NCBI RefSeq assembly: GCF_964204645.1
Contig: NC_134030.1
Coordinates: 17,050,110-17,114,109 of the forward strand
Length of the DNA: 64,000 bases
Source: Tubulanus polymorphus
Lineage: Eukaryota > Animalia > Nemertea
Direction: 5' to 3'
Program-made: the position numbers and the translations under genes
Shown: one piece after another, positions 1-64,000 of the stretch
Layout: every line of letters starts with the position of its first letter
Position numbering within the stretch: the first letter of the stretch is position 1
Notes under the pieces: model-generated
The model's database searches: none
The model's input: the letters and a program-made list of their open reading frames with translations, nothing else
What the model was told of the DNA's origin: nothing

Positions 1-178
1 TAAATTCATTTATATCTTTATATTTAACTAAATTTTGTGGGATTATCTTATCTAATTTATCTTGTTTTACTTTACGCCATATATTTTCAGTAGAAGAATA
101 AGTAACCGAACTCTCAGGGTTGTAATATAAATTTCTTAAATATTGTTCTTTAGTATTAGGAGTTTTTTTACCACCCAT
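1..178 (-). CDS. Polinton retroviral-like integrase, N-terminus (truncated by window edge)
   Basis: Manual translation from ATG at 178: MGGKKTPNTKEQYLRNLYYNPESSVTYSSTENIWRKVKQDKLDKIIPQNLVKYKDINEF, open to the edge. Fits the Polinton integrase N-terminal pattern L..(I/L)YY(D/N)P..S(F/Y)S....(L/I)(Y/W)..VK. The catalytic core is not in the window. Confidence 0.7.
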   Translation of the reverse strand, partial: MGGKKTPNTKEQYLRNLYYNPESSVTYSSTENIWRKVKQDKLDKIIPQNLVKYKDINEF

Positions 179-208
179 TTATATATCCTTAATTTTAACT
201 TTATATTT

Positions 209-1456
209 CTAATATTGAATACTATCTAATTGTGAATTTACAATATTTAATTGTGCGTCAGATATAATATAAATGTGCATTTTAAAATTTTTGATTCCTT
301 TTTTCTTTTTCATGAATAATTGTATTCCATCTTTAGTGTTCTGTAGTTTTTTCCCACAACCATGTAATGAATTATCCTCTGTTGTTCTAAAATCTAACCA
401 TAATGCATATTTATTGCCGGTATAATAATCAATTTGATTAATATTACAATTTTCAAATGATTTTACTTTTTCATTCATAAAATGTTTTCTAATTTCTGGC
501 CATTGATCTATCATTCTCATTCCCTGACAAAATATTTTATTTGCTATTCCTTCGATAGTTATTTCTACTTTTGTTATTTCAGGATTATAATAATTATCAA
601 CCTTTATTGCGCCATTAGAATATGTTGCAATTGTAAAAAATATTAATATACCTTTAATAGATCTTCTTGGGAAGTTAATATTCTCATTAATCATTTCATC
701 ATTTGCATTAATAGTTACAGTTTTAAATTTATCAATATAATCATATAATGATGAAAATCCTTGATTGTATTGAGTTTGAATTGTGCTAGCAATATTTTCA
801 TTAGTAACTGTGTCATATTCTAAACATATATTCGATAATTTATAACCCATATCTTTAACAACGCTAGATAATACAATTTCATTAACAGGAGCAAATGTTA
901 TCTCAAATGTAATATCTTCTTGAATTGCGTATTTATATAAAGGTGCATTATTATTTATCAATTCAAAGTCTAATGGAATTTTATATTTGCTTCCATAAAT
1001 CTTTTTAATCAAATTATCTGTGGCACGAGTTACTATTGCGTCATTAGCTCCTGATCTTAATTTATTATGGTTTTCCGATTGAATACCCTGAAATATCATA
1101 TTATTTCTATTTTCTTTAGTTAACCATAAATCTTTATAATGCATAAATAAATTATAATCATCTAATGAGAAAACTGTTTCCGGACCAATCTTTATAGTTA
1201 ATTTTTTAATCAAATATCTTCCAACATTATCAACAACATAATTGTTATCATGGCCAGTTACTTTTATATCGGCTGATAAATAAATACTATTTGGAACATA
1301 AAAAGTATTTTGTGTTAATCTATGAATTCTAACATATAAAGTTTCACCAGGATTAATATTTGAAGGGTTATTAGTAATTATCTGATGTGATCTTTCTGCT
1401 TTAATAGCATTAGATATTCTAGAAATCTTAGAAGGACTTATATAACTCCCACTCAT
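209..1456 (-). CDS. Major capsid protein (double jelly-roll/hexon-like) of the Polinton
   Basis: 415 aa, beta-rich. The N-terminal KAERSHQIITNNPSNINPGETLYVRI and C-terminal ALWLDFRTTEDNSLHGCG..LQNTKDGIQL resemble invertebrate Polinton MCPs; size and position fit. Confidence 0.75.
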   Translation of the reverse strand: MSGSYISPSKISRISNAIKAERSHQIITNNPSNINPGETLYVRIHRLTQNTFYVPNSIYLSADIKVTGHDNNYVVDNVGRYLIKKLTIKIGPETVFSLDDYNLFMHYKDLWLTKENRNNMIFQGIQSENHNKLRSGANDAIVTRATDNLIKKIYGSKYKIPLDFELINNNAPLYKYAIQEDITFEITFAPVNEIVLSSVVKDMGYKLSNICLEYDTVTNENIASTIQTQYNQGFSSLYDYIDKFKTVTINANDEMINENINFPRRSIKGILIFFTIATYSNGAIKVDNYYNPEITKVEITIEGIANKIFCQGMRMIDQWPEIRKHFMNEKVKSFENCNINQIDYYTGNKYALWLDFRTTEDNSLHGCGKKLQNTKDGIQLFMKKKKGIKNFKMHIYIISDAQLNIVNSQLDSIQY

Positions 1457-1480
1457 TTATTAAACAAAAAAATTAATTGT

Positions 1481-2946
1481 TTATTTTTTATTATTTTTTT
1501 CTTGATATCTTTTTGATATCATATTCACTAACCCAAAAATAATAGCACTTACAACTGTAATTAAAAATAAAATAATATGTTCAGCAGCAAAGTTAAGAAT
1601 ATTCCCAGCAGATTTCAATATAAAACCAACAATTGATGCAATAATTCCTGGTAATGCTGCAGCAGATTTTTTAGATAGTTCCCATAAATATTTTGCTAAT
1701 TTCTTTAAACCATCCTTAACTTTATCTTGTATAGAATTATTATCATTCGGGGGTTTATCCGGTTTATTGGGAGTAGGAGTAGATTTCAAAGCATTTGATA
1801 TTGCTAAACCAATTGGTGTAAATAACATAGTTACAGCTGTTAGAATTGAAAGAATTGTTATTCCTTCTAATTTAAATAATAACTTTATTCTATCTTTCAG
1901 TGATATTTCAGAATTTGGTTTTATCAATAAATCTTTAAAAATAACTTTTAATCTATTTATATTATAATCATATGATTTTAATGATAATTTAATTTCTTCT
2001 TTTTGTACTTCTAAATTATCCTTTAAATTATTAATTTCTTTTTCTAAATATGCATTTCTTTTTTTAAATTCGATTTCTTCAATAACTTTATTATCTCTAT
2101 CTAATTTTAATTGTTCTATTTCTTTATTTTTATCAGTTAATTCTTTTTCCAAATACATAATTTTTTGATCTCTTATACTTTTATTATGCGCAATTTTATC
2201 AGATGCAAGTCTTATACTAATAATTTCTCTAATTGCTTTATCAGAAAATATATCTAAATCTTCTAATTCTTGATCTGTTGCATCAAGTAATCCATTCGGT
2301 AAAAGTTTTTCAATTGGAACTTTATTTGATTTAAGTTTACTATTTTTGGAAGTTATATTCTGTTCAGAAGTTGTTTCTGTTTCTGATTTCTTTTTGATTA
2401 TTTCAAATAATTCATTAATTCTTTGTTTAAATACGTCTATATTATCATCTATATTATCATTTCTTTTTGTGTAACATCAGTTATTTCATTACTATTACTT
2501 ATTATTTTAATTCTATCTGGTTTTAATTTTTCTAAAGTTGATTCTGATAATATTTTATTTTCATTATTTTTATAAGTGATATCAATATAATAATCACCTT
2601 TCAAACGATAATAACATTTACCATTATCTAAAAATTTTAATTGATCTGCTAAAAGTCCAACGTCTTCATCATTTATGTTAAGTTTAGATTTTTCAATTAA
2701 ATCTTCTAATTTAGGTATTTTGTTTAAATTATCTAAATCTTGTTTTACTAAATCTGGGTCTAAATTTTCAGGATTTAATTGTGATTCAGCATTTTTAATA
2801 TAATCAGGCATATTCAAATTATTATTGTATTCTGGCTCATTACCATCATTAAAACTTGTTTCATCAAAATCAGGTGGTTGTTCATCAGTTATGCCAGGTT
2901 CATCAAAATTATCAATTCCAATATCTTCTCCACCCTCTACATCCAT
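1481..2946 (-). pseudogene. Coiled-coil plus C-terminal multi-helix membrane protein, split by a frameshift near 2462-2468 (ORFs 2449-2946 and 1481-2158 are one gene)
   Basis: The frame of 1481-2158 stays open upstream to about 2461 (NDNIDDNIDVFKQRINELFE...RDQKI|MYLEK). Only the ATG at 2946 has the shared upstream motif. Hydrophobic helices GITILSILTAVTMLF and LPGIIASIVGFIL. Confidence 0.7.
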
Positions 2947-2962
2947 TTATATAATAAAAAAA

Positions 2963-3976
2963 TTAAAATTTAAAATATAATATTCCTCCGATTACAATTC
3001 CTATACAAGTTAAAGCTAATTTAGTATTTTCATGGGATTTATTATCATTATCAGTTTTAATTATATCATGTTGAATATTATCAGTTTTAATATTTTCTGT
3101 AGTATTGTAATCTTTTATTTTGGAATCATTATCCAATTTAATATTCTTAGTTTTAGTTTCTGTTGATTGAATATGTTTTTTATTTTTTTCACCTTCCATT
3201 AATTTTGGAGCAGTAATTATCTTTTTATTTATATCATTCAATCCAAATGAATTATTTATTGTTGCAGTTTTAATTAGATTATTATAACCAATTATGTTTC
3301 CCATCTTTAATACTAAATCATTAGAAATAATTAATAGATTAGGGCCTATACAATAATTTAATCTAATATGTGATTTATCTAAATAATTTTGATATCTTAC
3401 AATGTTTTCTGGAATCGATCTATTTTTATCATTATGTATGGAATCTTCAAATAATACTTTGAATTGTTTCTGCGTATCAAATGATGTATTTAAATTTCCA
3501 ATTATTGGGGATCTTGTTTCAACTTGTGCACCTAGAATACATATCAAATAAGTTCTAATAGATTGATTTATTCTTTGTATACCTGATTTTGTAAAACCTT
3601 CATTATTTTCTAAAATGAAATAAACCCAACCATTATTGTTTTCTTGTTTTAAATTATCATAAAATGTCGGTAATTTATTGAAATTTAATGTTTCTAAATC
3701 CTTAGTTTCTATTTTACCATAACCTAATTTATTACTATAGATATTATACAAACTATTAGATGGTATGGGAAGTGTTGCTAGAAATGTTATTAAGGAACTA
3801 ATTGTAACCGAACCACTTATAATCAAATAATATATAATTTTACTTTTTAGATATTTTTTCTTTTTTATCTTTAAGTCACTTTCAAATTCTAATATTTGTT
3901 TTTCTAAATATATTTTTAATTTAGTTTTATTTATATCATGAGGAATAATATCAATATTATCAACTTTATCTTCCAT
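2963..3976 (-). CDS. Polinton hypothetical protein with N-proximal and C-terminal transmembrane segments
   Basis: 337-aa ORF with the shared upstream motif; hydrophobic IIYYLIISGSVTISSLITFLA and C-terminal LALTCIGIVIGGILYF. Confidence 0.7.
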   Translation of the reverse strand: MEDKVDNIDIIPHDINKTKLKIYLEKQILEFESDLKIKKKKYLKSKIIYYLIISGSVTISSLITFLATLPIPSNSLYNIYSNKLGYGKIETKDLETLNFNKLPTFYDNLKQENNNGWVYFILENNEGFTKSGIQRINQSIRTYLICILGAQVETRSPIIGNLNTSFDTQKQFKVLFEDSIHNDKNRSIPENIVRYQNYLDKSHIRLNYCIGPNLLIISNDLVLKMGNIIGYNNLIKTATINNSFGLNDINKKIITAPKLMEGEKNKKHIQSTETKTKNIKLDNDSKIKDYNTTENIKTDNIQHDIIKTDNDNKSHENTKLALTCIGIVIGGILYFKF

Positions 3977-3995
3977 TTATTTAGCAAAAAAATTA

Positions 3996-4418
3996 CTAAT
4001 TAGTAAACTTATAAGCAACAAATATAACAATAACAGTTCCGCCTAAAATCCAAATTATCTTATATTTCTTCTGTTCATTACTTGGGGTATAATAATCTGA
4101 TAATTTAGGTTTGTATAGATGTAATTTTTCTTTATTTGTTACCGCGTTATATAAACTCATTGCATCATCGACTGATTGAAAATCTCTATGTGAAATCTTC
4201 TGATCATATAATTCTTTATTGATATAATCCATATAGTTTTGTCTCTTTTCTCTATATTCTTCTGCAGCTTTATTATATTTCTCTAACGCTAAGTTATGTC
4301 TTCTTTGTTCTCCTAATGAACTATTTTTATCAATATGTTTAAATAAATAACCACCACCAGTAAATGCTAAAGCGTTAACAATTGCTGATCCTATAATAGT
4401 TATAATTGCAGAAGCCAT
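3996..4418 (-). CDS. Polinton small membrane-anchored coiled-coil protein
   Basis: 140 aa; hydrophobic N- and C-termini around a charged helix (EQRRHNLALEKY); shared upstream motif. Confidence 0.75.
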   Translation of the reverse strand: MASAIITIIGSAIVNALAFTGGGYLFKHIDKNSSLGEQRRHNLALEKYNKAAEEYREKRQNYMDYINKELYDQKISHRDFQSVDDAMSLYNAVTNKEKLHLYKPKLSDYYTPSNEQKKYKIIWILGGTVIVIFVAYKFTN

Positions 4419-4443
4419 TTATTTAGCAAAAAAAATTACGCAT

Positions 4444-4665
4444 TTATATGGGAGGAATATATTTTTGTTTTTCCAAATAATCAATAGTTAAATTAGATAA
4501 AGTAACTGCTAATGTTAATTTTAAAATATCATTTATATCAAATCTATCAACATTAACACTTCCCATTTTGAATACTTTTTTTAATACCATTGAATAACCA
4601 ACAGTTCCAACTGATAGTAAGGCGCCATTATATAATCCAGTTATTATCCACTTATTATCACTCAT
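4444..4665 (-). CDS. Polinton small hydrophobic protein
   Basis: 73 aa with two hydrophobic helices; the ATG directly follows the TAA of the upstream gene (TAAATG). Confidence 0.7.
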   Translation of the reverse strand: MSDNKWIITGLYNGALLSVGTVGYSMVLKKVFKMGSVNVDRFDINDILKLTLAVTLSNLTIDYLEKQKYIPPI

Positions 4666-5022
4666 TTATTTATCAAAAGAATTACTATCATCAAAATATT
4701 TAGTTATCTTATTTATGATTAATTCAACATTTATTTCATTACTAGTTTCATTTGTATATATTTCAATTATTATTTTTTTAATATCATCTACAATAAAACC
4801 TTCATCTAATTCATAAAATCTTAAAGATTCTCCAATTAAATTAGTAATCTTTTCTACATTTAAAGTTTCTTTATCTATTGTTGTTTTATACTCAAATGTT
4901 GTTTCATTAGAAAATTCAATATTTTTGATATGTGTAATTACATCATTAATGTTAAATTTCATTTCTTTCTCACATTTAAAATCAAATCCAAAACATATAC
5001 TCGGTCCAACAGTTATATTCAT
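4666..5022 (-). CDS. Polinton hypothetical acidic protein
   Basis: 118-aa ORF, tightly packed, with the shared upstream motif. Confidence 0.6.
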   Translation of the reverse strand: MNITVGPSICFGFDFKCEKEMKFNINDVITHIKNIEFSNETTFEYKTTIDKETLNVEKITNLIGESLRFYELDEGFIVDDIKKIIIEIYTNETSNEINVELIINKITKYFDDSNSFDK

Positions 5023-5038
5023 TTATATAATGAAAAAA

Positions 5039-5797
5039 TTACTCTTTACATCTTATAACTAATTCATAAATTACAGGAAAGTTATTCAAATCAATTAAAT
5101 ATCCATTATGATTTCTTATTTCTAATTTAAAATTATTGAAATGTGGAATACAAGGTTTGAAATCACATTCATATAAATTATAATTTATTTGAGTTCCAAA
5201 TTGTTTGACATTTTTTAATGGTAAAATATTTAATAAACCAGAATTACAAATTGTATCTTTAGTTGCTTCAAATGTTTTTGTTGGGTCAATCAAATTGCAA
5301 TAAATATAAAAATGTGTAAAAGGTATTAAGTTTGATCTACCTTCTGCGTATGCTGTAACAATATCTGGGTTAATTCCTAACAGTTTACCTAAAGGTTTTC
5401 TTACTGTAAATTTAAATTGTTCGTCATTAGCTAACCTAATCTTTATTTTATTAGAACTATCACTTTTTAAAATTCTAATACTAAATCCGGAATCACTTCC
5501 TAATTTAGCTCGAGCTTTTCTATTAATTTCTTGTGCTAATGTATCTAAATTATATAATCCTGGTTTTAAATATAAAAAAAACCATTTATTCCTTTTTTTG
5601 TAAAAGATTGAAAAAATTAAATGTTCTAGACTTTTATCCGATACATTATAAAAAGAATTACATCAACTTATATTTACTAATTTTAAATCAACACAATTCT
5701 TAAATTCTCTATCTAATTGAACTATTAAATTACGAGATTTATAATTTGTAAGTTTTCTAGAATCAACAAATATTCTGTATTCTTTTAATTCTACCAT
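5039..5797 (-). pseudogene. Minor capsid (penton, single jelly-roll)-like gene with a premature TGA at 5663-5665
   Basis: Manual translation from ATG 5797 is in frame with ORF 5039-5293: MVELKEYRIFVDSR...VNIS*CNSFYNV...LKPGLYNLDTL...LGKLLGI...FYIYCNLID...FKLEIRNHNGYLIDLNNFPVIYELVIR. These are penton-like motifs; about 252 codons with a single stop. Confidence 0.75.
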
Positions 5798-5865
5798 TAT
5801 TTATAACATAAAAAAATTACCGCTCATCACTAAAAATTAATTTTAATAAAATTTTTCCTTAATAA

Positions 5866-7182
5866 ATGGATGAGAAGATAGCATGCAAAATTTGTGGTGA
5901 ACTTCTAAGAAAAAGTAATATGGCTCGACATATGAAAAAACATGATGAAAATTATAAACCCCCTAAACTAAACTGTCCAAAATGTAATAAATTATTCTCA
6001 AGAAATTATGTTAAAAAACATTCAGAGAAGTGTAGAATTAATGGCGCAACGGCTAATGTTGATAGTAATGACTGTAATAGTAATTCTGCCGAAGTTGAAC
6101 CTGAAGTTATTTGGAAAAGACCTTTCTTATTCTATGATAAGGATAATATAAAAGATCATTTCTGTGAGCCTTGTCGAATAAAATATAGCCCTGAAAATAT
6201 AGAAGATTGGGAGAATCATCAATTTCGTAAAGTACATATAGATAAAATTTCTAATAAATTTGAAACTGAATTCAATGAAAGAAAAAATAATTTATTAGAA
6301 AAAATAAAATATGAGAAAACGTTACCAGATAATAAAGAAACAGTTGAAAAGTTAGAAAAACAATATAATGAATTAACAAGAAAATCATATTATTGTAAAT
6401 ATTGTAAATTGATTATTACAACAAGTAATTCAAATCTACATAATAGAACAATAAAACATAAAGAAAACGTAAGAAAATACCAAGAGCTTAATGAAGATCT
6501 ATTACCAATAAATTATAAACGAAAATGTCCACAATGTAGTTATGCGACCTTAAGACAAGAAGGTACTGTGTTATTTTGTAATGAATGTGGATGGCAAAAG
6601 AATTTATTGGGTGAAGAAAAAACTAGAAATTTTCTCTTAGATCCAAAATTAAATTATCTTGATGAAATTTTTAAAATATTTTCTATAGAAGATCATACAC
6701 CAGAATATATGCAATGGCTTGAAAAAATGAAAATAATAGAAAATGAAAATGGTGAAATAACTAAAAAAGATATTATAAAAACAATTATTCCATCAACATT
6801 TAACACAAAACAAAAGAAAATGTATTTATATTTATTATTTAACGATTATTATGAAAAACCTAAATTAACAGAAGAAGATATGAAAAATATAAAAAAAATA
6901 TTCAAACAAATATTAATGTATCATTTGGAAAATAGAATAACAGATTCAATAAATTATGAATTCTTTTTAAATAAGATTGTAAATTATTTAAACATAGATA
7001 TTATAATTCCATTTGATGAATTAACAAACAAAAAGAAACAAAGAGAGCGAGATGAAATGTGGAACAAGGTAGAACTTTATTTAAATGAGAAAAATGAAAT
7101 GGAGGAAGAACCTAAACAATTAAATGAAAATGAAGAAGCCAATAGTGATTTAGATTATGATGATATTGATTTTATGTTTTAA
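5866..7182 (+). CDS. Multi-zinc-finger protein with a C-terminal VLTF3-like (NCLDV late transcription factor 3) domain
   Basis: C2H2-type fingers (CKICG..HMKKH, CPKC..H..C, CEPC..H..H, CKYC..H..H), a C4 ribbon CPQC-x13-CNECG, then PKLTEE..KKIFKQI..NYEFFLNKIVNYL..KKQRERDEMWNKV, which resembles the VLTF3 C-terminal consensus. Confidence 0.7.
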   Translation: MDEKIACKICGELLRKSNMARHMKKHDENYKPPKLNCPKCNKLFSRNYVKKHSEKCRINGATANVDSNDCNSNSAEVEPEVIWKRPFLFYDKDNIKDHFCEPCRIKYSPENIEDWENHQFRKVHIDKISNKFETEFNERKNNLLEKIKYEKTLPDNKETVEKLEKQYNELTRKSYYCKYCKLIITTSNSNLHNRTIKHKENVRKYQELNEDLLPINYKRKCPQCSYATLRQEGTVLFCNECGWQKNLLGEEKTRNFLLDPKLNYLDEIFKIFSIEDHTPEYMQWLEKMKIIENENGEITKKDIIKTIIPSTFNTKQKKMYLYLLFNDYYEKPKLTEEDMKNIKKIFKQILMYHLENRITDSINYEFFLNKIVNYLNIDIIIPFDELTNKKKQRERDEMWNKVELYLNEKNEMEEEPKQLNENEEANSDLDYDDIDFMF

Positions 7183-10100
7183 TGACCATAAGGTAATGTT
7201 TTTATACCATCATCTAAAATATGCCTTTTATCATCAAATGGATTTAAACTAGTTTTTTCAACTTCATTAATGTACATCTCATGATCTTCTGATCTTAAAC
7301 AATTCATTTTATGTTTCATTACAATTGATTTATATAAACACTTTATATAATCTTGAAATTCTATAAATTCTACAACCACATGTTTTGTTATTCCTTTTAA
7401 CTTTTTAGCTTCGTGATCTTTTGTTCTGTAACTATACATTTTACTTCTTATCCCAACAAATTCAATCATTTCATCACCCCCTAATTCATCTTTAAATTTA
7501 CCAGGAATCTTTTTATTATCATTGCTAAATAGTTCATGATCTTTGGGATAATTGCTAAAATCAAAATGATGTTTTAATGTTTTTAAGTCTTTTGTTATGT
7601 CATTTGTCTTGATTTTTAGTATGTAACTGTCGGTATTTTTTTGGATTAATGGGAACCCAGAATTGAATGTTCCATCATCTGTTGATAAATCATAAACATA
7701 ATCTGTTGGGTTATATATTTCAAATAAATCTTTAACTTCTTCTGTTAATTCTTTTTCTACATGCCTTAAATTAAAACAATTTGGTTTAGATTTAATTAAT
7801 TCTATATTCATATTAAATCCTAATGAACTGCATAATATATTTAATCCTGATATAGCAACTTTTCCTTTCTGTGCAAATGTTATCTTTTTATCCTTTGTAA
7901 ATTTTTTAGTGCCATCTGCGGCATAGAATCCAATGAAGAACCACTTTCTTAAATTATTTTTTGCATTTAATACATAATCTGGTACTATCTTTTCTTTTGT
8001 TGAAGTATTACTTTTCACTATTGCATGAATATAGAATTCATCATTATATTTTATAGCAAAATCTTTAGGATTATTCACATGTATTCTATAACATTGCGAT
8101 GATTTCATAACATCTATGATTTTGAATGTTTTATGTGAATAAACTTCTTCACAGAATTTCTTAATTCTTTCTAATAATTTTAAGTCTTGATTGCATAAAT
8201 ACCAACAATATTTTTTACCCCAAACATAATTATACACACCTGCTGAACCATCACCCAGGAAAAATCCTTTGATAAAATATTCTTTTTCTTCTAATGTTTC
8301 GGGTTCTATATTATAAATATTATCAATTATTTCATCAAATGACATATGATTCATTCTTTGGAAAAATCTTTTATGTAATAATTCATCTCCAATTTTTATA
8401 CCAGTTGGTTTTATTTCATCACCATTTCGTTTAATTAAATTATGATCTTCTGTAACATCTACAAATCCTAATTTAGTTCTAACTCTATAGATTTTCTTAT
8501 TTGTTTTATGTCTAATAATATTCTTTAATTTTTTCCATCCATTTCTTGTCCAAACATCCATTAATCCATTTATTTGTATTAATTCTTTTTCACCATATGA
8601 AATATAACATTCATTTTGTTTTGGAATTATTTCTGAAATTCTTCTTATCAATATTTTATCATTACATTTTAATAATATTGGGGTGTCAGCTGTTACAGAA
8701 TCAAAATATAATATTTCAATATGCTTTTCCCCAAAAAGTGGTTGTAAAACATTATAATAAAAATCATACATTAATAATTTTGATACTTCTAAAACAGTCG
8801 AACCAATAAATATAGGTTTATTAAATTTCATTAACGTTCTTTTTAATTTAACTGCTGTTAAATAATCTTCAAATCTTTTATTTCCTAAATGTCTAGGACT
8901 TGATTGTAAATGTCTTAATCGTTCAGAATTATTTACTAATTCAATATCATTTCTATTTCTAATATTTTCGCATGTTTTACCATAAAAACTATTATTCATT
9001 AATTTGAAGAAATCTTTTTCAAAATCTGTTTTTGATATTGTTCTCTGTTGAGTATTGAAATCTATATATTTTTCTAACCACTTCGATTGATTAAATTCAA
9101 TATATCTATGTACTTTCTTTAATTTCATTCCTTGTTTTAGATAAAATTTTAACATTCTATAATGAACAATATAATTGTATTTATTATTTTGAGTAAGTAT
9201 TAATTTTTCTGTAAAAACATGATCTTTCGGTTTTATTTTCTTCTGGTATTCACTTAAATAACTATCATCTACAGTTAAATGTTCTGGGCAATAAGGTAAG
9301 TTTCTTGTTTTAAACTTTATATTTTCAGGATATTCTAAATCAACTACAAAGAAATAACCAATTGGTGCTTCATCTTTTAAACTCGCAATTGCGCTTTCCC
9401 AATCAGTTTTGTTATCATTTTCAACTTCTGTTAATATAAAATTTTTATATGGTTGAGGTTGCATCATTGCCCAACCATATAAATTATTGGCGTCAATATA
9501 TAATAATTTATATTCATCATTTGCTTTAAAATACCTATCTCCCATAACACCACTAATTCCACCTCTAATTGATTTTTCAAATAATAAAACCATATCTGGT
9601 TCTTTTAATAAATCTAATTCTACATTTGTATATTTGAAACCACATTGCCGGGTTAAACGAGGACTAGAGTAGCAATAACAAGGATCAACATTAAAATGAT
9701 TCAAATTAACTTCTCTAAATTTTTCAAATATGTCAGCCAATATCATAACATCTGATTTTAAATATAAATCAACTAATTCGCCATGATTTTTCATCTTAAA
9801 ATGGTTCCAAATATTTAATGTTCTATTAAACACTTCGTCTTTCACATACTCCTCTTTTAATTGATCATAAAATTGATCTTTTAATAATTCTGTTACATTA
9901 AAATCATCATGTGTTTTGTAAAATGAATAAGGAATTGCACCTTTATATCTCAATAATTTAAAATCTTGTTCATTTGGATAATAATATCGAGTTATAACAA
10001 AATCATTATCAACTAAACTTTTTGATAAATTATCTAATGAACTTGCTAGAAATCTATAAGAATCTAAAAATCTAATGCAACCAAATTGAAATGAAATATA

Positions 10101-12239
10101 ATTTTCAGATGTTTTAGCTAATAGTTTAAAATCATATTTTCTTACATTTGCTTCATTCATAGCATTATATTCTTCTATTTCTTGATTAATTGCGCCCAAT
10201 TTTCCCGATAATTGTTTTATAAATAGATGGGTATCATATCCTGATAAATTATGAAATAATATTGGTACGAAATTTACTTTTTTAGCTTGTAAATTGCAAT
10301 CTTCATGAGCAGCTCCACGATATTTTGAATTCAAATGATCATGATCTCTAACTTTTTTATCAAATGAATAAAAACGTTTTTCACAATAACAACAATGAGT
10401 TGCATAATTAAAATCAATTTCATCTTCTTTTGTCATAACTATTCTTTTATTTTTGTTTAATAATTTTGCAAAATCACTTTCTAATTCAATCATTTTGTCA
10501 CAAAAATCATTAACTACATTTTCACCTCTAAAAGAAATATATTGACTTTCATATAATTCAGGATAATTTGATTTTATATAAATTCCATAAGCAGCAGCTC
10601 TTTGATGAACTTTTTTAATTGTATTTATAATTGGTGGGTCTTGAATTGTGTCTTCATTTAATTCATTTCCTTTATCCATTGATTTTAATAATTGCTTTTT
10701 GTTATATATTTCTTTTCTATCTTGATCAGTTAATTCTTTATTCAACGATTCAAAATCCCCATAAATTACAAATGGAACAATATTTTTAAATTTATGATCA
10801 GTAAATTTCAATTTATAATCTTTTTCTGTTGGCATTATTAATTTACAAAAATCTTTATTATCACATAATTCTTTATGTTTTAGTAACGCATTCTCAGTTC
10901 TAAATTTAGATAAACATTTTCTACATAGATAAATTTTATGGCTGTTAAAATCACTTTCTGTTCTAAAGAATAAATCAATTTGTTTTAACCACATATGATG
11001 TTCATTTTCATCTTTTTTGTAATATAACAAATCTATAGCATTTTCATCATCATAATATTCTGTTAAATATAAAGCTTCCAATGTATAATCTTTAATATTT
11101 TCACCTTTTGTCTTTGGTAATTGCATTAATTCGAATACATTTATTTTTAACTTATTAATTTTTTCTATTTTGGGTATCATTTTTATAGTTACTGGATATT
11201 GATCAATTTTATATAATGTTTCATATTTCCGATAATCTGTTATTCTACAAACATTTTCCTGTGTTGGATGTAAGCAACTAATAATTGACCATAGAAAACA
11301 TTTATTATCTTCATTTTGAATATTTATTACTGCTTTTGTCGTAAATGGTAATTTAATATAAGATGATGCTTTAATATCCTTTTCTGTTGTAAAGTTTGAA
11401 TCATTTTTAAACATTGTTTTACTTTTTGATGTTTTATTTCTTTTTGTATTGTAAACATTTAAATCTAAATATATAATTTCATTCAATGTTAAGCCAGAAC
11501 CCTCAAAATATCTTTCTTCAATATGACGTTTAAATCCATTAAATATTTTTTCTAACTTCTCTTTTATTTGTGTTTTTGAAATTATTTCTTCAGAGTGTGT
11601 TTGAATATTATAATTCATTTTTTCTTCTGACTTTATAAAACTTACTTTCCCAGAGATACTAATTTTTGGATATTCAACATCTGTTATCAAATCTAGTATT
11701 TTTTCTACTATTTCATTAAATTTACTATAATCTTCTATTGTTGTACCTTTAAAGAATCTAAATATAATAGCCGCAGGACCAATTTTACTATGTAATGTTT
11801 CTAAAATTTCAATTGTATCTTTTATTTCTAGTGAATCAATATAATTTCTAACATTTTCCGTGTAAGGTTTATTTGAAATGGATTTAGTTTTTGAAGTTGG
11901 TTTTTTTACTTTTTGAGGTTTATCATCGAAATAATCTTTTCCTAAAACATTATTACTCAAATTTTGATGGTGTTTTTGTGATTCGAGATGTCTGTTATAA
12001 TTCCTTTTTACTATAAATTCATTACAAACTTCACATTTTATTATATCCACATTCATATTTTCTAATCGTTCTTTTCTTTCATTGGAATTTTCTGGAGTTT
12101 CAAAATCTATTACATTTTTTATATGATTTGAAGACTTTTCATGACGCGATTTTTGAGATTTATCAATGTATTTTTTACAATATGGACAATGATATTGATT
12201 TTCATTAACATCAATTTGTTCTGTCTTATTCTCTTCCAT
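7179..12239 (-). CDS. polB: Protein-primed family B DNA polymerase (pPolB) precursor with intein; about 1331 aa after splicing
   Basis: ExoI VIYGDFES, ExoII FHNLSGYD, ExoIII YLKSDV, motif A YIDANNLYGWAM, motif B KLMNNSFYGK, motif C YFD|TDS split by the intein, and C-terminal GKFKDE/SKMY/KGI/FDDKR typical of Polinton pPolB. Confidence 0.96.
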   Translation of the reverse strand: MEENKTEQIDVNENQYHCPYCKKYIDKSQKSRHEKSSNHIKNVIDFETPENSNERKERLENMNVDIIKCEVCNEFIVKRNYNRHLESQKHHQNLSNNVLGKDYFDDKPQKVKKPTSKTKSISNKPYTENVRNYIDSLEIKDTIEILETLHSKIGPAAIIFRFFKGTTIEDYSKFNEIVEKILDLITDVEYPKISISGKVSFIKSEEKMNYNIQTHSEEIISKTQIKEKLEKIFNGFKRHIEERYFEGSGLTLNEIIYLDLNVYNTKRNKTSKSKTMFKNDSNFTTEKDIKASSYIKLPFTTKAVINIQNEDNKCFLWSIISCLHPTQENVCRITDYRKYETLYKIDQYPVTIKMIPKIEKINKLKINVFELMQLPKTKGENIKDYTLEALYLTEYYDDENAIDLLYYKKDENEHHMWLKQIDLFFRTESDFNSHKIYLCRKCLSKFRTENALLKHKELCDNKDFCKLIMPTEKDYKLKFTDHKFKNIVPFVIYGDFESLNKELTDQDRKEIYNKKQLLKSMDKGNELNEDTIQDPPIINTIKKVHQRAAAYGIYIKSNYPELYESQYISFRGENVVNDFCDKMIELESDFAKLLNKNKRIVMTKEDEIDFNYATHCCYCEKRFYSFDKKVRDHDHLNSKYRGAAHEDCNLQAKKVNFVPILFHNLSGYDTHLFIKQLSGKLGAINQEIEEYNAMNEANVRKYDFKLLAKTSENYISFQFGCIRFLDSYRFLASSLDNLSKSLVDNDFVITRYYYPNEQDFKLLRYKGAIPYSFYKTHDDFNVTELLKDQFYDQLKEEYVKDEVFNRTLNIWNHFKMKNHGELVDLYLKSDVMILADIFEKFREVNLNHFNVDPCYCYSSPRLTRQCGFKYTNVELDLLKEPDMVLLFEKSIRGGISGVMGDRYFKANDEYKLLYIDANNLYGWAMMQPQPYKNFILTEVENDNKTDWESAIASLKDEAPIGYFFVVDLEYPENIKFKTRNLPYCPEHLTVDDSYLSEYQKKIKPKDHVFTEKLILTQNNKYNYIVHYRMLKFYLKQGMKLKKVHRYIEFNQSKWLEKYIDFNTQQRTISKTDFEKDFFKLMNNSFYGKTCENIRNRNDIELVNNSERLRHLQSSPRHLGNKRFEDYLTAVKLKRTLMKFNKPIFIGSTVLEVSKLLMYDFYYNVLQPLFGEKHIEILYFDSVTADTPILLKCNDKILIRRISEIIPKQNECYISYGEKELIQINGLMDVWTRNGWKKLKNIIRHKTNKKIYRVRTKLGFVDVTEDHNLIKRNGDEIKPTGIKIGDELLHKRFFQRMNHMSFDEIIDNIYNIEPETLEEKEYFIKGFFLGDGSAGVYNYVWGKKYCWYLCNQDLKLLERIKKFCEEVYSHKTFKIIDVMKSSQCYRIHVNNPKDFAIKYNDEFYIHAIVKSNTSTKEKIVPDYVLNAKNNLRKWFFIGFYAADGTKKFTKDKKITFAQKGKVAISGLNILCSSLGFNMNIELIKSKPNCFNLRHVEKELTEEVKDLFEIYNPTDYVYDLSTDDGTFNSGFPLIQKNTDSYILKIKTNDITKDLKTLKHHFDFSNYPKDHELFSNDNKKIPGKFKDELGGDEMIEFVGIRSKMYSYRTKDHEAKKLKGITKHVVVEFIEFQDYIKCLYKSIVMKHKMNCLRSEDHEMYINEVEKTSLNPFDDKRHILDDGIKTLPYGH
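7635..8699 (-). mobile_element. Intein (355 aa) with LAGLIDADG homing endonuclease, inserted at the PolB motif C (pol-c) site
   Basis: Starts Ser (YFD/SVTADTP), block B VDVTEDH, LAGLIDADG motifs FIKGFFLGDGS and FFIGFYAADGT, block F YVYDLST, ends KN followed by +1 Thr (TDS). Removal restores YFDTDS. Confidence 0.95.
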
Positions 12240-12262
12240 TTATAAGGAAAAAAAATTACTTG
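12240..12262 (-). promoter_or_regulatory. Representative copy of the shared viral upstream motif TAATTTTTT-N(3-7)-ATAAATG
   Basis: Minus strand reads agtaatttttttttccttataaATG before polB. Near-identical context precedes the ATGs at 1456, 2946, 3976, 4418, 5022 and 5797. Confidence 0.7.
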
Positions 12263-12561
12263 TGGTGATGAGTGGGGATTACTTCCCCCTGTATATAACA
12301 AGCGCGCTATTAACCGTTCTCACCCAAGCCTCACAGCATCTATTTATCCGGGTACAGTTGACACGCAATCACTGTACTACTACAGTAATAGCACAGTACA
12401 GAGACTCACTGTATCGATCTATCCACGCGCAGTTGTTGTTACGCGCACTCACTGTATATGTGTGTCACAGAGCAATCGTCCGTTCTCACTAGAGCCTAGC
12501 TGTGATGAGTGGTGTCTCGACCTCTCGACCTCTGATCTGAAAACGCCATCTTCTAATTACT
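12263..12561. repeat. Probable Polinton terminal inverted repeat (partner copy outside the window)
   Basis: Non-coding and more GC-rich than the element body, with short internal repeats (actcactgtat x2, ctcgacct x2). Ends ...ttctaattact at 12561. Confidence 0.55.
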
Positions 12562-12859
12562 TTCGGCTAGTGACCTCTTCATGGCCAAAAATTATACAGA
12601 ACAGAAAGTAGTTACTTCCGAAAGATTTTTCTCTGGAATCGTGCCGGAAATTTCCGGAGGATTTTTTTCCGAAGTATTTCTGGCCGGAGGTCAGATTTCA
12701 GGAGGATTCTTTTCTGGAAGATATCTGGCTGGGGTGATGGGGTGGGCAGAATCCCGGAGGATGTCTTTCCGGAAATTTCCGGATGGTTAGTTGTTAGAAG
12801 TGTTAGGGTTTAGGGGTTAGGGTTTCGATTATAAGGTTTTAAATGCGTTAGGTTTTAGA

Positions 12860-15800
12860 GCATTATGAGAATGCCGGTTTGCTAGCGTATCTATTTAACA
12901 CCCGTATTGCTCGGGTTAGTTTTACTATCAACGGGTGGCGCTGTATGTAAATTTCACATAAATCAAAGACTTTCGGCTATTTCCACTTGAAAACATCATA
13001 GTCATACGGTTGTAGTGAACATAAAAAGATACAGTACAAAGATACAGTACGGTGTACGGACATGATTCCATAGGACCCATACCAGAGACATTTTGTTCAG
13101 ACAAGGACTATATAGTTAAACACTAATCTTCATTTTCAGCAATTAACGATCTGGTGAATTAATTAGTGATTCGGTCTTTCGGTGGTTCGAGATAAAATGC
13201 CCGCAAAATAAGAACCTAACGAACCAGGGCTGACCACAAATTGCCCAACAGATAAATTTTCGAAACGACACAATCCAATCATGTTTGGTATCAAATGTGG
13301 CGTGGACCATGGTCTTTTAACTGACCAATGCATGACCAGTACTGACCATATAGTAAATTATTTGTTTGCAAACAATTAAGTTGTTTGGTGTCAAATAACT
13401 AGATATGATGTGGGCATTAATCTAAAAATTGTTTAACTGACCAATGCTTGACTAGTACAGACCAGTTACCAGTGCTAACCAGAACTCCCCATAAGTAATT
13501 TATATGTTTAGTGAATCCTTCGTTAGTACTACTAGCTCTTACATTTAAATTTGTCGCTTGAAAAAGTCTTGTCCGATTTTTGTTGTAGGTAGCGAGCTAA
13601 CTTTGAAATTCCGCTAAAATGCATACGATTTTTACGTAGGGTTTTGAACGAACAACGTTTCCATTTGTAATTGTAACGTGCGCATTTGAGCCTGTAACGT
13701 GCACATTTCACTCGCGTGAACGTGCGTATCGGTACCAACGTGCGAGACTTGTCAAACTTTTACGATCAAGACTTTTAAACTGAACAAAGAAGATGTCATA
13801 TCATATTATATATACATGAATAGATGGAATGATAATGTAGTAGTTTTAAATGTTTCGTAGCTGCTGTCCACTGACCACAGATAAAAGCTAATTGCCTGAT
13901 ATGAAATATATTTTTGTTATAGAGATGTAGTAGATCAGTGAGAATTCAAACTTATGGTTAATTTTGAGTGATCACAACGCTAACCAATAGAGAAAGATGT
14001 AAGGCCTAAGAAAAGATGCATTAAGTATAACATATCTTTCAATATAATGATGAAGTATTCAACTGGCCATCACAACAATAGTTTGACTTATCTTAATGAA
14101 AAATACTGGAGTGTTAATGGGAAAACCTTGAATTCGAAACAATTCCACATTCAATTGTTTACTTTGAAAACACAATTTGCATTTTGTGGACATGTATTTT
14201 TTTCTGCACCAAAAGCATGAAGTATATTATCTTTGCTTGTAAAAATTTGAAATTTTGGGGAAGATTTTTGGCCTCGTTAACCTGTGATCACGTCCTTCAT
14301 ATATTTTCTAAGACCGACCCTTGAAATAATGCTGAGAGTTTCGAGGATAATTTTGGTAGGATGTAAACTTAGGCTGCTTCGTATCCGTGGAGGGTTGCTA
14401 ATTATTGATTCTATACACAATAATCATAAGTACCATGAGATTCGATAGAATATCGTTTTTCAATCATACGTACACGAATTATCGCGATATAAAGATAAAT
14501 AATATGTTCATATACTTTTTACGTCTTAAACTGTATATTTCTTCAGTAGTATAAATAAAGAGTGGATCAGCAGGCCACCTGAGACCATTCCACGATCTAA
14601 GGTCAGTTGCCAAAAGTTAGTAAGTTTACCAGTGGATAGTTAACATTTATAATGACAATTAAATTTTCATTGCTAAAATAACTTTGTACTTGTTGACTCA
14701 AAAGCAGAGAATTGAAAAAACGATAATACGATACGAAAACTCAGTGTACAAATTCAAAAAGATTATCTCTAGTGAGAGATCGAACGTTGTGTCGTAATTT
14801 TCTAATGATAAAACATGGTTTGAAATTTGAAATGTGTACATAGTTGATCTCTTTCAGTGTATTTAGTCATGTATCATATTGGATGATGGTTAATTTAAAC
14901 TATCTTTTGAGAAACGGGTCCCAGAGCTGTATCCTTTACTCCTGTAATAGAGGATGCAATCTATTTGCGACAAACAGCTAGTGCAAATAGCTAGAAAAGG
15001 TAACAATAGTGCATTGGCAAACTTAGAGCAAGCGTACATTGGTTGTTTAGGTTTTTCGAAGGGGTGAATTTGTGGGAAAATTAATCATTACTGAGATATA
15101 TCCGTGGCGAGCTTTTCCAGGGATTTAAAAAGTTGAGCTGTACACAAGGAATTTTGTGTAGTCCAATATCTGTGATTACCTCTGGCGTGGAGAGACACAA
15201 TCTAAAACCAACCCTAGAGTCAAATATTTTACCACAATTTTTTATGATCAATAAAAAGATTGAGTAATAGACATTCAAACAGTATTATCTAAATTCCACT
15301 CCATTTTAAACTCATTCATCTCTACACAAACTCCAACTTGTTGAACAGTCCACTTTAAAATTAGGGACCACTATTCTTGCTCATCTACACTGGCTACCAA
15401 TCTAACAAAGGATTAAATTTGAGTGTTTGATGTTATAACAATACCAGACTGAATTATGGATTCGGTTTCTACTTTTTAATTGAACATTTATATCACATAT
15501 TGGGCATCATTTTTACCAGTATATATGGAATAACCTATCCATATATCATGTTCAATTTTATATAATCTGACTTTTGAGATGTCATTCAATCAATGCATTC
15601 ACATGCGGTCGTCGCTTTCAATAGCCACCACGGACTGGCTCCTTATTATTTCTTTGGCGATACCATTGGCGGACGATCCCACACGTTTCTTGCTCCAGCC
15701 CTAGAATGCTCAATATTCGTCATGAACCCCGATTTGAATTTAAATTCAAAATACTCCCAAAACACGCCTGTTAACTAGATTACTCTAAAACACCTTTATG

Positions 15801-18714
15801 TGCAAGAATCAGTGAAATTGGCGCTTTATCAGTTGTATTCATCATTCGTACCCACGAATCTCGTGTCGTATCCTATGAATGTGGAGACCCATCCTCGTAA
15901 AGAGAATGAATAGGCTCTGTTGCGTTCATATCATTTGATATGAGGCTACGTGTCATCTTCAATTGAAATCACGTTGTTTTTTTAAAGGGTGGGCGAGAAT
16001 ATATTCTTATGTTTTTGTTTCTCTGAATGTTGCTATTTAAGAGTTCAATAATTTCAATCTACCAAACAAAGGATTCTCGGTATGTTTCGTGACATGTTTT
16101 TCCATAACCCTAGGAGAGCATTTTAGGTATTTTTTTGCGGATGACCGAAAGCTGCTGTCCCTTTCTAGCAATTTGATGATATCCTTCGAAATCTAAATTC
16201 TAAAAAGGAATCAGGCATATCTTCTTGTTTGACTAAATATGAACTCAACAACAAGTGACACTCCCTTCAAAGGCGCCAAAGTAAAATCATGTGTCGAGTG
16301 GAGATGATATTGTGTCAGAATTTCTTCAAAATCGGAGAAAATTGAATATTTTGAAAATAATCAATTTTACATGTATGTTTAAATCCGTTATAACTGGAGC
16401 AATTTTCATGAAAAAATATCTATGGAATCAGCGAAATGTAATTAAGAAGAATACTATGTTTAAAAAGTTATCAAAGACATTTGAAAAAAGTTTTCTGAAT
16501 TCGTCAACTGTTGAACTAGTAACAACCAGATGTGTTCCCATTTAACCACCGACCGCGAGCCGAGTCGATGTGAGATGTGCCCTACACTGAAAATCTCAAG
16601 TGCTATACAACCGGTTTTTTAGGTGCCTCTGAATGTCGGCCGTTAAAAAACTGAACAATTCCCATTTAGAAAGGGCCTACGTAGTTAGAGAAAATTCAAG
16701 ATGTATATATCGTGTGATACAGGCTCCATATTTCATGTGCGTTTGGAATTTAACCTTGTTTATAACGAAACACGCATGTATGTATGCTATTTTAGATTTA
16801 AAAAGAGCGCACGAAAGTGTTTCATGAGACCCGCAAATAACGTCAAGTTATTCATGCATTTTTGATTTATAGGAATAAATTTCGCTTCGAAATCTTTAAA
16901 TTTCTCAGGTGGATTATTCAATAAATTCACAACAGTCCATTATGGATTAGTTTGACGCCAATCGCTCTTTTAAAGATCTTTCTTTCTCGAAGAACGATTT
17001 TCTTAAAAACTTTGATTATGGCGAATCTTGTTTCCGATAGTTAAACTTTCGGGTATTACACTAGAACACAAATTTTTAAAGATATTCATAACATACTGAA
17101 GGATATCACAGTTTATTCCCGAAGATATGCAGTTAGATAGATCTTTTTGTTTCGACTCGCATGCGACAGTAAAAACGGTACTTGATATAATAAGTGAACT
17201 TCATCATTGATATTTTCACTAATCTACTTGAATTCCAAAAAAGAACTGACAATGAAAAAGGGTTACAGCTGTGACTTATATCACTCCAAATTTCAATTCC
17301 TATGAACACTTTTCATATAAAGAAAACTATTAACGAAACAGTTTTTAAAGGCGAAGAATCCGCGTTACCATCGAATTTTCAAAACTTGAAGGAATGGTTA
17401 ATGCCTCGGTGACCACTGGTCTAGTACGCGGTTTTCTGCAATGAAAGTGGCCAAGTCTAAAGAACAACTATTGTATCACATGATTTCAAATATTAGGAAC
17501 CCAATGCGTGTAATGATTTAATTAATTGGTATCGCGCAGATTGGTTGAAAGACGGGTGTTAGTCACCTTGTGATTTAATTGTTTTTCATGCATCGATTAA
17601 TTAATCTTATTATAACTTATTTGTAGGCGCTTCCCGCAAACATTTTCTATTCGTTGAGTTTTCAAACGCAGTACTGTTCAGATGATTCGAGTCAAGTAGT
17701 AAAAAAGTTTATGTATTAGCATTACTATGCAGTGAAAAAAACGCACTGCGCAAAGTGAGGTGCTGTGATCCAGATGTGTAACCCATTTATGGGTAATAAA
17801 TTTCCATCATGTCAACGCCATTCAAAAACAGTAGCAAAACTTTCTGCTGGTTTCTTGAAATAGCAATACGACGACAAGCACTTTCGAATTCGACCACGAT
17901 ATTTGAGAAGTTTCACTTGGGCAGTGGTGGTCAGTGATGGTCAATTTATGAATTTCAATGGCGAATCCTTTCTAGTTTCACATCTAATGCGGTACCGGTA
18001 TATCGTTCTTTCAAGAAGTTTCAATTGGTCAGTGGTGGTCAGTGATGGTCAATTTATAAATTTTCAATGGCGAATCCTTTCTAGTTTGACACCATAACGC
18101 GGTATATCATTTTCATATTCGAGAAGTTTGAATTGGTCATTGGTGGTCAGTGATGGTCAGTGATGAATTTGCAATGATGATTCCTTAGTAGTTTGAAAAC
18201 AAACATTACATGATAAATTTCCGAAATTCGAAGTCAAGTGTTCAGACTCGGGGATATCTCAATTGGTCAGTTACTGACCATCATGGTGTCACCATTGTGG
18301 TCTATAGCTCAAATGAAACATGTGGAACCGACGAAGGGGCCCAAAAGCGTTAAGTCATTTCCTGGAGTGACGTGATCCAAAAATTCCCTAACTGGAAAAG
18401 GCAGTCTCTCAATTGGATGAAACCAAATCGGACAGGACAATTAAAATTTGGGATGGTCACAGGTAGTGGTCTCTCTACGAAGCCCACGCGGTGAGCGTAT
18501 TATTATGAAATCTTTTTTTAAACCACCATGTACCACAAAGTAATCAGCATCGTTGTAAGCACTTGAAACAGCCATTAACCACTTGAAACTGTCAGATCAA
18601 ACATCATACCGCATCCCCGCAAAGAGGGGTGGTTCAGCAAACCGGAGTTTTCATTGGCCTCTCTAGACTACCCCGCCAGTACGGGTAGCCGAGCAAACCG
18701 GAAAACTCATAATG
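12860..18714. mobile_element. About 5.85-kb non-autonomous or decayed DNA element with imperfect TIRs
   Basis: Left end cattatgagaatgccggtttgct..acccgtattg; reverse complement of the right end cattatgagttttccggtttgct..acccgtactg. Subterminal ctgacca motifs (13230-13480) are mirrored by tggtcag motifs (17920-18280). No recognisable ORF or TSD. Confidence 0.55.
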
Positions 18715-19494
18715 GGGTTGGGGTTTGATGCGTTTAGGGTTTCGATGGTAGGGTTTCGGGCTTAGGGTGCAGAGGGTAAGGGTTTTGATGGTTTATAGGT
18801 TTCTAGATGTTCTGCCGGATTTTCCGGAAAGAAATCTTACGGAATTCGCTGCCTACTACAACCCCTCCTCGCATTAGATATAATGCCGGAATTATTCCAG
18901 AATTTTCCGGAAGGTTTGTGACGCAATAAATCGATATAAATTGCTTGTGCAGACCGATTTCAAAAATAAGCGCCTCACGTTCGGACACAATCCAGAACTT
19001 GAATTTGAACTTGAACTTTTATTTTATTGCTCCGAATAAGTACAAATAGGCCTAATATAGAGGAGATAGGCCTACTATGCAATGAAATATTAAGAACAAT
19101 ACAGGACGGTGCATAAAACGAACATACAAACATTATCTAACAGAATAACAAAGAACGGTTACATTATGAGATGTGTCAACTCTAATTTCAAAGCGGCTTC
19201 CCTTGGATTTGAAGACTAAGAGATTTTTTACTGTTCCGCATACGATTAACGAGATAACAATCCGAGGCGGACATTAAAAAAACGAATTTATCAGTATTTG
19301 CTAAAGTAGAAAATTATTTGCAATATGCTGACGACTTAGCCTAGTTATTATCAACAAGTCGCCTTCTGGTCTTCAGAGCCCTCGACCATAGTCCGGCGTC
19401 TTCGATCAATAAAACGAATTGGATTTCATTATGCCAGCCGACCCGTGGCGTATAGGATCGAATAGCGAGCTGCACTACACGTGAAGTTGAATTA

Positions 19495-22400
19495 ATGGCC
19501 GCCGTCATGGACGATCATCCTGAATTAACCATCGCCGAAGACATCGTTGTCACCAAATATAAGATGGCTGGTGACATGGTGAACGGTAAAGTCGTTTTCG
19601 AATATTTTCGGAGTAATTTAACTGAGTAATTTTCTATGTCAGGGTCTGATATTTACGCGGCTATATGCGGTAAAAGAAAAGCCGGTTGGTATGAACTTGC
19701 CGCCATCCCATATGCTCCTCCGAACAATGCCCATAATTGTATTTCAGGGCATGGTTCTACCGAAATAATTATCTGACCCTGTTTAATTAAATGTCACTTT
19801 CCCATTTACTCTAGTCTAAGTGCACAGTTTTATTCAAACTTATTTTCACATAGGCCTAATGGTCATAAATTTTCTCCGGCCAGCTGGTGATAAATGTGAT
19901 TGGTGATAAATTTATTTTTCAAATCACAGACACTCGCCGATGGGCTTGGGATTCAGTTCCTGGGGTTATTGATAGTGGATGTGTTTTGAAAGGTTATTCA
20001 GCATTAAATCGTCTTGCTTCTGATTGATTCGTTTAAGACGATAATGGCCACTTGCTCCACACATAACGACATCACTAAACACTAACAAACGGGTCCTCCT
20101 TAGTACCGAGATGAGGTAATTTACCGAGATGAACCGAGATGACATGAAATAAAGCATATTTATTTATTCCTTATCGATTTTAACACTTGAAATCATGTTA
20201 TATCAGTAAGAAATACCTTCTAGAGTCATATTTTTCCGGATATTTTGTAAAAAAAATTTTGACTTCAAATACTTAATCTCGGTTAGCAATAAAATTTCAT
20301 TGAATTTGATCGATCGACGATCTCATCTCGGTAAAGTTAAAAGTTATTTTTCTACAAAAATATCCGACAAAATATGTAAAATATGACTAGCAGGTATTTA
20401 TTACTGATATAATATGATTTCAAGTGTTAAAATCGATAAGGAATAAATAAGTATGTTATAGGCCTATTTCATGTCATCTCGGTAAAATACGTCATCTCGG
20501 TAATAAGGAGGACCGCTAACAAACTTCTAGAATTAAAACTTTTATTTTGTATGATGCTTACTTGTAAAATTACACTTATGATATATCTTATTATACCATC
20601 CGACTGTGTGACTCTATCAATATGTGAAACGTCTTTTAATATATAAAAGGATATGTGATGAAGCATGAGCATATAGGAAAAACTTTACAGGCGTTCAGAC
20701 GGCAAAACAAGGTCACAAGGCCACTAAGAATTCCCCTTCTATCTTTGCATTTAGAGGGATTTCTTAATCATGTCACTCAACAGCTGTAAGACATTCGGTG
20801 ACCTAGTGTTGCTGTCTGAACGCCTGTTAAGTGTATATAATCAAAAACCCCAGGAACTGTATCCCAAGCCCATGTGCGAGTGCCTGTGATTGGACTCGGT
20901 AAAATTGCAGGGGCAAGTTGCTCAAAATTTGACTTTGAAGTTGGTTAAAGATAAATGGCGGATAAATACTATAGTAACAATGAACTTTTGATTATTATCC
21001 GTATTAAAAATCCCGATTGTGGCAATAAATTCAAATCAAATTGAAATTCTAGGTTTTTGGGCCTCTAAATGACTTCCGACCTTTCGGATTTTGCCGTTTT
21101 CATCCCTGTAGGGCCCCCTGACCTACAACTTTTACATCACAATGTGTTGAACTTCAGAAAATATTTTGCGATTGTGCAGTAGGCCTATAATTACTTGGAG
21201 GCCATTACTAAACTTACATAGGCCTATATATGAGCTAATTTATGTCTTTAGTTGTGTACTCTACATAGATATTTTTATTTCACATCTTTCTTTACATAAA
21301 ATTTTTATATCTTATTTGGAACAATACGAATGAAGTTCGAATGAGTAAATCGCTTGCATTGTTTTAATTAATCCAATAACCAAAGTAGTGATTGCTAAAG
21401 CATGCTTTAGCTCTCCGGTTTAGATTTTGCATTTTTAACAACATCGAATGAATTTCATTTGGCTAATTGCAGGCATTCTGAAAGAGATCGTCAGCGAGTG
21501 CGTCGAAGGCAAAAATATCATTGACATATGTAAATTCGGAGACCGGCGTCTGCAAGAAGAAACGAGTAATGTGTTCAAAAAGGAAAAAGAGATGAAAAAG
21601 GGTTAGTAGATGATTTTGAATGCAGACCACTCTACCCTATCTAACAATGTGGTGCACAGCGAGTCATGTATGGGACATCTTGATTTTCGTTTGTATCTGG
21701 AAGATTGTGGTATTCTATTAATTAAGCAATCGCGATGAAAACATGTACAATTAGACTTGTAGTAAGCGGGATTGGTCGAAATTTGCCAATGTAAGCCCAT
21801 TGCATACACAAAGTGCTTTCTTCAGATGGCTAGAGAATTTTGTTGATATTCACATATATATATAGGCCTATAAATACCCTGGATTTCCCGGCATGCTAAG
21901 AATAAAAAAAATCAATGCGTGCGAAGGTCCTGACACTGCAGCGCTCAGCCGCTGAATTCACTGAACCAGCGGCCTCAACTCATCAAGTTTCAATGCCCGT
22001 AGATAAACTTTTATTATGATCACCGAAATATTTTTCAAAAATTAGGTTACCAAATGGAAATAATTTAATGCTTGCTGAACTTTTGACAAGTGCAAATTAT
22101 ATAAATGAAAGAGCATCCCAGAAGGCTGGGAAAACGCATCTGAGCAACTACAAACAGAAAATTTTTCCAGGGGAGGGCCCCCAAAACCCCCTATCCTGAT
22201 AAGTGCTCGCACCTTCAGTGTTCGTTCTTGCGTACATACCGCCCCTTAGAATTTTATTACTATGGAGAACACTGTAGTAGTATTTTCATAAAAAGACTCA
22301 ACTTAATAACAAGAACTTTGCAATGCGTTGCAGATAAAGAATTGATAAAGCGAAAAACTTAAGAATTCAGAATTAAGTTTATCATTTTGATATAACTTTT

Positions 22401-25400
22401 TACCTTCTTGACTGTGGGACTCAAAATTAAGGGTCTTGATTTTGAGTCCCACAGTCAAGAACGTATGAAGTTATAAAGACTCGACTTTTCAAGCAAGCAA
22501 TCCATTCTTAATAGGGAGGTAAAAGTTGCTCAATAATTATCTAATCACATGTCATGTTTCATAGTAATATTAATAGTCATTTATTCCTATAGCACCCGTT
22601 TTTCTGTGATACAATGTTCATCAGTGCTTTCTCCATTAAATTGCTATTATTGCCCCAGCCAATATAACTAACCATTTATCAGTCATCTCTCCGGGGGAAG
22701 TAACATCCTTGCGTCTTCTGGGCGCTCAGGTTTCATCTGTCAGTTTGGGTAGGCCCCTACCCATTTACTCCTGAAGAGAGGCAATGATAATAAGTGTCTT
22801 GCCGGGAAAGCCCATGACCTGGCTTCCCAGAGTCGAATGCTCTAACCACTCGCCCGTACCGCTCGCTTTCATATCTTTATTTCTCTAAAGTTGGATCGAA
22901 AAAAATTCCTGAATCAGACATGTTCTGGTAGTCTGATTTTTTCTTACTCCTGTGTTTTCTGGCTTATACATGTTTTACTCCAGTCAGTCACAGCATTGAG
23001 GACTATGATAACTAAGTTGGTGCCTCCAGGTGGACTTCCATCCATAGAATTTCTGGTTGGTTCATATGCTGGTCATTCGGCATTTTATTGATGAAAGTGT
23101 CTGTGTTTTGCAGGTATTGCTTTCCCAACATGCATTTCTGTGAATAATTGTATTTGTCACTACTCGCCTCTGGAGAGTGAAATCACGAAAGCCGTCGTGC
23201 TGAAAAAGGGAGATGTTGTCAAAATGTAAGTACACGATGGCCAAAATTTTATGTGCCGTGAAACTACAGTCAATGCCTGTTATAGGCCTACCGCCAAATT
23301 CACCTATCGCGTACAATATCCTTGTGCACAGTTCATTTGGTATTTATATGTAAGCAAATAGCTCATGTTATACCATATTCTCTCACCCTCCGCCATAACG
23401 CCACTGATATCCTAGAACATTCCTATTCAAACTTACAGAACGCATTCTCATACCGACAACGATCTTTCCAGCACGTTAGTATCGATACATTTGGTTCGGC
23501 AGTATCACACATATGCAATGTATTATTTTTTTTTTTGTTCTCAAAATTGAATAAGGACTTGAATGAACTGCCTTTCCTGAATTAAGGTTAACTGATGTTT
23601 AAGTCTGTATTTTGCGCGGAATAAAGAGGATTGTTAATAGAGTTCACAACTGGTCTTGTCATGTTTTTGGGATTTGTATTCTTAAAATAGATAATCCTGC
23701 CTTCGTGATGTAGGATGAAGCTGAATTTTTATCGCTTACGAAAGTTTTGACAATATCAGTATAATTTATTCCCCGCTGAGCCAGTTGAACCTACCTGACA
23801 TCTCATTAATTGTGAATTATATATATTTTGGTGAACTGGATGCATGTATTACTATCTTATTTTGCAGTGATTTTGGTGCTCATATCGATGGTTTTCCCGC
23901 TATGGTCGCACATACACTGGTTGTCGGAGCATCTAAGGTAATGATCAGGGTTGCCACTTGCCTCGAAAACTCAGGAAAATGGGATAATGTTATTGACATC
24001 TCTATGAATACACACTTCATAACATTTTAAACCTAAAATATTTTCTCTGATTCTGATTCTCTGATTGGAATTTTGTCTACTCACATGGAAAAATTCAAGG
24101 GATTTGTAAATGGGTGGATGGTCACAAATGTTATAATTGTCCCCCCCCCCTGCTAAATCTGTATAATTTTCGATTGAGATTAATTTGGCATCAAAATTAT
24201 GTTTTATTTTGGCAACATTATTTTCGCCTCTTGCCAGTGGACGCATTGTTTGTGGTTCTATCTCATTCGATATAGCCTAGATGACGAAGACTATGATTTT
24301 TCAGTTGATCAGTTGACGATGATTTTGTTCCGTACGCACTTGGTATGTGTCTGAATTTGTTACAGACTCAAAGGCTGACTTAACGAAAGTGACTCAGTGA
24401 ATGAATGAGTGAATGTCTGATTCTTCTGAATCTTACAAGTTATATACAATCAGACGGACGTGTGACAGACCGGCAAGTGACAGGCGACAGACAAACTGGA
24501 CATTGTTTAATCCATTTGTGGGACATCTGTCTAAGCTAAGATTTGTTAATAACAAAGCAAAGAAATGAGCAGATATAAGCCGCGTTCACACTCGATTCGG
24601 CACTTAAGTACCGTAGGTCACTGGTGCTGAATTCACCAAAATATGGCGCTTACACTGCCAGTTACGTTCACACTACGAGTCGGCAATAGTAGTCACCCAG
24701 TGTGCCAATAGAGGGGATTGTAATGAGTGTTTAGTGTTTTGTACTACGAGGATGTTACACGGCTAGCTAAGCGCCGAATCTGCATTCACACTACAGAAAT
24801 TACGCGGCCATCTCAGTTCCGTACTGAGATCGGGTTTTTGGCGCAGAATGGCATTCCGCGCTTATTAAGCCGCCAATTTCAGTAAGGAACTGAATAGGCC
24901 TCGAAAAATTTCCTAGTGTGAACGCTTAGTACCGTACTGAAATCCTAGTGTGACCGCAGCTGTAGTTGAGATAAAAAAATACGACTTTAGATACAATAGT
25001 ATGAAAGGAGAAAAGGCTTTGTTATATTTACCTACCAGTACTTATTGAGGATCAAAAACTTGAACTTGAATTTATAACTATATCCAGATTAGACAGAATT
25101 CTGGGTTATGCAGGGATTACTGTGTGCACCCATTTCAAAGTTGAACTGATTTTTTGACTTACAGCATTCGAGGTTAAATGGAGTCTAGTTATTTGTATGG
25201 ATACAGTATCTTCTATACCCCTCAACGAAGTGTCCACGGGTTTTGATAAGTCTTAGAAAGTTTTGGAAAAATGGGAATTTTTTTTCCAGGCCCTGGAAAA
25301 ACTATGGAAATTTCGTTTTTCTTTCTATGGCTATGGAAAGGGTATGGAAAATCAGAAAAATGACCTCAAAATAAAAATGATCTTCAATTTTGAATTATAG

Positions 25401-28400
25401 GCTATAGGCCTATGCCAATAGTCACCACTAAGAATTTTGATAACAAAAAGGAGTTGTCATTTACCAGGTAACAGCTTGTCTATAGCCACTATGCATTTGA
25501 GAACAATATGAAAACACTTTGTGAATGGTCATGATAATGACCACTAATTATTTTTGAATGGTAATTTGGTTACAATATAGACTAGTAATTAGTGCATATG
25601 AAAAGTGTGCAAGTTATGCCTATTGAAGGACAGGACCTGCCCTTTTCGTATCTAGACTAAATTATAATGATGTTGCTTTGTTTACACCAGGGAAGGGATC
25701 CCACCTCCCTGTTAACACTTATTATTCTTGGTTATTAACTTAAAACTGTGAAGACTGGCTTTACTGTGTTGCGAATGACTGTCATTCTGCGTGATCTGTC
25801 TGTTTAAAAACATATGATATTACAGTCAACCCCGCATAAGTCGTCATCGAATTAGTCGTATCATCACATCTCTCGTATAATTATTTTGGTCCCAATTTTT
25901 TTCTTCTTTAAACCTTATGAAATTATGCTTATAACTCGTACGTCATAAGTCGTATTTTCACGTAAGTGGTATCAATTTTAGAAGCCAAATCGTCTGATTC
26001 CATTAAAAATACCTTGCGTAAGTCGTAGCCCGATATGCCGGCAGCAGATAAAAATACGCTACAATATTGTCTGTGTAAGTGTTTAGACAGTTACAACGTA
26101 ACTTTCTTGCGAAGTTTTCTGCGTGGTGCAAGTAGCTGAGGGTAAATTTCGGCGATATACGATCTTCACTCTCAGCTCAGGATACAATCGGAAACATGAG
26201 GAACCATGCTAAAATTTGTGGGTCGTATATATTGTATTTTTACGTCTTATTCGCGGAATTCATATAAAAGTGCGACTTATAGATACCTCGTAAAAATACG
26301 GCTTACCCGTGACTCGTACATGATGTAAGTCATTGATAAATCGTCAGTCCAAGTGCTACGACTTATGCGGGGTTGACTTCTAATATGGGTGAAGGAGCAG
26401 TGAGAATTAGTCACATGCAAGGCCAGAAACACACAACTTGATTGAGAAAAAACATGTGTGGTTTGTCATAGATTCAGACCCATTCCAACCAGGGGGGAAC
26501 CCTAAAGCTGTGTTGTATTAGACTTGAATGATATTACAAGCTTTTGATCCTGTATAATGATATTTCTTTTATTTCAGGATAATAAAGTAACTGGACGTAA
26601 AGCAGATGTGATAATGGCTGCCTACTATGCTAGTGAAGTTGCACTGAGATTGATCGTACCTCCAAACGACGTAAGTTTTTGGCGAACCGTAGTTTTCCTA
26701 TGCAAACGCTCTGGTGAAGCAGTTTTCATTGAAAATAAGTAGAGTACCTGTGTGGGTGTGTTTACAAGGCACAATCATTGGCTGCTGAACCAAAAGTGTT
26801 GGAGATTTTTGGTGTCTTGGTATTGTTTAATGACCTCTTGAGCCCACAAAAATTACATAGTGATCGAGTTATTTTTAGGGGACTTATTCTTGAAAACACG
26901 TCAAAACCTGCTTTTTAGCACTAAGTAATGGCACGTTTTTACATATGACAATTTACATACTTGGAATTGAAATATATAGAAGTTCAATCCTTCCTGAAAG
27001 TGTTGCCATTTTTTGGCCACCAGTAGGCTGAGCCTATTACTACACAAATGGAGCGAATTTAAATGACTACGTTTCCAGAGCAAAGGCTCTTTAACTGTGC
27101 AACTGAGCATATATTCATACAAATCTTTCATTAAAGCATCAACATTCTCCAAACTCTACGTAGCTGAATTTTGCAAGAGGGCCTCGTTAATATTTATATG
27201 AGCTTTTTCACGAATAGCTGATTGCAAAAATATTGGTTTTGAAAAGCCAATCAGAAAGCAAAGACTCCTCTATGATTGGCTTAGCCGTAGAAATCAGCAG
27301 GTGATCACGTGAACCCGCGGTATCGTCTACCGTTTTACTTCCGGGTTTTATTTAAAGATCTAAAGTTCGATTTCAGTGAAAGCTTTAGTTGATTTGGTTT
27401 TTGGGAGGAATATTTTTATTAGCACTACAGATTGACCATTGTGCAAAGTCCGGGAAAAATAGCTTTTTCTCTAATCAGATAGATGACTTTGATATGCTAA
27501 TTGGCCATGTGCTCAAGCTACAAATTCAATCAAATTTTATTCTGCAAAAAATATCAAATAAAATTCAATTTTGTTTTATTGAACAAATTTCAGAAAATTA
27601 AATTCTATTCCACATTAAAATCAATAAGACCAAGGGAAAAGATTAATCTGAGGTATTCGTTCCTGCCAACTCCAGTCGCTGTCTGTGCTACTTATTAATT
27701 AGTGTAAATTATTAGGTATTAACTCTAGAGCTGGGAGTGTATTTTGACAAACTAGAAACCCTCTTCAACCCTCAACCCTCTTCAACATTTCAACCCTCAG
27801 AATGCATCATCATCTGCCATTTTATGAAAAGCTGACAGGCTGGCCATAGTGCCCCTTGGGGCTCTTGTTTGTGCGACTCATCTTGATGTACTTTTTGACC
27901 TACAGGCCCTCACTTAATAAGCCCCAAAATTTTCTCGCTCCTATTTATCTGAGTTGACCTTGTTACCTGAGCTACAATGAATGTGATTGGCTGTTTGTGG
28001 GATATACGGGAAATTCCGGGAATATCGGCGCTTCTGATGTACTCAATGTATATCAATCGATGATTCTGCGTTATTTATTTGGTAAAAATGAAAAATAGAT
28101 TAGCAAAAAATATTTGTTAACAACGACCTCCCACCGCCAACCAGTCGCATTTGTTCTCTGCTGTAATCAGTGTGTCTGTGGATGTGACAAGTTAAAAATA
28201 AAAGTATTAGTAGTGTTAGGAGTGGACAATTATAATTTGCACGAATCATGCCGGTATTACAAACATACAATATTGTATTGACAATTGAAATGAAAAAAAC
28301 ACAAATGTAACGCAAAATCAAAATATCTGAAAAAATTCAGATATAACTGAAAATTTATGATATTGTCTGACACGGTGTTGTCAGGTCTGTATCACTATTG

Positions 28401-31400
28401 TACTACGGAAATCTGTGCGAAGCGATCAATCTACACGTGTTTTTAAAAGAAAAACAAACAGGAGTCTGGGAAACGTGCGCCGTGCATGCATTTTAATTCA
28501 AATATATAGATTCATATTGCCGCGCGCGTTATAAATATGCATGTTTTTTATACAGTGAAAATAAGCTTTTTGAATGAAATATACTTGATCATAGATTTTC
28601 ATCAAAGTTGTCGTATTAAAAGGTCTTTGAAAGTGATAGACATTGCTATGTTGAGTCTGTTGATCTTATTGCACTATAACCGGCCATATCTTACTCTAGA
28701 GTTTAAGGTAATAACAAATCGATCTAAAGTATTTGTTCCTGCCTACCACTGTCTGAGGCTTCAACCTCACCGTACTGCTCAGGGCACTAGGTGAACAAAT
28801 CTGCATAATTAAAAGATCAGTAGAATGAATAATGTAATGGCCTATGTTATCATGAATATTGTAAAAGAAACTGGACCGCAAGAGCACAGGACGTTTGGTC
28901 CTCTAGTTTCACTTCATGTGATGAGTTGAATGATGAGTTTGTACCGAATCATGCGTGTCATCTGACCACTGATTGTGTAACTAGTGAAACCATGTGGATA
29001 TCAATGTTCTGTTGATTGAAATGTGATAACTACTTATTCATCAGCTAATATGATCATTGGGCTTCTCTGACAACCACCTAATCCTACATCCTTCCTCGGC
29101 AGGGAATCGAACCTGATGGTATCGCTAGACTTGGCCATGGCATGAATGCCTGTCACTGGGTTTGTACGAGCCACCAAATAAAAAAAGATCAGAACAAAAT
29201 CTACCAATCTAAATAAACAACAGGGTCAATCCCTATTTTAAGATTAAAAAACTTAATTTCTATGGACTTTCGCTTTAGTTGATCATTGCAATTGTGTGTC
29301 AAGTTGAATGATGAGTTAGTACCAAATCATGCGTGTCATCTGACCACTGATCGTGGATCTAGTAAAACCATGTGGATATCAATGTTCTGTTGATTGAAAT
29401 GTGATTACTTCTTATTCATCAGCTAATATGATCATTGGGCTTCTCTGATGACCACCAAACCCCTATGGATTATAGTATTATTGCTTTAATTTTTTTTTGA
29501 ATGAATCATAACTTAACTTTCTGATGATATTCAAACCTGGCAATGTTCATGGAAAAGATGTCGGTATCACTGTATGTTTTAAGTCATAGCGTCAGTTGGG
29601 ATTACCACCACTCTCCCACATTTGTGTGTCAAGTTGAATGATGAGTTAGTACCAAATCATGCATGTCATATGACCTCTGATCGTGTATCTAGTAAAACCA
29701 TGTGGATATCAACGTTCTGTTGATTGAAATGTGATAACTACTTATTCATCAGCTAATATGATCATTGGGCTTCTCTGATGACCACCCAGCCCTTATGGAT
29801 TATAGTATTATTGCTTAAATTGTTTTTTATGTGAATCATGAATCTATGTTCCCATAATATTCTAACCTGACAACATTCATGGACATGGAATAGGTGTCGG
29901 TGGCTCTGTATGTTTATACCCCCTGCAACGAAGTGTGGGGGAGGGGTATCGTGGAGTCGCGTCGTCCGTTGTCCATCTGTAGACACAATCTTGTCCAGAT
30001 ATCTCTTAAACTACTGGCTCTCTCTTCTTGTTACTTTACCCATATGTTTGTCTGGATATGAAGTTGTCCATGTGCATTTTATTTTTGTAAATCCAAGATG
30101 ACCGATTGGTGGCCATTTTTGTTTTCTTAAATGCTTAATACATGAAAAAGATGATGTTAGCCTAAACTTCTAAATGAAACAGATTTGATAATGAAAATGT
30201 GTTGCAGATGGAATGCTACGCCTTTGTGCAAAGTTTCAAGGTCACATGATATTCCATGTGACAACCAGGGGGTGTTCGATACATAAAAAGTGATCACCTT
30301 GTAGATGTAGACAAAACATATTAAGTTATGTCTCCCTGGTGGGGATTGGTGCTCGTGAGTTTTCCACCCATATTGAAAATGTTGGTTATGGTCCATCATG
30401 AATGCAAGGGCAGCCATCTTGAATTTCTAGTTTGCACAATTAAGGAGACGAGTAGTACCCTATAGATTAACTATTTATTTGACGCCTGAGCTTTCGCTAG
30501 AAGCTTCATCAGGCGAATGAAACTGTTTGCACAATCAGCCTTTAACTCTTACAAAGTGGAGGAAAGTATTGGTGGGGGGGAGGTATTTAAAGCTGCAAGG
30601 TGTAACTCTAGTCTGTTATGGTGTAAGTAGGTATAACCATTATAGAAACTCCACGTCTGGTTAAGATCATATAAAGAGTGATTGTTTTCATTGTAGAACT
30701 ACAAAGTAACGGATGCCATTCAAAAAGTTGCAGAAGAATTTAGCTGTAAACCGATTGAGGGTAAGTTTTCTTTTGGTCCACCACTGAGCATTTCAAACCA
30801 CATCCGAAGTGAACCCCTAATTTAATTTGGTCACCTGAGGGCGTTAAATAGCCGAATAACTTAATATTTTCGTATTGTTTTGGTACCTAGGCATATTTTT
30901 TGACCAAATTTTTGCAAAACACAGCTTATGACATTTTCTATGATTGTGGTGAGTTTCAAGGTCATTGGTTTCTTAATATTTCTTTACTGAAACTAACGAT
31001 CTTTTCCGACCTTTCAGTTTCACTTCCATCATTCTTGAAAACTAGCCCGTTTTCATCCCTGCTAAGAGCTCTTCGTAAAATTGTGTGTTTTCTCATGGTT
31101 CGTTCAGAGTAGCGACCAATGCATGTATTTATTTCTGACAGTGATCTGACCTACATTCTACAGTATTATTTTCATTCATATATTCAATAGTATTCATTCA
31201 TTCATGCTGCTCACTCGCTCATTGATCTATTCATCATGAAGCAGAAACTGCACACAGCGTTCGAAAAAAAGTGATCGAATTCTATCGAATGTCCTTATCA
31301 AGAATAGGAAAAAAAATCTGTTGGCTAAAATCCTGTTTATTGACGTTAAATCCCAATAATCATTCAGACACAATTAAGTGTATTAAGCCTTTTAACACTT

Positions 31401-34400
31401 TTCTTTAAAAAAACTTGTGAACATCGATCTGGTCGGACATCGTTCACCTTGGATAATTTCCCATGGTCCTCAGAGATTGAGGTAACCGGAGTCTACTTAA
31501 TTATCCAAGTGGGTGCTGTCCCTAATACACTAGTTGTGAAATGTGTACAAGTGTGGTATTGCCTGTTAGTTCTGTGTGATGTTTTGGCTGCCCTGTTGTG
31601 TTGATGGGAATCCTGTGATTATTAAACTTGTGGTTCTTGTTATTTTGATATTATTCTTTTCCTTTTCTCAGGAATGCTTTCGTATCAGTTACAGCAGCAC
31701 ACAATCGATGGAGAAAAAGCAATCATTCAGAATCCAACTGAAAACCAACGAAAAGACCACGAAAAAAAAGAATTCGAGTTGCATGAAGTTTACGCGCTTG
31801 ACATGCTGATCAGTACTGGGGAAGGACGGGTAAGAAAGAGTTTGTTTTTTATGGTACAGGTATCACTGCCTTAATCCGTTCTGTTGGGAGCTTAATTTGT
31901 CTGCTGAAATTTGGCAGTTATCCAATCGTTGTGTCTGGCATCATATGCACCAGTGATCATTACGGTCACTAGGAAGATTAACTACCATTCAAAGTATAAG
32001 GGTATCTTATTTCCTGACACACTGGATGAAATATCTTGCGAGATCAGTGGGTGCTCGTCTGTTTTCTATGGAATACTTTACATTGTAATGAATTAGTTTC
32101 ATGTCATTTCAACATCATCAAAACTTTTGACATATTGTCATGTTACTGTTGTTTGTCCATTTATTTTATCAGGGAAAAGAAATGGAAAGCAAAACTACTG
32201 TTTACAAAAGACGTAATGAGACATATAGTTTAAAGATGAAAGCTGCCAGGAGTAAGTTAAATATAAAACCATTTCAGTTTCGGCATCATTGACATTAATT
32301 AATACCTGTGTGTAGCAATCTGCTGTCTGGATTTCACTATAGAAACCGGGTAATTCGAATCATTTCCAACTGAAAAAATTAATGCAATGTTTGTTAAATC
32401 TAATTTAATTAACAGCATATTTTATGTTTGTGCATTTGCTTAGATTGACTAAGTAATGTCTAAATTGCATTTCAATCTGGTTTAAGCTGAATCGAATTAG
32501 CCTCTGTATTTGACTGCATTTCTTGTTCTTCCTAATTTCTTTATTAAGACTCTTCCCATATGGTTTCACCCTGAACATTTTTAAGCCACGTTTACGCTTG
32601 CTTCTAAGACCCTGATATCCATGCTGCAGATTGATACATGGAACAGCTAACCATCTTAACTTAGGACACGAAAGATCCAGTAGGACTGTTGGTAAAACTA
32701 CTTTGATATAAATATATTACTTCTTAAGTGTAGATGCTACTCACTGTAAACGTTGGTTTTCGTTGAATCCGGATACATCGAAACCCGGGTTCAACACGCT
32801 TATGTAGACATGGTTTAAGTATATCCAGAGTTAAGTCATTAAAATGATTTTAATTTAGTAATTTCCTGGATATGAATCTACATTATTCCATTACCATTCT
32901 ATGCTTCAGTATTCATAAGTTGGATCTTTATTTGAAAATATGGGATATCGACAAATCCAAATTCTGGAATTCCTCGTTTGATGGTGCTAGTCAGAACTGG
33001 AAATTGGAAGCTAAATCCGTCATGTTTTAGTTCATTTTCAATAAAGATCTCTCGCTTCAAGTTTTTAATGAGCGTTTTTTACTTACTATGTATCGTCATG
33101 ATTAATCCTTCAAATATGATATCCTACTGCGCCATCAAACGAGTAATTCCAGAACTTGAATTTGTCGATATTCGGTTTATTGGGATTCTGGAGGCTATAT
33201 AATCTAGTCGATTGCAAAATGACATTTGCTACCAGTGAGTCAGTGAGTCATGCCATCTGGTGAAAACGTTTCTTGTTCCAAATTGTGTAAACAATCATCT
33301 TTGTTTTTATTAGATTTCTTCAGTGAAGTAACCAATAAATTTTCATTCATGCCATTTACGCTGAGGGCTTGTGAGGATGAAAAGAAGGCTCGTTTGGGTG
33401 TAGTAGAATGTGTAAACCATCATCTTCTTGAACCATTCAATGTTCTATATGAAAAAGATAGTAAGTATTTACCACATTGAAGTTACATGTTATAGATCTG
33501 TACCGGGTATTTTACCCTTTGGTCACCACGTTGAGTTGATTTAAACCTGTTCTGTATTTACTATTCCAACCTAAACATCGGTCAGTTTTTCTACATATTT
33601 AATTAACAGAGATCAAAATATTTGTTAATGTGCTGTGCTGAGCCAAATATGTGATACCAGCCAATTGATTCAGCCCTTTTATCACTCTGGTGGTGACAAA
33701 AGTAGTTTATGGCCGATCTTGCGTATGGTTATCAGCTGCATCATGACATTCAGGAATCAGTTGAAACATGTTCGGATACATCTACGAAAGACTCTGTCGC
33801 GCAAACATGATATCTTAGTAAATTATGGATTGATCAATTTACAGATGAATTCGTGGCACAGTTTAAATTCACGGTATTGTTGATGCCTAATGGACCAATG
33901 AAAATAACTGGTTTAAAATTTGACAGTGATTTGTATGAATCGGAACACAGCGTACAACAAGAGGAGTTAAAGGTAAACAGAAAGGGGATAACTACACCTA
34001 AAAATCTTGGTAGTGTATCAGTGTTCGATATAGAGGGATGTAGTGGCCGGTATTGAGGTTGTCTTCTGTTATCAACTCTGTCTATTGAACACTGCTGTCC
34101 TATAATGTTGTCACCATGATTTTGTTAATAAGTTAACAGGTTACGGACCATTGTGCTGGTTACTGTTTATGACGCAAGTACATTAGTGGTCGGAACTTTT
34201 CGTAGCAGTGGCCTAGCAAATAAATGGGCTTTGAGATAACTCGAATCAGCTCTTGATTCCTTTAGGTTTGTTTCCTCAAACAATGATCCAATGATCTTAG
34301 GAACACAACCAAACCAAGCCTACTACAGTGATGATGTTAATTCTAAGCTTTTTCGTAGTTAGGCCTATGCCTGTCTCTGTTCTTATGGGGGTAATGTTGT

Positions 34401-34744
34401 CACCTGTGTCCAGCCGATTGTGCGTATCATTTGAATACTCCCAAAATGGTTATTTTCGTGAAAAATATTGAAGAAAGAGTTACACAGTATCATTATTTGC
34501 AATTGTATTCAAAATGTTGCATAACATGATTCAAGGGAGGGGCTCCTAGAGTGTTAACGTCCATTTCTAGTGGGTTGACTTGATTAGAACTTAGGGCTGT
34601 CAGCTCAGATTAGGAAATGATAGAACTCGTTTTCAATTACAGACAATTTTGGCAACGTCCGTCAGTCGGAAATCAGCGAAGAATAAGAAAAAGAAGGCGG
34701 AGAAAGCAATGCTGAGTAAGACGAGCGAACCAGCGAAAGCATGA
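19495..34744 (+). CDS. PA2G4: Proliferation-associated protein 2G4 / EBP1, 11 coding exons, 390 aa
   Basis: Exons 19495-19585, 21473-21601, 23114-23225, 23868-23937, 26578-26670, 30697-30760, 31672-31829, 32173-32251, 33314-33460, 33845-33972, 34643-34744. All introns are GT-AG with consistent phases; total 1173 nt. Motifs [70 protein letters not shown] and a Lys-rich tail. AATAAA at 35418. Confidence 0.97.
19922..20891. mobile_element. MITE-like element in PA2G4 intron 1 with about 45-bp TIRs and nested insertions
   Basis: aatcacagacactcgccgatgggcttgggattcagttcctgggg at the left is inverted at the right (ccccaggaactgtatcccaagcccatgtgcgagtgcctgtgatt). Confidence 0.65.
20091..20515. mobile_element. 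Palindromic Mutator-like MITE with 9-bp TSD
   Basis: Long inverted arms (ggtcctcctta..accgagatga); ctaacaaac is duplicated at 20082-20090 and 20516-20524. Confidence 0.8.
22650..22863 (-). mobile_element. Degenerate tRNA-derived SINE
   Basis: Minus strand begins agcggtacgggcgagtggttagagcattcgact (A-box-like), followed by a ggcaagacactta core. Confidence 0.45.
24578..24961. mobile_element. Small MITE
   Basis: Ends agccgcgttcacact / agtgtgaccgcagct, with internal ttcacact and agtgtgaa repeats. Confidence 0.55.
25823..26380. mobile_element. Tc1/mariner-pogo-type MITE
   Basis: TIR cagtcaaccccgcataagtcgt / acgacttatgcggggttgactt, flanked by TA on both sides. Confidence 0.75.
26676..28040 (+). 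repeat. Dispersed repeat, copy 1 (interrupted); homologous to 36311-36810
   Basis: Shared tttttggcgaaccgtag..tatgcaaacg start, ttttaggggacttattcttgaaaa middle and gggatatacgggaaatt end. Confidence 0.7.
28925..29074 (+). ncRNA. SNORD10: Box C/D snoRNA, SNORD10/mgU6-77-like, copy 1
   Basis: C box ATGATGA 28930-28936. Guide TCATGCGTGTCAT followed by D' CTGA is complementary to U6 GAUGACACGCA. D box CTGA 29067-29070; terminal stem gttg/caac; about 150 nt; intronic and sense. Confidence 0.85.
29303..29452 (+). ncRNA. SNORD10: Box C/D snoRNA, SNORD10-like, copy 2
   Basis: C box 29308-29314, intact guide plus D', D box 29445-29448. Confidence 0.85.
29633..29782 (+). ncRNA. SNORD10: Box C/D snoRNA, SNORD10-like, copy 3 (variant guide and D')
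   Basis: C box 29638-29644, guide catgcAtgtcat with D' ATGA, D box 29775-29778; part of a 330-bp tandem duplication with copy 2. Confidence 0.7.
29912..30612 (+). mobile_element. Helentron-associated (HINE/DINE-1-like) non-autonomous element
   Basis: Begins tttataccccctgcaacgaagt..ggggtat with a gtccgt/gtcc-like microsatellite remnant; ends in a short hairpin-like tail ...ctctagt. Confidence 0.45.
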
Positions 34745-36310
34745 TTCTGATATTAAGCTTTATTCGATAAATTGGGGAAGTGAATACACGCAGTTTAAAC
34801 TTCTAAAACCTAGTAACTTCTGTTGAGTGATGCCAATGAATGGTTTATGGCCTGGTGGCCTGGGACTGTAGAAACTGTGCTAAAATTTTGTTGGGATAAT
34901 AGTGGACTCCACTTAACATTGGTTTTAATCTAGGAAGAAGGCCAAATACTGATAACATATGATATATGGACTTTGGTTTTACTCAATTCTGTGCTGCTCG
35001 AATTCTGAATTTCGAAGCGATCTGGCTTAATCTGATCATGATTAATGGGGGTCCATTTTTGGTTCATTTGCCAATGACAGTTAATGCTTGTTGCTTGTTT
35101 GTTGTTGGGGCAAATGATGGATTATGCATCGTAAAAGTACATTGAATTAGAAATACAAGTGTTGGGACTAAGAAATAGAGACTACCTCAGTAATAAGTAA
35201 AGCCAGTTGACTGCGCCAAAACCGAGGATTCAGTGATCAGAAAGAGCTTTACTTAATACCTTGTATGTATCAGTATGTATTTGGTCCACTATATATTCCT
35301 TCATATAAAGCATATTGCTTGAAATGAAATGTTGTCTTATTGTCATGGCAACCTATTTGGCGTGTATTCACTTTTTCGACCAGCTCAAAAATATTATTTT
35401 GGTTTAAAATTTGAGACAATAAACATTAAAAAAAGAAAAACGATAATTTTTTTGAACTTTTTATTTAGAATTTCCAGTATACTGCAGGGCCCGGTTTTTG
35501 ATGGGTTTCGTCGTCAGACGTTTCTTTATGACACAATTTAAGCTGTTTGCGTGAACCGATTTTTCTGTAAATTGGCACATATATTCTGTACTTAGTGTAG
35601 ATGGTGCAGATTGGTTTATATTTGATTCTGATGTTTATAAGTGCTCAAATTTGGTTATAAAACAATCAACATTGCTCGTTAGTTCAAGCCGCTGTAGCGC
35701 GTTACTACGGCGATGCTCAATACACTCGTGTGTGTTTAACACTCAACCAGCTTGTACATGGAGATATGATACTCTCATACAGCACGCGCGCGCTGATCTA
35801 GTCTAACGCCTCGCGCGCGATATTTCAGCGCCAATGCCGAGAGACTGGGGAGTGCTCCGGACACTTCGCAGTGAAGACTTTTGGAATTTGGATAAGGCGG
35901 GATCATTCTTTGCAGTTTCAGACAGTCGCTTCCCTTTACGTAAAAAAAACCAGCGTAAACTAATTGGCCAGCTGAGATTTCCGCCCTGTTTTCACAGTTT
36001 AACTACATATTTCCACAAAACAAACTAGGCATTTTGTCGAATACAGTTTATTTTGTTTGAAAAAAAAAAACATTTAAATGTGACAGGTCGTAAATTCCTA
36101 CTTGAGGTTTCCCTGTGTCACAAGTTAATTGGGCTCCTGGAGATTAGAGTAGCGGACGAAACAGCTCGTCGAACATGCAGCGCAAAGAAGGACCTGCGAC
36201 AACAGATATACTTGAATAAATAATCACGTTTAATTACTACAATTTAACTCCAGAGATGTCATCAGACCGATGACCAGTCTCAAACTGATACACATCACAA
36301 ATACAAATCA

Positions 36311-36810
36311 TTTTTGGCGAACCGTAGGTTTGCCTATGCAAACGGTCTGATGATGCAGTTTTCATCGAAAATGAATAGAGTAGCAGTGTGTCAACAAGGC
36401 ACAAACATTGGCTTTTGAACCAATAGTGTTGATTTTTGGTGTCTTGGTTTGGCTTAATGAGTTCTCATGCCCACAAAAATTTCATAGTGATCAAGTTATT
36501 TTTAGGGGACTTATTCTTGAAAAACACGCAAAACCCCTGCTTTTTAGCACGAAGAAATGGCACGTTTTTACGTATGACAATTTGCGCGCTTGGAATGAAA
36601 TATATAAAACTTTAATCCTTCCTGGAGTGTCGCTGTTTTTAGTTCGACTGATCTCAATGTACTTTTCGATCTACAGGCCCTCACTTTATAAACCCCCTAA
36701 ATTTCCTCGCTTCTATTTATTTAAGTTGACCTTGTTACCTGAGCTACAATGAATGTGATTGGCTTTTTGTGGGATATACGGGAAATTCTGGGAATTTCGG
36801 CGTCTCTGAT
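36311..36810 (+). repeat. Dispersed repeat, copy 2
   Basis: High visible identity to 26676-27010 plus 27890-28040. Confidence 0.7.
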
Positions 36811-37063
36811 GTAATTGGGGAAGCCCATTGGATGTGAAACCCAAAACAAAAGGCAAGCATTTTATTCAACCAGGTATCGTACCTTTGCTTATAATTTCTT
36901 TTTCACGATTATAAACGAGTAGGCTATTTAATTCAGTATCTGAACTAGCAAGTATGATGATACCAATGGCAGGGTTCGTAGCGGGTCTTATTTGTATATT
37001 TAAGAAAAAAAATGTTTCGAGTAGGTATAGCTAAAGCATACTTGGTGAAGTGATCAGTCATTA

Positions 37064-39660
37064 CTAAGATATCTTCGAAACCTCCGCGACTTTGATCCAT
37101 ACAAAGAAAAATCTAAATATACGACCTCCAAAGGCTCCGATGTAACGATAGGAATCAATCGCTTGTTGGGTAGGGGTACTTGCATCAAACACTATAGCAA
37201 TCTCTGACTGGGGAACTACGACTTTCAACGACTCAACGCCATCCTCAAAGACCGTCCGACACAGAAAGCAATCACTTAAACAAAGCGAATCCGCAAAACG
37301 TTGCCACTTTCGATCCAAATGAGAAAACAGACGATATCGCCCCGTTCTAGTAATCTGTCCAATATTTCTACTCGGATCAGAGTCTAACTCTTGCGCGGCG
37401 ACCATACACCTCCGGCCAACTCCCAAGGCTTCAAAATCCTGTTAGGGATTAACAGACGGAAGAGGAAATGCAAAAACAGACTGACAAACGGCATGGACGT
37501 CATCGAGGATACACACTTACGACTCAAGGCATCAGCATCCACGTTGGATTTGCCGGAAATATACTCTAAAGTTAAATCGCAAATGGCTAAACACTGTAAC
37601 CAGCGATGGCTGGTCGCATCCTGTAAGGTTAACGGATTCGAGTCCGTTTTGACACACATACATTACCGTACAAGTAGTCATTAAGGGCCTCAGACAATGA
37701 CCACTTGAGAGCCAGAAATTCCAACTTGTGGACCGGATAATTTCTCTCGATGGTTTAAGGCCGTGGAGCTATGAGTCGTAATTTTCTTTCCTGAGCAGGC
37801 CCCTAACCCACCCAGACTCGCATCGGTATGTAGTTCGAAAGGTAAGGAATAATCAACATACGCCAAAACTGGCGGTTCAGATGATAACTCCTTCAATTGA
37901 TCAAAAGTGGACTGCTGAGCCTCGGATTCCCCTTCAAAAGTTCGTTTAGTGGCTTCGCTATTTTGGCAAAACCCTTTATAAACCGCCGGTAGTAAGAAGC
38001 GAATCCCATGAAACTCAGAACTTCACTTACGGATGTGGGGGTTTTCCACGCTCTAATGGTTTTAGTCTTTTCAGGGTCAGGCTCGATACCCGCCTCGGAA
38101 ACTACGCGGCCAAGGTGAAGAACTTTCTCCTGGAAGAACGAACATTTCGACAGTTTTAAGTTTCAGGCCAGCATTTTTCAGCTTCTGGAAAACATTGTCT
38201 AACGGCACTAGATGTTCAATCGAGGCCGAAAATACGATGATGTCATCGATATAAACGAGACACTCTTTCAACGAAAGATCACCGAGGCTTCGCTCCATTA
38301 AGCGTTGGAATGTAGCCGGAGCGCCGGTAAGTCCAAAAGGCATTACCTCACACTCATAAAATCGGAAACCTGGGCCAACGTTGAAAGCAGTGTATTGCTT
38401 ATTCTCCTCGTCCATCTGAACTTGCCAATAGCTGGATTTTAGATCCAGGCAAGAAAAATATCGGGAACCATAGAGGGCGTAAAGTTGCTCGTCAATGCGA
38501 GGCAAACAATAGCGTTCTGGGATAGTACGTTTATTTAATTCCTGGTAGTGGATACAAAATGGCAGCTCACCGGTCTTCTTTCTGACTAAAACTACCGGTG
38601 ACGCAAATGCGCTGGATGACGCTTTTATAACCCCAACCTCGAGCATCATACGGAGATGGTCCCTAACCTCATCCACCATACCAGGCGGAATTCTACGATA
38701 CCGCTGATTTATCAGAGTGGTATCCGTGAGATTAATCTTATGCTCATTTAGATGAGTGTGTCCAAGGTCAAAATCACTAATTGAGAAAATAGACTGCCTT
38801 GCCCACAAGAGATTCATAAGCCTCTCCCTGGCTTCGTCCACAATCGTGGACCAGATCCATACGATCCTCTAAACTGATTTTGTCCAGCTGGCCGGGGAGT
38901 GGGAACCCAATTCCGATAGACAGGTCTTTCCGCAACCTGTTTCACGGTTTTGGAAAGCTTTTCAATTTCAGCCGAAACTTTGCAAAAGCCTCCTCCCATC
39001 CCGGGGAACCCGAACCTGGAGGTTGAGGCCTCTGAACTGGAGCCTGAACTGAAGCGATGGTTTTCCTTCCAGAAACGACGTTACCGGACTCCTGTTCACA
39101 TTCAGCCTTCCGCGCTTCCTTGACCACGTCATTATATGAAGCTTTTGTCTGAAAAAGATGGTTCTCTTCCAAAGAATAAACCTCACCGGATATCAAAGAG
39201 AACTTATCCAAGACCTGATCCATATCGGCATCTTCTCCAGCATTAAACAGAACCCCCACTGCACCCCCGCACAAAGACCTTCTCATTACCATGCGAATTT
39301 GCGTCATTATATGAAGCTTTTGTCTGAAAAAGATATCGGTTACAGCCGCCAGGCAAACACCTAATCTTCCCCATGAGGTTATCGAGATGGCAAGACCACT
39401 GACTAATGGTTTCCATTGCCTACTGCATCGAAACATAAAACTGCCGGAGACTCTCTTCCTAAGAATAAACCTCACCTGATATCAAAGAGAACTTATCCAA
39501 GACCTGATCCATATCGGCATCTTCTCCAGCATTAAACAGAACCCCCACTGCGCCCCAACGCAAAGACCTTCTCATTGCCATGAGAATTTGCGACCTGGAA
39601 TAGTTGGGATCCTTCTGGAGTGCCCTAACTTCAATTTTCCACTGCTGGAAGGTTGATTCA
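37064..39660 (-). mobile_element. Decayed Ty3/Gypsy retrotransposon internal region (PNMA-like gag, RT, RNase H)
   Basis: RT motifs FASPVVLVRKK, LDLKSSYWQ, MPFGLTGAPATFQR, YIDD (38077-38841); RNase H ELHTDAS and GKSNVDADALSR; many frameshifts; internal duplication in gag (about 39130-39600). No LTRs seen. Confidence 0.9.
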
Positions 39661-42600
39661 TTTTTCTCATAAAAAGATTTTTTTTATTTTTTACTCACTC
39701 GCCCCTTCAGTAAAGTGTTAGCATAATAAAGTGAGTAAAGTGTTAGCATAATAATCTAGTTAGATAAGATCAAAAATATAGATTTCGCATAATAAAAAAT
39801 CAGTTTTTAAACATAAAAAGTGTGAGTAAAGTGTGATTGAATTAATTTATATTTTAACATTGAATATTCATATTTGAATGAGTTAGATTTATTTTAATAA
39901 AAGTTTTGTTATAAAAATGAAGAAAGAAGAAGAACCCAAATTTAAAATCGAAATCAATGAAACCAATAACTTATTTTCACAGTTCAACATGAAAAGTTAT
40001 ATTTCAGCAACAAATTTAGTGTATGCAAGACAATATAAAATAGATAATATTACTATAATTATCAAATGAAAAATATTTAATTACTGAACTAATTGATACT
40101 TTTGATAATGGAATCAAAAATCCTAAAATATTCAATACAGTTTTAAATTGTAAAGGTAATTTAGATGAAAACATAATTAATATTCTTCAAACTCCTTTTA
40201 ATGAAAGAGATAGTGATTTAATACTTTCTAACGATTACAATGATTTGATTAACTTAAGAATTGAAAAAAGACAATTATTATTTATTATTGTGTTTTAGTT
40301 ATTAGAGTAATAGGGAATATGGGGGTTCGGATTAAAGGTTTTTTATGAGCTGAATATAAGATTGTTGTTTGAAGAGTTTGTTCAGCATATCATCAGTTGA
40401 TGGTCTTAATTCGGTAATCTATTCTACATTCGATTGCAATCCAAATTAATTTATAGTTAGTGTAATATTTTTGACAAAATACACTCAATGATTTGATGGT
40501 GAGCCAAAGGGCCATTGGACCTTTATTTCTTTTTGTTTCTGCTTGCGTTTTCTATCTTTTTCCCGCACTCTTCGCAACTTTTGCGCGGGCCACCGCGCTT
40601 GCTCTTCACTCTTTTTTCCCGCCAATATTCTCTCAGTTATTTTGTTTCTGGTTACAGCTTTATTTGTTTCTTTTAGCGTTTTATTTTGATGCCCTAAAAC
40701 CACCTTTAGCTTATTTGTTTCTGAGGAGGCAGCTTTTTCTCTCTTGCATCCTTTTATTCTGAATGTGAGCCATTTTTTTTGTTTTGCTTTTGTGGCGTGG
40801 CTATAGCCATCACTGAGGGTCTCTTTTTCTTTAACTAAGCTTTTAATTTATCGCGGTGCAGCTGTACTTTAATTGTTTGTTTTTCCAAATACAATGCATA
40901 TTTTTCTGGATCATTTTTTTTCATTCTATTCCGATAGTAACTTGTACGAGAACTCATGACTTAGACCATGGAATATTTAAGACCAAAGCAAAATGCTGAA
41001 AAAAGAATAATTTGTTCAGGCTACAGGCTTTGAAAATAATTGGTCCGATATTCCTTCTAGATTAAAGTTTAAAACCCTTCTGTCCAGTCGATTACCTTCG
41101 GGAACCTTTTTCCTTCAAAGACTACATATAACGTTAAGTTCGGAACTGCTCTGACCTATATCGACACTCATGCGGGAGACTCTGTTGACCTGCTATTGGC
41201 AGCGCTGCGATATCGCCCCGCGCGGTAAACTTTAATATTGGCAGTTGTTTTAAAAACCACGTGGAATTCGTCATAACTATGTTAATTGTCTCATTTCTTC
41301 ATTATCGCGATGCTAGTTTAAGAATTTATTACATGAACATTAAAAATAACGATATTTATAAAAATGACAGATTTTGGTTCCCATCATTGTAAAATCTGCC
41401 ATATCAATGTTGCATTCATCTCTGTATTAAGATATTGAGTATGAAGATTGGTTTTCTTCTGCAATGACTGATAGATGGGTTATAGGACTCGATTTGTGAT
41501 TTCAATTTTTCTGTAGTTCTGTGGTTGTAGCATGTTTTGGAGCATAATGTCGTCTATTGTCTTTCAGTGGCAAAAATACATGTGACCCTTATGTGCTACA
41601 AAGATATGTGTAAGAATCTAATTGATCTTATATCCTTAAGTCTGCAAGAAGATTGTCCGGCAAACTTAAACATCAACAGCTGCTGTAGCCTCTGGCAGAA
41701 TGTACGAGCCTTTCTGTTGGTTGCAGATTTGGAATCACAGCACTCTACATTGTTGAATACCCTAGATTCAGCTCACCATAATGAGTGATATCCCTAAAGC
41801 TGTCATGAATATCTCATCATTGGATAGCTGTTAATTTTTCATGTCATTTCAAATGTTTGCATGCGCAACTTGAAAGTATTGGGTGGTCAAAAACAAGTTT
41901 TTGGCACTGCTCACTTGGGGTGAGCCTCTTCTCGTAGATGGCGTCATTCCGTTTTTTTGTGGATATGCCGAGGTTCATTTTGACTTGTTGAAGGGTTTGA
42001 AATTTGACTCTAAAACTCTGAAAGATGTCACTTAAGCTAAAGATGGACATCCTGAAGAGAATAAAAATGAGGGATCTAAATTTGATGCGTATATAGCTCT
42101 TACAGTATAATAGGCCATGCTGAAAAAATGCAAGTAATTCTGAAATTGTATAGCATAGGCCAGTTTTTCAATCCTGTGATTATAAAAGTAATAATGAAAC
42201 AGTGATGAAATGTCCATGATGATTAATGCTTGGAACAGTGAAAATTTTTCTGTTATTTCCTGAAAACTTAAGATACATACCTGCAATATTCAAGATGCTT
42301 CACTTCAGACACCACATATTTATTTGTGTTTAACCAAATGCTATTATGGAAGATTTGACATCAACATTCAACACGTTACCAGCAGTGTTTATCTGATTTT
42401 AAAAGCATTTTCAGAATCGAAGATGTCAACGTCCATCAGCTTTCTTGGATGAGTTCACCTTGTGTGGTCATTAACTCTTCATGTGGAACGTCCTATTTTC
42501 TTGTAGCTAAATTTTGCGGGATCAATTTAATCCATTACTAAAATCTCATGATTAAGCATTTCTGATGGTTTTCAGCTCAATGAAACATTGTAACACTATC

Positions 42601-45600
42601 AGACATGCCGACCCTGAATTTTTTTTCCAAGTAACACATATCTAAATTTTAAGTATTTTCAAAAATTTCTAAGGAACCAACCTATTTGGTAATTTTCATG
42701 AAAAATAAATAGTTTCATTAACTATACACATAAGTTAAAATTTCATCTATCAAAATCAAAGGTTTTTTTGGCGGGACCTTCTTCTCAAGTCTCAAGTTCA
42801 GAATTTTGTGGCTCACTAGGCTCAGATTGAGATGATGGATCTGAAGGAAACTTGGCATCAGACATGATAGAATTATCCACACCAGAAGCCATTTTTGATT
42901 CTACATAGATGGGGGTAGCTGACGGAACTGCACAGTGGCAGGTCACAAAGCAGTCAATGTCCTGCCAAAGATTGTTAAAAATTTATTGTGGCTTGATTTA
43001 TGGCAAAAGCAAGTAAATGAACAATTTGACGACTTTTATTTTGTGATATTTTAGATGATATTTATTTAAATGTTATGGAAAAAGATTTGCTGGTAACCCC
43101 CCAAAAATCAGGGGGTCAGACTGCCCCTGAAATCTTGTTTGTGTTAGTGAGACCAGACCACCAGTAACTGGGGGAAGGTGGCATTGCTTTCTATTTCAAA
43201 ACAACTGCAATGTCAATCATTACTATCTAGGGTTGCTATCTGGGAGTTATTGTTAGTTGTTATTGTAATAGCCAGATAATTGTCTTGAACTTGATAGAGC
43301 AAGTGTACAAACATCATCTGCAATGCGGCTAGTACTACGCGACTCATCGCTGTTATTATTCCTAGCAGGTGACGCCAATCTATAAATAAGCACGTCTGTA
43401 TTGTTGCTAAAGGCAGCCAGTGATATGGAGTGCAGCGCTTGATATGTATGCCATTTACATAGCTTATAAAGAACTTTGGGTGCTTAACACACCATCCGCA
43501 TGAAAAGATTTCGATAATAGGTCATGCCATATGATATCCGCACATGAAATTCGAGTTCATGGTCAGAATTTTCAGAATTTAAGATGGCCGCCATTCTCTC
43601 TCAGCGTTATCAATTCTTCAATTCCTGTAAAGCCAAATTTTAATAAAGGACCTCGTTAAAATTTACAGGTTTTTTGAAAAAATCTGATCGCAAATTGTTG
43701 TGTTTGGCTGGGGATTCTTTGCCAAACAGGGGTCCTCAATTTCCTTGGTCTGTTTGTGAGATTTACTTGCCTTCGAATATCCTTAGATTCTCATAACAAG
43801 ACTCTCTTGGATTTATTTTATTCTTGACGATTTTGTAACATATGTTGAGGCTCTTTAAAATACATCTTGCCTCGGCCAGATCTCTAGCTCGACTCTCTGT
43901 CACTAATCTCTCTCAAATATCTGATGGGTCTTGTGACACAACCATTATCTGTTTTCCATCACTGCCCACACAGATCCTGCTTACTCAAACTCCGGCATCC
44001 TGTTGATCACATACCTTTGACCAACATTAATCCTTGCTTATAAATAAATTTGGTACCTAATAACAATATAACAAAATTATAAATCCTCAGGCCCTCTAAA
44101 GATGAAATTCGCTCAATTATTGCTGACTTATTATGATTTCTCAGTTGTTTGGTTTCTTTGGGTGTCCGAAATGTTGATCCTCTGAATCCTATAGATGGTT
44201 CATTTCCTTGTTATGAAAAGTGTCAGGTGATCATCTAGGGGTCATCCTGACCCCATGATCCTCACATCAGGCTCTTTGCTATAAGAAGTGCCTTGTTAGA
44301 ATGTTTAGTAATACTAGCAATAGTTGAGGTGGGTATGGTAGACTTTGAAACATGATGTTACACCGGCTTATCTTAACATGTCTCGCAATGATGAACAGTG
44401 GTGCGTCAGCAACCGTTTTCATAAGAAGCCCCGTGTGGTAGGCTTCTTTTGATAATATTGCATGTCCGTCGCTTTTCCTTCGCAGCCTATCATTGATTCA
44501 TCCATTGAAATCTCTTGGAAATCACTGGGAATTTGTGACATGACGTGAGCTTGTTCCTGCGCTGGGGCAGGATCATTTGTGTCTGTATGACAGGCATTTA
44601 GCAAGGGATGGTCTGAAAGCAATTGCACTCGTCACATCTTAGAAAGAATAGAACTATTTTAGGTCCATTTGACAGTCCAGAGCATTACGATAGAGAGCAG
44701 ATGAACGATCATTTGATGGAGAAGGTGTGGTTAGTTTTGAGGTCTGTTTGTTGATAATTTCAAACAACTTTCCAAGTGGATATGGTGTCCCTGGATCCCC
44801 GGTTTATTTAACCATGAGTCTGGCATTGTCTTCTTGTCAACATTTCCTCGTAGTGCCTTTAGCTTGTCTGGCAGGGAATCTTAATGATCAAACAAGCCCT
44901 GCAATCAGCTATATCTTTTGCGTACTGTTTACCGAGCAACGTTTTAACATTTGCACTCTTAGTTTGAATTGCTGAGAATGCCTCCCGATGGATGTCAGAA
45001 TTTCCATGACTTGCAAAATAACGTCTTCCCTCTGTCCAGTTTGATATCCATTCGATATAAATGCAGGGCCTGGTATGGTTGATTTCGATATTATATTGTT
45101 CTCAATGATGTGTTTACAGAAATAGGTTTTTGAGGAAGATTTTTAAGGAATCGTCTTTAAAATTAGGTAGACCCCAGGTTAATTTACCCACGAGTCAGGC
45201 ATTGTATTCTTGTCTTCAACATTTCCTTGTAGTGCCTTAGCTTGTCTGGCAAGGAATCTTAATGATGTGACAATTTTTATCAAACAAGCCCGGCAGTCAG
45301 GTTTGAGTACTGTTTGCCTTCAACATTTTAACATTTGCACACTTAGTTTGAATTGCTGAGTATGCCAGTCAAGATGACGAAATGAACAACCATCCTCAAG
45401 CACCACAAAACGAAGATGGTTCGGGGCTGGTGCCAGCTAATGGCTGGCCTATTCTCAGGGTCGTTTATGGCAGGTGTCAGTCAGCTTAAATAACAGGGAC
45501 ACACACAGAAATGCAGAAATTAATGTGCTAATTTCACGCAATAAAGCTAAATTTAAATTTAACTTTATCCAGCTCAATTTCAGTAAGGTTCGAATCCCGT

Positions 45601-47717
45601 GCGTTGTTGCGAAAATATGCAGACAGCATAGCCAAATTCATAATCGTTATGAGCCACGATAAATGATTTGCAATTAAATCGATATACTGAGATTTATGAT
45701 TCTGTTAAAGAGTCACAAACAAATGAGTCATGACAACGGTTTTGAAAATGAAGTATTATTTATTCATCAAAAATTGCAATCAGGAGACAAGTATGTTGTA
45801 CAGTAGTTTATACAATATATTCAAAAATTCATTGAAAAATGGGAAGAATTTTTTTCTTAAACACCAAAATCAATTAACAAAATATTCAGAAATTCAGAAG
45901 ATTTTTTTTTCTCAATGAAACACTAAAAACACTTTGCGAGTGTTTCCATCTATGAATTAACGGGCGTAATAACCCCACTGATGGGACCAAAGATCTCTAT
46001 CTTAATTTACTCACCTGAAAGCAAATCTTACAGATACAGTTTTTATGAGTATACATATTCTACATTTTTAAGGGCATCAAAAACATGTCTCTTCAAAACT
46101 ATCTCGATTACATATGTTTGCTTGTACATTTAATTGATACACTTAATAAATATAGTTTTTGATTGTAAGTACAAACTGAGCTATACGTTTCATAAACAAC
46201 GTTTAGAACACCGTGGACGATTTAACATAGCAGAAAAATTAACACCAGAGCTTTGATAAGGTGAAACAAAGTTAAATGAAAGCAAAAGCACATTAAGGAG
46301 ACAAAATCATAGTAGATTAGAAAATTGATATCAGTGCCACCATAGATACACAGCGTTAGATAGAAATAGAAGGAAGTAACAATTACCTTACAAAATACAA
46401 ACCATGCCAATTTTCAATGGAAATAAAAACAACACATTTTATATATAATTCAGCGCAGATATAAAGTTCCCGAATGGGAATAAAACTCATTTAGACATGT
46501 TACATGATCATTATTCATATCATTTCTCGTATTACTACTGATGACAACAGATGGTGTACAAAATTAGCATACTTCTTCCGAACACAATTGTTATTCAAAT
46601 GATAATAAGTATTCTGAGGTTTTTGAGATGTCTTCCAACATTTATCATGTTTATCAAAATATGTACGATAATCTAGCTTTTTGATAATAAGTTCTCCGGA
46701 TGATTTATTGTTGAAACTTTGACGACGACCATAGCAAACCCGTATATTAAATCCACACCGAAAAATTGCCTCAAATCCCTGACTAGGCAAAGCTTTGTCT
46801 GAGACAGAGTTCTGATTTGAGTGGTGTCTGCACTGTATGTCGCCTTAAGTGCCAACTGCTGCCAAGTTGATTCCAGTAGTTGCTATACCAGAAACATTGT
46901 TGAAAGATTTTTTTACATTTTCCCCGCTAAGCTAAAAAAGCTGGCAATCCCAACTTTTCTGCTACAGCAACTGTGTGAGAACAAAGACTATGGAACTTGT
47001 ATTGTGCACAGGTATATATAGATTTATTATTATTAGTATGATGAACAACTTGATTGTTAAGGTTAGATGATAAACTAATGACACAATACAGTTTAATAGC
47101 CGGAACCCTCGATGGTGCAACTGCTATCGAGTCAGATGAGTAGCAGCTTTCTCCCACATTGGCATCAAAATTGCATCTGCAATCGATATTCTTGAGGCAC
47201 TTTTAGCTTGGTCCAAGGTTACTGATATAGATGATGAGTGCAAAGTAACATTTTCTTTATTATATAGCCGATGCATTGCGTAGCTGTAATTTCTATTAAG
47301 ATGATGTTTTCTTTGTTGAGGCGTCATTTTCATAAAATTATGTTAAATTATGTATTAATAACGAATCATTGAAATCATCCCTGATTTTGAATTTCTGGGA
47401 TAAACCAGCGTATGCCAGTGAAATTTCTTCACGTTCGGCTTTGACCATCTTTTCAATTACCTTTACAAATGCAGCTTCCCCCATTTTCTTTCCCTGTAGC
47501 CAACGTCTTATCTTAGCATTTGTGCTTTCCGATGAGTTAGTATAGAATGGTGGATACCCTAGTCCAGAGCTTGCTCGAACATCAGCGCTCAAGTTATATT
47601 TTACTACAGTCACACGGTCATCAAGAAATCGTAAAACCCCTTAAAACCTTCAATATCAGCAAATTTATCACCCCATTTATTCTTTAATTCATTAAAACGT
47701 TCATCAAATTCAGAAAG

Positions 47718-50700
47718 CAGACCTGCCAACCTTGTGTCTGACTAAATCAGAACAATTTCATAAATTATCAGTAATTTTTGAAGTTTTTCAGTAACCAGCA
47801 TGCAATACTAAAACACTGTTATACTATATAAATCATTTTATTAATCAACGAAAAAAAAATTGTGATTGTCAGAACAATTAATACTGTAATAATTGATTCC
47901 CGGCAAATAAAAACAACTGAGACAAAACCGCTGCAAATTGATTAGCAAATACATCTTTTGAAAATTATCATATAAATTGTTCAACTTTCACGGACAATTG
48001 AACATTAATAAGCATAATACGATTATCGTTTCGATAAAGCTGCCGCTGTAGCCTTCTTAGCTTTCTCTAATTATTTCACGCTTGGATCATACTCATGACA
48101 AACAATGCCTTGAGCTTTCATGATGAGCAAACTTTCCAATGTCTTTTGTCCTAATGACGCTCTGAAGTCATTTCGATTCTTCCTGACGATACTAAAAATT
48201 CTCTCGCACTGCGCATTGGAAAATTCTCTCGCACTGCGCATTTGAAACTGGTATCAACAACACTTGAAGCATCACCCTGCTTTAAATAGTAAACCTGCAG
48301 AGAAAATATAATTTGGTGGATAAATTTATATTCTATACAACCAAGTTTCTCTACCCACTGTTTATGGATTATAGTTTTACTGTACACCTACATAAAACAT
48401 GTAGGCTTATAATCTAATAACACAGAAATAATTTTACGAGTAAACCCACCTCGTTGAACCAGTGAAGTCTTTCATTGTAGAAATAATCTTCCACTGTTCT
48501 TCAGCAGGCCGTTCTGTAGCACCGGCTGGTGAAGCCACAAAGAAATCATTAGGCAATTCTGCATCCATGACTGTCTGGTAGTCTAAGAACTCCATTTCCA
48601 GTAAATCCCGCTTATCATCTTCAAGCATGCAGGGGAATCTGTCAATGAAGTATTTCATGTCAAAGTACTGAACTTCACCCCTGAGCTTCACATCTGCCAC
48701 CTGGAAAGAGGAAAAGGGTCCATCTAATCACTTTGCAGTCATGATGCCTTATACAATGTATACTGACTGCACGGTTTTTTGATTTACAATTATAAAAGAA
48801 TATTTCCTCCCTGATATACTGCATTTAAATACCTTTGCATGTAGCCAAAGAGGCTCCTTAGCAGGATTGAATTTTTTCACCATGTAGTCACACGCCGCTT
48901 GGTAAAATGCCACAACATTTTTAAAAAACAACTTCTCTGTATCAGCGTTCACTGCATCTAAATATTTCCGAGTGTCATCTCCAATGGAAAGCTGGGCCTT
49001 ATCTTTTATGTTGTATCTAGATTTGAAATCTGCTTCCATTATGTGACCATGCATAGTAACTTGGGGCTTCACAAAACAAATAAGAATTGATTTAAACAGC
49101 CTTACAATAACCCTGTATATCTTGTGGATTTAACTCGCATCTGGCTGCAGGTATTCACCTGCGACTTCAAAGACCTGCAATTAAGAAAATGAATATTGTG
49201 CCCATTAAGTACCTCTAAGTTATTTCTGGGTTTCTATTTTGTGCTGTACTTTTAGCCAGACTGACCACCAGGCCAGGCAATTTTAATGTGTCTTTTAAAG
49301 TGCATGAATAATCAATCCTTTAATTAAACTTACTGAAATAGCCTTGCAGAGGAATGCACTGTACACCTTTGCTGTGCGCCGCTTTAAGAAGGAATACAAC
49401 TGAGTCTTTATTGATGCGGCAAAGAGTGGTATATCATCATCATTACCATCCCATTCTTCGGCATACCGATCATCATCACCATCATCGATTTCACATTCGG
49501 CAGCGAAAAACAGTTTCAAAGCTTACCACTGTTCAAGGAGGCGCTTTAATGCAGGTCCCATACTAAGCCATCGGGTGGCCACATGCTTCTGCATTTCATG
49601 TTCTGGTAAATCGCATGACTTTTGGAAAGCAACAAATCGTTGGTGTCTTCGTACCAGTGAAACAGACGGAGGATTTTTGTCGAAATCAAAGACATCCTGA
49701 AAAAAAAGAATAATCAACACTCCCTTAAGTTGACGATAAAATATAATTCTATGAAAAGTTACCAAACTTAGGCTTACCTTTATTGTGTTGATTGCTTTTT
49801 TGGTAGCCAGGTGTATGAGACGGTTGACACATCCTGCAAGGTGGACTTGGTTGTTTTTCTCTCTCACAAATTTTATAACACCTTTATGCTGTTCTGTCAT
49901 AACGCTACAATTATCAGACACCAATGACAACAGCCATGACCAATCAATATCTTTTTTTCCCAATTCCTGAGCTTTTACATTATATACAGCCTCTCCCGTA
50001 TGACTTTCATTCCAGATAGGATTACAGAGTAGTCTTGAACAAGTATTGAGGTTATTATCGATGTATCGCACTACAATGGGATAATACGTATCCGTTTTGA
50101 CAGTAGACCCATCAACTCCAAGGACAAATGGTTGATTACGCAAAAAGTTAGTGTTTGTATCTGAAATATCATCTGCTATGGCATTTGCAATATGGGTGGT
50201 TTTTTAGTTCTACCACAAGCGTACTTTTCAGCAGCAGGATGACCTGGGAACATCTTTCTAAACAAATCTCCGGCATGATCAGCAGCTGCAAGTGCAATGT
50301 TGTGTTCAACTAGAAATGTTGTAAATAGCGTCTCAGCCCGGATAGCGTCTAAGTCAAGACCAGACGATGCTGGAGTGAAAAAAACGACTTATCTTACCTG
50401 TTTGGTTCAAGTCCAGTATAGCGTGGAATAGTTCCCCGCTCAATGATACATTTTTAGAAAAGGAGTAATTCGGCTGCGTACTTTTCAAGACAAACCGACA
50501 TACCGACGAACCGACGAACCGACATACTCGTATTCCCTCGATCCAGCCACGGGTAATCCACGGAAAAACCCTGTCCCTCGATCCTAGCCACATTATATAA
50601 GGGTAATCCACAGAACCACGCAGCCCCTCGATCGCCACATTATATAAGGGTAATCCACGCAACCACGCAGCCCCTCGATCCCAGCCACTTTATATAAGGG

Positions 50701-53325
50701 TAATCCACGCAACCACGCAGCCCCTCGATCCTAGCCACTTTATATGAGGGAAATCGGCGGGTTATCCACGCATATACCCAGCCCCTCGATCCTAGCCACT
50801 TTATATGGGGGTAATCGGCGGGTAATCCACGCATATACCCAGCCCCTCGATCCCAGCCACTTTATATAAGGGTAATTCATGCACCACACAGCCCCTCGAT
50901 CCCAGCCAATTTATACAAGGGTAATACAGGTACATACCCAGCCCCTCGATCCCAGCCACTTAACATAAGGGTAACCCACGCATCACGCAGCCCCTCGATC
51001 CCAGCCACTTTATATAAGGGTAATCCACGCACGGATTTGTCGGTTTGTCGGTTCGTCGGTATGTCGGTATGTCGGTTCGTCGGTTTGTCGGTTCGTCGGT
51101 TTGTCTGTATGTCGGTTTGTCTGTATGTCGGTATGTTCGCACGTCCCTATGGCATAATGTCGTAAGATTCAATCAGTCCAATATTGGCGGATTAATTCCA
51201 AATACCAGTCCAATGTGATAAGTCCCTGCTGGAACTATTTAATGCTATAATGGACTTGAGCCACATGTTTTTGCGTTAGTCTTATGTTTTTTTCGTCTCC
51301 AAATGACGCTGTATGTCAGTTATACCGCCGTGCGCTATGTTAATAGACGGACGCCGGGCGCCCGGAGGACGTCCCTTTGGTAAACGTGTATATGTGGATA
51401 CTACGAAGTGTCTTCTTAACCGATTCTGACTAGCTGACAAAGTCAGAAAAAATGACGTCACTTGACGTCCGGTTTGAAGTTCATGGGGAAATCGGAAGTA
51501 GAATTACGTCACGCTAAAATCCGGCATTCCACTAACTAAAATACGGTAACTTATGGATCGGGTTATTTGAGAATGTATTAATTTCATGAAATTTCGAACA
51601 AGATTGGGTCGATGAATAGTTTAACAATGAACCGCGTTGATCGATCGAGTTGAAAATAGCTGAAATTCCCTTAGCAACAGGAGCGAATTCATAATAACAA
51701 AACGCGGCCGCGGCCCGGTGCCACGCGGTTCGGCGCGCAGGTTCGAATCCCGGAGAATTACGCTCTCGCGCCCGCAGCTGTCATTCCCAGCCGCGTCACT
51801 GAAATACACTTTTTAATCAAAAGTAATGACCCTAAAAACTGCGGTGAGAGTCGCGTTAGAGTCGTAAAATTTCTCGGCCAGCGCGGCGGCGGATCGGCAC
51901 GGCGTAGTCTCGCTCTCGAGCAGCAGCAACAACATCGCGGTCGGCAAAAACATTAGTCTCTGCCCCTTCTTCACCAAGTAAGGAATTCGGAACCGCTGGC
52001 CGCGTGCACTGCTTAATTTGAACCGTATTCCCGGCGGATTAGAAAGAAATGCATATTTTTCGCAAGAGAAATCAATTTTTGTACTGACATTCGCATTTCC
52101 TGCTAATTCGAGTTTTTTCTAGCAGAAAATAATTTTCCGATTTGTGCGTTTCAACGAGTATTCGATTTTTTTCTTTTTGAAGGCAATTAAGAAATGCGTT
52201 GTAATCTTCTCATCTTCCTTTTATTTCCAAATGGAGTTAATTTCTAAATTAACTACCAGGTCAAAATTCTTCAATATTGCAAAAACCCCTCTCAGTTTCC
52301 ACCATAGAAATGTCATTGGTTACATTATGGTTTCACAAAGAGTTTTAAACCATTCAAAAATGACACTTAATCTAAATCGAAAGAATTATCTTTTTAGCAG
52401 ACAGTGGTACCGAGACCTAATTTATAAGAAATTTTTCAAGTTTTTTTCTCGCAAAAATTAAAATATTAAATTTCATTTGATCTTATAATATAAGATTAAA
52501 GAATTATGAGGTTTGATTCATTTCTGAAATTTGGGCTTATAATATATCAAGCCCAAATTTCAGAAATGAATCAAAACTTACAGTTACAGAGTTACAGTTT
52601 CATCTTCTTTCTTCCCACCCCTTAACTCGAGCATTAATTTTAAATTTTCCAAGTTTTGACTAAGAATTGATTTAATTTCTTCATTAATTCATTGCTTTGG
52701 GTTAAACAACAGTAAAATTTCAATATAAAATATTGGAGTTGATTCTCTTTCCAGTTTCATTAACAACATTTAAGTGTGTTCCTTGTCACTGACAATATTT
52801 TGAGTGTTTTCGACTTCGTTACCCCGTACTTGAGGTTGTCCCCAATCGCTTCAATCATTTCTTACTATGAAAAATTGAATCAAGCTGTGACGAGGCGTCC
52901 GTCACTTAGATTTCATCTATTACATATTAATTTAATTTGTTTATCATCGACCAAATAAAGCAAAATCGTTATTACAAAAAATACTGCTTTTGCAAGCAAC
53001 GTTGATATATGTTACAGCAGATGCGCTGTTGTGTTGTGCTGTATAGTAAGGCGCTCGCGCAATGTATAGGTTGCCACGGTGACAGCCGGCGCCAGGCGCG
53101 TGTATGTCAGCTCACACCAGCGGTCTGTGTACACAAACTGCTCGCGTGGCGTGCCGATAATCAAATCATCTTTCGTCATTTTTAAAGAATATCGTAACGA
53201 CGCTAGAATTTTCCGTAGAACGTAATGAACATAAAATCGTAATTTTGAACACCCAATCGTAACATCGTAATTTGTAATGTCAATCCGTAACGATTACGGG
53301 AAAATCGTAACAGTTGGCAGGTCTG
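47718..53325 (-). mobile_element. hAT-superfamily transposon, 5.6 kb, 6-bp TSD, decayed intron-containing transposase
   Basis: TIR cagacctgccaac / gttggcaggtctg; TSD agaaag on both sides. Fragments LGVDGST, SDNCSVM, GCVNRLIHL, KHVATRWLS and a BED-like HLETKKH. Confidence 0.85.
50488..51148. repeat. Minisatellite array (about 50-bp unit, about 10 copies) flanked by inverted 8-mer microsatellite arms
   Basis: Unit cagcccctcgatcccagccactttatataagggtaatccacgcaaccacg; left arm (ccgac[a/g]aa)n-like, right arm (tt[t/c]gtcgg)n-like; lies inside the hAT transposase. Confidence 0.85.
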
Positions 53326-54726
53326 AGAAAGGCTTAAATCAATAAGATCTTTATTTGTTGTAGTGCCTTTTATTTCATTTTTGATATTCAGTTTGTCAAT
53401 TTCCAAAACTTTAATACCTTTCAGGCTCTCTCTTGATGTTTTGCATAAAATGTCTTGTGCATCTGAAGTGATGGGAATGATAAGTTCACTTTACCCATCG
53501 GTGCCATATGCTAGGATGTCCTTGACATAAGGATTTTTACATCAGATTTCAAATTACATCAAACAAATGTGAATATGCATCCGCAGTTTTATGGTAATGA
53601 ATTAGAATAGGTCCAGTAACTAGGGGTCCATGGACACCACGCCCACTTGGGAAATGGTTCAAAATGCTGAACTATCTAACAAATTCACTATTCAACACCC
53701 CCGGGGGCCCTATACAACTAAGGGTCCAAGGACACCTGGAAACACTACAATATAGAGAACATGGCACCATCTACAACTATCCTAGGGATTGTGATAACGT
53801 TGGAAATGTCCACACATAAATACTAGGTTGGGGAATGACTGCATAGATTTGAGTAGGTCAAGAACCAGTGCGATGTTCAAATTCCAAATGAAAAATTGCA
53901 TATAAGCCAATATTCAAGTGTTGATTAAAAAAGATAAAAAGAAAAGAAATGGAATGAATGGATATATTTTTATTTGTCCACAAAAAGAGTTGCACTGATA
54001 GGAGTATTACACATTAAGTGAAGTAACAAAATGCAAAGTAGAATACATGTACATATGTAAGTGAAAATATACAATATGTTACGGAATTCTTAGAAAACTG
54101 AGCAAAATTTGCAGGGCGGGTATTAGAGAGTTGTTAGAAGAGGGAAATAAGGAAGACAGTGGACAGTTTGAAAATTCAAAGAAAGATATGTATTGAATAG
54201 TGTAGTAACAAAAATTATTATAGTTGATAAGTGCCATGTTTGATTAGGAATCTGAGCAATGTGGAAGTCATGTAATCAATAAAAAGAATAACCGGTATAT
54301 GAAATATCAGATGAGTATTTTTGTCCAACAAATACAAGGTATAAATCAATACAGAACCATGATTCCATCTGGGTGTCAATGCTGCATCTTAAATGCGATA
54401 AGTATAATTAATAAAACTTTACTTAAGCTATATTCAGTAGACAAATACACCATGAGACGAAATAAATTTTCGAACACAAAAACATCTCGTTGATTGGATG
54501 AAAACAAATAGTCTGGTTAGTTTCACATGAAGTCAAAATTGTGCATTGCATGAGGGAAAAAGTTTGTGTTATTCAAAAGTACGTTAGACAAGAAAAATAC
54601 GAGTATTTGATCTAATGAAGCAATTGAATGAGTTTGTTTTAGTGAAGGCTCATAGAATACAGTTTAGATGTCAAAAAACACTTGAGATTACTCTTCAAAA
54701 TGTAAGGTTTTTTCGAAAGGCAAGGT

Positions 54727-56856
54727 AAACTTAATCGGAAGGTTTGATTTTCTTAATGATGCCTGTTTGGGGATCAAACTCAACAGTTGATTTAAATGGC
54801 AGGATATCGAAGATATCATCCAAAATGATAAGACCTAATGAATCAATTAAGAAAGTATTGTCAATTGATAAATTGGTCGGAGAAGTAACTATCTTGATAG
54901 TTTCTGCATCATCTCCAATGCCTTTAATGAATAACTCTTTAGATGTTGGTGCAGCCGCTTCAACCTAGGGGAAAAAGAAATTACATAAGCTGACTATTAG
55001 TAGATGCTATATGATAATGTGAACAAAGTATAGGAAAAGAAGAGCAAAGGTAAGAGACATACCACAAAATCATCAGGTCTATTAACTGACAAAATATTTT
55101 GATTATCACGGTTGTCATCAGGGTGTCACTAAACCTAAGACCCCCTAAACCTAAGACCTAAGACCCGTTAGGTCTTATGTTTAGGGGGTCTTAGGTTTAG
55201 TGACACCTATATATAATATACTAAACCTAAGACCCATAAACCTAAGACCCAAAAGTACACAAATAATGATTTAGAGTCGGGTCTTAGGTTTATGGGTCTT
55301 AGGTTTAGTGACACCTATATAATATACTAAACCTAAGACCCATAAACCTTAGACCCCCAAATATCTCGTCTCTGATAAATAAAATACTATACTATACTAG
55401 GTTTATTAGGTTATTTAGGTTTATTACCCGACTCTAAATCATTATTTGTGTACTTTAGACTATTCAAAATGGTTCTAATATATAGATATTAGTTAAAATG
55501 ATCCATCGATGGCCTATTTAAATTTGGTTCATTTATCAGAGACGAGATATTTGGGGGTCTTAGGTTTATGGGTCTTAGGTTTAGTATATTATATATAGGT
55601 GTCACTAAACCTAAGACCCATAAACATAAGACCTGGCTCTAATTCGTTATTTGTGTACTTTGGACGAGATATTTGGGGGTCTTAGGTTTATGGGTCTTAG
55701 GTTTAGTATATTATATATAGGTGTCACTAAACCTAAGACCCCCTAAATATAAGACCTAACGGGTCTTAGGTTTAGGGGGTCTTAGGTTTAGTGACACCCG
55801 TTGTCATCAGTAACCACGGCGTCTCTCACAAGGACATTATCCCCTGGATTAACAGTGACATTGGTAGCCGCATTCCACAATTTGATTTGTATCTCACCAG
55901 TGTTGTCTTTCACTTTTAGTTTTCAGACTTTGCCATTCTGATTATACAAATCTCCCTGTAGAAAAAGATATGAAATTTTGTTTGAATCTTGTATAGGCAG
56001 TAAAGGGTCCACAAATATAAGGGAAAATAAGATTGGAAGCGAATATATAAGCGAAGTTGATAACAGATCGGGTTTAGACATAAATATTAATACGTGTAAG
56101 TGTGTATATATGTATATATCTAAACATATCTGCCGATATAGTATTTTTTTTGTTGAAACTTTCGAGCCATGCATATAGTTTATCATATTACATGTATATC
56201 AGTGCTAGTTTTTTTCTCACTTTGTAACATGTATGTATGTATAAATTTCAGTCACAAACAGTGCAATTGTTTATACTGAATAAATATTTGAATTTGAATT
56301 TATAAAATTCAAATAAATTTCATTACTAAAATGAAAGAATATAAAATTTAAGCATTAATTGAATTATTCCTTACATTATCAAATTAAAGTCAATTTTATT
56401 CAAACGCAATGAGAAGAGTTTTAATTGATTCATAGTTAAAAACATACTCACACTTACAACTGTCCCCTTGAATGAAACTTTTCTCTTGCTGGGACTACTC
56501 AAAACTTCACCAGCTGAAATCACAGGATTCTCCGGAGCCTCGAAGATATCGGTAGCCTGCTTGAAGTCATCATCGGAGAGAGGTTCCGCCACACCAGTTT
56601 GAAATAGCTCATGGCTATTGAAAACCAATATAGAGGAACCTTCCAATTTTAATGTTTTAAAATGAATCTTACGATTTGGCTCGAAGAAGGAATAATATCG
56701 CTCGGGATAAACGAAGCATTTAAGAAAACTGCCATCAGATTTTCTGACAGTGGCTTTTATGTATGATACAGTGTTCTTGTTGAAACCACTCTACGATAAA
56801 ACCTTTGATTTTAACACAGCACATCGAAACTGCCGGAAGCCATTTGCATTGAGGAT
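54727..56856 (-). pseudogene. Spliced OB-fold (RPA/ssDNA-binding-like) pseudogene
   Basis: Exons about 56450-56856, 55062-55957 (interrupted) and 54727-54965 with GT-AG ends. Protein pieces KVSFKGTVVS and KLKVKDNTGEIQIKLWN..VNPGDNVLVRDAVV are OB-fold-like; in-frame stops present. Confidence 0.55.
55121..55799. mobile_element. Foldback/Mutator-like MITE built from taaacctaagacc repeats, 10-bp TSD
   Basis: TIR gggtgtcactaaacctaagaccccctaaa; gttgtcatca duplicated at 55111-55120 and 55800-55809. Confidence 0.88.
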
Positions 56857-56962
56857 CTAGAATAGACAAACATAAAAAAAGAACTAACGTCTTGTTCATT
56901 CAATGTGATATGAATTCAAAGCTATATGCACTTCGATTCCTGAATTAATAATATGATATAAT

Positions 56963-59900
56963 CAGGGATGAAAACAGGAGGTATTGAAATCCGCGGAAAT
57001 TTTGAAACATTATGAATTTACCTTTACACTATATAACCTACTGGAAAACATTTAATAATTCACTGACGATATATTATTCCTAATTGAAAAGCGATCGCCG
57101 TACGGAACGAAGTGGCGCTAGCAGTCGGTACTGAGGCATCATAATGATAAGCCATGTGAACACAGTGGCGCTAGCAGTCGGTACTCGGGAATTCTTATTT
57201 CAACGCCGGCGCGGTCCATTGCTAATAGGATAACGATTCTCATTTCCTCGGCTAAGAAAAGGGGGCCTTTGAATTATTAAGTAACGGATTCTGAAATTCA
57301 CTCCTGGACACAAACCAATAACACAATGATAATCCGATAAGGGTATCTTTTTGAGTTTTATTATTTTAACACAAAAGAAGAGATATTAAACTATTTAATT
57401 TGCCATATTATACAGTATTACAATCACACGGGATCCAGAACACGCAGGAATCAGTTTAACCGTAAACTTTCAAACAATTTAGATTAAACTCGTTTAAGAG
57501 TCCAGTTTAACCATCTCTCGTTCTGAAACTATTTTCACTTACAACGGACAAACACGAATTAAAGCCATGAATTACAGGTTAAGGACAAAGAATATAAGCC
57601 GAACAAAAATTCAATTTCTACTGTAACGCCGACGCTTCTCTGATAATTTCTGAAGAATCTCATTTCGATCGGCCCTTTTGGCTTTGGCCTGGGCGGCTGC
57701 TGCATGAACGATCCTAGCTCTTTTCGCCGTCTCGATATTCGTTTTTCTTGCTTTTCGTTTTGAGATTGTTTCAGTTTTCCGTGCTTGGATCGCTTTTCTT
57801 TTGTTTCTTCGAGTTCTTGCTTATAAACTTGTGCAGCTGAAGCCATGTTTACGTTCAAACCCGTGGGACGGATGGGATCGCGGCGAATGTCATTTCTTTT
57901 GAAAAAATCCACAGCCGACTTTCCAGCCAACGAATACTTCACTGTCTGTAAGGCACTGTATGTTGATATATTCAACCGGTTGGATGTAGTATCCACAATA
58001 TTCGACATTTCGCTGAATGAACTTTCAACTAGTGGGCATGTGAAGCAACTTAGGAGCGCAAATACCATTTTTGAAAGATTAGGATATGCTTTAGCCAATT
58101 GCGACATTTGTCTAAGCACCGGTATTGACTCGTCAGAAATAGCTTCTGGGAGTGTCTTGTCAGCCGTGTAACGGTGTACCTCAAGTTGGTAGCCATCAAC
58201 CTCATCTGAATTCAGAACATGTGTTGCTATATTTGGCAAATCCTTTAGATATTTCAAGGTCAAGGTATGACCGCGACATGCTGGATCAATTGCAGCTATA
58301 CGTAACAGTGTCTTACTGTTAAGCGGTAGTTTCTTTGCCAAATATTTAGCACAAGAGATGTAGGCCTTTCTGACTTCGTCGTAAAATTCATTGACAAGTG
58401 GATCTTTTGGATTCTCACTGATAAGTTTTGAGGCTTTGTCTCCAACAAACATTTCACCCGGTTTCATCGTACAAAGATCGATATCGACACTAACTAATTT
58501 TCGATCATCGGCAGGGATCTTGTCAGGCCGAATAAAGCAACAAGAGAAATTCCCGGACTACACTGACTTGTTCATCAATAAGCTTATGTATCAACGGCTC
58601 TCGCTTATGAACTTTCAGAACGTATTTTTTCAGAACAGGCAAAACTGAAATCAGGAAATTCAGGTACATAACTGTCCGTTTTCGGTCGACAAACAATCGA
58701 TCGGTAATTCGATTTTTTCTTGCTTTTCGTCCTCAGTAAGTTTCTTGTTTTTTTACAGTTGACTGTATCTCTTTAATGCGATCTCGTGCAGGTTCTGAAA
58801 TACCCAAGCGCCGATAGATTTCTACGCAACGGGCTAGATATATAACATGATCACCTGGATTCAAAAAACCGTTCTAACATACGTTCTAAATCAACAGCGG
58901 CATCGTGCAAAGACAGCCACCTGGTTACAACATATCTTTCGGGCATCGTGAAGTGAAATCCTAACAAAGAACATATTTCACGAAGGTAATCATCGCGCAA
59001 GTCAGGTGACCATTTCAAATCATTGTACAGATCTGTAATTACACGAATCAACAAGAACGGACATTAAATGATCATAAGATATCTGCTGACGGTCCAACTC
59101 ACCAATGACCTCGTTAAAAATACTTTCACTTTTAGCCGAGATGACCTCAAGTGAAGAGACATGACGAAACACGATTTTTTTTCTCGACGGGTGAATAAAA
59201 ACTGGCGAGAATAGAAAGAACTTTTTTCAGACTTCAACTTGTTGCTTCATCGATGTTGAGAGAGAAGAAGTTCTCATTTAGTTCTTCATTTAGCTGATCT
59301 GAAAATGTCTTGGCCAAGCCATGTTTCATTTTGTACGATGCTGTAACTCTGGACATTTGTAAGTGCGACAGGGCATTTCTGTCTTTACATAAGGCTTTAA
59401 TCAGATCTATCACATCCGGAACAATGCTAAATGACATGTTTTTGTCGGCAATGAATGCAAGCAGCATAGCCTCAGAATGAAGAACCCGGTCCTGCACTGG
59501 AATGAAAGGTTCAACTTTCGGACGACTGCTCTCATTTACAGTGGATGGTGAATCTTTAAATGCTTGCCAAAGAACATACGGTTTCTCCTGTTGTGATGTT
59601 GAAGACCCTGCAAGGTAAACATTGAAGACTCAATCGATTGTCTGTTTTTATTTATTCTTAGACCGAATGTGTAGGCCTCAAATTATTTGATCTAATTTCA
59701 TATCTAAAAGCTGCAAATAAAATTCTACAGCCGGGATTCCTGCAGAAATTTTTTCCACAGAACAAACTAAGGTACCGACCAGGTAAAGTTTTTGGTTCAA
59801 AAACAAAGGAGGCATACCTAGTAGTTTGTAATTACTTATTCTGTCTTTATCTATATCTTTGTGTTTTTTTTGCTTTTACGTGATCAGTAATAGCAACCTT

Positions 59901-60448
59901 TCCCCGTGCACCATAGTTTATTTCGCTGTTGCACCAGATGCATAATGCTATTCCAGCAACGCTGATTTTTCTTATACATTCAGCGAGGGGAACATCGTCG
60001 ATAACGGTCTCTAACCAATTCCATTTCCACGGATTTTTTTATCCTTTATCAACCCCCCGATGGGTCTACAGAAGAGCACCTGTCTATGATCTTACGATCC
60101 ATGACGAACAAACTGCTAATAGCACCCCAGCATTCAAAACAAAACTACGGCGCGGGAAGCTTAATACAATAGACAGACAGGTAGACTTGGTGATACGCGC
60201 ACGCTAATAGTTTTCACGTTAGATTGATGATTTTTTTTACGCACACAATCTGATCGTACATCGTAGCGATATAAAAATAGAACGCTTTTACGGTTCGGTT
60301 CGGTAGGCCTATGTTATCGCTAACGATATCTGATTCAGAGAGAGTGTCACTGAGTCCACCACCCCCCCCCCCCCATTTCTCAACGGATTTGCACTGATCT
60401 CAATAATGATAAAAATGGGCCCTTGTCCGCGGAAGATTTTCATCCCTG
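56963..60448 (-). mobile_element. Second hAT-superfamily transposon, 3.5 kb, decayed transposase
   Basis: TIR cagggatgaaaa / ttttcatccctg with tataat on both flanks. Fragments FSLNIDEATS, YVVTRWLS, LSCFTCPLVESSFSEM and a BED-like CIWC..H..KKH. Confidence 0.82.
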
Positions 60449-62792
60449 TATAATAATTATTATAATATAATTTTTATATACCCATAATATAATTATTATA
60501 ATATATAATAATAATCTCTTATGAAATTTAAAATATTTGGAAAAAGAATATCAAATAAAAATTTACAGGTAGGCAAGATTAATTGTAGTTATAGATTCCC
60601 TTAAGTCACTAAATGAAGATATAAATTAAAAGCAGTGATAAAAATTATAAACCAACTCTATACCGCAAGTTGTTTAACTCCTACGAAAGTCTGTAGTGTC
60701 CTTATGAAAGCTGAAGAATGACTGACAAGAGGCAGCAAACAGACTCTATCTATCAAGGGGAGATACTGAAACCAAATTTTGCTTTTATAATGGTTTGACA
60801 TTTAGGGTCAATTCTGCAGGATGCAGGTGCAAGGTTGAGGTTGTGACCTATGTCTCCCTTGAAGCGCTGCAGTTTTAAGGGTGTTATAATTAAAACATTA
60901 TAATTTATGACTTAGAAAGGATTAGAAAATAAAATTTATCAGTGATCTTTACGACTATTACCATTAAATATTAGATAGACTCAGTGATCGATGAAAAATA
61001 ATGTTATCATTATAAGATCAAGTTACATGGACTATGGACGTATAAACTAGTTAGTTAAACTAGTTTATACGTCCATGCATGGACTAACACATGTAAGAGT
61101 AATCTAGTGAATAAATTGTCATAAAATGCAAGCAAGTTCGTATAAAAACAAAACGAGATTGAATGGATCAATAAATCTGCAATTAGAGCAACTTATGGGT
61201 TTAAGACCATTACACGGCAAAGGAAGAGAAGGAATGAAGTAAAGATAAGGGACAACTCATTACTTAGATGAATTGAATGTTGAAAAATTATTATTATGGA
61301 ACAATCTTAAGAAATCCAGAGACAGGGCTAGATAAAGGAAAATAATTTTCAAAAAATTAACTTTTAAAATCGCTTATATATTTTTCAATAGCCCCATTTA
61401 TTGCTGTATTATTTCACAGAATTGGAAATCAGAAAAAAAGTAAATTTAATAAAGAGGAAATTCTAATCTGAATCTTTATTTGAAACTACAAGGCGTAAAC
61501 ATACTGTAAATGTAAGACTAAATCCAAGTAGTTGGTTGTAAGATCCGGTACTAGCAGATTTGTGTAGAACCTGGAAAACATAATACAAACAAGTTCTAAG
61601 TATCAATGGAGTGGGACATGGGCAATGAGAGCTTTGTGGTCAGACCAGGGACACTCCAAAAAATCAGTCTCAAGATAATTGCAATTAGAAACAAGAAAAT
61701 TAACTTTAATAAATTATTTGACGCCTGCGAAAAAAATTTGGGGAATTATGAGATTTGGTGATTGGGTAGATGATACGGTCTTCGACTGGTCTAATTAAAA
61801 AAAATGTCAACTTGCGACCAACTTCGATTCACTTTTGCCTCTAAGCTGGTCTGCAACTTCATTGCCTCCATAGTTGAAGAAAGAGCTCTTCGGATGTCTG
61901 CTTCATCATGACTTTGAGCATATAGTGTAGCCAGCCGGCGCGGTCCCGGTTTGGCAGTCACTCGATATCCTAGACTTGAGTCTGGGTTGAAGTAGACATT
62001 GTCATTTAAATAACTTATTCATGTTATTCTGTATGAATTACCCGTGTGTCTTGTATTTTGTACTTTCTTATTTTAAAATTTGTAACTTTATTGAATTTGG
62101 GAATTTTATCCCGGAATTTCAATGTTATAAGGATCAATAAAGTATTGAATTTGTGGCGAAAATTGTCTATATTTGGGGTGGGTTTGACCACAAAATGTCG
62201 TCTTTGGTGAAATTATATTATGTATTTAGGAATGGCCTTAAGCCGTTCTTTTCTCATTGTTTCTTTTTAGATGTACGTATTCCGGGACGGGGCTGAGTGT
62301 TCTGCGGCGATGTTTCGGGATCTTTTCGGCTCAATTTCAATCCGACAGATTTTTGGTAGTTCTGTCAGATTCCAATTTTACGACCTGGGCAGGCCCCCGC
62401 GGTGTTGGCCACGACACATCGCGGTGATATTAGCGATTTTTCGGCGCCTGTCCAGGCCATTCTTTTATTCTCCACCTACCTATTAGTGTGTGTTCATCTT
62501 TTTATATTTGAGACCCAACTTCTTTGATTTTGGGCCGTTTTGGTTCCGTCGCGTCGCCGGAGAATTCTCCAGCCCTGCTCGTGTTTACGCTCGTTTTTAC
62601 GACGCCGTTCGCTGGCGCCGCCTCACTTCCGTGTGAGCGTTTTCTCGGTGGTGCGGTTAACTCCGGTTTATTTTGTAGTAAATATCTCCGTATCTTCACG
62701 ATAGGTAAAACACAATATCCGTGTTGACGCGATGAGGAGAGAATCCCACAATGATAATAAAAAGTCCGAAAATGAAACTTCGAGATAGTAGT

Positions 62793-62838
62793 TTATTCAA
62801 CGTTTCGACTATATCCTAATAGTCATCTTCAGGAATAA
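62793..62838 (-). ncRNA. Minimal type I hammerhead ribozyme of the Penelope pLTR
   Basis: Minus strand UUAUUC-CUGAAGA-U-GACUAU(uaggau)AUAGUC-GAAA-CGUU-GAAUAA: intact core, stems I and II, palindromic stem III. Confidence 0.8.
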
Positions 62839-63146
62839 TGAGATACTACAGAAATTATGAGATATATATACAATCCAGGGACAAAGAGACTAATTCAAGT
62901 AATCAGAGATGATACAAACTAAAGGAAAATTAACGTAGAAACAGTTACACGCTAAAATAGATTAAAGGGAAGCAAACTAAGGGGTGATTATAAACAACAA
63001 TAGTGAGTATAAATATAAATGAAACTTAAAGTCAGTAGTAAAAAGAAAGACAAACTAAGGGGCACTAAATTAAAACAAAGGTGAATACAAGTTAAGTCAG
63101 AGACGAAATTGATGAGAGAACAAATTACAAATAATCAAAGGGGAAA

Positions 63147-64000
63147 TCAAGTGTTGAGTTTAACCAGTTTACAGAGGAATTTTGATATAAGTTTATTATG
63201 GGGTGAAAAACCATTGTTAAGGTTTACAACGTTGTTCGAATTTTCAATAATTAATGCAGATTCCAAAATATGTCTTCTAGTTTTATCGCTGCAAGGGTAA
63301 ACTAATTCAGCATTAGCAAAATCAAAATTGTGTGAAGTCTGAAAAACATGACTAGCAACTCCGCTTTCAGGTTTAAAGTTTTTTACATCTAATTTATGCT
63401 CTTTTATGCGTTGATTAAGATTCCGACCTGTTTCTCCTATATATACTTTGTCGCAAACTTTACAAGGTATTTTATAAATTCCACAGTTTAGGGATTCGGT
63501 TTTCGGTTTGTTGTTAATCAATATGTTACTAAGTTTATTATTGTATTTAAAGATGAGTTGTTTATTTAGTGACCGAAGAGAAACTTTAGAATTCTCGAGG
63601 AAAGGTACATACGGTACAATGATAGGCTGTTTATCGGTAGCCAACGTAGGAGTTCTAAGGTTGTTATTTCTAAAATGCGTAGTACGAGCTTTAAGTAGAG
63701 CTTTTTCCAATAGGAAATCGGGGTAGGCAAGTTTTTTGAGAGATTGGTTAATATGGTGAATTTCATCGGGTAGAAATGAGGGGTCGCAAATTCTCAAAGC
63801 GCGAAGAAATAATCCTTGAGCTAAACCGAGTTTAATATCCGGAGAAGTAAAAGAGAAGTAATGGAGGTAGGATTCAGCGTTGTTAGGTTTCCTATAAACC
63901 GCGAATTTCAAAAAGGATCCACAGTTAAAAATCAAAACATCCAGAAAAGGTATTTTACTATTAGATTCCCATTCATACGTAAAAGCCAGAGACGGGTAAA
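63147..64000 (-). mobile_element. Penelope-like retroelement: RT C-terminus/thumb and GIY-YIG endonuclease (5' part outside the window)
   Basis: VYRKP..YLHYFS; GIYKIPCKVCDKVYIGETGRNLNQRIKEH; ILESALI..LNNG. Confidence 0.93.

What the first reader, a model, noticed from the sequence alone, without database searches (positions are those of the whole stretch)
1..12561. Candidate system: an animal Polinton carrying three independent NCLDV signatures (virophage-like lifestyle)
Seen in sequence: one integrated element has (a) a motif-C PolB intein, (b) a VLTF3-like gene and (c) ATAAATG starts on nearly all genes. Established: pol-c inteins occur in giant-virus PolBs, VLTF3 is an NCLDV core gene, TAAATG is the poxvirus late initiator, and virophages such as mavirus use helper-virus late promoters. 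Inference: this element replicates or is transcribed in the factory of a large DNA virus infecting this animal, and brings its own factor to redirect or jam late transcription. An integrated copy could then act as an inducible antiviral. No RNA polymerase gene is visible, but only part of the element is in the window.
Basis: partly seen in the sequence, partly recalled or inferred. Interest (0 to 1): 0.9.

Follow-up and report, generated by a model that had tools for sequence, protein, structure and literature searches.

The report
Polinton wired to poxvirus late transcription
A multi-copy virus-like jumping element starts all ten visible genes at a motif shaped like a poxvirus late promoter and carries a late transcription factor gene most similar to poxvirus ones, so it likely multiplies as a parasite of an unseen poxvirus-type virus; its self-splicing polymerase insert is real but older and comes from a different source.

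Summary
All three features are real, but they do not point to one helper. (1) TAAAT sits at 10 of 10 gene starts (ATAAATG at 9) behind a fixed-spaced T-run. This fits the published vaccinia late promoter and is rare in related Polintons. (2) The 438-aa protein ends in a VLTF3 domain. Pfam misses it; profile, fold and language-model searches confirm it, and its best named relatives are poxviral. (3) The 355-aa motif-C intein is genuine, but it belongs to an old intein clade resident in protein-primed polymerases, with giant-virus relatives. About half of the sister copies and the closest relative lack it. So two signals converge on Poxviridae, and the intein is separate history. Best reading: a satellite using a poxvirus-type RNA polymerase (0.55). 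Main rival: its own factor steering host Pol II (0.25). No helper, transcript or antiviral effect was shown. VLTF3 in Polintons and poxvirus-associated PLVs are published. I found no paper on pox-type promoters or polymerase inteins in Polintons. This scan noted a similar pox-promoter Polinton in another genome (e1-8580207).

The parts
1..12561 (.). Right-hand part of an integrated, multi-copy Polinton/Maverick (left part outside the window)
   Evidence: 23% GC block; read depth about 100-980 over the element in a 12% read sample, and diverse junctions behind 12561
1..178 (-). 5' end of the probable rve integrase gene, starting at ATAAATG
   Evidence: Open frame MGGKK...LRNLYYNP resembles, by eye, the integrase start in L019, which has a Pfam rve hit
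209..1456 (-). Probable major capsid protein, 415 aa
   Evidence: Weak only: Pfam Capsid_N E 0.0095; E 0.015 against a profile of MCP-sized proteins of related loci; single-sequence model unusable, pLDDT 33
1481..2946 (-). One probable coiled-coil/membrane gene, broken by a frameshift near 2450 into 165-aa and 225-aa frames
   Evidence: Three-frame view; only the upstream frame has the start motif
2963..3976 (-). 337-aa protein with hydrophobic segments, function not determined
   Evidence: 5' part conserved in L008
3996..4418 (-). 140-aa conserved Polinton protein
   Evidence: 72% to L008, 38% to L002
4444..4665 (-). 73-aa conserved Polinton protein
   Evidence: 78% to L008, 43% to L002
4666..5022 (-). 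118-aa protein, function not determined
   Evidence: N-terminus conserved in L008
5042..5797 (-). Probable minor capsid (penton) gene, with an in-frame stop at codon 46 in this copy
   Evidence: hhalign 89% to penton-sized proteins of L010/L011/L016, whose own identity was not tested
5866..7182 (+). VLTF3-like protein, 438 aa: several N-terminal zinc fingers, then a C4 zinc ribbon and helical VLTF3 domain (about 6493-7110)
7179..12239 (-). [quoted passage not shown]
7635..8699 (-). Motif-C (pol-c) intein with LAGLIDADG endonuclease region, 355 aa; present in some copies and absent in others
   Evidence: reads skipping exactly 1065 nt
176..197 (-). Start motif of integrase (A-rich variant, short T-run)
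1454..1475 (-). Late-promoter-like motif TAATTTTTTT-N6-TAAATG (capsid gene)
2944..2965 (-). Late-promoter-like motif
3974..3995 (-). Late-promoter-like motif
4416..4438 (-). Late-promoter-like motif
4663..4684 (-). Late-promoter-like motif with one mismatch in the T-run; overlaps the upstream stop
5020..5041 (-). Late-promoter-like motif
5795..5819 (-). Motif with TAAAT spaced normally from the T-run but ATG displaced (TAAATAATG)
5847..5868 (+). Start motif of the VLTF3-like gene (A-rich variant TAAAATTTTT, conserved in L001)
12237..12258 (-). Late-promoter-like motif of the polymerase gene
12259..12561 (.). GC-richer terminal region, probably the right terminal inverted repeat; a 237-nt stretch is missing from many copies
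   Evidence: joint 12264-12502 in 444 reads; the other end is not available

Best explanation
This is an integrated, multi-copy Polinton whose genes are likely transcribed by the RNA polymerase of a co-infecting poxvirus-type virus, so that it would work as a poxvirus satellite. Shown: every visible gene starts at a bipartite motif with the layout of a vaccinia late promoter; the element encodes a VLTF3 (A2-type) domain whose best named relatives are poxviral; no RNA polymerase lies in the visible part. Inferred: after infection the helper polymerase would initiate at TAAAT and add the non-templated poly(A) leader that such starts need. The element's own VLTF3, extended by extra zinc fingers, would replace or compete with the helper's factor and bias late transcription towards element promoters. 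The element would then copy itself with its pPolB, package itself and integrate. The intein is a separate selfish passenger: acquired long ago from a giant-virus PolB, inherited within this pPolB clade, and still present in some copies and absent in others.
For: Motif: T at -10 in 10 of 10 starts against 65 of 197 other TAAAT sites in the element; at least 5 T in -13..-7 at 9 of 10 against 15 of 197, Fisher p 8e-9. The vaccinia late consensus is TAAAT(G) overlapping the start codon with T at -10 (PMC11980589, passages). The motif is kept in L001 (2 of 2 starts) and L008 (TAAATG at 4 of 5), but TAAATG stands at only 23 of 282 ORF starts in 28 other Polinton-like loci, 7 of them in one locus. 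VLTF3: the only known-family hit among 4 phmmer hits in 1.84 billion proteins is an entomopoxvirus-like VLTF3. Foldseek ranks cowpox and two entomopoxvirus VLTF3s among its top 4. A Polinton-only profile scores 5 entomopox-type VLTF3s at 33-46 bits and 6 giant-virus VLTF3s at -9 to 22; in reverse the window protein scores 32.8 bits with the entomopox profile (1000 shuffles: at most 4.7) and -4.5 with the giant-virus profile. PLVs packaged with entomopoxviruses exist (PMC11296320, parts 1-2 read).
Against: No helper virus was searched for or found. No transcript start was seen. hhalign separates the two VLTF3 groups poorly (96.8% pox against 95.8% giant virus). The tree places the Polinton proteins beside, not inside, the entomopox clade, on long branches and without a root. 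Shared AT-rich composition may inflate the entomopox match, and the folding alignment contained an entomopox-like sequence. VLTF3s of PLVs and mriyaviruses were not compared directly, though the Atlas lists such clusters at 0.94-0.95. An integrated nuclear copy must reach a cytoplasmic factory, and with polymerase and integrase also behind late-type starts the first step of reactivation is unexplained. L019 has TAAATG at 7 of 7 starts but T at -10 in only 2 of 7 and no VLTF3 in its 9 kb.
Confidence: 0.55

Rival explanations
1. Autonomous nuclear element: its VLTF3 is a private transcription factor that recruits host RNA polymerase II to a matching motif, with no helper virus.
For: Mriyaviruses keep VLTF2/3 without RNA polymerase and are thought to replicate in the nucleus (PMC11253617, passages). 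Integration and intein homing need nuclear access. Unchecked scan notes describe Polintons with their own TBP and a matching box. The extra zinc fingers could bind DNA directly.
Against: The motif overlaps the start codon, which leaves no 5' leader unless a slipping pox-type polymerase adds one (slippage at TAAAT described in PMC6211774, passages). It also matches the pox late layout including T at -10. No VLTF2 or TBP lies in the visible part.
Confidence: 0.25
2. Relic: the lineage evolved as a poxvirus satellite, but present copies persist as decaying or transposing DNA whose helper is gone or rare.
For: This copy has two broken genes, and most reads from sister copies are only 85-99% alike.
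Against: The 5-kb polymerase and the VLTF3 frame are open, and the motif is kept across relatives at about 50-76% protein identity, which needs selection until fairly recently.
Confidence: 0.1
3. Self-sufficient cytoplasmic element, like yeast pGKL elements: a pox-like RNA polymerase is encoded in the unseen left part or by a partner element.
For: Yeast virus-like elements use their own pox-related polymerase and TAAAN initiators (PMC6211774, passages). An unchecked note reports a pox polymerase subunit in a similar Polinton.
Against: The visible 12.5 kb already holds most of a normal Polinton, and the missing part must still hold integrase, ATPase and protease (inference from family knowledge).
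Confidence: 0.07
4. The motif is only AT-rich translation-start context or stop-start coupling.
For: 23% GC; AAAATG-like starts are common in related loci; one gene pair is joined as TAA-ATG.
Against: Fixed spacing is anchored on TAAAT even where the ATG is displaced. Equally AT-rich relatives lack it (L012 2 of 9, L027 1 of 14). The polymerase and VLTF3 genes have no upstream gene to couple to.
Confidence: 0.03

Closest known systems
Entomopoxvirus-associated PLVs AHEV_PLV1/2, CBEV_PLV1 (Barth et al. 2024, PMC11296320; first two of eight parts read, text and supplement searched)
   Same: Polinton-type elements proposed to parasitise poxviruses
   Different: Found in occlusion bodies of insects; they have tyrosine recombinase or no integrase. 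The paper reports no promoter analysis, VLTF3 or intein. Here the evidence is regulatory, the element is integrated in many copies, and no helper is known.
Polintons/Mavericks (adintoviruses; PMC8502044, section 7 and passages) including VLTF3-bearing coral polintoviruses (PMC11131425, passages)
   Same: pPolB, capsid module, integrase, terminal repeats, integration; VLTF3 already seen in a subgroup
   Different: Pox-type VLTF3 paired with pox-late motifs at all starts, and a motif-C intein; neither was found in the papers searched
Mavirus and the PLV Gezel-14T (search listings only; mavirus promoter sharing recalled)
   Same: Integrated small DNA virus thought to use a large virus's late transcription
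   Different: Protist hosts and mimivirus-type helpers; dependence shown by experiment there, not here; own late factor here
Poxvirus late transcription: A2L/VLTF3 and TAAATG promoters (PMC11980589, passages)
   Same: Initiator overlapping ATG, T at -10, A2-type factor
   Different: Factor fused to extra zinc fingers; no A1, G8 or RNA polymerase seen; motif used by replication genes too
pol-c inteins of giant-virus PolB (PMC5784728, passages; own tree)
   Same: Same insertion point, Ser start, Asn-Thr end, LAGLIDADG region
   Different: Resides in protein-primed polymerases as its own clade, and is carried by a multi-copy chromosomal element with filled and empty alleles side by side
Yeast pGKL virus-like elements (PMC6211774, passages)
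   Same: Linear element with pox-like TAAAN initiators
   Different: Encode their own RNA polymerase and use an upstream ATNTGA box; capsid-less and non-integrating (recalled)

Membership tests
Polinton/Maverick | Protein-primed PolB | tested here: met
   29-38% to pPolBs of 22 IMG/VR loci (best segment; one further 24%), 59% core identity to PF03175-bearing P0001; no direct PF03175 hit
Polinton/Maverick | rve integrase | tested here: inconclusive
   Only 59 N-terminal codons in the window, resemblance by eye
Polinton/Maverick | Major and minor capsid proteins | tested here: inconclusive
   Weak profile matches only; model failed
Polinton/Maverick | Integrated, dispersed copies with a defined end | tested here: met
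   Diverse flanks behind 12561 and high depth
Polinton/Maverick | Terminal inverted repeats, 6-bp target duplication, ATPase, protease | not testable with these tools
   Left end outside the window; no genome held
VLTF3 (PF04947) | Pfam profile score over cut-off | tested here: not met
   No hit for the window protein, P0134, P0135 or P0136
VLTF3 (PF04947) | C4 zinc ribbon plus helical domain with conserved L, F, Y, W; same fold | tested here: met
   Alignment, model pLDDT 82, Foldseek E 2.4e-6 to cowpox VLTF3, Atlas 0.96, hhalign 96.8%
VLTF3 (PF04947) | Activates late transcription | not testable with these tools
   Needs an assay
pol-c intein | Insertion between D and TDS of motif C; nucleophile start; Asn end; Thr at +1 | tested here: met
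   penultimate residue is Lys, as in many relatives
pol-c intein | Precise empty allele | tested here: met
   L001; 84 reads with a net 1065-nt skip
pol-c intein | Splicing and homing activity | not testable with these tools
   Needs an assay
Poxvirus late promoter | TAAAT(G) over the start codon with T at -10 in a T-run | tested here: met
   10 of 10 TAAAT, 10 of 10 T at -10; consensus
Poxvirus late promoter | Initiation within TAAAT giving poly(A) leaders | not testable with these tools
   No RNA holder listed
Virophage/satellite of Nucleocytoviricota | Depends on a helper virus for replication | not testable with these tools
   Needs infected material
Virophage/satellite of Nucleocytoviricota | Helper virus present in the host | not tested
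Virophage/satellite of Nucleocytoviricota | Reduces helper yield (defence) | not testable with these tools
   No data

The most novel reading that the evidence does not exclude
An endogenous poxvirus virophage in a probably animal genome: a Polinton lineage that captured a poxvirus late factor, rewired every gene to poxvirus late promoters, diverts the helper's transcription with its zinc-finger-extended VLTF3, and so records an unsampled poxvirus lineage and possibly an inherited anti-poxvirus defence; on top of this, an intein that is still homing between chromosomal copies.
Probability: 0.3. Interest if true: 0.9.

Novelty: new variant of a known kind. Interest (0 to 1): 0.72.

Why it matters
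How animal Polintons are transcribed, and whether they depend on larger viruses, is an open question. This element gives a short, testable promoter and names the likely helper family, so a reporter assay or 5' end mapping can decide the matter. It would extend virophage biology to poxviruses with regulatory evidence and predict an unsampled poxvirus in this host. Separately, a 2018 survey listed nuclear inteins mainly in fungi and viral inteins in four large-virus families without Poxviridae (PMC5784728, passages). An intein with filled and empty alleles in a multi-copy chromosomal element would allow homing to be studied inside one genome.

Tried and rejected
Word-based homolog search of the VLTF3 region found nothing among 844 candidates. 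IMG/VR scans with the capsid protein, the VLTF3 alignment and the 140-aa alignment gave no loci. PDB Foldseek for the VLTF3 model had no match at E<=0.001. The capsid model was unusable. PF04947 was absent from 5 of 5 held Polinton records; 17 of 22 were not held. Two intein-bearing PolBs with the PF08408 label looked poxviral but matched Pol delta far better than poxvirus polymerases, so this was rejected. Depletion of the pox early terminator TTTTTNT in coding strands was weak (9 observed, 15 expected, p 0.016, one of five patterns tried) and is not used. Expression: no RNA holder listed; contigs of X8 and X9 did not lay on the one stretch tried, which is no evidence either way. The small shares in X5 and X6 laid only as short pieces and are not used for habitat. 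A trans-splice acceptor reading was rejected because no AG precedes the ATG. The supplement of PMC11296320 holds no genome sequences with gene starts to use as a positive control (2 TAAATG hits, both in repeat tables). By raw identity the best giant-virus intein (45%) is as close as two of the five other pPolB inteins (43-45%), so the clade rests on the tree, a quick IQ-TREE run on 69 of 97 extracted inteins. Literature claims of absence rest on searches; subscription papers and bioRxiv supplements were not visible.

Full report
What is there. The first 12,561 bases form a 23%-GC block against 31-47% in the rest of the window. It holds ten genes: the start of a probable integrase, a probable capsid gene, one frameshifted gene, four small or unknown genes, a penton-like gene with an internal stop, a 438-aa gene on the + strand and a 1686-aa protein-primed polymerase. 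Raw reads of organism A cover the block at depths of about 100-980 in a 12% sample, mostly at 85-99% likeness, and 535 reads leave it behind 12561 into unlike flanks. This is one damaged copy of a dispersed family; I infer tens to hundreds of copies, as single-copy depth is unknown. No whole genome is held, so the left part was not seen. That the host is an animal is plausible from the flank but was not tested.

The start motif. Anchored on TAAAT, all ten starts align with fixed spacing: A at -15 in 10, T at -10 in 10, A at -1 in 10, and TAAATG exact in 9. Other TAAAT sites in the element have T at -10 in 65 of 197 and a comparable T-run in 15 of 197, against 9 of 10 at starts (p 8e-9). The strict pattern occurs six times in 64 kb, always at a start; 0.03 is expected. 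In the penton-like gene the T-run keeps its distance from TAAAT although the ATG is displaced, which fits a promoter better than a translation context. The vaccinia late consensus is TAAAT followed by G over the start codon, with T at -10 among further T residues (PMC11980589, passages). Close relatives keep the motif: L001 2 of 2 starts, L008 TAAATG at 4 of 5. In 28 other Polinton-like loci TAAATG stands at 23 of 282 ORF starts, 7 of them in L019, and with a T-run at 3 of 282. Giant-virus loci give 54 of 444.

The VLTF3-like gene. Pfam does not call it and a word search failed. A full phmmer scan of 1.84 billion proteins gave 4 hits: two with the same zinc-finger-plus-domain layout (one is the L001 protein), one unplaced, and P0137, a true Pox_VLTF3 whose named relatives are entomopoxvirus VLTF-3. 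A profile from the three Polinton-type proteins alone matches entomopox-type VLTF3s at 33-46 bits and six giant-virus VLTF3s at -9 to 22. The model (pLDDT 82) finds cowpox and two entomopoxvirus VLTF3s among its first four Foldseek hits, with many giant-virus VLTF3s behind. ESM Atlas gives VLTF3 at 0.96. Family membership is secure. Poxvirus affinity is favoured but not proven: hhalign gives 96.8% against 95.8%, the tree is unrooted with long branches, both groups are AT-rich, and PLV and mriyavirus VLTF3s were not compared. VLTF3 in polintoviruses is already reported (PMC11131425, passages) and occurs in some PLV clusters (10.64898/2026.06.19.733378, passages). The 2016 paper I checked as the cited source had no VLTF passage (PMC5499653).

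The intein. It sits at the pol-c site with canonical ends. The search returned 237 proteins; of the 120 listed, five are pPolBs and nearly all others are delta-like family B polymerases. On a tree of 69 of 97 extracted inteins the six pPolB inteins form one clade (99) among those of the large-virus-type polymerases. The nearest viral contigs are giant-virus bins at 41%, and two pox-looking candidates proved delta-like. Within the window's polymerase clade, intein and extein identities run together (64/59, 53/49, 45/48, 43/49%), so the intein is old there; P0003 shows one jump to an unrelated pPolB. In organism A, depth falls from about 490 to 210 across the intein, and 84 reads skip a net 1065 nt. 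Filled and empty alleles thus coexist, which is the condition for homing. L001 has VLTF3 and the motif but no intein. The intein shows past contact with giant viruses and says nothing about the present helper.

Mechanism. Two signals agree on poxvirus-type late transcription. I take the element to be a satellite transcribed by a helper's polymerase, with its own VLTF3 tilting that machine towards its genes (0.55). All steps after the motif and the gene are inference. The main rival is a private factor working with host Pol II (0.25), as RNA-polymerase-less mriyaviruses keep VLTF3 (PMC11253617, passages). Against this rival, a start inside TAAATG leaves no leader unless a slipping polymerase adds one (PMC6211774, passages). 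A relic state (0.10), an own polymerase in the unseen part (0.07) and mere AT bias (0.03) remain. Antiviral defence has no evidence here.

Novelty. PLVs associated with entomopoxviruses are published without promoter, VLTF or intein analysis (PMC11296320; two of eight parts read, text and supplement searched). Searches for Polinton with intein, VLTF3, TAAATG or entomopoxvirus promoter showed no paper on pox-type promoters or true inteins in Polinton polymerases. PMC11071308 mentions only endonuclease inserts ascribed to intein invasions (passage). Passages were also read in PMC8502044, PMC5294986, PMC12220804, PMC5784728 and 10.64898/2026.10.13.758929; other papers were seen as listings only, and mavirus promoter sharing is recalled. 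An unchecked note of this scan describes a similar pox-promoter Polinton in another animal genome (e1-8580207); it agrees but is not independent support. Verdict: a real and surprising new variant of a known kind, directly testable; interest 0.72.

Noticed in passing
L019 (IMG/VR contig, 9 kb): A distant Polinton (38% polymerase core identity, apart from the window's clade in the tree) with TAAATG at 7 of 7 starts, an rve-chromo integrase with a protease-like N-terminal part and an A32 ATPase; possibly a second origin of pox-like starts.
   Followed up: partly
P0003: A barely alignable, different type of pPolB carries a member of the same intein clade (48% identity), which suggests the intein jumped between polymerase lineages.
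   Followed up: partly
window 5820-5830, 12264-12274, 12501-12511: CC(A/G)CTCATCAC lies just upstream of both the VLTF3-like and the polymerase start motifs and again in the terminal region; it bounds the 237-nt stretch missing from many copies. It could be a second regulatory site.
   Followed up: no
window 176-197 and 5847-5868: Integrase and VLTF3 starts share an A-richer variant (TAAAATT at -16..-10) while the other eight have TAATT; this may mark two temporal classes, as A2L is an intermediate gene in vaccinia.
   Followed up: partly
window 12614-12787: Host-side GC-rich repeats with a 15-nt perfect inverted pair and TTAGGG-like fragments near 12800, probably a small host transposon at the insertion site.
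   Followed up: no
window 37064-39481, 48749-50203, 57559-59629: Decayed LTR-retrotransposon pol (RVT_1, RNase H) and hAT-type transposase pieces in the flank.
   Followed up: partly
P0101, P0115: Type II topoisomerase-like proteins (PF00204/PF00521) carry inteins related to this PolB intein family.
   Followed up: no

Follow-up and report, generated by a model that had tools for sequence, protein, structure and literature searches.

All ten gene starts of a Maverick/Polinton element carry one compact start signal, TAAAT on or just ahead of the ATG (9 of 10 strictly, 10 of 10 within 3 nt), with a run of T 5–7 bases upstream of the TAAAT in eight of them. The signal is laid out as in poxvirus late promoters and is conserved within a single capsid clade of related elements, and we think it probable that this is a late-type promoter read by a helper large DNA virus, the Polinton itself being virophage-like.

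The element occupies positions 1 to ~12,260 of the window, by which we mean the whole 64,000-nucleotide stretch analysed, and is cut by the left window edge. This part is gene-dense and AT-rich (21–26% GC); the remainder of the window has 31–47% GC, transposon remains and no long genes. Judged by its gene set (double jelly-roll capsid, protein-primed polymerase and integrase start), 1..12262 is a portion of a Maverick/Polinton element, and its genes belong to a Polinton, not to a giant virus. The transposon-rich flanking DNA and the host are probably animal, going by the flank alone. Relatives came from a metagenome scan, which gave 22 capsid loci, and from polymerase scans, which gave 36 more distant loci; they are designated L001 onward in the following list of features.

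2..178, minus strand: N-terminus of an rve integrase, running off the window; 47–61% identical to relatives' integrase N-termini
209..1456, minus strand: predicted major capsid protein, double jelly-roll, 415 aa (structure model and Foldseek)
1481..2946, minus strand: conserved gene with a hydrophobic C-terminus, frameshifted near 2450 (ORFs 2449–2946 and 1481–2158)
2963..3976, minus strand: 337-aa gene with no Pfam match, matching two adjacent ORFs of L001
3996..4418, minus strand: conserved small gene, 140 aa, family of 7
4444..4665, minus strand: conserved small gene, 73 aa, family of 5
4666..5022, minus strand: 118-aa gene, N-terminus matching L001
5039..5797, minus strand: 252-codon gene, interrupted in frame by a stop at codon 45; an intact 254-aa ORF of L001 is 42% identical
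5866..7182, plus strand: 438-aa zinc-finger protein, the sole plus-strand gene (zf-U1, E 5e–7); N-terminus matching L001
7179..12239, minus strand: 1686-aa ORF, by homology a protein-primed family B polymerase (homologs at 45–54% identity carry PF03175)
7635..8699, minus strand: 355-aa intein with a LAGLIDADG domain, in the polymerase at the YxD|TDS site
12263..12950, no strand: GC-rich non-coding stretch, where GC steps from ~0.25 to 0.36–0.54

The capsid assignment comes from modelling: the 1456 ORF is predicted to fold as a double jelly-roll capsid protein (pLDDT 87), and Foldseek matched the model to the PBCV-1 capsid (E 9e–18) and also to iridovirus and mavirus capsids. No capsid relatives were found in viral or prokaryote collections. 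The 1686-aa protein itself had no Pfam polymerase match and is named by its homologs. Two of the matched relatives' integrases have rve and chromodomain matches, the catalytic part lying beyond the window here. Two genes of the element are broken, one by the frameshift near 2450 and the other by the stop in the 5797 gene; the first corresponds to single ORFs of 485 aa in L001 and 453 aa in L010, and the second we guess, from its size and motifs, to be possibly a minor capsid protein, the predicted structure of its L001 homolog having a pLDDT of 39 and no usable fold. A homolog search with the 438-aa zinc-finger protein found none. With Mavericks/Polintons (Polintoviricetes; adintoviruses) the clade shares the protein-primed polymerase, the rve integrase, the double jelly-roll capsid and, in relatives, the A32 packaging ATPase, which is absent from the window portion of the element; no cysteine protease was matched among 22 ORFs of relatives, whose loci are incomplete, and tRNA and Rfam searches gave no match. 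The GC-rich stretch 12263..12950 may hold a terminal inverted repeat; no second copy of it was found in the window or in the relatives' loci, and the right element end was not located.

The start signals lie as follows.

176..197, minus strand, integrase (178): A-rich type (TAAAATT..ATAAATG), without a T-run
1454..1474, minus strand, capsid gene (1456): AAT, T-run, 6 nt, TAAATG
2944..2964, minus strand, 2946 gene: start signal whose TAA doubles as the stop of the 3976 gene
3974..3994, minus strand, 3976 gene: start signal
4416..4437, minus strand, 4418 gene: start signal with eight T
4663..4683, minus strand: start signal wholly within the end of the 5022 gene, the TAA of TAAATG being that gene's stop
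5020..5040, minus strand, 5022 gene: start signal whose TAA doubles as the stop of the 5797 gene
5795..5818, minus strand: start signal with TAAATAATG, 5797 being the first gene of its unit
5850..5868, plus strand: start signal of the sole plus-strand gene (5866), divergent from 5797
12237..12257, minus strand: polymerase start signal of eight T, 5 nt and TAAATG, with no gene upstream

Between T-run and TAAAT the spacer measures 6, 6, 6, 6, 6, 7 and 6 bases at 1456, 2946, 3976, 4418, 4665, 5022 and 5797, and 5 bases at 12239; the 178 start has an A-run in place of the T-run and 5866 has both. An earlier note on this DNA had listed these ten ATGs, nine of them as ATAAATG, and its coordinates and contexts are right, the tenth (5797) reading TAAATAATG. 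ATAA precedes the ATG at 9 of the 10 starts versus 10 of the 485 other ATGs of the element. The T-run that it reported at seven starts is there as well: 7 of 10 starts, and 3 of 485 other ATGs, have TAATTTTTT upstream, and a relaxed form (one C allowed, leading T dropped) precedes 9 of 10 and 9 of 485. Its statement that 3976 and 4418 have the same run is true of the former (seven T) but not of the latter (eight T). Its claim that nearly every gene has the signal is correct for the ten starts, but it had passed over a motif-less 225-codon ORF at 2158; this is the downstream piece of the frameshifted gene starting at 2946, and so is no counter-example. The intergenic gaps are as short as it had said, 30, 24, 16, 19, 25, 0 and 16 nt between tandem genes and 68 nt between the divergent ones. 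P values for these patterns (~1e–11 to 1e–13) are inflated because the patterns were picked after the data were seen; the independent test is in the relatives.

One ORF caller was applied to every locus. The clade was taken as the window, L001–L014 and L017 (capsids 52–75% identical), and the outgroup as L015, L016 and L023–L058 without L047; L018–L022, which are short, have broken frames and show the motif at 0 of 10 starts, were placed in neither set. TAAATG stands at 54 of the 66 de-duplicated clade starts (45 of 55, by subtraction, without the window's 11 starts) versus 18 of the 338 starts in the outgroup of other Polinton-like loci, whose genes start in A-rich contexts instead. L047, counted apart, has the motif at 7 of 7 starts, and with it the outgroup count could rise no higher than 25 of 345. 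A quick capsid tree, from which L017 was absent, has a branch with support 98 that keeps the clade loci to one side; L014 carries the clade label although neither of its 2 starts is a strict TAAATG. The start signal is a trait of one capsid clade.

An AT-rich background, which the earlier note had named among the things that could undo its reading, does not explain these counts. Of the cassette pattern the element has 10 copies, nine at starts and one internal, where 300 Markov resamples averaged 2.6 and never exceeded 8; the 51.7 kb of flank has two. The AT-rich subset of the outgroup has TAAATG at 8 of 97 starts, the motif persists in L006–L008, loci of 36–44% GC, and by such AT-matched and GC-rich control loci AT bias is ruled out as the cause. 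Bacterial promoters were also rejected (105 sites versus 118 in shuffles).

When 59 clade starts are aligned on TAAAT, A is conserved at –15 (0.78), T at –10 (0.76), T at –9 (0.92) and A at –1 (0.86). Four or more consecutive T are present in 39–40 of these 59, with an A-run there instead in about one third, and among 40 clade T-runs the spacer is 5–7 nt in 26 and 5–8 nt in 35. Position –3 is occupied by T in the clade (55 of 66 starts), whereas the outgroup favours A (199 of 338), as do equally AT-rich Polinton-like loci (65 of 97). T is scarcer at ATPase genes (5 genes, P 0.008), which may point to two promoter classes, ATPase versus others; this division is tentative because the number of T varies from 1 to 6 among capsid genes, and because in several loci what reads as an A-run on one strand is, on the other, the divergent gene's T-run.

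Divergent genes decide between a start signal and an end signal. Both starts are TAAATG in 7 of the 9 divergent pairs of the relatives, versus 0 of 40 in outgroup elements; the nine gaps are 19, 24, 24, 28, 28, 30, 64 and 72 nt plus one overlap, probably a false ORF, and in six of the double-TAAATG pairs the ATGs are 19–30 nt apart (two of the short pairs being near-copies of two others). Sixteen of the 18 divergent starts bear the motif with no gene upstream, so that it is a start signal and not a terminator, poly(A) site, stop or stop-start junction. The promoter half of the earlier note's proposal is supported by these starts, by the layout of the signal and by its conservation in the clade.

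The other half of the cassette proposed there, in which TTTTTNT would end the upstream transcript before TAAATG begins the next, does not hold up. TTTTTNT is found at 6 of 10 window starts, and it is mildly depleted on coding strands (9 observed versus 14.8 in synonymous shuffles, P ~0.02), which weakly favours a terminator. However, just 22 of the 59 clade starts have it, copies also lie within the capsid, 5797 and polymerase ORFs (1, 3 and 5), and it precedes the first-in-unit genes 12239 and 5797, where no upstream gene exists. Moreover, TTTTTNT acts on early transcripts only, and no poxvirus-type early promoter was found at the gene starts; we regard the dual cassette as quite improbable. 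Even less probable is an RNA-level account in which the motif is an AATAAA poly(A) site, a splice acceptor or a point of stop-start re-initiation on a long message. AATAAA does occur at 5 of 10 window starts, a stop abuts the start at 4665, and the TAA of TAATTT is the upstream gene's stop at 2946 and 5022, but no window ATG (0 of 10) has AG in the preceding nine bases and stop abuts start in only 1 of 39 tandem pairs of the relatives; on the evidence of these counts and of the divergent starts we reject the terminator, poly(A), splice-acceptor and stop-start readings.

Compared with published descriptions, the layout matches that of the poxvirus late promoter. As given in excerpts of the sources, the vaccinia late promoter consists of a T-containing core, 5–7 bp and TAAAT(G/A) overlapping the start site (PMC5294985), with a conserved T ten bases upstream, and intermediate promoters have an A-rich upstream region (PMC11980589). 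The TAAA is there said to be read directly by the viral polymerase itself (PMC12917281), whose slippage gives 5′ poly(A) leaders in vaccinia and in yeast linear elements (PMC6211774); TAAATG appears in table rows for a fish poxvirus (PMC4542343), and other virus families are described with other motifs (PMC5294985 among the sources). The clade has the same TAAAT over the start codon, the same T-rich core 5–7 bp upstream and the same A-rich upstream variant at a minority of genes. It differs in its conserved AA ahead of the T-run, in a T peak at –9 versus the review's –10, and in bearing the signal, with a function that is predicted, on an integrated Polinton and at every gene, polymerase and integrase included. 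T at –3 is a poor context for scanning ribosomes, which would be harmless if the leader comes from slippage.

The element appears to lack a reader of its own. No RNA polymerase or other transcription gene was found in the window, in 22 scanned ORFs of relatives or in a family table of 19 loci (all copies incomplete), nor any capping enzyme or late-factor family among the same ORFs and table, so that a helper large DNA virus would probably do the reading, as with mavirus and Sputnik. The earlier note had proposed a cytoplasmic viral RNA polymerase without saying whose; we keep the proposal and would assign the enzyme to the helper. The T-run, the 5–8-base spacer and TAAATG would then form the post-replicative (late-type) promoter of each gene, for use by a large cytoplasmic DNA virus that co-infects the cell and brings its own RNA polymerase, and not by the host's enzyme, and the integrated Polinton is predicted to be a virophage-like parasite that would lie dormant without its helper.

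Two other readers have to be weighed. Host RNA polymerase II might use a compact promoter at each gene, with the T-run as a pyrimidine initiator and ATAA as an A-rich translation context. This would suit an element with an integrase in an apparent host chromosome; moreover, coral Polinton genes are reported in parts of PMC11131425 to be expressed in ordinary colonies, so that Polintons can be transcribed without a known helper, a point against the helper reading. However, divergent ATGs 19–30 nt apart leave almost no space for two promoters and their leaders, an A-run replaces the pyrimidine run in about a third of clade starts, and the prevalent T at –3 (55 of 66) is the reverse of the A in equally AT-rich Polinton-like loci (65 of 97). 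A TATAAA abutting the ATG would also put the polymerase II start within the ORF, and we consider this reader unlikely. The element might alternatively be autonomous, its signal read by a polymerase or late factor encoded outside the window. The left part of the element is indeed missing, and the relatives are incomplete, with several ORFs lacking assignment. A precedent is found in yeast pGKL linear cytoplasmic elements, protein-primed replicons whose TAAAN initiator, with slippage leaders, is served by a self-encoded RNA polymerase (excerpts of PMC6211774), although these have an early-type upstream box and neither capsid nor integration. Such an autonomous system is improbable, since none of the RNA polymerase, capping-enzyme or late-factor families turned up in the relatives' 22 ORFs or the 19-locus table, and L001 and L002 span the side beyond the capsid and yield integrase, ATPase and small genes.

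A helper-read promoter has models among protist virophages. Mavirus also has a protein-primed polymerase and an rve integrase. The mavirus/EMALE–CroV and Sputnik/Guarani–mimivirus systems are, like the present one, small capsid-coding elements whose shared pre-gene motif matches a large virus's late promoter, virophages being described in parts of three sources as bearing their helper's late promoter (PMC6401483, 10.1101/2025.10.09.676808, PMC6510173). Here the motif is another one (not TCTA), the element is of Polinton type, the genome is probably animal and the helper is a predicted one. A poxvirus-like helper would fit the layout best and is a possibility that we put forward tentatively; another nucleocytovirus, for example a member of Pimascovirales, is about as likely.

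The polymerase intein offered a route to the helper. Its best matches are RNA-primed family B polymerases (PF00136 in 28 of the 30 top matches scanned; by motif, 104 of 150 matches RNA-primed and 44 unclear), and an intein common to the Polinton polymerase and to these points to past contact with large DNA viruses. Searched against the PDB, the top intein-match polymerase matched cellular polymerase delta and not poxvirus polymerase. The highest-scoring intein matches were in Pimascovirales-related polymerases, several of them with at least two matching stretches. In the intein tree, however, the Polinton intein joined neither that clade nor poxviruses, and this route yielded no helper candidate. 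Among 79 giant-virus loci fetched with intein-matched polymerases, one Pimascovirales-related clade has ATAAATG at 18 of 83 gene starts versus 47 of 716 elsewhere, and a further stretch of one of its members has TAAATG at 4 of 18; the ATAAATG initiator is not poxvirus-specific. No steady T-run was found in that clade, and TAAATG is missing from the capsid gene of the only bin with a classification; a supplement row of PMC8575486 gives a bin from the neighbouring branch as Pimascovirales PM_06. Viral contigs were also scanned for the exact cassette, which gave 120 stretches: those listed, 80 in number, each had a single match, 22 of the 122 matches lay at an open frame, and no helper candidate emerged.

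Poxvirus-associated Polinton-like viruses and helper-matched promoters in protist virophages are already known. In the parts of Barth et al. 2024 (PMC11296320) consulted, Polinton-like viruses associated with entomopoxviruses are proposed, from co-purification, to parasitise animal poxviruses; those lack an rve integrase, whereas the present clade has one, and neither 'promoter' nor 'motif' occurs in that text. The word 'promoter' is absent from PMC8502044, PMC11131425, 10.64898/2026.06.19.733378 and 10.64898/2026.10.13.758929, and a literature search that covered openly readable papers and the main text of preprints turned up none that connects TAAAT(G) or the poxvirus late promoter with Polintons. 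A poxvirus-type late signal in an integrase-bearing Polinton clade therefore appears to be unreported.

A bolder version, which we rate as rather doubtful, is that an invertebrate clade of integrated Mavericks/Polintons comprises true virophages of an undescribed poxvirus-like helper, with all genes on poxvirus post-replicative promoters in two timing classes (an A-run for the packaging ATPase, a T-run for most others), and that sister lineages swapped the box as they changed helpers, so that promoter would predict helper. Animal Mavericks/Polintons may be autonomous nuclear viruses, transposons or parasites that live on larger viruses; of these options, the last gains sequence evidence from a helper-type late promoter shared by all genes of one clade, and the promoter offers a way of sorting Polintons by likely helper. 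If the reading is true, the mavirus model of an inducible integrated virophage would extend to an animal-type Polinton, and the signal would suggest that these hosts harbour a large DNA virus yet to be described.

Outside the window element's own clade (the element and its close capsid relatives from metagenomes), TAAATG stood at all seven of the seven ORF starts of L047 (IMGVR_UViG_3300020002_000020), a distant Polinton-like contig, mostly without a T-run. The polymerase of L047 is 29% identical to that of the window element, and because a quick polymerase tree did not place it as sister to the clade, the TAAATG start signal may have arisen twice. Among the giant-virus loci fetched via intein-related polymerases, ATAAATG occurred at 18 of 83 gene starts in a Pimascovirales-related clade (L179-L184, L212, L214, L223, L261), whereas the remaining giant-virus loci had it at 47 of 716; many further starts in that clade read TAAAATG. 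ATAAATG is a candidate late initiator of this lineage.

Further features of the window, and one of the relative L001, are as follows.
7635-8699, minus strand: intein with LAGLIDADG domain, inside the polymerase
12560-12930: short hairpin, together with repeats rich in TTCCGGA and others resembling TTAGGG
38077-38868, 47338-59629 and 63147-63998, host side: remnants of transposons, among them a reverse transcriptase, a hAT dimerisation domain with further transposase-like fragments, and a GIY-YIG ORF
50488-51169 and 55121-55799: clusters of tandem and nested inverted repeats
L001, 10340-10981: gene for a deoxynucleoside kinase, its start signal of the T-run type

The intein allele is shared with large-virus-type polymerases; it is missing in the three closest polymerases (P0157-P0159) and found in P0164 and P0173. 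The 8-mer GTGATGAG/CTCATCAC has three copies in the window (5823-5830, 12265-12272, 12502-12509), two of which bracket the zinc-finger and polymerase module in inverted orientation. The 12560-12930 repeats and hairpin may be a terminal repeat or a host element, and the repeat clusters at 50488-51169 and 55121-55799 are probably non-autonomous transposons or satellites. The kinase of L001 is uncommon cargo for a Polinton.

Several Polinton sequences (proteins P0044 and P0161, contigs L023-L036) were assigned to bacterial or archaeal genome bins, likely through binning contamination. In the nearest motif-less relatives, 7 of 8 starts had a TAGA no more than 40 nt away, the figure for other loci being 41 of 235; L040 carried TCTA, resembling the late box of the mavirus helper CroV, at five of nine starts. 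These counts, small and partly drawn from the overlapping L015 and L016, point to possible promoter turnover among these relatives (L015, L016, L040).

Follow-up and report, generated by a model that had tools for sequence, protein, structure and literature searches.

A zinc-finger fusion protein with a divergent VLTF3-like domain in a Polinton whose genes carry poxvirus-late-like promoter motifs

Results

Architecture of the element and its fusion gene

The window, a 64,000-nt stretch of contig NC_134030.1 of the nemertean Tubulanus polymorphus, holds an AT-rich element (about 24% GC inside, 33–47% past its terminus) that ends at 12533 and whose left part leaves the window inside a presumed integrase, 59 aa of which are visible before the edge (Table 1). 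The Polinton context proposed in an earlier, sequence-only reading of this DNA was borne out by a protein-primed DNA polymerase B (pPolB), a capsid-like gene, a minus-strand structural block and one terminus common to a related element in a second locus, L004. The Capsid_N match on 209–1456 reaches E 0.0095 only, and the gene at 5039–5797 is termed penton-like from its position and size rather than from a match. Outside L004, pPolB is 24–39% identical to its counterparts in 26 IMG/VR loci. The visible part of the element lacks an RNA polymerase, and no VLTF1, VLTF2 or G8 partner could be identified there. Its intergenic gaps measure 16–30 bp. The window copy is decaying: the penton-like gene has an in-frame stop, and one gene (1481–2946, minus strand) is split in two by what looks like a frameshift near 2449–2476. 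Open frames persist in the fusion gene, in pPolB and in the capsid gene. Another Polinton fragment, L002:1-9034, carries an ATPase, a protease-integrase fusion and a finger-bearing pPolB.

The fusion gene encodes a protein (P0001) without internal stop, whose four N-terminal zinc fingers precede a C4 ribbon and a helical core, with an acidic tail last; the interval 6520..7090 named earlier corresponds to the VLTF3-like half only. Divergent orientation to the structural block was confirmed (68 bp separate the starts of the fusion gene and the penton-like gene), and the 3′ end overlaps the pPolB stop codon, tail-to-tail. The description of this gene as the only one on the plus strand holds for the visible 12.5 kb, where it is the sole ATG-started plus-strand ORF of at least 100 aa, and cannot be extended to the whole element, which continues past the left edge of the window.

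Table 1 Features of the Polinton element in the window (positions counted from the first letter of the window)
Feature	Position	Strand	Evidence and remarks
Integrase start (presumed retroviral-type), cut by window edge	2..178	-	Same promoter motif; by-eye resemblance to L002 integrase N-terminus
Structural block	209..5797	-	Major capsid 209-1456, five further ORFs, penton-like gene; promoter motif at each gene start
Poxvirus-late-like promoter motif of fusion gene	5847..5868	+	T-run, spacer, TAAATG overlapping start codon; 88.6% identity over 35 nt to same site in L004
Zinc-finger/VLTF3-like fusion gene (P0001)	5866..7182	+	438 aa, open frame; full-length homologs P0002 (47% identity) and P0003 (35%)
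Fingers 1 and 2 (aa 7-26 C2H2-like, aa 37-56 C2HC)	5884..6033	+	Pattern; PDB CTCF fingers E 7.8e-5; ligands kept in P0002 and P0003
Finger 3, U1/matrin-type (aa 100-124)	6163..6237	+	Pattern; conserved in P0002 and P0003; low pLDDT in full-length model
Finger 4, U1/matrin-type (aa 177-198)	6394..6459	+	Pfam zf-U1 E 4.6e-7 at aa 173-205
C4 zinc ribbon, aligns to A2L ribbon of entomopoxvirus VLTF3	6526..6588	+	Four Cys invariant in 8-row alignment A4
VLTF3 helical core, predicted cyclin-box/TFIIB-like fold	6637..7092	+	hhalign probability 95.9, E 5.8e-9; Foldseek; weak VIA-align Z 5.6 to TFIIB
Protein-primed DNA polymerase B (pPolB)	7179..12239	-	Two N-terminal U1-type fingers; same promoter motif; 70% identity to L004 polymerase
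LAGLIDADG intein, 355 aa	7635..8699	-	Polymerase motif C; boundaries by comparison with L004, which lacks the intein
Element terminus	12515..12533	.	19 nt identical to end of related element in L004

A divergent VLTF3-like domain

Judged by sequence comparison and predicted models, residues 215–410 of P0001 are a true, divergent homolog of VLTF3 (poxvirus A2), as the sequence-only reading had suggested, with backing from phmmer, an entomopoxvirus profile, hhalign, the ESM Atlas and Foldseek. Neither Pfam Pox_VLTF3 (PF04947) nor A2L_zn_ribbon (PF08792) matched P0001, P0002 or P0003, and the protein was filed as a divergent homolog and not as a Pfam-defined member because the curated PF04947 cut-off was not reached; the profile match that had been anticipated was obtained by profile–profile comparison of the domain with VLTF3 (hhalign, Table 1) and not from Pfam. 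A phmmer search over 1.84 billion proteins returned four matches. P0005 (phmmer E 1.4e-4) is itself Pfam-positive (Pox_VLTF3 1.3e-24, together with the A2L ribbon) and has four relatives, three of them named entomopoxvirus VLTF-3 and 60–63% identical to it; P0004 and P0008 are 281-aa proteins with C-terminal VLTF3-like helices (phmmer E 6e-6) and a different N-terminus. A five-sequence entomopoxvirus profile scored the domain at 31.9 bits, compared to 8.2 bits for the best of 2000 shuffles. An artefact of composition was ruled out by these shuffles, by the reversed sequence (−4.4 bits) and by the finding that no AT-rich ORF beyond the three fusion genes reached inclusion. Furthermore, the ribbon (ligands C221/C224/C238/C241) lies N-terminal to the core, collinear with entomopoxvirus VLTF3 at ~24% identity over the domain, and the eight-row alignment of ribbon and core contains 17 invariant columns. 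The core motifs quoted earlier are present (PKLTEEDM.. at aa 332; W399).

In the ESM Atlas, 27 of 30 matches to residues 215–410 are Pox_VLTF3 clusters (best 0.96, 215/256 features). Foldseek with the domain model (pLDDT 81.8) likewise ranked VLTF3 models first, the top two (BFVD) being poxvirus proteins with TM 0.63–0.67 and E about 4–6e-6; among 12 matches at E ≤0.001, seven are named late factor or VLTF3, three are unnamed and two are named otherwise. The full-length model agrees, and both models were built on alignments containing entomopoxvirus rows (1/5 and 5/8), so that the Foldseek result is not independent of the sequence evidence. No solved VLTF3 was found among PDB sequences. Compared to solved structures with VIA-align, the core gave TFIIB/cyclin boxes in most top rows, all with weak Z, and the best (TFIIB, rmsd 3.1, 90 aligned) has a Z within the background of the tool. 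A 705-aa Moumouvirus protein named 3'-5' exonuclease (A0A2P1ELL0), ranked fourth by Foldseek against the VLTF3-like model (E 1.4e-5), is possibly another VLTF3 fusion, as far as model comparison goes.

Several further searches bound the distribution of the family. A word-index search with residues 215–410 gave no significant match among 758 candidates; the profile of alignment A4, run over 5584 candidates of 107–399 aa, recovered five entomopoxvirus-type rows only and no stand-alone member of the fusion family; no relative was found in phages or in IMG/VR; and a PF04947 search over seven of 28 entries gave one match, in a giant-virus bin and on another contig.

Zinc fingers resemble those of the element's own polymerase

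All four fingers claimed in the sequence-only reading were located by pattern. Finger 1 has the spacing Cx2Cx11Hx3H, and fingers 3 and 4 are of the Hx5H, U1/matrin-like type. All four are similar to the fingers at the N-terminus of pPolB in this element. Two fingers with the Cx2Cx11Hx5H spacing of finger 4 open the polymerase in the window, in L004 and in L002, and over 39 aa finger 4 shares 41% of its residues with the leading finger of the L004 enzyme. The fingers were therefore likely drawn from the element's own finger pool or from Polinton polymerases, and because of this resemblance the earlier proposal that added fingers "retarget" DNA binding is left unsupported. Fingers 3 and 4 are separated by 50 residues, and the tandem finger arrays that read DNA are not spaced so far apart. 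The same pair shows a weak match to the dsRNA-binding protein ZFa (E 0.021). Among the 20 VLTF3 proteins collected from Megaviricetes, none has a finger array, two pattern matches there coinciding with the ribbon, and an ESM Atlas search with residues 1–214 returned leads only, all below 0.9.

The fusion is conserved and forms its own lineage

The identical fusion layout recurs in two other loci, L004, which encodes P0002, and L005; P0002 (with cluster mates P0006 and P0007) and P0003 have four fingers, ribbon and core, all as in P0001. In L004 the gene again lies tail-to-tail with pPolB, in an element ending in the same 19 nt as that of the window, and L005, a 1.7-kb locus, shows no neighbouring genes. 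Identity between P0001 and P0002 is evenly spread (26/55 in fingers 1–2, 77/155 in the core), and since three intact lineages persist at 35–47% identity, selection on the fusion protein is probable.

A 28-row tree joined the three fusion domains in one clade (98/93) that falls on the entomopoxvirus side, apart from the 20 Megaviricetes rows (100/99). A 20-sequence Megaviricetes profile gave no reported match to P0001, whereas the entomopoxvirus profile matches; together with the searches above, the nearest similarity of the domain is supported as poxvirus-like. The family nevertheless sits on its own long branch, with a path of 3.41 both to P0005 and to L154, the nearest Megaviricetes row, in a tree that has long branches and odd composition in its entomopoxvirus rows, holds no asfarvirus, chordopoxvirus or PLV rows, and excludes P0004 for its partial homology. 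The comparison with NCLDV VLTF3 thus resolved a fusion clade and named no donor: the notion of a gene "captured" from a given source is left unsupported by this equidistance, and a poxvirus donor of the domain is not supported by the tree.

Element genes carry a poxvirus-late-like promoter motif

The promoter claim was strengthened by counting: nine of ten gene starts read TAAATG, compared to 25 of 489 (5.1%) other ATGs (P 2e-11). This count omits ORF 1481-2158, in which the first Met probably lies inside the frameshifted gene; an automatic count keeping it finds TAAATG at 7/8 ORFs of at least 100 aa. At all ten gene starts position −13, ten bases 5′ of TAAAT, is a T within a T-run preceded by TAA, and the T-run accompanies eight of the nine TAAATG gene starts, compared to five of the 25 other TAAATG sites. 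Published accounts of vaccinia late promoters (PMC11980589, PMC5294985) place TAAAT(G) across the start codon and a conserved T ten bases further upstream, and the putative promoters of the element match this consensus position by position. The motif also stands before the fusion gene of both L004 and L005 and before pPolB in L004, and between the window and L004 it is more alike than coding DNA, which is 68–70% identical (Table 1).

In L002, TAAATG stands at 7/7 ORFs with a weaker T-run and no VLTF3 within the 9-kb fragment, so that the motif need not depend on the fusion gene. Across 25 other pPolB loci, only 16 of 252 ORFs have TAAATG starts; these loci are metagenomic and distant and do not represent animal Polintons at large, among which the motif may be common. 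Other roles were considered and rejected. Stop-start coupling as a general cause fits the 4666/4665 junction only, and the fusion gene and pPolB lack a tandem gene upstream; a terminator role for the T-run, or a polyadenylation role for AATAAA, was rejected likewise. Depletion of TTTTTNT was not significant in any of eight genes, and a motif scan of IMG/VR (at least two contigs) was uninformative.

Discussion

The fusion protein resembles poxvirus VLTF-3 (vaccinia A2; PF04947 and PF08792; nearest entomopoxvirus VLTF-3) in its collinear C4 ribbon and helical core and in the TAAATG/T-run promoters beside it; it differs in its four fingers and acidic tail, in lying below Pfam detection, and in being encoded by a Polinton that has no RNA polymerase and no recognised VLTF1 or VLTF2.

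VLTF3 in polintoviruses is already on record. Homologs encoded by small, integrating genomes of Preplasmiviricota are described for coral polintoviruses (PMC11131425, which cites Krupovic and Koonin 2016), MELD viruses (PMC8502044), Zephyr PLVs (10.64898/2026.06.19.733378) and Tetraselmis PLVs (10.1101/2025.10.09.676808), although the available parts of these descriptions name no zinc-finger fusion, poxvirus-like affinity or promoter match, and one homolog is called mimivirus-like. Entomopoxvirus-associated PLVs (PMC11296320) similarly tie Polinton-related elements to poxviruses, in a main text whose available portion does not mention promoter, TAAAT, VLTF or transcription. The accessible text of 10.64898/2026.07.28.741278 concerns CroV-like motifs only, and nothing relevant was found in that of PMC5499653, 10.64898/2026.10.13.758929, PMC12945077 or 10.1101/2024.03.23.586382. 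VLTF3 in Polintons is thus already known, and what we did not find described, in a search of openly accessible main texts, is the four-finger VLTF3 fusion or the position-exact match to poxvirus-late promoters. Mavirus and EMALE virophages likewise place a single helper-type late motif before nearly all genes, polymerase and integrase included; these are lavidaviruses with a CroV motif, whereas the window element, a Polinton, pairs a poxvirus-type motif with a late factor of its own, and its dependence on a helper is putative.

We favour a reading, at a probability of roughly 45%, in which a helper virus with poxvirus-type late transcription would act first and the element's own factor would add positive feedback. 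With no RNA polymerase in the element, the transcription machinery would be borrowed from a co-infecting large virus, and transcription would start inside TAAAT, as in vaccinia, given the short intergenic gaps and the overlap of the motif with the start codon. The fusion protein cannot be the first switch because its own gene carries the same promoter class; the late factors of the helper would switch it on, after which it would in turn, by feedback, draw the polymerase towards the element, with its fingers anchoring it on element nucleic acid and not reading a new sequence code. Helper-type promoters are described as deciding virophage reactivation (10.1101/2025.10.09.676808), and maverick-polinton-related elements as occurring in entomopoxvirus occlusion bodies (PMC11296320). 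On a more tentative footing, this integrated lineage, probably of animals, may consist of dormant virophages of a poxvirus-like virus that commandeer helper RNA polymerase with a finger-tethered late factor of their own. If true, the element would encode a satellite transcription hijacker, and its promoters would be a sequence signature predicting the helper class of endogenous Polintons.

The helper reading is weakened by viruses that lack RNA polymerase, keep VLTF3 and are thought to use the nucleus (PMC11253617, 10.64898/2026.08.29.747986), an observation that we count against it. An autonomous nuclear mode, in which a TFIIB-like factor would bring host RNA polymerase II to the TAAATG promoters without any helper, draws on these mriyaviruses and ariadnaviruses, on the TFIIB/cyclin boxes among the best PDB folds for the core (weak Z) and on the likeness of fingers 1–2 to CTCF fingers. 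We nonetheless consider it unlikely: the fusion gene sits under a promoter needing its own activation, the overlap of motif and start codon leaves no room for a Pol II 5′ UTR, and all listed ariadnaviruses and many mriyaviruses also keep VLTF2, which was not recognised in this element.

Less likely still is the dominant-negative role that the sequence-only reading had offered beside activation, in which an A2 mimic would tie up the VLTF2 or polymerase of the helper, dampen its late transcription and protect the host while the element used helper factors. The strong divergence from all sampled VLTF3 would suit such a decoy, as would a late-type promoter that places its production in the helper's late phase, but general poisoning would silence the element too, all of whose genes have late-type promoters, and the ribbon and core are complete and conserved, invariant columns included. 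Finally, a VLTF3 fold repurposed for RNA binding, replication or packaging with pPolB, with TAAATG a general trait of the Polinton group unrelated to the protein, seems improbable, since the pPolB-like U1/matrin-type fingers 3–4 with their ZFa match, the linkage to pPolB in both loci with context and the motif in L002 without visible VLTF3 are set against collinearity over the whole VLTF3 length and co-occurrence with the promoter class that VLTF3 serves in vaccinia.

These alternatives bear on whether an integrated Polinton lives as a nuclear virus in its own right, as a transposon or as a satellite of a larger virus, and with a late-consensus promoter at every gene beside a late-factor homolog, helper dependence of a Polinton becomes testable. 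Being invisible to Pfam, the family would be missed by marker screens that use VLTF3 as a giant-virus signature or count VLTF3 in Polintons.

Additional observations

The pPolB intein lies between Asp and Thr of motif C, with Ser as its first residue and Lys-Asn as its last, at what is presumably the site used by giant-virus PolB inteins, and to our knowledge inteins are unusual in elements of animal genomes. Its Pfam matches (Intein_splicing 1.7e-7, LAGLIDADG_3 2.2e-4) both fall under curated cut-offs, and two phage records match it weakly (about 26%). The intein-free polymerase of L004, close as it is, suggests that the intein was gained or lost recently. Insertions of homing endonucleases into polinton pPolBs have been mentioned (PMC11071308).

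On the host side, the minus-strand frames 37690–39481, 48749–50203 and 57559–59629 look by eye like decayed Gypsy reverse transcriptase and hAT-type transposases, and 50488–51170 and 55121–55800 hold an 8-bp tandem array with an inverted partner and a nested inverted-repeat element.

Follow-up and report, generated by a model that had tools for sequence, protein, structure and literature searches.

A canonical LAGLIDADG-bearing intein in the protein-primed DNA polymerase of a Polinton-like element in the nemertean Tubulanus polymorphus

How a complete intein came to lie within a DNA polymerase gene on an animal contig, and whether it can splice and still moves, is the question raised by a stretch of 64,000 nucleotides from Tubulanus polymorphus (NCBI RefSeq assembly GCF_964204645.1, contig NC_134030.1, positions 17,050,110 to 17,114,109 of the forward strand), which is called the window throughout. 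Canonical inteins are placed by surveys in prokaryotes, fungi, protists, plastids, and large DNA viruses. Iridoviridae infect animals. An intein in an animal-infecting virus is not in itself new: inteins are contained in Iridoviridae according to the available part of the survey by Green et al. (2018, PMC5784728). That part of the survey assigns nuclear inteins to fungi, algae, amoebozoa, choanoflagellates, and an apusozoan, and viral inteins to four NCLDV families and unclassified viruses; no animal and no Polinton is named there. The reading preferred here, with a probability of roughly 0.8, is that a canonical and, by prediction, self-splicing intein resides in the PolB of a Polinton and has likely spread through the cutting and conversion of empty copies.

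Anatomy of the insert and its host gene

The polymerase precursor is encoded by an open reading frame of 1686 aa (7179-12239, minus strand). Its residues 1181-1535 form an in-frame insert of 355 aa (7635..8699, minus), translated as 355 stop-free codons with Ser at the start and Lys-Asn at the end. The N-extein (residues 1-1180; 8700..12239, minus) terminates in YFD, and the C-extein (residues 1536-1686; 7179..7634, minus) starts with TDS, which holds both the Thr+1 nucleophile and the second catalytic Asp; the insert therefore splits the YFD|TDS motif of the polymerase. The borders are exact, as the three nearest polymerases, 71-73% identical over residues 780-1180, read YFDTDS without an insert.

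The N-terminal Hint region (aa 1-110; 8370..8699, minus) contains Ser1 and the block-B residues TEDH (Thr83 to His86; 8442-8453). The LAGLIDADG endonuclease domain (aa 136-313; 7761..8294, minus) has fold matches to I-DmoI and PI-endonucleases, and both of its motifs keep their catalytic residue, namely Asp150 in motif 1 (GFFLGDG; 8247-8267, minus) and Asp262 in motif 2 (GFYAADG; 7911-7931, minus). The C-terminal Hint region (aa 321-355; 7635..7739, minus) carries the block-F Asp337 and the terminal Lys-Asn. The class-1 junction set is complete (Ser1, Asn355, and Thr+1), and Ser1, His86, Asp337, and Asn355 are invariant across 73 aligned relatives. Translation bears out what the preliminary description had reported of these residues, including both endonuclease Asp.

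Profile searches with the intein scored above the cut-off for TIGR01445 intein_Nterm (30.2 bits against 24.5) and Pfam LAGLIDADG_3 (26.9 against 22.5), and under it for Pfam Intein_splicing (25 against 35.8). An AlphaFold2 model from 73 sequences (pLDDT 94) has a Hint plus endonuclease fold, and its top PDB matches are the intein-homing endonucleases TliVMA, PI-PkoII, PhoVMA, PI-PfuI, and PI-SceI. The archaeal PI-PkoII, PI-PfuI, and TliVMA, as well as PI-SceI, share with it the Hint and two-motif LAGLIDADG fold, but identity is 12-17%, the window's intein is more compact, and its host is different. A hedgehog-type Hint domain or a mini-intein was rejected, given the full nuclease domain and the terminal Asn and Thr+1. 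The insert is a canonical class-1 intein carrying a LAGLIDADG endonuclease at the pol-c site, and the earlier claim of a full intein splitting the catalytic motif is confirmed.

In class-1 splicing, Ser1 undergoes an N-O shift with the aid of the block-B His, the +1 nucleophile takes over the N-extein, and the terminal Asn cyclises. In the present protein, the N-O shift of Ser1 would be helped by the His of TEDH, Thr+1 would take over the N-extein, and Asn355 would then cyclise, restoring YFDTDS in the polymerase. The precursor would be inactive before splicing because the two Asp of the motif sit 355 residues apart. The penultimate residue of the intein is Lys and not the usual His. A His at this position is usual in class-1 inteins but not obligatory, and among 189 full relatives KN is found in 76 and HN in 93.

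This Lys could nevertheless indicate a domesticated or non-splicing insert, that is, a Hint-nuclease that is retained or only cleaves, working as a switch, or as a weapon directed at competing elements or at a helper giant virus that has a similar site. Other nucleases are also fused in Polinton polymerases; HNH and VSR inserts are described in the available part of Jeong et al. (2023, PMC10748475), and Endonuclease_7 occurs in 21/29 relatives. The HNH and VSR inserts described there are stand-alone nucleases, whereas the window's intein combines a splicing domain with a position inside the catalytic motif. Against a non-splicing insert, the two Asp of the motif would stay apart, the junction nucleophiles are all conserved, and most relatives of the polymerase manage without an intein. 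A non-splicing role is considered very improbable, and the intein family is, as judged from sequence, very probably competent for splicing.

The class of the polymerase was decided by fold because the extein profile, when searched against PDB sequences, returned zinc fingers only. When residues 481-1180 were compared by Foldseek, the nine best matches were all phi29 polymerase (E 8e-12 to 1e-9), and RNA-primed PolBs ranked behind them at E 4e-4 or weaker. The modelled fold identifies the host protein as a protein-primed PolB, as the preliminary description had proposed. PF03175 is present in relatives of the polymerase, and the window protein itself has no PF03175 match.

The gene belongs to an AT-rich and gene-dense Polinton-like element (1..12560), the left end of which lies beyond the window and the right end at about 12540-12860, as judged with the help of multicopy depth and loose ends in the reads. 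GC is 21-26% over the first ~12 kb, whereas the remainder of the window has 31-47% GC and is rich in repeats. An open reading frame of 415 aa (209..1456, minus) is likely the capsid gene of the element, encoding a double jelly-roll (DJR) major capsid protein: its match to Pfam Capsid_N is weak (E 0.0095), its Atlas neighbours at 0.97-0.98 are viral clusters with a low recognition value, and in some of these DJR or Capsid_N families are found in 10-24% of members. The intein host is a viral gene within an endogenous element and not a host gene of the animal.

Several other features of the window were recorded. A zinc-finger open reading frame of 438 aa (5866-7182, plus) lies tail to tail with the polymerase gene; a suspected likeness of its C-terminal part to the poxviral late factor VLTF3 received no support from Pfam, PDB, or locus searches. 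Several small element genes at 1481-4665 appear frameshifted relative to most reads. Upstream of the polymerase, two short direct repeats enclose 237 bases (12264-12502) that are missing in 444 reads of other copies. In the flank of the element, decayed remains of reverse transcriptase (LTR-type by neighbours) and hAT-like transposase occupy 37690-39481, 48749-50203, and 57559-59629; among Atlas clusters, the hAT protein lies nearest to eukaryotic ones, chiefly of chordates, arthropods, or rotifers, but its recognition value falls short of the tool's threshold. By these flanking remains, the surrounding genome is likely that of an animal. At 50488-51169 and 55121-55799, tandem and inverted repeats are nested in two clusters, which are probably ends of non-autonomous elements. 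Rfam and tRNA scans gave no matches.

Relatives of the intein and its probable donor

Among the best 120 of 289 longer proteins that match the intein, the top six, and eight altogether, are protein-primed polymerases with 46-63% identity; the others are mostly RNA-primed PolBs (at most 41% over full length), along with some type II topoisomerases. An HMMER search gave 1979 relatives of the intein, 150 of them listed. From the fetched proteins, the 189 full inteins were extracted, including 16 from Polinton-type polymerases (near-copies counted) and nine from topoisomerases, the remainder being from RNA-primed PolBs or fragments. Insertion at YGD|TDS is found in 154/189. The nearest inteins lie in other Polintons, with 63% identity to the window's intein and then 41-49%, and PolB inteins of uncultured giant viruses and T4-like phages reach about 40-43%.

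Intein trees were built from 75 of 168 non-redundant sequences (30 taken by class or tail, 20 by identity, and 25 at random) and, carefully, from 35 rows, with midpoint roots, no outgroup, and archaeal alleles absent. In both trees, all eight non-redundant Polinton inteins form one clade on a long branch (100/100), which joins 14 giant-virus-type and T4-like-phage PolB inteins at 97/92; the direction of the jump, towards Polintons, is accordingly read from the nested position that the clade takes with midpoint rooting. The inteins of the T4-like phage polymerases P0010, P0011, P0012, P0034, and P0282 fall in this sister group (PHROG 262, T4-like phage DNA polymerase, was checked for P0011 and P0034), and large phages are hence as close as giant viruses. 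Members such as P0013, P0016, P0011, and P0034 resemble the window's intein in their GxPL-type tail and KN or HN ends, but the Nucleocytoviricota and T4-like-phage hosts are RNA-primed PolBs. P0106 and P0395, T4-like by best match, group with other RNA-primed PolB inteins, and their label is probably wrong. An annotated phage collection yielded two weak matches to the intein (26-27%). DNA-pattern scans of viral and metagenome contigs, including GVMAG loci, gave a best full-length intein match of 41%; in one locus of those scans (L002), the host gene is an RNA-primed PolB.

The preliminary description had likened the intein to that of Mimivirus PolB and had it homing across polymerase classes during co-infection. 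According to the available part of Ogata et al. (2005, PMC549080), the Mimivirus pol-c intein is indeed alike in site (YGD|TDS and YFD|TDS), in length (351 and 355 aa), in Ser1, Asn, and Thr+1, and in its LAGLIDADG domain. Membership in the giant-virus PolB intein family is upheld, and the top viral fold matches are polymerases of a phycodnavirus (30%), Megavirus courdo11 (27%), Pandoravirus (22-24%), and Marseillevirus (20%). Together with the GVMAG loci at 41%, these relationships would fit the idea that a giant virus akin to Mimivirus recently passed its intein straight to this element in a co-infected cell. However, the Mimiviridae representative, Megavirus courdo11, lies far below the 41-63% of Polinton inteins, which fall into one clade on a long branch, and GC3 of the intein (14%) matches that of the extein (12%). 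The Mimivirus case differs further in that the present host is a protein-primed Polinton polymerase and that alleles with and without the intein coexist in one organism. A recent direct jump is regarded as highly unlikely, and the single clade of all eight Polinton inteins points to another Polinton, not a giant virus, as the probable immediate donor.

The history proposed here would instead begin with one old jump into a Polinton from the pool of pol-c inteins in RNA-primed PolBs, to which giant viruses and large phages belong. The intein would then have resided there for long, being lost and re-invading repeatedly, mostly inside polymerase subgroups, and would have crossed at least once between the two deep groups of Polinton polymerases.

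The same intein family is carried by other genes. Nine type II topoisomerases (P0067, P0095, P0100, P0104, P0110, P0113, P0115, P0121, and P0300) hold such inteins at DxD|TDG (one CDG), and these form one clade with a support of 99 in the 75-row tree; their sequences indicate a move into an unrelated gene with a look-alike motif. P0091, a Chloropicon primus protein that is named as the catalytic subunit of DNA polymerase delta and has a zf-C4pol domain, carries a same-family intein at YGD|TDS and is apparently the product of a nuclear host gene with a pol-c intein. Additionally, in several long proteins (P0271-P0281 and others) two or three separate regions match the intein, which suggests that they hold more than one intein of this family.

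Full and empty alleles and possible traces of homing

Raw reads of the same organism from a different study (WGS run X7), in which integrated copies and free virus look alike, cover 30/30 bins of 1-14500 with many variant classes, indicating that the Polinton element is multicopy. Empty alleles are found in this run as three joints: 7634 to 8700 in 41 reads (25 starts), 7630 to 8696 in 26 reads, and 7626 to 8700 in 27 reads, where eight letters intervene. All three delete a net 1065 bases, which is the length of the intein, and they amount to 94 reads. Since raw reads both cover the intein and join 7634 to 8700, the insert is not an assembly artefact; a contaminant was likewise rejected, as the reads of another study span the intein and both junction forms. 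Depth, counted on both strands, is 144-266 within the intein against 286-727 in the flanks, which would put the full share of the related copies, very roughly, between a third and a half. Full and empty alleles of the intein coexist in one organism, and the intein-less sister Polintons envisaged by the preliminary description are present in the same organism.

Presence is also patchy among relatives. Within the best 120 of 4022 matches to the polymerase, the three nearest (71-73%) are empty and P0002 (56%) is full. The motif was placed in 116/130 polymerases, ten full and 106 empty, a frequency of full alleles that is overstated because the full ones were partly gathered via the intein search. 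Among viral-contig pPolB loci, 0/29 have an intein. An extein tree of 60 of the 116 polymerases, with ten full rows, requires 10 changes against a mean of 9.4 after shuffling, gain and loss being indistinguishable in these counts. The number is no lower than in shuffles, so full polymerases are scattered among empty relatives, and for almost all polymerases with an intein the closest relatives are empty.

A different account of this distribution would be that the intein entered once, in an ancestor, and has been inherited vertically ever since with obligatory splicing, the empty alleles being precise losses and homing being over. Such an account draws on the agreement of three intein subgroups with three extein subgroups (the window with P0002; P0003, P0004, and P0005; and the P0139 family with P0251), which speaks for long residence more than free mixing. 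The discordance between intein and extein trees expected by the preliminary description was not seen at this level, while its placement of the intein near giant-virus alleles held. Intein identity is also near extein identity for most pairs. P0006, which belongs to a deeply different protein-primed group, combines a 48% identical intein with a 19% identical N-extein, which speaks for movement between groups, yet its position outside the other seven Polinton inteins was not rejected by the AU test (p 0.068), in favour of vertical inheritance. Nevertheless, vertical inheritance demands loss in 106/116 near relatives and in 29/29 viral-contig loci, and it does not explain why the intein order (P0004, P0005) conflicts with the extein order (P0003, P0004). 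Moreover, both nuclease motifs are intact in 8/8 tabulated full Polinton inteins, whereas the homing-cycle model, in the available part of its description, predicts decay of the nuclease once empty targets run out (PMC1654191).

Variation between copies in the reads bears on the same issue. From the 40 best-supported of 543 variant rows, the 38 outside an alignment shift were classed. Among the listed variants, 15/19 between-copy variable sites in the intein are synonymous (19% expected, p 2e-8), as are 12/12 in the exteins, a pattern that indicates purifying selection on the intein family and that vertical inheritance with homing over leaves unexplained. The window's own intein copy appears to be in drift. 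Its private changes, at which at least 95% of reads differ, are non-synonymous in 4/4 listed cases, none of them catalytic; because of these changes and the frameshifted look of neighbouring genes, this copy may be decaying.

A further trace is found in the P0003 cluster, for which the 15 listed of 136 members comprise seven full copies, six empty copies, and two fragments short of the site. Outside the region of the site, five of the six empties show 98.4-99.6% identity to the full copies, and the sixth shows 95%. All nine residues that divide the seven full from the six empty copies, over 1091 columns, lie between -7 and +44 of the site. Of 22 flank residues in the full copies, 17-18 match sister subfamilies and 12-14 match their own empties. 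Such a foreign flank tract, for which vertical inheritance provides no explanation, is the sequence footprint expected of co-conversion from a sister donor; its columns are linked and count as one event, which ordinary recombination, or divergence on the side of the empties, could also have produced. In the P0007 cluster, a full copy and an empty one share their flanks and have 99.6% identity.

The empty sites themselves differ between clades. After the site, 43/57 empties of the P0003/P0004/P0005 clade, the most invaded one, read CDS, TDA, or CDN, against 2/49 in other clades and 0/29 viral-contig loci, the rows counted (proteins P0162-P0228 and relatives) being related and not independent. 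To judge from these residues, the changes of TDS in empty alleles may be an escape from the intein nuclease. Overall, a single entry followed by vertical inheritance is unlikely, and movement of the intein between Polintons by homing is the probable course.

A possible homing cycle in Polintons and its meaning

In the homing cycle, as given in the available part of its description, the endonuclease cuts the empty allele and repair from a full copy converts the site (PMC1654191). In the present system, the freed endonuclease would cut an empty site, and repair from a full copy would transfer the intein together with some flank. The multicopy element would provide the empty targets, either inside one nucleus or during co-replication. 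Whether homing is still under way in this host is evenly balanced. That a live homing cycle operates in animal nuclear genomes, crosses two deep polymerase groups, and drives escape at the polymerase active site is a tentative proposal, somewhat short of an even chance.

Comparable systems have been described outside animals. In algal and protist nuclear contigs and in Anaeramoeba, virus-borne inteins reside in nuclear genomes and intragenomic spread has been inferred (Gallot-Lavallee et al. 2023, PMC10710043); those cases differ from the present one in that the organisms are protists or algae and the polymerases are of giant-virus type, and the available part of that article mentions neither polintons nor animals. 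For Polinton polymerases, the available part of Krupovic et al. (2024, PMC11161782), citing Jeong, suggests intein invasion as the origin of nuclease inserts, and the words "intein", "Hint", and "LAGLIDADG" are absent from the available part of Jeong et al. (2023, PMC10748475). In the openly accessible literature on inteins, Polintons, Mavericks, adintoviruses, and endogenous viral elements, no intein was found to be reported from a Polinton or from another protein-primed polymerase. The available parts of Starrett et al. (PMC8502044), Barreat and Katzourakis (PMC8097293), and a 2026 preprint (10.64898/2026.10.13.758929) contain no Polinton intein, and nothing contrary appears in those of PMC10710043, PMC12220804, PMC7765530, PMC13768754, and PMC5718144.

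With this intein, the pol-c allele reaches a third polymerase class, and Polintons become linked through gene flow with giant viruses or large phages. The guess that inteins invade Polinton polymerases thereby receives direct support. Because many copies offer full and empty targets next to one another, single genomes allow the homing cycle, co-conversion, and target escape to be followed. The intein and its meganuclease constitute a family that has presumably evolved for work in animal cells, and if splicing gates the polymerase, it would be a possible control point for the activity of the element. If live homing proves true, a natural intein and homing endonuclease would for the first time be known to act on the DNA of animal cells themselves.
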